From NCBI GenBank assembly GCA_043809585.1, contig JBDROZ010000003.1, positions 44,422 to 64,421 of the forward strand: DNA of 20,000 nucleotides. Reading direction: 5' to 3'. The stretch comes from Candidatus Eiseniibacteriota bacterium. Its GTDB lineage: Bacteria; Orphanbacterota; Orphanbacteria; Orphanbacterales; Orphanbacteraceae. The notes under the pieces were generated by a model. The model saw only the letters and a list, made by a program, of their open reading frames with translations. It did no database searches and was not told the origin of the DNA. Positions 1 to 20,000 of the stretch are shown piece after piece (position 1 is the first letter of the stretch; each line of letters starts with the position of its first letter). The position numbers were made by a program, and so were the translations under genes.

Positions 1-2
1 GC

Positions 3-1244
3 GCCTCGCTGCTCACGTCGCTCTACCCGGCGAGCCACACGGCGGTGGGAAACTCGGGGCTTCCCCGGTCCGCCCTCACCCTCGCCGAGGTGCTCGGCGG
101 CGCCGGCTACCGGACCTTCGGGGCCAGCGCGAACACGTTCATCACGCCGGTCTTCGGATTCGACCAAGGTTTCGATCGGCTGGTTACCCTCCCCCTGGTG
201 ACGGCGACGAAGAACGAGGTCGGATACCTCCTGCAGCGGATTTGCCGGCGGTTCGGGCGCTCAGCCCCCGCCGAGTGGCTGCTGGACCGGATGGTCGACT
301 TCGAACAGCGGTGGTTCTGGAGCGTCCACCCCGAGGTGTCCGAGCTATCGGCCTCCCAGGTGATCGAACCGTTCCTGGAGTGGCTCGGGGAGGGGAGCGG
401 CAGGGAGCCCTTCTTCGCCTACCTTCATTTTCTGGAGCCCCACTCCCTCTACGACCCGCCGCCCCCCTTCGACGCGAAGTTCGCCGGCGACTACCGGGGC
501 GAGTCCGTGGTCAACCACCCGCCCACGGCGGGGCTCTTCTCCCCGAAGAGCGCCGCCCGCCCCCTTCCGGAGCCGGAGCGGCGGAACATGGTGGACCGGT
601 ACGACGGGGAGATTCTCTACCTCGACGGGGAGATCGCCCGGCTCGTGGAGCGCCTCCGGAAGAGCGGGGTCTCGGACCGCAGCCTTCTCGTAATCGTGGC
701 CGATCACGGGGAGACCTTCTACGAGCACGGCATGTGGGGACACGGCCACTCGCTCTTCGACGAAGAACTTCGCGTCCCCCTGGCGGTGGTGATGCCCGGA
801 CGAATCCCGGCGGGGGGGCGGATCGACGGGACGGTCCGGATCGTCGACCTCATGCCCACCTTTCTCGATCTTCTCGGCGTTCCCGCCCCCGCCGGACTCC
901 AGGGGGAGAGTTTCGCCGGCCTCCTCGAAGCGGGGCGTGGAGGGGAAGACCGCCCCGCGTACAGCGAGATCGAGTGGAGCGGTTGGCGATACGACAGCCT
1001 CCGGAAGGACGGGTTCAAGCTGATTCGGGGGCCGGGCGGTCCGTGGCTCTTCGATCTGGTGGGCGACCCGGGGGAGAAGGAGAACCTCGCCGGGACGCTC
1101 CCCGAGAAGACCGCCGAATTCCTCGCGGAGATCGACGCCCTCCGGAGCGCCTTCGAGGGGGCCCGGCTCGACCGGCAGGGAGAGGAAGAGGCGCTCGACG
1201 AGACCACGGTGGAGCGCCTCCGCGCCCTCGGGTATATCCAATGA
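3..1244 (+). CDS. Sulfatase / alkaline-phosphatase-superfamily hydrolase (5'-truncated by the window edge)
   Basis: The frame is open from position 3 (ASLLTSLYPASHTA..., the tail of the sulfatase signature). It also carries GYRT, GFDQGFD, FFAYLHFLEPH, YDGEI, ADHGE, WGHG and C-terminal ERLRALGYI motifs; stop TGA at 1242-1244. Confidence 0.9.
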   Translation, partial: ASLLTSLYPASHTAVGNSGLPRSALTLAEVLGGAGYRTFGASANTFITPVFGFDQGFDRLVTLPLVTATKNEVGYLLQRICRRFGRSAPAEWLLDRMVDFEQRWFWSVHPEVSELSASQVIEPFLEWLGEGSGREPFFAYLHFLEPHSLYDPPPPFDAKFAGDYRGESVVNHPPTAGLFSPKSAARPLPEPERRNMVDRYDGEILYLDGEIARLVERLRKSGVSDRSLLVIVADHGETFYEHGMWGHGHSLFDEELRVPLAVVMPGRIPAGGRIDGTVRIVDLMPTFLDLLGVPAPAGLQGESFAGLLEAGRGGEDRPAYSEIEWSGWRYDSLRKDGFKLIRGPGGPWLFDLVGDPGEKENLAGTLPEKTAEFLAEIDALRSAFEGARLDRQGEEEALDETTVERLRALGYIQ

Positions 1245-1249
1245 GATGC

Positions 1250-1284
1250 AAAAAACCCGGCGAGGTCATGAAGACTTCGCCGGG
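1250..1284 (-). terminator. Intrinsic terminator for the sigma-factor transcript (possibly bidirectional)
   Basis: Stem cccggcgaggtc / gacttcgccggg (1256-1284) with an A6 run at 1250-1255 (U-tract on the minus strand), lying between convergent genes. Confidence 0.75.
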
Positions 1285-1334
1285 CTATGGATCCGAGCCT
1301 CGCCTGCCGGGGGAGGGTCTCGGTCTCGCGCTCG

Positions 1335-2201
1335 TCAGGCCATCAAGTAGGCCCGCAAGGACTCGCCCCTCGATCCATTGGCCAGCTTCTCGAGGGCTTT
1401 CTTCTTGATCTGCCGGACCCGCTCCCGGGAGAGGCTCATCCGTCCGCCGATCTCTTCCAGATTGAGCGTGCGGTCCGAATCGATGCCGAAATAGAGCCGC
1501 ACGACCTCCGCCTCCCGCTCGGTCAGCGTGTCCACGATTTCACGCACATGGCTCTGCATCCGGGTCTCGAGAAGGTCCGCGTCGGGGGGGGCGGCCTTCT
1601 CGTCCTTCACGTAGTCCCGAAGGCTGTTCTCGCCGTCGAAATCCTCCGGGCCTTCGAGAGAGAGGAACCGGCTGCTGATTCCCATCAGGTTGTAGACGTC
1701 GTATTCGGAGAGGTTCATCGCCTCGGAGAGCTCGGCCACTGTCGGCTCCTGATGGAAGGTCTTCCAATAGTTGTTCATGTGCTTCGACATCTTCTGAAGC
1801 AGGATCTCTTTGTTCATGGGAAGGCGGATGGCGTGGGAGTTCTCGATCACCGCCTGCTGCATGCGCTGCTTGATCCACCAGACCGCGTAAGTCGTGAACT
1901 TGAAGCCACGCGACTCGTCGAACTTCTTCACCGCCTTGATCAGGCCGATGTTTCCTTCATTGACCAGGTCCGACAGCGGGAGGCCGCGATTCATGTACTT
2001 CTTGGCCACGTAGACCACGAAGCGAAGGTGGGCGAGCACGAGGGCGTGCATGGCCGACTCGTCCCCTTCCCGGGCCCGCTTGGCAAGGCCCCCTTTCTCT
2101 TCCTCGGGAACCGTCGGAATCTTCTGGATCTCCCTCAGGTAGAGGGTCATCGCCTTGTCTTCCTGGGCTCCGGAAGAGCGGCTCGAGTAGTCCATTCTCA
2201 C
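1335..2201 (-). CDS. RNA polymerase sigma factor, RpoD/SigA family, short form lacking region 1.1
   Basis: Region 1.2 LYLREI, region 2 LRFVVYVAKKY..DLVNEGNIGLIKAVKKFD..RGFKFTTYAVWWIKQ, region 4 LEEIG...SRERVRQI; GTG start with GGAG 6 nt upstream. Confidence 0.93.
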   Translation of the reverse strand: MRMDYSSRSSGAQEDKAMTLYLREIQKIPTVPEEEKGGLAKRAREGDESAMHALVLAHLRFVVYVAKKYMNRGLPLSDLVNEGNIGLIKAVKKFDESRGFKFTTYAVWWIKQRMQQAVIENSHAIRLPMNKEILLQKMSKHMNNYWKTFHQEPTVAELSEAMNLSEYDVYNLMGISSRFLSLEGPEDFDGENSLRDYVKDEKAAPPDADLLETRMQSHVREIVDTLTEREAEVVRLYFGIDSDRTLNLEEIGGRMSLSRERVRQIKKKALEKLANGSRGESLRAYLMA

Positions 2202-2251
2202 ATCACGCTCCGATCTACGGACCGCGGGCGCCGCGGCCAGGGGGTGTCAAT

Positions 2252-2833
2252 CTACGGGGAGCGAAACTCGCTATGATCCGTGGGAGTTGAACCTCCGGAC
2301 GCCGGCGCGGTTCCCTCCGCGCCCGGGGTCGAAAGGGCGGCCCGCTGGGAAAGATCCACCCAGCCGATATCCGCGTGCAGCCCCCGCACGAGCGACGGTT
2401 TCTCCACCGGGCGCTCCCGGGCGCAGTCCACGCACGCTTCTTTCGGTTTCGGGGCATCGCACTCCCGGCATACCTCGAGATAGAGAAGCGATCGGTCCAG
2501 TTCCTTCTCCAGACTCTGAAGAGTCCGGATCGTCTTCCCGATCTGGTCCCGCTTCTCCGCGTACATCTCGCGCATCCGCGCCATCGCCTCGCGTCCGACC
2601 CGGACCTCGCCGATCGATCCGATCAGCTCCTGGATCTGAGTGAGGGAGAGCCCGAACGCCTGGAGGTGGGTGATCCACTCGAGCCGCTCCAAAGTCGACT
2701 CGGCGAAAATCCGGTAATGACCCTTAGTCCGCCCCAACGCGGAGATAAGCCCCATCTGCTCGTACAGATGGATCGCCCGAACGCTCTTTCCGCTCTCCCG
2801 GGCGAGTTCTCCCACTTTGAGGCAGCGATCCAT
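2252..2833 (-). CDS. MerR-family transcriptional regulator with C-terminal CxxC-x9-CxxC motif
   Basis: N-terminal MerR HTH (KVGELARESGKSVRAIHLYEQMGLI...RTKGHYRIF), coiled coil, then CREC...CVDC; SD GGAGGT 5 nt before the ATG. Confidence 0.9.
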   Translation of the reverse strand: MDRCLKVGELARESGKSVRAIHLYEQMGLISALGRTKGHYRIFAESTLERLEWITHLQAFGLSLTQIQELIGSIGEVRVGREAMARMREMYAEKRDQIGKTIRTLQSLEKELDRSLLYLEVCRECDAPKPKEACVDCARERPVEKPSLVRGLHADIGWVDLSQRAALSTPGAEGTAPASGGSTPTDHSEFRSP

Positions 2834-2848
2834 CGGTCACCTCCAGCC

Positions 2849-2870
2849 CTAACCCTTACGTTAAGGTCAG
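2849..2870. promoter_or_regulatory. MerR-type dyad operator (probable autoregulatory site)
   Basis: ctaacccttac|gttaaggtcag, 8 of 11 positions palindromic, resembling ACCTT-N-AAGGT MerR-family dyads; overlaps the predicted TSS of the merR promoter. Confidence 0.6.
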
Positions 2871-2874
2871 GCCT

Positions 2875-2903
2875 AGAATACCATCGGCCTTCCCGCATGT
2901 CAA
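2875..2903 (-). promoter_or_regulatory. sigma70 promoter of the merR-sigma unit
   Basis: Minus strand TTGACA-17 nt-TATTCT with extended TG (TGgTATTCT). Confidence 0.75.
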
Positions 2904-3059
2904 CATAAATGCTCACATTTTTTTGACTTCCGGGGAATCCCGTCAACGTGTTATAAAAAAACAGGTTATAAGAATATGCCCGGGGAGATTCTTCTCCGGT
3001 TCTCGGTTCGGCAGGTGAAGAACCCGCCGGTTTTTTTCGAAACTGACCCCGAATCGTCT

Positions 3060-4925
3060 CTAGAGGCGGCCGGCGAGATGATCCCTGTACGCCCCTTCCG
3101 CGAGGGTCCGGAGCGGAAAATCGTGGGCGATCCAAAAGATGTTGCGCCTCTCCCATCCCGGTGCGAATCCCTCCGGAAAGCCGGCGAGGAGCCGCTCCCG
3201 GTCGGGGATCCTGCCCCGGAGACGCTCGACCATGAAGAGGGAGAAGTAGATCGTGTTCCTCTCCACCGGGTCCGGGGGGATGGCGCGGCGGAGAAACTCC
3301 CTGGCGTACCTTTCCCGGTACGATTCGGGGGAGGCGGACCGGCGGGCGAGAAGCCGGACCGAGCCGTTTCGGAAACGGCCGATCTCCTGGTGCTGCGGGT
3401 AGAGCCGGGCGGCGAGCGCCCCGGCGGGCCCCCGGACCAGCATGTAGTCGGCGAGGTCCGTCACAACGTCCCGGTCCAGGGTCCCGTAGGCCCGGGGCCA
3501 AGTCGCCCGGCGGTTGTACGCGTTGATCGCCGGGAAGTAGAAGAGGTCCTCGAACCGCTCGTACGCCCGCTCCCTCCCCCTCTCCCACTGGGGCAGGTCG
3601 AGGTCGTACGACACGGCCGGGGCGAAGTACCAGGTGAGCCCCAGAGCCTCGTTCGGCCCGAAGCCGGCGAGGGCGATGCTCTTCGTGAACCGCCAGCGGT
3701 AGATGTCGATGCTCCCGCCCGGAGATGTCCGGTGCCGGTCTCTTTCCGCGTCCGCGGCGACCATGGAAAGCTCGATCCTCTTCGCCTCGAGGGGCCCGGT
3801 CATCCGGTAAGGCAAATCCACCAGATCCCGAGTCACCGCGAGATACTGGGCGAGGGCGACGGCCACGGCCGCCGCGGCGAGGGCCGGCCGGAGACGCCTC
3901 CCCCGGATCCTCTCGATGCCGGCGGTGACGAGGAGAAGGGCCGGCACCAGGCAGGGAGCCATGTGGCGGGGCTCCTTCACGACCTGCATCGTCAGGACCA
4001 GGCAGGGGACGAGCCACCAGAGCCAGAGAACGATGAATCGGTCCCGGAGCGGCCCCGTCTTGCGCCCGCCGACTCGACGGCGAAGGGCGAAGGGGACGAC
4101 CAGAAGGAACGCCAGGAACCAGAGCCCGGTCCGGCCCGTCTGCACGGCATAGTAGAGGAGGGAATCGAGGGAGAGCCGGTCGGGTGGCCCGAGGAGCCTC
4201 ATGATCGGAATCCGGGTGTTGCCGAGGGAGAGATAGTATCGGAACGACTCGGGAGCGGCGAATCGGATCCCGAGGACCACAGCGGCGGCCGGAAGGAGGG
4301 TCGCGGCGGCGAGGAGGGCCAGCCGCCGCCCCTCCCTCGCCCGTAGGGCGGACACCCCTTCGAACAGGACGGGCCCCAAGAAGAAGAGGGCGAAGGTCAT
4401 CTTTATCAGAAGTCCGGCGGCGAAGAGCGCCCCGAAAAGGAGCGCGAAAGGCGCCCTCCGGAATCGGTCGGTGCGGAACCAGACCGCGAAAGCGAGGGCG
4501 ACCGCCGCCGTCAGAGTAAACTCGGTGTAGAGTTCCCGGGAGAGGCCGAGGAGCAGAGGGGCGCCGAGAACCAGCACGAGGGGGAAGGCCGGCGTGGTCC
4601 GGAGGCCGAAGGAACGGACGAGGAGGACGAGGGAGGCGGCGAGGACCAGCGCGGCGAAGAGATTCACGTGGAGGGCCGCCGCGGGGGTGTCCTTCACGGC
4701 GAGGAAGGGAACGACGAGATAGGGGAATGCGGACGCGACCGAGAAACCGCCCGCCGGCGCCCCCCCCTCCCGGAGGACCGAGGCGAAGTCGTGATACTGG
4801 GCGGGGTCCATCCAGGAGAACCCGTCCCGGTCCCGAATGTCCCGGTGCAGGTCGACGGCCCAGGCGGCGAGGAAGAGGGCGAGAATCAGCCAACCGATCC
4901 GGCCGAGGCGTTTCTTCCCTGCCAT
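3060..4925 (-). CDS. Polytopic membrane glycosyltransferase-like protein (GT-C fold, ArnT/PMT-like)
   Basis: About 11 hydrophobic segments, first-loop 'WMDPAQY', 'GLLIK.TF' and 'KEPRH..P' motifs typical of GT-C/ArnT-like proteins, and a soluble C-terminal domain. Confidence 0.7.
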   Translation of the reverse strand: MAGKKRLGRIGWLILALFLAAWAVDLHRDIRDRDGFSWMDPAQYHDFASVLREGGAPAGGFSVASAFPYLVVPFLAVKDTPAAALHVNLFAALVLAASLVLLVRSFGLRTTPAFPLVLVLGAPLLLGLSRELYTEFTLTAAVALAFAVWFRTDRFRRAPFALLFGALFAAGLLIKMTFALFFLGPVLFEGVSALRAREGRRLALLAAATLLPAAAVVLGIRFAAPESFRYYLSLGNTRIPIMRLLGPPDRLSLDSLLYYAVQTGRTGLWFLAFLLVVPFALRRRVGGRKTGPLRDRFIVLWLWWLVPCLVLTMQVVKEPRHMAPCLVPALLLVTAGIERIRGRRLRPALAAAAVAVALAQYLAVTRDLVDLPYRMTGPLEAKRIELSMVAADAERDRHRTSPGGSIDIYRWRFTKSIALAGFGPNEALGLTWYFAPAVSYDLDLPQWERGRERAYERFEDLFYFPAINAYNRRATWPRAYGTLDRDVVTDLADYMLVRGPAGALAARLYPQHQEIGRFRNGSVRLLARRSASPESYRERYAREFLRRAIPPDPVERNTIYFSLFMVERLRGRIPDRERLLAGFPEGFAPGWERRNIFWIAHDFPLRTLAEGAYRDHLAGRL

Positions 4926-5024
4926 CGGACGATTGCCTCCCCTCCTCGGGCCCGTCCGCGATTGACCGGCGCGGAGCGGACCCCGGGCCGGCGTCAGAGG
5001 TGCGATGGCCCGGCGGGGCCAAGG

Positions 5025-5741
5025 CTAACCTCGGGGGACCTGCGCCGGCGCCTGCTCCATCTCCTTCGACTTCTCGAAACGGAACGGGGACATGCGGACC
5101 CAGCTCCCCTCGGACGGGACGCCGGGAAAGATGACCCGGATCAGACCCTCGGGCAGGAACATCAGTGATTTCAGGTCCTCCGGAAATGCCCGCACCTCGC
5201 CGCCGTAAAGGGAGACCCCCTCCGACTCGACGTGATCGAGGCTCTGCTTCATCGCCTCCAGGTCCTTCTCCACGTTGTTCCGCTGGACCTCGTCCGTGAT
5301 GTTGGAAACCTGCTCCTCGACGAGCCGGATCTGCTCGGTCAGTCGGCTCCGCGCCTCCAGCTGCATGAGGGTGAGAGTGGAATCGACGGGGAGTGACGGA
5401 TCGATCGGGTAGACCGCGCTGAATCCCTCCCATCCGTAGTACAGGTTCCGGTGGGTGGCGGAAATGTCCCGGAACATGTCGAAGTAGACGGCGGGCGGAA
5501 CGTACCGGTTCAGGTTGATCGCCGCGTCGATCTCCATGTCGGCCTTGTTGAGACAGGCGTACTCGAGGGACTCGAAGGACTTGGGGATCAGCCATTCGAT
5601 CTTCTGGCTGAACGACTGAAGCGAATCCGGAATCGTCTTGATCTCCTTCCCCTCACCGCCCCCCTTCTTCCCACATCCGGCCAGGAAGACCAGGGCGGCC
5701 CCGAGGAGGATAGTCCTCCCGGCCGTCGATCGGTATCGCAT
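5025..5741 (-). CDS. Hypothetical lipoprotein
   Basis: Start reassigned to ATG 5741 ([23 protein letters not shown]), giving lipobox LAGC; GGAG upstream; coding-like composition; promoter just upstream. Confidence 0.75.
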
Positions 5742-5842
5742 GGTTCGCCGCACTCCTCTCCTCTCGGATTCAGGCTCGGTCCGAGATCGACTCGGCACCT
5801 CTTCGTTATCGTCCGCGCCGGGACCCGGCCGTTCGAAGGCGG

Positions 5843-5871
5843 ATCGTATCACGCGCCGGGAGGGGACTCAA
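5843..5871 (-). promoter_or_regulatory. sigma70 promoter for the lipoprotein/GT-C unit
   Basis: Minus strand TTGAGT-17-TACGAT with extended TG. Confidence 0.55.
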
Positions 5872-5887
5872 GGTCGGGAGGCCGCCG

Positions 5888-5917
5888 TTGACGCCCCCCT
5901 CCCGGAGCCCCTATACT
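5888..5917 (+). promoter_or_regulatory. sigma70 promoter for the MBL-aroC unit
   Basis: TTGACG-18-TATACT, divergent from the previous promoter. Confidence 0.6.
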
Positions 5918-5981
5918 CTTCGGAGCGCGGGGGCGCCGACTAGCCCCCTTTCGCGCTCTTTCGGCCCGTCGAGGCGACCTC

Positions 5982-6650
5982 ATGAATCCGAACGGCCCAT
6001 GCTTCCCCGGCCCCTCCGGACCGGCCTCCCTGGCCGGGGGCCTTCGCTGGCTCGGGCACTCCTCCTTCCGCGTCGACGGATCGAAGACGGTCTACATCGA
6101 TCCGTGGAATCTCGGTCCCGGCCCTCACCCCCCGGCGGACCTCGTTCTCGTCACCCATCCCCATTACGATCATTGTTCCCCCTCCGACCTCGCCCGGATC
6201 CCGGGGATCGAGAGCGCGGAGATCGTGACCGTGGCGGACGGGGCGAGGAAGATCGGCCGGCCCTGCCGGGTGATCGCGCCCGGCGGGAGAACGACGGCGA
6301 AAGGGGTGGACGTCACGGCCGTGGCGGCGTACAACAAGGAGCGGCCCCACCACCCCCGTCTGAACGGCTGGGTCGGGTTCCTGTTCCGGATGGACGGCCG
6401 GACGATCTACCATGCCGGCGACACGGACCGGATTCCGGAGATGGCGGAGATACGCTGCCAGATCGCCCTCCTCCCGGTGGGGGGCTCGTACACGATGAAC
6501 GCCGAGGAGGCGGCCCTCGCCGCCGGCGACATGGAAGCGGAACTCGCGGTGCCCATGCACTACGGCGGCCCGGCGGGGACGGAGGAGGACGGGCACCATT
6601 TCCTCCGGCTATCCCCCGTCCCGGTCGCCCTGCTCCCGGCACGGCGTTAG
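5982..6650 (+). CDS. MBL-fold metallo-hydrolase (UlaG/UPF0173-like)
   Basis: WLGHSSF, IDPW, THPHYDH (HxHxDH), [15 protein letters not shown] and PMHY motifs; GAGG SD. Confidence 0.9.
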
Positions 6651-6667
6651 CGGAGAGGAGAAGCCCC

Positions 6668-7750
6668 ATGGGCAATACATTCGGGCACCTCTTCCGGGTC
6701 ACCACCTGGGGCGAGTCCCACGGCGGCGGCGTGGGCGTGGTGATCGACGGTTGTCCCCCGCGGCTCGAGGTGGACGAGGCGGAGATCCAATCCGAACTCG
6801 ACCGCCGCCGCCCGGGGCAGAGCGCGCTCACGACCCAGCGGAAGGAGACCGACCTGGTCCGCGTCTACTCGGGGATCTTCGAGGGGAAGACCCTCGGAAC
6901 GCCGATCCTCCTCCTCGTGGAAAACCAGGACGCCCGGCCCGGAGAGTACGAAGACCTCCGCGACGTTTACCGCCCCTCTCACGCCGACTTCACCTACGAG
7001 GCGAAATACGGAATCCGGAACTGGCAGGGGGGCGGCCGGGCGAGCGCCCGGGAGACGGTGGGACGCGTCGCCGCGGGCGTAGTGGCCCGGAAGATCCTCC
7101 ATCGGGAGGCGGAGACGGAGATCATCGCCTACGTCAAGTCGGTCCACGAAATCGACGCGACCGTCGACCCGGACCGGGTGAAGTTCCAGGACGTCGAGCA
7201 GAGCGAGGTGCGGTGTCCGGACGGGGAGGCGAGCCGGCGGATGGCGGAGTTGATCCGGGAGGCGAAGGAGGCGGGCGATTCCCTCGGCGGCGTCATCGAG
7301 TGCGTGGCCCGGAAGGTGCCGGCCGGTCTCGGCGAGCCGGTATTCGACAAGCTGGACGCGGACCTCGCGAAGGCATTCCTCTCCATCCCCGCCACGAAGG
7401 GTTTCGAGATCGGCTCGGGGTTCTCCGCCACCCGACTGAAGGGGTCGGAGCACAACGACCCGTTCGTGCCGAAGGAAGGGCGGATCGGGACGTCGTCCAA
7501 CCGCTCCGGCGGCGTGCAGGGGGGGATCTCGAACGGGGAGAACATCGTGGTGAGGATCGCCTTCAAGCCGACCGCCACGATCGCCAAGATGCAGAAGACC
7601 GTCTCCCGGGAGGGGAAGATCGCCGAAATCCGTCCCCGAGGACGCCACGACCCGTGCGTCCTTCCCCGGGCCGTCCCGATCGTGGAGGCGATGATGGCGA
7701 TCACCCTCGCCGATCACCTGCTCCGGCAGAATGCCCTCCGGGGACGCTGA
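6668..7750 (+). CDS. aroC: Chorismate synthase
   Basis: True start ATG 6668 ([19 protein letters not shown]); [28 protein letters not shown] and GRHDPC signatures; GGAG SD. Confidence 0.98.
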
Positions 7751-7782
7751 CCGGCCCTCGGGCTCTCGACGGTTCCTGCCTT

Positions 7783-8187
7783 TCAGAATTGTCTTTCGTA
7801 GCGCTTCCGGTCGAACTCTTCCTTCTCACGGTCGATCCAGTACGTCCCGGCTTCCGGATCGATCTTCCTGTCGAGGAGATCCTTTCCGAGCAGGCGGAGG
7901 AGGAGACCGATCGGCGTGAAAAGAACATAGAAGATCACGATCAGGATCAGCCGCGTGTTGAACCAGCCGAGGGCGCGGGCGATCTTCGTCAGGACCCAGT
8001 GGACCGGACGGACCAAGGGCGGAAAGAGGAGCGCCGAGAGGAGCCCCCAGAGGGCAAAGAGATAGAACACGAAGGCCGTGGTCCGGTGGTCCCTCCAGAG
8101 CCAGACCGACCCGATCCCGCCCGCCACCACGATCAGGGCGATCGAGAACTTACGGAGCTCTTTGCGGTCCGGCGCGTTCGGCGTCAT
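7783..8187 (-). CDS. SxtJ-family membrane protein
   Basis: 'ELRKF', hydrophobic segments, 'LGWFNTRLIL..IFY..FTPIG..R..GKD.L' and 'YWIDR....YERQF' C-terminus; directly follows the carbamoyltransferase. Confidence 0.8.
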   Translation of the reverse strand: MTPNAPDRKELRKFSIALIVVAGGIGSVWLWRDHRTTAFVFYLFALWGLLSALLFPPLVRPVHWVLTKIARALGWFNTRLILIVIFYVLFTPIGLLLRLLGKDLLDRKIDPEAGTYWIDREKEEFDRKRYERQF

Positions 8188-8191
8188 GGCC

Positions 8192-10021
8192 TCAATCCAG
8201 TTCGAACTCGGACCGCCAGTCCGAGTCCCCGTCCAGCGGTTTCTGTTTCGTCTTGTCGAGGACGTAGTTCTCCATCACGAGGTAGTCCATCTCGGTCCGC
8301 ATGAAGCAGAGATACGCGTCTTCCGGCGTGCAGACGATCGGCTCGCCCCGCACGTTGAAGGATGTGTTGATCACCACGGGGCAGCCCGTCTTCCCGCGGA
8401 AGGCGTCGATCAGCCGATGATAGCGGGGGTTCGTCTCCGCCGACACCGACTGGAGGCGCGCCGAGTAGTCGACGTGGGTGATCGCCGGCACCTCGGAGCG
8501 GGGCACGTTCAGCTTCGCGATGCCGAAGAGGCGCTGCTGCTCCTCGGTCATGGGGATCCGCTTCTCCTCTTTGACCCGGGCGACGAGAAGCATGTACGGG
8601 CTCTCCCGGTCGATCTCGAACCACTCGCTCGCCCGCTCGGCGAGGACCGTCGGCGCGAAGGGGCGGAACGACTCCCGGTACTTGATTTTCAGGTTCATCA
8701 CCGACTGCATCGTCCTCGACCTCGGGTCGCCGAGAATGGAACGGGAACCGAGGGCGCGGGGGCCGAACTCCATGCGCCCCTGGAACCAGCCGACCACCTT
8801 CTCGGCGGCGAGGAGTTCCGCCACGCGGTCGAAGAGGGCGTCGTCTTCGAGGCGCTCGAAGGCCGCCCCCTTCTTCTCCAGAAAGGCCCGGATCTTCTCG
8901 TCCTCGAACCGGGGGCCTAGGTATGATCCGCGCTGGGCGTCCCGGCCGGCGGGGGACGGACGGGGTTTTCCGAGATAGCGGTGCCAGCCGAAGAGGGCCG
9001 CGCCGAGGGCGCCCCCCGCGTCGCCCGCCGCCGGCTGGATCCAGATGTCGTCGAAGGGGCCTTCCCGGAGGATCTTGCCGTTGGCGACGCAGTTCAGCGC
9101 GACGCCGCCGGCGAGACAGAGGTTCTTCATCCCCGTCTCCCGGTGGACGGTCCGGGCCATCCGCATCATCACCATCTCCACCACCTCCTGGACCGATCGG
9201 GCGAGATCCATCTCCCGGGGCGTGAGATCGCTCTCCGGCCTGCGGGGCGGCCCGCCGAAGAGATCGGCGAAGCGCCGGTTCGTCATGCTGAGGCCCGAAA
9301 GATAGTTGAAGTAGCGGAGGTCGAGACGGAAGGATCCGTCATCCTTGACGTCGATCAGATGTTCGAGAATCGCGTCCACGTATTTCGGCTCGCCGTAGGG
9401 GGCGAGACCCATCACCTTGTACTCGCCCGAGTTTACCTTGAAGCCGGTGAAGTACGTGAACGCCGAATAGAGAAGGCCGAGGGAGTGGGGGAAATGGATC
9501 TCCTTCAGGATGCGCAAATCGTTCCCCCGCCCGACGCCGTAGCTCGTGGTCGTCCACTCGCCGACGCCGTCGATGGTGAGGAACGCCGCCTCGTCGAAGG
9601 GGGACGGGAAGAAGGCGGAGGCCGCGTGGGACTCGTGGTGCTCCGTGAAGAGGATCTTCCCTTCGTAGTCGAGCTCTTTCCGGATCAGGTCCTTCATGAA
9701 CAGCTTCTGCTTCAGCCAGAGAGGGATCGCCTTGATCAGGGAACGGACGCCGAGGGGGGCGGTCACCAGGTAGGTTTCGAGGATACGCTCGAACTTCGTG
9801 AAAGGGCGATCGTAGAAGACGACGAAGTCGAGGTCTTTCGCGGTGATCCCCCCCTGCCGGAGACAAGACCCGACGGCCCGGTTCGGGAATCGGAAGTCGT
9901 GCTTCTTGCGGCTGAACCGTTCCTCCTGGGCGGCGGCGACGATGCGGCCGTCCCGGACGAGGGCGGCGGCGCTGTCGTGATAGAACGCCGAAATCCCGAG
10001 GATGTTCACGGAAGCGGTCAT
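8192..10021 (-). CDS. O-carbamoyltransferase (NodU/CmcH/SxtI family)
   Basis: ILGISAFYHDSAAAL, EHHESHAASAF, DGVGE, EYKVMGLAPYG, AGGVALNC, GRMEFGPRALG, RESFRPFAP and NTSFN motifs; start set at ATG 10021 after GGAGGA. Confidence 0.95.
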   Translation of the reverse strand: MTASVNILGISAFYHDSAAALVRDGRIVAAAQEERFSRKKHDFRFPNRAVGSCLRQGGITAKDLDFVVFYDRPFTKFERILETYLVTAPLGVRSLIKAIPLWLKQKLFMKDLIRKELDYEGKILFTEHHESHAASAFFPSPFDEAAFLTIDGVGEWTTTSYGVGRGNDLRILKEIHFPHSLGLLYSAFTYFTGFKVNSGEYKVMGLAPYGEPKYVDAILEHLIDVKDDGSFRLDLRYFNYLSGLSMTNRRFADLFGGPPRRPESDLTPREMDLARSVQEVVEMVMMRMARTVHRETGMKNLCLAGGVALNCVANGKILREGPFDDIWIQPAAGDAGGALGAALFGWHRYLGKPRPSPAGRDAQRGSYLGPRFEDEKIRAFLEKKGAAFERLEDDALFDRVAELLAAEKVVGWFQGRMEFGPRALGSRSILGDPRSRTMQSVMNLKIKYRESFRPFAPTVLAERASEWFEIDRESPYMLLVARVKEEKRIPMTEEQQRLFGIAKLNVPRSEVPAITHVDYSARLQSVSAETNPRYHRLIDAFRGKTGCPVVINTSFNVRGEPIVCTPEDAYLCFMRTEMDYLVMENYVLDKTKQKPLDGDSDWRSEFELD

Positions 10022-10254
10022 GGACGATGCGCTCCTCCGGGGCGCGGCGCCCCCTTCTTCGGATCGGCAGGTGACGGGGGACCCCTGAGGGCCACCGGTC
10101 CCGGCCCGGCCGACGGGACTCATTGTAGCGCAAAGGGCAACGGCGGGGTAGCGGGGCGGGAACCCCGGCAGACTGGAGCGGGGAACGCCCGATCGAGTAT
10201 GCTCCGTCCGAGACGAACCGGCTTCGCGTACTTCATGAAGGAGAACGAATCCCC

Positions 10255-10794
10255 ATGCTGAAGAGAGAGAACGCGGTCGTGGTGGTCGTGGACGTTCAGG
10301 ACCGGCTGCTCCCCCATATCCGGAAGCACGAGGAAGTGACGGAGGCGGTGGCGAAGCTGATCCGCGGTTGCAGGGTGCTCGGTGTGCCCGTGGTGGTGAC
10401 CGAGCAGTATCCCGAGGGACTCGGGCCCACGAACCGGCTCTTGAAGGAGGAGTTCGACCGGTGGGAGCCGATCGTGAAGTCGACCTTCTCCTGTTGCGGG
10501 GAGGGTTCCTTCGTGGAGGCGGTGGAGAAGACCGGGCGGAAGGAGGTCCTGCTCTGCGGCATCGAAGCCCACGTCTGCGTTTACCAGACGGCCCGGGACC
10601 TGCTCGAGAAGGGGTACCGGGTGCACCTCCTCGTGGACGGCGTCTCCTCCCGCCGCAAGATCGACCGGAAGACGGCGGTCGCCCGGATGGTGTCGATGGG
10701 CGCCATCCTCGCCACCGTCGAGATGGCCCTCTTCGAGATGCTGGAGGTGTCGGGCACGGAGGAGTTCAAGAAGATCAGCAAGATCGTGAAGTAG
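10255..10794 (+). CDS. Isochorismatase-family cysteine hydrolase (YcaC/ISOC2-like)
   Basis: VVVDVQ, TEQYPEGLGPT, KSTFSC and GIEAHVCVYQT motifs; AAGGAG SD. Confidence 0.92.
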   Translation: MLKRENAVVVVVDVQDRLLPHIRKHEEVTEAVAKLIRGCRVLGVPVVVTEQYPEGLGPTNRLLKEEFDRWEPIVKSTFSCCGEGSFVEAVEKTGRKEVLLCGIEAHVCVYQTARDLLEKGYRVHLLVDGVSSRRKIDRKTAVARMVSMGAILATVEMALFEMLEVSGTEEFKKISKIVK

Positions 10795-10971
10795 GCCGTG
10801 ACCGGAAGCGATTTCTACTGCGGAAGCCGTCCCCGGGCTGCGAGGCCTCCTCTCCGTCGCCGCTTGCTCGAAGTAGCGAAGGCTACGCCTCCGCGAGCGG
10901 CTCGTCCGAGTCGGCCTCTCGCCGACGCGGCCGACTTCCTCGCTACGAAATCGCTTCCGGCCACGACCTAC
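10791..10971. repeat. Palindromic miniature element A (MITE/RPE-like)
   Basis: 25-bp terminal inverted repeats (10791-10815 / 10947-10971, 23/25 match); the whole element folds as an imperfect hairpin capped by gtagc-gaag-gctac; core shared with 15793-16094. Confidence 0.8.
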
Positions 10972-11050
10972 AGGAAGAATGAACAGAGGAAAGGAGGCCT
11001 CGCAGCCCGCGCTCGCGAACCGCAGCAGGAATCCCTCGGGCTCCGCGGGT

Positions 11051-11689
11051 TCAGAGGCCGGCGATTCCGAAAAAGATCGATCGGAAGATCGCGAGGAAGG
11101 GAGTGATGATCAACCAGAGGCCGCCTGTCACGAGAAGTCCGATGACGATGAACATGCCGTACGGTTCGAGGTCCCAGTAGACCTTCGCGACGCTCCGGGG
11201 CACGAAGGGGAGGATCACCCGCGAGCCGTCGAGGGGCGGGATCGGCATCAGATTGAAGAGGGCGAGAAGCACGTTGATCTCGATCGCGTACCTGAGCAAG
11301 TTCGAGGCGATGCTCCCGAACCCGCCCAGTCCGAGCCGGTAGAGGATCGCCGCGACGAAGGCCAGGATCAGGTTCGACGCGGGACCTGCCGCTCCGGTCT
11401 TCGCCATACCCACCATGGGGTCACGGAAATGGGTCGGGTTGATCGGCACCGGCTTCGCCCACCCGAACAGGAACCGGCTTCCGGTAGCGATGAGGGCGAG
11501 GGGGACGAGGACAGACCCGACGATGTCGACGTGGGCGAGGGGGTTCAGGGTAAGGCGCCCGGCCTTCTCCGCCGTCGGGTCTCCGAGACGGTTCGCCACG
11601 TAGCCGTGAGCGAACTCGTGGACCACGATGGAAAAGAAGAGCACGAAGAGAGGCGGCAGCGCTTCGACGACTCCAAAGCTCATGGGCAT
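11051..11689 (-). CDS. Site-2 protease family (M50) zinc metalloprotease
   Basis: HEFAH, GDPT, RLTLNPLAHVD, GWAKPVP, AGPASN and FNLMPIPPLDG motifs; ATG 11689 follows AAGGA. Confidence 0.93.
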   Translation of the reverse strand: MPMSFGVVEALPPLFVLFFSIVVHEFAHGYVANRLGDPTAEKAGRLTLNPLAHVDIVGSVLVPLALIATGSRFLFGWAKPVPINPTHFRDPMVGMAKTGAAGPASNLILAFVAAILYRLGLGGFGSIASNLLRYAIEINVLLALFNLMPIPPLDGSRVILPFVPRSVAKVYWDLEPYGMFIVIGLLVTGGLWLIITPFLAIFRSIFFGIAGL

Positions 11690-11709
11690 GATTTCCTTTC
11701 GGTACTGGT

Positions 11710-11738
11710 AAAGTAGGGGCCCGCCGGGCAAAGCGCAA
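11710..11738 (-). promoter_or_regulatory. Putative sigma70 promoter for the site-2 protease
   Basis: Minus strand TTGCGC-17-TACTTT. Confidence 0.45.
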
Positions 11739-11748
11739 GGGATAAGGC

Positions 11749-12387
11749 ATGGGGAGGGATCCGGACATCTACCGCGCCGTCGACGCGGGCGGGACGGCGG
11801 AGACGAAGGTGAAGGGATCGAGGTTCCTCGGCCTCGCCTTCCCCGCCCCGACGGTCGAGGTCGCGGAGGAGATGATCGAAGCGCTCCGGAAGAAGCACTT
11901 CGACGCCACCCATGTCTGTTTCGCCTGGCGCGTGGGGCACGGACAAGAGGAGGCGCGGAGGATGGCGGATGCCGGGGAACCTTCCGGGACGGCGGGGACG
12001 CCGATCATGCAGGTCCTGGAGCGCTCGGGAGTGTCGGACGGCGGGATCGCCGTGATCCGGTGGTTCGGCGGGGTCAAACTCGGGACGGGGGGCCTCATCC
12101 GCGCCTACGGCGAGTGCGCCGGCCTCGCCCTCGAAGCCGCGACGATCGGAGAGCGCGTTCTCCGGAAGCCTCTCGAAGTGTCTTTCACCTACCCGCAGGC
12201 AAGCGCCGTCCTCCGCCTTGCCGAGAGGTACGGGGCCCTCGCCGACGAGTCCCACTACGGCGAAGAGGCCCGCATCCGCTTCGCCGTCCCCGCGAGCAAA
12301 CTGCCGATCTTCCGGGACGCCCTCGTCGACGCCACCGCCGGCACCATTCGGTTCCTCTCCCAGCCGGGGTCAGACGCCGGTGTCTGA
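11749..12387 (+). CDS. yigZ: YigZ/IMPACT-family protein
   Basis: KGSRF, ATHVCFAWR, DAGEPSGTAG.P and RWFGGVKLGTGGLIRAY motifs. Confidence 0.9.
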   Translation: MGRDPDIYRAVDAGGTAETKVKGSRFLGLAFPAPTVEVAEEMIEALRKKHFDATHVCFAWRVGHGQEEARRMADAGEPSGTAGTPIMQVLERSGVSDGGIAVIRWFGGVKLGTGGLIRAYGECAGLALEAATIGERVLRKPLEVSFTYPQASAVLRLAERYGALADESHYGEEARIRFAVPASKLPIFRDALVDATAGTIRFLSQPGSDAGV

Positions 12388-12494
12388 CCCTAACGAAATC
12401 CGCCACACAGGCTGAGGCCGGCGCGCTGCGGAATTCGCCGCTCCGCCCTAGCCCCCTGGCTCCCGGGCGATCCGTCCGCGGTCTCCTTCTCCTC

Positions 12495-12523
12495 TTGCGC
12501 TTTGCCGCCGCTCCCTATATTTT
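12495..12523 (+). promoter_or_regulatory. Putative promoter giving a leaderless transcript of the metal-uptake operon
   Basis: TTGCGC-17-TATTTT; the ATG at 12531 lies 7 nt after the -10 and has no well-spaced SD. Confidence 0.5.
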
Positions 12524-12530
12524 CCGGGGC

Positions 12531-12818
12531 ATGAGAGTCCTCCGCACCGCTCCGGGCCTGGCGCCTTTCCTCTTTCTCGTACTCCTGGTCGCGGCGGCGC
12601 CCCTGCCGGTTCCCCACGATCATGGCGTCGATGGCGCCGACCACGAGAGATGCCCGATCTGCCTCGCGGCCCATCGGGGGGGCGACGCGATTCTCACGGC
12701 CGGGGCGGTTGTTCCTTCCCCCCTTGTCTCCCGCCCCCTCGCGCCGGCGCCCCCCGCTCCGGCTCCCGTCCCCATCGACGGTCCCCGTCTGGTGAACCGG
12801 GGTCCTCCCTCGCGCTGA
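12531..12818 (+). CDS. Small exported leader protein, DUF2946/CruR-like (signal segment, HxH, CxxC, Pro-rich linker, C-terminal RGPP)
   Basis: 95 aa: MRVLRTAPGLAPFLFLVLLVAAAPLPVPHDHGVDGADHERCPICLAAH...PAPPAPAP...NRGPPSR*; this is the C-terminal part of the longer 12060-12818 track ORF. Confidence 0.8.
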   Translation: MRVLRTAPGLAPFLFLVLLVAAAPLPVPHDHGVDGADHERCPICLAAHRGGDAILTAGAVVPSPLVSRPLAPAPPAPAPVPIDGPRLVNRGPPSR

Positions 12819-12888
12819 TCCGTTTCGACGATCGCCGTCCGCCCTTGGGAGGGGCGGTTCGTGAATGCGGATCTCGCAACCGGGAGGA
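12803..12888 (+). promoter_or_regulatory. SD-sequestering mRNA hairpin (translational attenuator)
   Basis: tcctccc (12803-12809, within the Gly-Pro-Pro codons) complements gggagga (12882-12888, SD of the next gene); gatccgt (12817-12823) pairs with gcggatc (12867-12873), with inner acga/tcgt and tcgcc/ggcgg pairs. Confidence 0.65.
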
Positions 12889-12895
12889 ACGTTCC

Positions 12896-14035
12896 ATGGG
12901 CAAGACTATTCCGGCGGCAACGGCCGCCGTCATCATCCTTCTTCTCATAGGCTCGCCTCCGGCCGCCAGGGCGAGCGCCACGGCGACAGGCGTTTCCCGC
13001 GACTTCAACCCCGCCGTCAGCGTCAACGCGCTCCTTCTCTATCGCTCGGGTCTCGGGGAGACGACGGTGGAGCCCGATTCCGGGTCCGAGGCGGGCCACG
13101 ACCACGGGGCCGCCGGGGACGGCTTCGCCGTCCAGGAGACGGAGCTGCGGCTCACGTCGATCATCGACCCCTACGCGAAGGCGGATTTCGTCTTCGCCAT
13201 GCACGGCACGGACGGCTTCGAGCTCGAGGAAGGGTTCGTCCGCCTGATCTCGCTCCCCCGGGGCCTCGGTCTCCGGGCGGGCAAAGCGTATTTCGAGTTC
13301 GGCAAGCACAACGCCTACCACACCCACCAGTTCCCCTTCGTGGAGCGTCCCTACGCCTGGGACGCCTTGCTCGGCGAACACGGCCTGAACGGCGCGGTGG
13401 TCGAGGCGAGCTGGCTGACGCCCCTCCCCTGGTACGCCGAAGTGATCGCCTACGGGTTCCCGTCCATCGAGACCGTCTACGGCGACCACGAGATCCCGGA
13501 GAACGAGTGGGGAGGCGGGGCGCGAATCCGGCAGTTGTGGGAGGCGGGAGACCGGGCGACGGTCGATCTGGGAGTCTCCTATGCCGGCGGCGACGCACTG
13601 CGCGGCGGGCGCCGTCACTTCACCGGGGCCGATCTCACCTTCAAGTGGAGCGGAACCGGGAGAAACCCGAGGACCTTGGAGATTCAGAGCGAGTGGTTCC
13701 GCCGGATGGAGGACCTCGAGTCTTGGAACCCCCATCAGGACGGCTTCTACGCGCACGCCCTCGGCCGGGTCACCCGCCGGGTCGTGGCCGGCGCCCGGAT
13801 CGACTTCCTCCGGTCCGACGAATTCACCGGATCGGAGGGGGGCGACGTCTTCTCGGAAACGAACCAGGAGAACCCCGACGTCACGACCTTCACCGGGTCC
13901 CTCGCCTTCGTGCCGAGCGAGTTTCAGGCGATCCGGCTCGACGTGATTCACCGGGACTTCGGCGATAGCGACGAGCAGGCGGGCCGGCTCCAGTACAACT
14001 TCACCATCGGCAGCCACCCGGCGCACCGGTACTAG
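12896..14035 (+). CDS. His-rich outer-membrane beta-barrel protein, putative zinc/metal uptake porin
   Basis: Start ATG 12896 after GGGAGG; signal peptide; FNPAVSV, QETEL...IDPY, LEEGF, FGKHNAYHTH and C-terminal LQYNFTIGSHPAHRY; alternating beta-strand pattern; 379 aa with no TonB plug length. Confidence 0.75.
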   Translation: MGKTIPAATAAVIILLLIGSPPAARASATATGVSRDFNPAVSVNALLLYRSGLGETTVEPDSGSEAGHDHGAAGDGFAVQETELRLTSIIDPYAKADFVFAMHGTDGFELEEGFVRLISLPRGLGLRAGKAYFEFGKHNAYHTHQFPFVERPYAWDALLGEHGLNGAVVEASWLTPLPWYAEVIAYGFPSIETVYGDHEIPENEWGGGARIRQLWEAGDRATVDLGVSYAGGDALRGGRRHFTGADLTFKWSGTGRNPRTLEIQSEWFRRMEDLESWNPHQDGFYAHALGRVTRRVVAGARIDFLRSDEFTGSEGGDVFSETNQENPDVTTFTGSLAFVPSEFQAIRLDVIHRDFGDSDEQAGRLQYNFTIGSHPAHRY

Positions 14036-14047
14036 GAGGGCGGACCC

Positions 14048-14965
14048 ATGAGAAGACATGTATTCGCCGCTTCCATCGCCGCGATTCTGGCGTTCGGCGT
14101 TTTCGCCCCCGCCTCGGCGAAGCTGAAGGTGGTGGCGACGCTCGCCGAGATCGGCGCCCTCGCGGAGGAGATCGGAGGGGAGCGGGTGGAGGTCGAAGTC
14201 CTCGCCAAGGGGAACGAGGACCCGCATGTCCTCCCCGCGAAGCCGAGCCACAGCCGCCGTCTCATGAAGGCGGACCTGCTCATCGCGAACGGGCTTCAGC
14301 TGGAGGTAGGATGGCTGCCGCTGCTCATCGAAGGAGCCCGGAACCCGCGCGTCCGCCCCGGATCGCCGGGGTATCTGGAGCTCGGCACGTTCATCGAACC
14401 CCTCGAAGTGCCGACGGGGGCGATCGACCGGAGCGGAGGGGACGTCCATCCCGAAGGGAACCCTCACTTCACCGTCGACCCGGCTGTGTATCCGGCGCTG
14501 GGGGAAGCGGTGGCGGAGCGGCTCTCGACTCTCGATCCCGAGGGTGCGGCATACTACGAGGAGCGGCGGGAGCACTTTACCGCCCATTGGATGGAGGCGC
14601 TCCGGGGTTGGAGAGGGCGGCTCGGCTTTCTCGAGGGCGAGGCGGTGGTGACCTTCCACCAGCAGTGGGAATACTTGGCGCGCACCTTCGGCCTCCGGAT
14701 CCTCGGGAAGATCGAGGACCGGCCGGGCATCCCCCCCACGCCCCGGCATCTCGCCGATCTGGAAAGCACGATCGCGGCCGATGGGGTCCGATGGATCCTC
14801 TACTCCGACCTGACCTACCCGGATGTCCCCGAGAAGGTCGCCGCCCGCACCGGGTGTCGGGCGGTGCGGCTCCCCCAGTCGGTGGACAGCCGGGAGGGGA
14901 CGAAGACCCTGACGGCCTGGTTCGATACACTCGTCGCCGCCTTCGATGCGGCGAAGGAGAATTGA
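14048..14965 (+). CDS. Metal ABC transporter substrate-binding protein (ZnuA/TroA cluster A-I)
   Basis: Signal peptide, KVVAT, EDPH, ADLLIANGLQLE.GW, DVHPEGNPH, FHQQW and PGIPPTPRH motifs; AGGAGG SD. Confidence 0.92.
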   Translation: MRRHVFAASIAAILAFGVFAPASAKLKVVATLAEIGALAEEIGGERVEVEVLAKGNEDPHVLPAKPSHSRRLMKADLLIANGLQLEVGWLPLLIEGARNPRVRPGSPGYLELGTFIEPLEVPTGAIDRSGGDVHPEGNPHFTVDPAVYPALGEAVAERLSTLDPEGAAYYEERREHFTAHWMEALRGWRGRLGFLEGEAVVTFHQQWEYLARTFGLRILGKIEDRPGIPPTPRHLADLESTIAADGVRWILYSDLTYPDVPEKVAARTGCRAVRLPQSVDSREGTKTLTAWFDTLVAAFDAAKEN

Positions 14966-14966
14966 C

Positions 14967-15788
14967 ATGGAATTGGTGCGGCTCATGGCCGCCCCCTTCG
15001 CCGCGAGCGTGGTGCTCGTTCTGATCCACGCCTACCTCGGCGGGCACGTGCTCCGGCGGGGCGTCATCTTCGTCGACCTCGCCATGGCCCAATTTGCCGC
15101 CCTGGGCGCCGCCATCGGCCTGCTGGTCGGGGTCGATCACGACACGCCCCTCGGATACGGCCTCGGTCTCGTCTCCGCCTTCATCGCGGCGGCCCTCTTC
15201 TCCTGGTCGCGGCAGCGCATTCGGATCGTACCCCAGGAGGCGGTCATCGGGATCGCCTACGTGCTCGCGTCGAGCGCGGTGGTGGTGATCGCGGACCGGG
15301 TCCCCCACGGCGCGGAACACATCAAGCACGCATTGGTCGGGACCATCCTTTGGATCGGGTGGGGGGACGTGGCGAAAACGGCGGTTCTCTACGGCGCCCT
15401 CGGGCTCCTCCTCGCCCTCACCCATTCCCGGCTCGAGATCGTCAGCCGGGATCCGGCGGAGGCGAGGCGGCGGGGGATGAACCTATTCGTCTGGGACTTC
15501 CTCTTTTACGGCGTCTTCGCTTTCGTCGTCACGAGTTCGGTGCAGATCGCCGGCGTTCTCCTCGTCTTCACGATCCTCATCGTGCCGTCGGTCTTCACCG
15601 CCTTCGCGGGACTCACGGGCCGGCGGCGACTCCCCGGCGCCTGGATCTTCGGCGTCGCCATGAGCCTCGTCGGCATGATCCTGTCCTTCTATCTCGATCT
15701 GCCGACGGGAGCCACGGTAGTGGTCGTCTTCGGCCTCGCCCTCTTCATCACCACCCTCCTCTTCTCCGGGGAGACACACTTAGTGTAG
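14967..15788 (+). CDS. Metal ABC transporter permease (ZnuB/MntB-like)
   Basis: GGHVLRRGVIFVDLAMAQ, EAVIGIAY, LVGTILW, SSVQIAGVLLVF and DLPTGA motifs; ATG 14967 after AAGGAG. Confidence 0.9.
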   Translation: MELVRLMAAPFAASVVLVLIHAYLGGHVLRRGVIFVDLAMAQFAALGAAIGLLVGVDHDTPLGYGLGLVSAFIAAALFSWSRQRIRIVPQEAVIGIAYVLASSAVVVIADRVPHGAEHIKHALVGTILWIGWGDVAKTAVLYGALGLLLALTHSRLEIVSRDPAEARRRGMNLFVWDFLFYGVFAFVVTSSVQIAGVLLVFTILIVPSVFTAFAGLTGRRRLPGAWIFGVAMSLVGMILSFYLDLPTGATVVVVFGLALFITTLLFSGETHLV

Positions 15789-15792
15789 GTCC

Positions 15793-16094
15793 CTAGCCTG
15801 GATTATGCACAAACCTCCTACTGCGATCTCGGATCGCCGCCTGCGAAGCCTCCTTTCCATCGCCGCCTCCTCGACGGGGCCCGTGGCGCACTTTCATCTT
15901 CTCGCGACCGCTCGGAGCGAGAAGTGTTAGTGCGCCGGGGGAGCCCCCCCGGGCACTAGGGCTTATCGCTTCGATGGGCGCGATAAGCCCAACTGCCCGA
16001 CGGGTCCTTGCCTCCGGTGGCGGCTCGTCCAAGTCAGCTTCTCGTCAGGCGATCCGAGCCCTCGTAACGGAGATTCATGCATAATCCAGGCTAG
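15793..16094. repeat. Palindromic miniature element B (same family as A, with a multi-hairpin insert)
   Basis: Perfect 17-bp TIR ctagcctggattatgca (15793-15809 / 16078-16094); inner pair ctcggatcgcc/ggcgatccgag; core shared with element A. Confidence 0.85.
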
Positions 16095-16179
16095 CGCCTT
16101 TCTTGCGGCCGGGAAGCGTGCCCGGGTGTCCGGGGGATGAAGACGACGGCGGGCACCCCAACAAACCAGAATTAAATGG

Positions 16180-16208
16180 TTGCCATAGGTTAATCAATAT
16201 GCTAGAGT
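16180..16208 (+). promoter_or_regulatory. sigma70 promoter for the vWA gene
   Basis: TTGCCA-17-TAGAGT with extended TG, in an AT-rich patch. Confidence 0.6.
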
Positions 16209-16317
16209 GCTCTGCTTAGAAGCTCCAGAACTCCCCCGAGGTCCGGATCGCCCCTGGCCGTCCAAAGCGCTGGAAAACCACGCAACTGTCCGGCAACCAG
16301 AAAGGCAGAGTGCTCAC

Positions 16318-17265
16318 TTGAGAAACGGCATACTGTTAGTCGTCGGAGTCTTATTCCTCTGTAGTGGCGGTGTGGGCCTGGCGGACGTCAGCCCGAACGA
16401 AGCGGGATTGGCGCTCCCTCGCGGCGAGGGCGTCTCCGAATACCAGCCGCCGACCCTCATCGATAGCGATTGCAACTGCATCGATCTCGTGCTCGTGATC
16501 GACGACACGGGTAGCATGTTCGGCGCGATCGCCAACGTGGCGGCCGGAATCGAAGACATCATCGATTTGGCCGACTCCACCTGCGGTAGCGTCCAGGCGG
16601 CCCTCGTGACGTTTTCGGACACAGTGGAGGTCGACGAGGACCTGACCTTCAACGTGGCGGCCGTGAAGACGGCGGTGGGCAATCTGATCGCCACCGGCGG
16701 CGTCGGCATTCCGGAGGCTTCCGACGAGGCGCTCCGCGAGGTGCTGACCGAGCCGGGCACGATCTGCACGAAGATCGGCGATTTCACGACCGGGGCGTTT
16801 CGGGACACCTGCTGCCGGGTCGTCGTGCTCGTGACGGACGCCCAGCCGGGCGGCTGCGACGACTTCTACGATGCGGGAGTCGACATGCCGAACGCTCATG
16901 ACCGGGCCCTCGAGGCGGCGGCGGCAGGCATTCAGATCGGCGCGCTGTTCGTTCCTACCTTCGGCGATCCGGGCGATATCGTGACCATCATGACCGACTA
17001 CGCCGGGACTTCCGGCGGCGTCTACGGCCAGACCGCCGCGGACGGGAACGGCACGGCGGCGGCCATCGAGCAGCTCATTCTGGACTGCATCGGGCAGGCG
17101 CAGACCGAGCTTTGCTGCATCCCCGACGCGCACCAGTGCGTCGAGGTCCTTGCCGGCCAGTGCGACGCGCTCGGCGGTTATGTCGTCTCCGACTGTTCGG
17201 AATGCGAGTTCACGGGGACCGAGAGTTCGAGCTGGGGAACCGTCAAGAAGTTGTTCCGCGACTGA
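16318..17265 (+). CDS. Secreted von Willebrand factor A (vWA) domain protein with Cys-rich module and SWGxVKxLF tail
   Basis: Probable TTG start at 16318 gives a signal peptide (MRNGILLVVGVLFLCSGGVGLA); MIDAS-like DLVLVIDDTGSM, ATGG..PEA and LVTDA; Cys-rich CC..C..C..GG..C..C; ends TESSSWGTVKKLFRD. Confidence 0.8.
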   Translation: MRNGILLVVGVLFLCSGGVGLADVSPNEAGLALPRGEGVSEYQPPTLIDSDCNCIDLVLVIDDTGSMFGAIANVAAGIEDIIDLADSTCGSVQAALVTFSDTVEVDEDLTFNVAAVKTAVGNLIATGGVGIPEASDEALREVLTEPGTICTKIGDFTTGAFRDTCCRVVVLVTDAQPGGCDDFYDAGVDMPNAHDRALEAAAAGIQIGALFVPTFGDPGDIVTIMTDYAGTSGGVYGQTAADGNGTAAAIEQLILDCIGQAQTELCCIPDAHQCVEVLAGQCDALGGYVVSDCSECEFTGTESSSWGTVKKLFRD

Positions 17266-17286
17266 GTTTCGGCGAATGAATCAAGG

Positions 17287-17333
17287 GCGAAAGCGGGGCC
17301 GGTCTCCCATCGGGGACCGGCCTTCGCTTTTGC
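17287..17333 (+). terminator. Intrinsic terminator
   Basis: aaagcggggccggtctcc / ggggaccggccttcgcttt stem followed by a T run, about 20 nt after the vWA stop. Confidence 0.75.
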
Positions 17334-17603
17334 CGCGCGGAACGATGGTGACGGGATGGCCGCCGCCGTCGGCCACACCCTCATGGGACCGTCCACCCGG
17401 TGCGGCCGGAAACCGCACCTCCCACCCCGTCCCCCGCGCCACGGTCAACTAGTGTCTGTCCCCATTTCGGGAGGGATGGTAGACTTGTCGGAGCCGCTGG
17501 CTAGGGCGGCTCGTTTTCAATGTCCCGGCACAGAACCGGTCCGGCAACTCGATGCCGGACAGATAGTTACCCTTCTATCCCCGCGGGAATGAGGAAGAGA
17601 GCG

Positions 17604-19115
17604 ATGAAGGACTTCTTGCAGCGTCTCGGGATTCGAGAGGTGAATTCCGGGGCGTGCCACGCCGAGTGGCTCGACACGAAAGGGGGCGAACTCGTCACCT
17701 TCTGTCCGGCCGACGAGAAACCGATCGCCAAAGTGAACCAGGCGACCGAGGACGATTACGAGACGGTCGTGCGGAAGGCCCAGGAGGTCTTCAAGGAGTG
17801 GCGGATGCTCCCCGCGCCTCAGCGGGGCGAGATCGTGCGCCAGATCGGCGAGGCCCTTCGGGAGAAGAAGGACGACCTCGGCCGCCTCGTCTCGTACGAG
17901 ATGGGCAAGATCCGCTCCGAGGGTCTCGGCGAGGTGCAGGAGGCGATCGACATCGCCGACTTCGCCGTCGGCCTTTCGCGTCAGCTCTACGGCAAGACCA
18001 TGCACTCCGAGCGCCCCCTCCACCGGATGTACGAGCAGTGGCACCCCCTCGGGACGATCGGCATCGTCACGGCCTTCAACTTCCCCGTCGCCGTATGGGC
18101 GTGGAACGCCATGATCGCCATGGTCTGCGGCGACACGATGATCTGGAAGCCCTCCTCCCAGACGCCGCTCTGCGCCATCGGCACCCAGAACGTGGTGAAC
18201 GAGGTGCTCAGCAAGAACGGCTGGGGGGGCGTCTCGGGCGTCGTCATCGGCCGGGGGAGCACGGTGGGTGAGAAGATGATCGCCGACCGCCGCCTTCCCC
18301 TCATCTCGGCGACCGGCTCCTGCCGGATGGGCCGCCGCATCGGCGAGGTCGTCGCGGGGCGCCTCGGCCGCTGCCTCCTCGAACTGGGCGGGAACAACGC
18401 GATCATCGTCGACGAAAGCGCGGACCTCGACATGACGGCCCGGGCGATCCTCTTCGGCGCCGTCGGCACCGCCGGCCAGCGGTGCACCTCGACCCGGCGA
18501 ATCTTCGCCCACAAAAAAATCCACGACACTCTCGTCCATAGCCTGGTCAAGGCGTACGGATCGATCCCGATCGGCGATCCCCTCGACACGAAGACCCTCA
18601 TGGGACCCCTCGTGAACGAGGAAGCCGTGGTCACCATGGAGAAGGCGATCGGGCAGGCGAAAGCCGAGGGGGGCAAGATCCTCACCGGCGGCAAGCGGAA
18701 AGAGGGCGCCGGCCATTTCGTGGAGCCGACCATCGTCAGCATCGACCCCGCGGCGAAGATCGTCCAGGACGAGACCTTTGCGCCGATCCTCTACGTCTTC
18801 CCTTACGAGGACCTGGATCGGGCGATCGAATGGCACAACGCCGTCGACCAGGGGCTCTCGTCCGCCATGTTCACGAACAACGTCCGGCGGGGCGAAACCT
18901 TCCTCAGCCATCGTGGTTCGGACTGCGGCATCGCCAACCTGAACATCGGGACGAGCGGCGCCGAGATCGGCGGCGCCTTCGGCGGCGAGAAGGACACGGG
19001 GGGGGGCAGGGAAGCGGGCTCCGATTCTTGGAAGGCGTACATGCGCCGGCAAACCTGCACAATTAACTGGGGGAAAGAACTTCCCCTGGCCCAGGGCGTG
19101 AAGTTTGATTTGTGA
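17604..19115 (+). CDS. Aldehyde dehydrogenase, ALDH7 family (piperideine-6-carboxylate / aminoadipate-semialdehyde dehydrogenase-like)
   Basis: GLSRQLYG.TMHSERP.HRMYEQWHPLG, AFNFPVAVWAWN, LELGGNN, GTAGQRCT, DCGIAN.NIGTSGAEIGGAFGGEK.TGGGRE.GSD.WK.YMRRQT and LPLAQGV motifs; ATG 17604 after GAGGA. Confidence 0.95.
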   Translation: MKDFLQRLGIREVNSGACHAEWLDTKGGELVTFCPADEKPIAKVNQATEDDYETVVRKAQEVFKEWRMLPAPQRGEIVRQIGEALREKKDDLGRLVSYEMGKIRSEGLGEVQEAIDIADFAVGLSRQLYGKTMHSERPLHRMYEQWHPLGTIGIVTAFNFPVAVWAWNAMIAMVCGDTMIWKPSSQTPLCAIGTQNVVNEVLSKNGWGGVSGVVIGRGSTVGEKMIADRRLPLISATGSCRMGRRIGEVVAGRLGRCLLELGGNNAIIVDESADLDMTARAILFGAVGTAGQRCTSTRRIFAHKKIHDTLVHSLVKAYGSIPIGDPLDTKTLMGPLVNEEAVVTMEKAIGQAKAEGGKILTGGKRKEGAGHFVEPTIVSIDPAAKIVQDETFAPILYVFPYEDLDRAIEWHNAVDQGLSSAMFTNNVRRGETFLSHRGSDCGIANLNIGTSGAEIGGAFGGEKDTGGGREAGSDSWKAYMRRQTCTINWGKELPLAQGVKFDL

Positions 19116-19170
19116 GGTTTGACAAAAGGCAAGAACTCCGGCTGGCGGCCCGGACAATCTGGCACGACAG

Positions 19171-19228
19171 AGGGCGGACCCGCGAATCTGGTGAATGTCA
19201 CCGGCCGGGTTCGCCCCTTTAACTTTCT
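19171..19228 (+). terminator. Possible terminator of the ALDH gene
   Basis: gggcggacccg / cgggttcgccc stem with inner ctggtga/tcaccgg, followed by T-rich ctttaacttt. Confidence 0.45.
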
Positions 19229-19280
19229 CTGGTTTAATGAATTAATCGGAGTCTGGTGAATGGAGATCCCTTTCGCCGGA

Positions 19281-19297
19281 TTGGCACCGCCCATGCA
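19281..19297 (+). promoter_or_regulatory. sigma54 (-24/-12) promoter-like site
   Basis: TTGGCAC-cgccc-ATGCA with exact GG-N10-GC spacing; an AT-rich tract (about 19218-19247) lies upstream. Confidence 0.5.
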
Positions 19298-19455
19298 ATG
19301 GCAACGGGGCGAGCGTACTATCCGAGAATCCCCTCGGGGCGGCGACAGGGGAGGGCGCGATCGGGCCCTCCGCATCTGGGTCGAGACATCGTGGGAAGTG
19401 TGGGGTTGATGTGAAAATCGGCCCTCCCCAGCCGCCTGAATCTGGTATACTTTGC

Positions 19456-19563
19456 AAGGGGAGAAGTGAAACCGTAACGCTCAGGTGGCCAAACTCTCTG
19501 CCGGGGGAGGGGTCGGTCATAAGGCAGTGACGCGATGCGTCACACGGTGGATCTTCTCCCCTT
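19456..19563 (+). ncRNA. Candidate structured small RNA or 5' leader
   Basis: Starts just after extended -10 TGgTATACT (19443-19451); closed by an 11-bp perfect stem aaggggagaag/cttctcccctt; inner accgt/acggt stem and gtgacgc/gcgtcac hairpin. Confidence 0.35.
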
Positions 19564-20000
19564 CGTTTCGCCTCTAAAGAAGAGGCGGCGAAGAAGAAAA
19601 CGGAATAACGGAATCGGTTTCCTTCGGCCGGAATCAGTAACCCGCCTCGCCCGTCCCTTGCGCCGAATGCCGGTTCCGTTCTTCCGGGGCTCGCGGCCGA
19701 CAGAGCTCGCGGGCCCTCTCGTTCTCGCGAGAGAAATCCAGAAGTCGATTGGAACATCCCTGCGGAGGAGCCGGCCGGAAGGCCGGCTTCTTCGTCTGTG
19801 GGGGGAGAGCGGGCGGCAGCCCTGCAAAAGCAAACGTACGGGCAGGGCCTGTCCGGGGCCCGGGTGGGCGTGTGGCGGCTCAGACATCGCGTGCGCTCTC
19901 TTCGGGCTTCTTGAAACCACCTAGTCCCCGGCGTGCGCACGCGAACTCGCCGCCTCACCCACCCACCCGAGCCCCGGCCACCCGCCCGTGGTTACGAATA

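Follow-up and report, generated by a model that had tools for sequence, protein, structure and literature searches.

A conserved RGPP leader peptide as a candidate nascent-chain metal sensor upstream of a porin-ZnuA-ABC-3 module

Bacterial zinc uptake is textbook Zur-repressor biology and, to our knowledge, metal control via translation arrest has so far been shown for copper alone, in the CruR and CutF systems. The locus described here, part of a 20,000-nucleotide stretch of DNA (the window), raises the question of whether a short open reading frame ending in an arrest-type motif governs the metal uptake genes that follow it. It is somewhat probable that the leader is a cis-acting regulator of the CruR/CutF (DUF2946-like) kind, in which ribosome arrest would unmask the Shine-Dalgarno sequence (SD) of the next gene and metal would release the arrest. 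A more specific reading, put forward only tentatively, is that of a nascent-chain zinc sensor from a widespread CruR-like branch missed by Pfam, which would translationally govern a porin-ZnuA-ABC-3 importer, apparently replacing a Zur operator, and would carry its anti-SD within the Pro-Pro codons.

Leader anatomy and probable kinship with CruR and CutF

The leader and its parts, as read off the translation, are the following:

12531-12818, + strand: leader ORF (protein P0001), 95 codons followed by TGA
12555-12599, + strand: hydrophobic N-terminal segment, approximately residues 9-23, after Arg2 and Arg5
12615-12674, + strand: His/Cys cluster consisting of HDH (residues 29-31), H38, CPIC (41-44) and H48
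12663-12797, + strand: Pro/Ala-rich spacer of 45 codons (residues 45-89), from CxxC to RGPP
12798-12809, + strand: RGPP arrest-type motif, residues 90-93, encoded by CGG GGT CCT CCC
12816-12818, + strand: leader stop codon TGA, two codons past RGPP, with Ser and Arg between

This translation bears out the original prediction of a 95-residue product with a hydrophobic N-terminus, HDH, CPIC, a Pro-rich linker and RGPP. Residues 1-23 constitute a basic and hydrophobic N-terminus, within which residues 9-23 are probably a signal peptide or an N-in membrane anchor, and a comparable hydrophobic segment is present in all aligned leader homologues. The HDH codons (12615-12623) and CPIC codons (12651-12662) belong to the His/Cys cluster, which is presumed from its sequence to be a metal-binding site on the nascent chain.

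CruR (Bp2923 of Bordetella pertussis), the prototype of DUF2946 (PF11162), is a small exported peptide, as is predicted for the leader, and is likewise encoded by the first gene of a metal-uptake operon, and in both operons an outer-membrane transporter heads the uptake genes (PMC9426467). In CruR and DUF2946, CxxC and RAPP are separated by 45 intervening residues, a distance kept within 1-2 residues (Roy 2022, PMC9426467). The leader carries the CxxC hallmark as CPIC, has exactly 45 intervening residues, and ends in an RGPP variant of the C-terminal motif two residues before the stop, where both peptides place R-x-P-P 2-3 residues before termination. It is also the first gene of its operon, followed by a 77-nt gap and then by the porin, ZnuA and ABC-3 genes. 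CutF (Rhodobacter capsulatus cutFOG; PMC9973294; 10.1101/2025.02.05.636593) is a DUF2946-type exported peptide and, like the leader, combines a Cys motif with a Pro motif at its C-terminus. According to Fujiwara 2025 (PMC12992588), the two most robust arrest cores are RGPP and RAPP, both refractory to EF-P, which supports the earlier reading of RGPP as an arrest-type motif and places it in the strongest-core class. RGPP is, moreover, among the most-avoided tetrapeptides in proteomes, except when it forms the C-terminus of a small, exported product of a uORF (PMC12992588).

The Pfam DUF2946 profile matches the leader over residues 21-93 (profile positions 44-117 of 117) with a score of 15.1 bits (E 0.041), which is under the 23.7-bit gathering cut-off. 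Six of 16 homologous leaders match DUF2946 at E<1, none of them above the cut-off, and at E<=1e-4 the domain is recognized in 9 of the 150 family representatives, while DUF2946 matches at E<=1e-5 occur in none of the 301 genomes searched. The DUF2946 kinship proposed at the outset holds for the CxxC, the 45 residues, the RGPP and the operon position but not for the profile score, in which the leader differs from CruR as the family prototype. With its predicted export, presumed His/Cys metal site, RGPP end and downstream uptake operon, the leader is, judging from sequence, most likely related to the copper-sensing leader peptides CruR and CutF, a kinship that annotation has missed.

A single porin query retrieved no relatives of the locus, and 80 related loci were gathered with an alignment of 6 close porin sequences. 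With a leader defined by an [RHK]xPP end at most 8 residues from the stop and at most 450 nt upstream of a porin homologue, the porin homologue is preceded by a leader in 64 of these 80 loci from many phyla, counts that overstate independence since the loci are mutually related. The motif types among the 64 are RAPP (30), RGPP (16), RSPP (13) and others (5). A leader is also present in 16 of the 18 loci of a separate genome search, 13 typical and 3 variant. It is always on the same strand as the porin gene and upstream of it, with a gap of 26-220 nt in 61/64 loci, and the tail after the motif comprises 1-5 residues in 61/64 leaders. The CxxC-to-RxPP spacing is 42-47 in 43/64 leaders and in 138/150 representatives; 21/64 leaders lack CxxC. 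A word-indexed search with the single leader sequence gave no match at E<=0.01, and profiles were required: the family profile search returned 606 cluster representatives at E<=0.001, and the same profile gave one significant match in the source genome. Leaders of such type are already included in the bulk supplementary list of Fujiwara 2025 (PMC12992588).

Two alignments define the conserved positions. In alignment A6, which comprises 38 leaders chosen for CxxC at spacing 42-47, the Cys are invariant because of this choice of rows. In alignment A7, made from the 150 representatives without motif selection, the two Cys are invariant and two His, the Arg and the two Pro are nearly so, and no other positions are conserved. 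Across the family the spacer varies in sequence and is fixed in length. On the strength of these comparisons, the leader ORF is a real, conserved gene.

The porin-ZnuA-ABC-3 genes and the likely metal

Three genes follow the leader:

12896-14035, + strand: porin-like outer-membrane protein P0005, 379 aa, with a signal peptide, conserved His residues and the C-terminus ...GSHPAHRY
14048-14965, + strand: ZnuA-type periplasmic metal-binding protein P0002, 305 aa (Pfam ZnuA, E 3.8e-41)
14946-15788, + strand: ABC-3 family permease P0003, 280 aa (Pfam ABC-3, E 1.1e-25)

An earlier ATG, at 12865, was discarded as the start codon of the porin gene because its frame is a different one and yields an Arg/Gly-rich junk translation. 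No Pfam or NCBIfam family matches P0005. Its AlphaFold2 model has 16 strands (pLDDT 71.6, pTM 0.72), and Foldseek searches with this model place OmpT, OprO/OprP and OmpF-type or general porins at the top, with E values of 7e-9 to 1e-6 and TM scores of 0.5-0.6; the sequence profile gives a weak match to OprP/OprO (E 0.05). P0005 is, from its model, a predicted porin-fold outer-membrane protein (OMP) with a strand number within the 16-18-strand barrel range.

For P0002, the best NCBIfam match is AztC, under the cut-off of that family. In the alignment with Synechocystis ZnuA (1pq4/2ov1), the three His motifs are matched by DPH, NPH and FH of P0002, the three-His pattern of cluster A-I. The closest solved relatives of P0002 are zinc-binding proteins. 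The three aligned His are presumably Zn ligands. The first 20 nt of the P0003 gene are also the last 20 nt of the ZnuA gene. An ABC ATPase, sought by its Walker-A and signature motifs, went undetected in the window and in each of the 80 related loci, and the module contains the permease only, in place of the permease and ATPase that share one cluster in ZnuABC systems. A separate fur-znuA-znuC cluster with a znuC-like ATPase is located on another contig (C6) of the same genome.

The porin gene is followed by ZnuA in 73/80 loci and by ZnuA plus ABC-3 in 68/80; among the 64 leader-bearing loci, the corresponding counts are 59 and 56. The link of the leader to these genes is established, and the porin and ZnuA/ZnuB-type target named in the original prediction is recovered as a porin-fold OMP, a ZnuA-type protein and an ABC-3 permease. 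In view of the neighboring genes and the ZnuA ligands, the sensed metal is most likely zinc; CxxC is a classic Cu(I) site.

Zur-repressed znuABC operons share this cargo, namely a ZnuA-type protein with three His motifs and an ABC-3 permease. Unlike these operons, the locus has a porin gene first and is without a detected Zur/Fur box, an adjacent fur-family gene or a module ATPase. The lack of an obvious Zur/Fur box was part of the original prediction and is sustained by the search upstream of the leader, in which no Fur/Zur-like box or inverted repeat was found: 12380-12540 contains no inverted repeat of at least 7 nt, and no copy of the Fur-like box of the genome's fur-znuA-znuC operon is present upstream when up to 3 mismatches are allowed. 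Fur-family genes are found in 0/80 related loci (tblastn with three Fur-family queries). Within 12300-13000, no Rfam families are detected at E<=1, and a promoter and terminator scan gave no matches, including no intrinsic terminator.

Predicted Shine-Dalgarno sequestration by the last leader codons

The RNA elements between the leader end and the porin start are the following:

12803-12809, + strand: anti-SD heptamer tcctccc, inside the Gly-Pro-Pro codons, paired with the SD in the minimum free energy (MFE) and centroid structures
12882-12888, + strand: porin-gene SD gggagga, separated by 7 nt from the ATG at 12896, read from the sequence
12803-12888, + strand: 86-nt hairpin with an outer anti-SD:SD stem and an inner long stem-loop across the 77-nt intergenic region, from RNAfold

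RNAfold of 12790-12900 yields an MFE of -52.3 kcal/mol and pairs 12803-12809 with 12882-12888 in both the MFE and the centroid structure, in agreement with the original proposal that the complementary heptamers tcctccc and gggagga close a hairpin of about 86 nt. The same pairing recurs in a 171-nt context. Although the hairpin is predicted as proposed, at this locus it stands out little from the controls: the fold z-score is -1.69, with 11 of 200 shuffles folding equally well or better, and the duplex between leader end and SD (-14.5 kcal/mol) is no stronger than that of synonymous recodings (mean -13.8, z -0.24). Since the G+C-rich genome makes Pro-Pro codons complement a G-rich SD almost necessarily, the locus-level evidence for pairing above chance is weak, and a signal above chance comes from the comparison across loci.

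This comparison used 50 deduplicated loci for folding and 54 deduplicated leaders for codon usage and base skew. The SD is paired with the RxPP codons in 17/50 folds and with the tail or stop codons in 18/50 (35/50 together), and is mostly unpaired or paired elsewhere in the other 15/50. In these models, SD sequestration by the last leader codons is a family tendency and not universal. The mean cost of opening the SD is 6.38 kcal/mol compared with 5.21 for mononucleotide-shuffled sequences, exceeding the shuffles in 38/50 loci, which establishes a bias towards sequestration. A modelled stalled-ribosome footprint lowers the mean to 4.59 kcal/mol, and a mock footprint placed 30 nt upstream gives 6.21. 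The modelled stall reduces the cost by at least 3 kcal/mol in 13/50 loci and by at least 2 in 20/50, a partial effect across the family.

At the present locus, opening the SD costs 9.5 kcal/mol as against 6.7 +/- 2.0 for mononucleotide shuffles, and the cost decreases to 6.6 under the modelled footprint, when 12909-12913 offers the SD an alternative, weak stem. This footprint takes in the pairing partners of all 5 SD core bases. The in silico arrangement, with the 5′ arm of the stem-loop within the stalled-ribosome footprint, corresponds to SD shielding of the CutF/SecM type.

Codon usage also departs from expectation. The first Pro codon of the motif is CCU in 29/54 leaders compared with 10.8 +/- 2.8 expected, and the second in 15/54. 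Rather than an anti-SD function, this bias could express a need of the arrest itself for a particular codon or tRNA. In two subgroups the RNAalifold consensus pairs CCUCC with GGAGG, but hardly any double changes are informative: each arm is under constraints of another kind, so that covariation does not inform on the pairing. Homologous loci, to which the original prediction had looked for conservation, retain an RxPP-ending leader in most cases, and direct SD:RxPP pairing is confined to about a third of the folds.

Proposed arrest switch and competing explanations

Taking the CruR toeprint of Fujiwara 2025 (PMC12992588), in which motif codons three and four occupy the P and A sites, as a template, a stall in the leader is expected to have CCT as its P-site codon and CCC as its A-site codon. 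From this register and the layout of the locus we infer arrest, its relief by metal, zinc as that metal and SD unmasking as the output. A ribosome translating the leader would arrest at RGPP, Pro92 occupying its P site and Pro93 its A site, which would position the His/CxxC cluster 46-61 residues from the peptidyl-transferase center, just outside the exit tunnel. The stalled ribosome would cover tcctccc and open the 86-nt hairpin, and the freed porin SD would permit translation of the porin-ZnuA-ABC-3 uptake genes. When plentiful, the metal, most likely Zn(II), would bind the nascent His/Cys site, and metal-driven folding or a pulling force would free the arrested ribosome. Termination two codons later would allow the hairpin to re-form and switch uptake off, and Rho acting on the untranslated C-rich RNA may add to this shutdown.

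The logic expected here, with arrest turning uptake on and metal relieving the arrest, is shared with CruR, and several components differ. The CruR motif is RAPP and that of the leader RGPP; CruR precedes a TonB-dependent transporter and PepSY_TM, as opposed to a 16-strand porin-like OMP, a ZnuA-type protein and an ABC-3 permease; the metal is copper for CruR and, by inference, likely zinc here; and the leader family extends to non-proteobacterial phyla. The intergenic region differs as well, being 162 nt with Rho-dependent termination for CruR and 77 nt folding over the SD at this locus (PMC9426467). Rho-dependent attenuation is the published CruR mechanism (Roy 2022, PMC9426467), and it could be that the same leader and arrest act here mainly through Rho, with the stall preventing Rho from loading onto the leader's C-rich 3′ half, release leading to termination before or within the porin gene, and the SD hairpin being secondary or incidental. 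Consistent with such an output, C makes up 53-54 % and G 25-26 % of 12691-12810, and 12300-13000 has no intrinsic terminator. In 54/54 deduplicated loci, moreover, the final 120 nt of the leader are more skewed towards C over G than the porin gene (mean C-minus-G skew +0.146 versus -0.001). On the other hand, a coding sequence rich in Pro, Ala and Ser may by itself account for the C excess, a rut site would be expected to have less than 25 % G, and only 20/54 leaders combine C >= 30 % with G <= 20 %. The intergenic region is also shorter than that of CruR and strongly structured, and Rho alone leaves the family-wide SD sequestration and the CCU bias unexplained. Rho as the main output is accordingly considered unlikely, although the Rho and SD outputs are compatible and not mutually exclusive.

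[quoted passage not shown] The CutF stall is copper-induced and switches on a detoxifying oxidase, so that a DUF2946-type leader and an SD-shielding stem-loop provide metal-on control of the copper oxidase CutO (Ozturk 2025, 10.1101/2025.02.05.636593). Given this precedent and the probable export segment of the leader, periplasmic metal might instead induce or prolong the stall and high metal switch the operon on. The cargo here is an importer, whose induction by excess metal would be harmful, and a polarity opposite to that of CutF is therefore implied. The motif and the 45-residue spacing fit CruR (RAPP type) and not CutF, which has CxxxC and an EF-P-dependent PPP, and RAPP/RGPP arrest is reported to be intrinsic and EF-P-refractory (PMC12992588); a CutF-like polarity is highly improbable.

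It is also quite improbable, though less so, that metal regulation is not involved at all and that the leader yields a mature exported His/Cys peptide or anchor serving the porin, or monitors Sec export, the hairpin being a by-product of the Pro codons. ApdA, ApdP, ApcA, the Streptomyces lividans set (PMC12992588) and SecM (RAGP) share with the leader an R-[AG]-P-P core near the C-terminus, and such RAPP/RGPP arrest peptides are small secretory or membrane proteins, as the leader probably is, encoded upstream of a regulated gene. SecM additionally shares the SD-unmasking output proposed here. RAPP-type peptides are classically secretion monitors (Fujiwara 2025, PMC12992588), the anti-SD pairing at the locus is what any RGPPSR coding yields, and strict co-occurrence with the porin would also suit a protein partner. 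The ApdA/ApdP/ApcA set, however, consists of Sec/YidC monitors or uncharacterized peptides, whereas the leader has a His/CxxC element at a fixed distance and metal-import genes downstream, namely those for the porin-like OMP, ZnuA and ABC-3 instead of the secA, secDF or yidC that follow Sec/YidC monitors. Conservation is highest, next to RxPP, at the His/Cys site, for which a pure secretion monitor would have no need. Six conserved positions and a length-fixed spacer suit a tunnel-spanning ruler better than a folded domain, and both the proteome avoidance of RGPP outside small exported uORF products (PMC12992588) and the constant placement of the leader upstream on the same strand, with a gap of 26-220 nt in 61/64 loci, weigh against this alternative.

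The novelty of the proposed metal-responsive switch is smaller than originally claimed, since the published CutF model already has a DUF2946-type leader whose stall opens a stem-loop over the SD (10.1101/2025.02.05.636593). Extension to another metal is also anticipated in part, as Ni/Co had earlier been proposed for CutF-like leaders. In the literature on DUF2946, CruR, RAPP/zinc and ZnuA/ribosome stalling, no description of a leader-porin-ZnuA-ABC-3 module was found, and the annotation phrase 'zinc-regulated TonB-dependent outer' does not occur in the literature checked. Among 93 database relatives of the leader, 92 are without a Pfam domain and one has an unrelated domain, and the names given are all "hypothetical protein", which marks an annotation gap.

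If the zinc reading is correct, zinc would be the first non-copper metal with a demonstrated action via translation arrest, and a porin would for the first time come under the demonstrated control of such a leader. The arrest-peptide repertoire would gain a second metal as well as a transporter class new to it, a diffusion porin with a ZnuA/ABC-3 importer. The design would be compact, with the Pro-Pro arrest codons doubling as the anti-SD and a single heptamer serving as both stall site and RNA switch. Metal control by arrest peptides would then reach past Proteobacteria; the phyla given in the titles of the module loci include Nitrospinota, Bdellovibrionota, Latescibacterota, Gemmatimonadota, Eisenbacteria and others.

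The leader gene and its zinc-type cargo

The leader ORF, originally predicted to encode 95 residues with a hydrophobic N-terminus, HDH, CPIC and RGPP, is borne out by translation and heads a porin-ZnuA-ABC-3 operon with the following features.

11749-12387: YigZ/IMPACT gene, upstream neighbour of the leader (Pfam/NCBIfam)
12531-12818 (+): leader ORF, 95 codons (translation)
Leader residues 1-23 (+): basic and hydrophobic N-terminus (translation)
Leader residues 29-31 (+): HDH, plus H38 (translation)
Leader residues 41-44 (+): CPIC, plus H48 (translation)
Leader, between the His/Cys part and RGPP (+): Pro/Ala-rich stretch (translation)
Leader residues 90-93 (+): RGPP, then Ser-Arg-TGA (translation)
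12896-14035 (+): porin-like outer membrane protein, OMP P0005
14048-14965: ZnuA-family binding protein (Pfam, E 3.8e-41)
14946-15788: ABC-3 permease (Pfam, E 1.1e-25)

By its conservation upstream of OMP homologues, the leader ORF is judged to be a gene. Within window positions 12495-12531 there is no SD 5′ of its ATG and a consensus promoter scan reported nothing; translation may proceed from a leaderless or near-leaderless mRNA. The hexamer TATATT (12516-12521) ends 9 nt 5′ of the ATG, with TTGCGC 15 nt further upstream. The OMP gene opens at ATG 12896 with a 379-aa frame that begins with a signal peptide and has an aromatic residue at its C-terminus; the ATG at 12865, taken from the ORF list, was rejected as its start, being in another frame with a junk translation.

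P0005 matched no Pfam or NCBIfam family, and its sequence profile reached OprP/OprO at E 0.05 only. Given 12 homologues, AlphaFold2 models a structure of 16 strands (pLDDT 71.6, pTM 0.72), and Foldseek places porins on top, including OmpT, OprO/OprP and OmpF-type proteins (E down to 7e-9, TM about 0.5-0.6). The existing annotation name of the family does not fit a 16-strand porin-like barrel. The family has invariant histidines H142, H144 and H374 (P0005 numbering), a His-rich, low-confidence loop near residues 66-70 and a conserved C-terminal G-x-H-x-x-H-x-[YF]. In the best 80 of 192 matches of a contig search, a same-strand ZnuA gene follows the OMP in 73 loci and ZnuA with ABC-3 in 68; among the 64 leader-bearing loci these counts are 59 and 56. 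Among proteins of solved structure, the best relatives of the window's ZnuA bind zinc, and its DPH, NPH and FH motifs, which we take to be the three Zn ligands, align with those of Synechocystis ZnuA. Judging from the neighbouring genes, the cargo metal is most likely zinc.

Neither the window nor any of the 80 loci, which extend as far as about 800 nt beyond the permease gene, shows an ABC ATPase signature (Walker-A plus signature motif); an ATPase encoded elsewhere, or a shared one, must be used. Another contig of the same genome (C6, 1209-3117) carries a fur-family regulator, a ZnuA with a His-rich loop and a znuC-like ATPase that could serve the window's permease. This canonical-looking second zinc system is preceded by a Fur-like AT-rich box, which has no match in the window with up to 3 mismatches allowed. 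As 12380-12540 also holds no inverted repeat, the earlier remark that the operon apparently has no obvious Zur/Fur box stands; no Rfam family matched in 12300-13000.

Conservation of the leader and its relation to DUF2946

An OMP homologue was found in 17 of the 41 genomes searched, the window's own included. Among the 18 OMP loci of these genomes, 13 carry, upstream and on the same strand, a small ORF that contains CxxC and has R[AGS]PP at its C-terminus; another three have variant leaders (RAPP with a single Cys; HAPP; RSPP without CxxC) and two have no leader upstream. The contig search, three of whose 80 loci duplicate loci of the genome sample, extends to record titles including Nitrospinota, Bdellovibrionota, Myxococcota, Latescibacterota, Gemmatimonadota, Eisenbacteria, Binatia, Calditrichota and Neomarinimicrobiota. 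Of these 80 best-matching loci, 64 have an ORF that lies at most 450 nt upstream of the OMP start and carries [RHK]xPP at most 8 residues from its stop (RAPP 30, RGPP 16, RSPP 13, RRPP 2, RDPP 1, HSPP 1, RNPP 1), and given its share RGPP is a regular variant of the family rather than an oddity. Two of the 64 leaders are doubtful (one ORF has 26 residues, the other is truncated at the edge of its contig) and were left out of later statistics. The 16 loci with no leader by these criteria, one of which has just 57 nt of upstream sequence, may have another regulator or a diverged leader; several bear Polyangiales/Polyangiaceae record titles, and leaderless porin-ZnuA-ABC-3 loci include L088, L089, L090, L094, L096, L103, L112 and L115. 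In one distant genome (L009, 534-989) a Fur-family gene lies directly upstream of a RAPP leader; tblastn with three Fur queries found no Fur-family neighbour in the 80 contig-search loci.

Out of 1.84 billion cluster representatives, 606 matched (E<=0.001) a family profile built from the last 78 residues of 38 leaders. The best 150 of these have a median length of 97 residues and end in RAPP (87), RSPP (23), RGPP (22), another [RHK]xPP (6) or none such (12); in 138 of them CxxC precedes the motif by 42-47 residues. The profile has one significant match in the window's genome, the leader itself (E 3.7e-8); the second, at E 0.12, is not significant. In loci L041, L043, L047, L049 and L051, whose porins are the closest named homologues (47-55 % identity), the leaders keep RAPP/RGPP and have a single Cys with His, H-x-F-C-[ST]-L-F-[HQ], in place of CxxC; such a mixed site would be a better match for Zn(II) than is a CxxC of the Cu(I) type.

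Exactly 45 residues separate CxxC from RGPP in the window's leader, and 42-47 do so in 43 of the 64 related leaders. In the alignment of the 150 representatives, which were not selected by motif, just the two Cys are invariant, and two His, the Arg and two Pro are nearly so; the alignment of the 38 leaders gives the same pattern, with rows picked for CxxC at that spacing. The spacer varies freely in sequence and not in length, a pattern expected of a tunnel-spanning ruler rather than of a folded domain. For CruR of Bordetella pertussis and its family, 45 residues between CxxC and RAPP, constant to within 1-2, are reported, and adding five residues to the spacer is reported to impair copper control (Roy et al. 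PMC9426467).

The proposed kinship with DUF2946, the family of the copper-sensing leader CruR, holds for the architecture and falls short in the profile search, where the Pfam model gives the window's leader 15.1 bits against a cut-off of 23.7. Six of 16 related leaders match DUF2946 at E<1, none above the cut-off, and 9 of the best 150 representatives do so at E<=1e-4; at E<=1e-5 the model had no match in the 301 genomes searched. Of 93 database relatives of the leader, all named "hypothetical protein", 92 have no Pfam domain and one has an unrelated domain, leaving no relevant one. Because the architecture agrees in CxxC, RxPP, spacing and operon position and the HMM threshold is missed, we file the leader as a putative sister branch of DUF2946.

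Pairing of the leader end with the porin SD

The leader's Gly-Pro-Pro codons are GGT CCT CCC, and tcctccc at 12803-12809 is perfectly complementary to gggagga at 12882-12888, 7 nt 5′ of ATG 12896. As anticipated, RNAfold of 12790-12900 (MFE -52.3 kcal/mol) returns an 86-nt hairpin closed by this pairing in both MFE and centroid structures, and a refolded 171-nt context gives the same hairpin. The fold z-score is -1.69, with 11 of 200 shuffles equally or more stable, and the single-locus fold is by itself weak support. Pro-Pro codons facing a GGAGG-type SD in a G+C-rich genome pair almost by necessity. When the leader's last six codons were swapped synonymously with local codon-usage weights, the leader-end:SD-region duplex was -14.5 kcal/mol for the real sequence and -13.8 on average for the recodings (z -0.24), and since the recodings pair as strongly on average, the real pairing is no more than the peptide dictates. 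The original interpretation is upheld in part, in its anatomy, family, cargo and the existence of the pairing; arrest and metal response are predicted, and selection for a hairpin at this locus is not seen.

Across the family, 54 of 63 leaders, the window's own included, were kept after deduplication at 60 % peptide identity. Of the 54, 29 use CCU for the first Pro, against 10.8 +/- 2.8 expected from Pro codon usage of the adjacent genes, and 15 use it for the second; CCU followed by CC gives CCUCC, the complement of GGAGG, and the bias could equally be a requirement of arrest itself. In the 51 loci within a 20-230 nt gap range (three of the 54 fall outside), the actual leader ends have a slight advantage over their recodings in pairing with the SD region (mean z -0.57, Wilcoxon p 7e-4), and just 16 % of loci rank among the top 5 % of their null distribution. 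When the stretch running from the Arg codon up to the OMP start was folded by MFE, for 50 loci after one more without an SD was left out, the SD paired with the RxPP codons in 17, with tail or stop codons in 18 and elsewhere in 8, and was mostly unpaired in 7; at least 3 SD bases pair inside the modelled footprint in 30 of 50. This footprint assumes the P site on the first Pro and covers -12 to +14 nt. By partition-function estimate, the mean cost of opening the SD is 6.38 kcal/mol free, 4.59 with the modelled stalled ribosome and 6.21 with a mock footprint 30 nt upstream; the modelled stall cuts it by at least 3 kcal/mol in 13 of 50 loci (mock footprint: 2 of 50) and by at least 2 kcal/mol in 20 of 50. 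In 38 of 50 loci the free cost is above that of mononucleotide shuffles of the sequence from the Arg codon to the SD (mean 5.21 for the shuffles; p 2e-5). These p-values overstate independence because the loci are related to each other.

RNAalifold of two alignable subgroups pairs CCUCC with GGAGG, and in one subgroup also the Arg-codon region with the start-codon region; informative compensatory changes are almost absent, since both arms are constrained. On our reading, sequestration of the SD by the leader's last codons is a real family tendency, in roughly two thirds of members, and not universal or proven.

Proposed mechanism, precedents and neighbouring genes

The best-supported model joins the sensing logic of CruR to the output of CutF/SecM. 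Among arrest cores, RAPP and RGPP are reported to be the most robust and to be refractory to EF-P, and in vitro stalling on CruR places the third motif codon in the P site and the fourth in the A site (Fujiwara et al. 2025 PMC12992588); in the CutF model a stalled DUF2946-type leader melts an SD-shielding stem-loop (Ozturk et al. 2025 bioRxiv 10.1101/2025.02.05.636593; Ozturk et al. 2023 PMC9973294). Applying the CruR register to the window's leader, a stalled ribosome would hold 12804-12809, exactly the anti-SD, in its P and A sites. Arrest would switch uptake on, as in CruR, and metal bound at the emerging His/Cys site would relieve it and switch uptake off, a polarity that is the sensible one because the cargo is an importer. 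A Rho component in control of the operon is plausible: the leader's last 120 nt are C-rich (C 53-54 %, G 25-26 % over 12691-12810) and their C-minus-G skew exceeds that of the OMP gene in 54/54 loci, although Pro/Ala/Ser coding would give the same skew.

In the available parts of Roy et al. (PMC9426467) and Ozturk 2023 (PMC9973294), DUF2946/CutF-like leaders are linked to copper genes, RND efflux and TonB-dependent transporters, and His-only clusters to HupE/UreJ (Ni/Co). The words 'zinc', 'ZnuA' and 'porin' are absent from the main texts of Ozturk 2023 (PMC9973294) and Fujiwara 2025 (PMC12992588), and two supplementary files of the former hold no 'ZnuA', 'PF01297', 'zinc' or 'porin'; its other supplements, e.g. 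File S1, may list such neighbours. In the supplementary uORF list (file 6) of Fujiwara 2025 (PMC12992588), 'zinc-regulated' occurs at least 9 times, and two leaders shown from it carry CxxC at the family spacing; members of the module are thus already in this bulk list, without main-text discussion. One passage of a Zur-regulon table from Caulobacter names two DUF2946 genes, of which one stands first in the czr efflux cluster; this hints at a connection with zinc. Our literature searches found no described zinc or ZnuA arrest leader. The locus is best described as a putative CruR/CutF-type arrest leader, predicted to sense metal, on a porin-ZnuA-ABC-3 module beyond Pfam's reach.

A 990-aa ORF at 2623-5595 (-) has no Pfam match at E<=1e-4; it may represent a genuine but unknown gene or else a frame that is spurious and due to high GC. 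The window's other Pfam-matched genes are as follows.

5888-7750: ORF with a chorismate synthase domain from residue 269
8192-10123 (-): carbamoyltransferase
10255-10794: isochorismatase
11051-11731 (-): M50 peptidase fragment match
16207-17265: VWA-domain protein
17520-19115: aldehyde dehydrogenase

The position of its domain places the true start of the chorismate synthase later than 5888.
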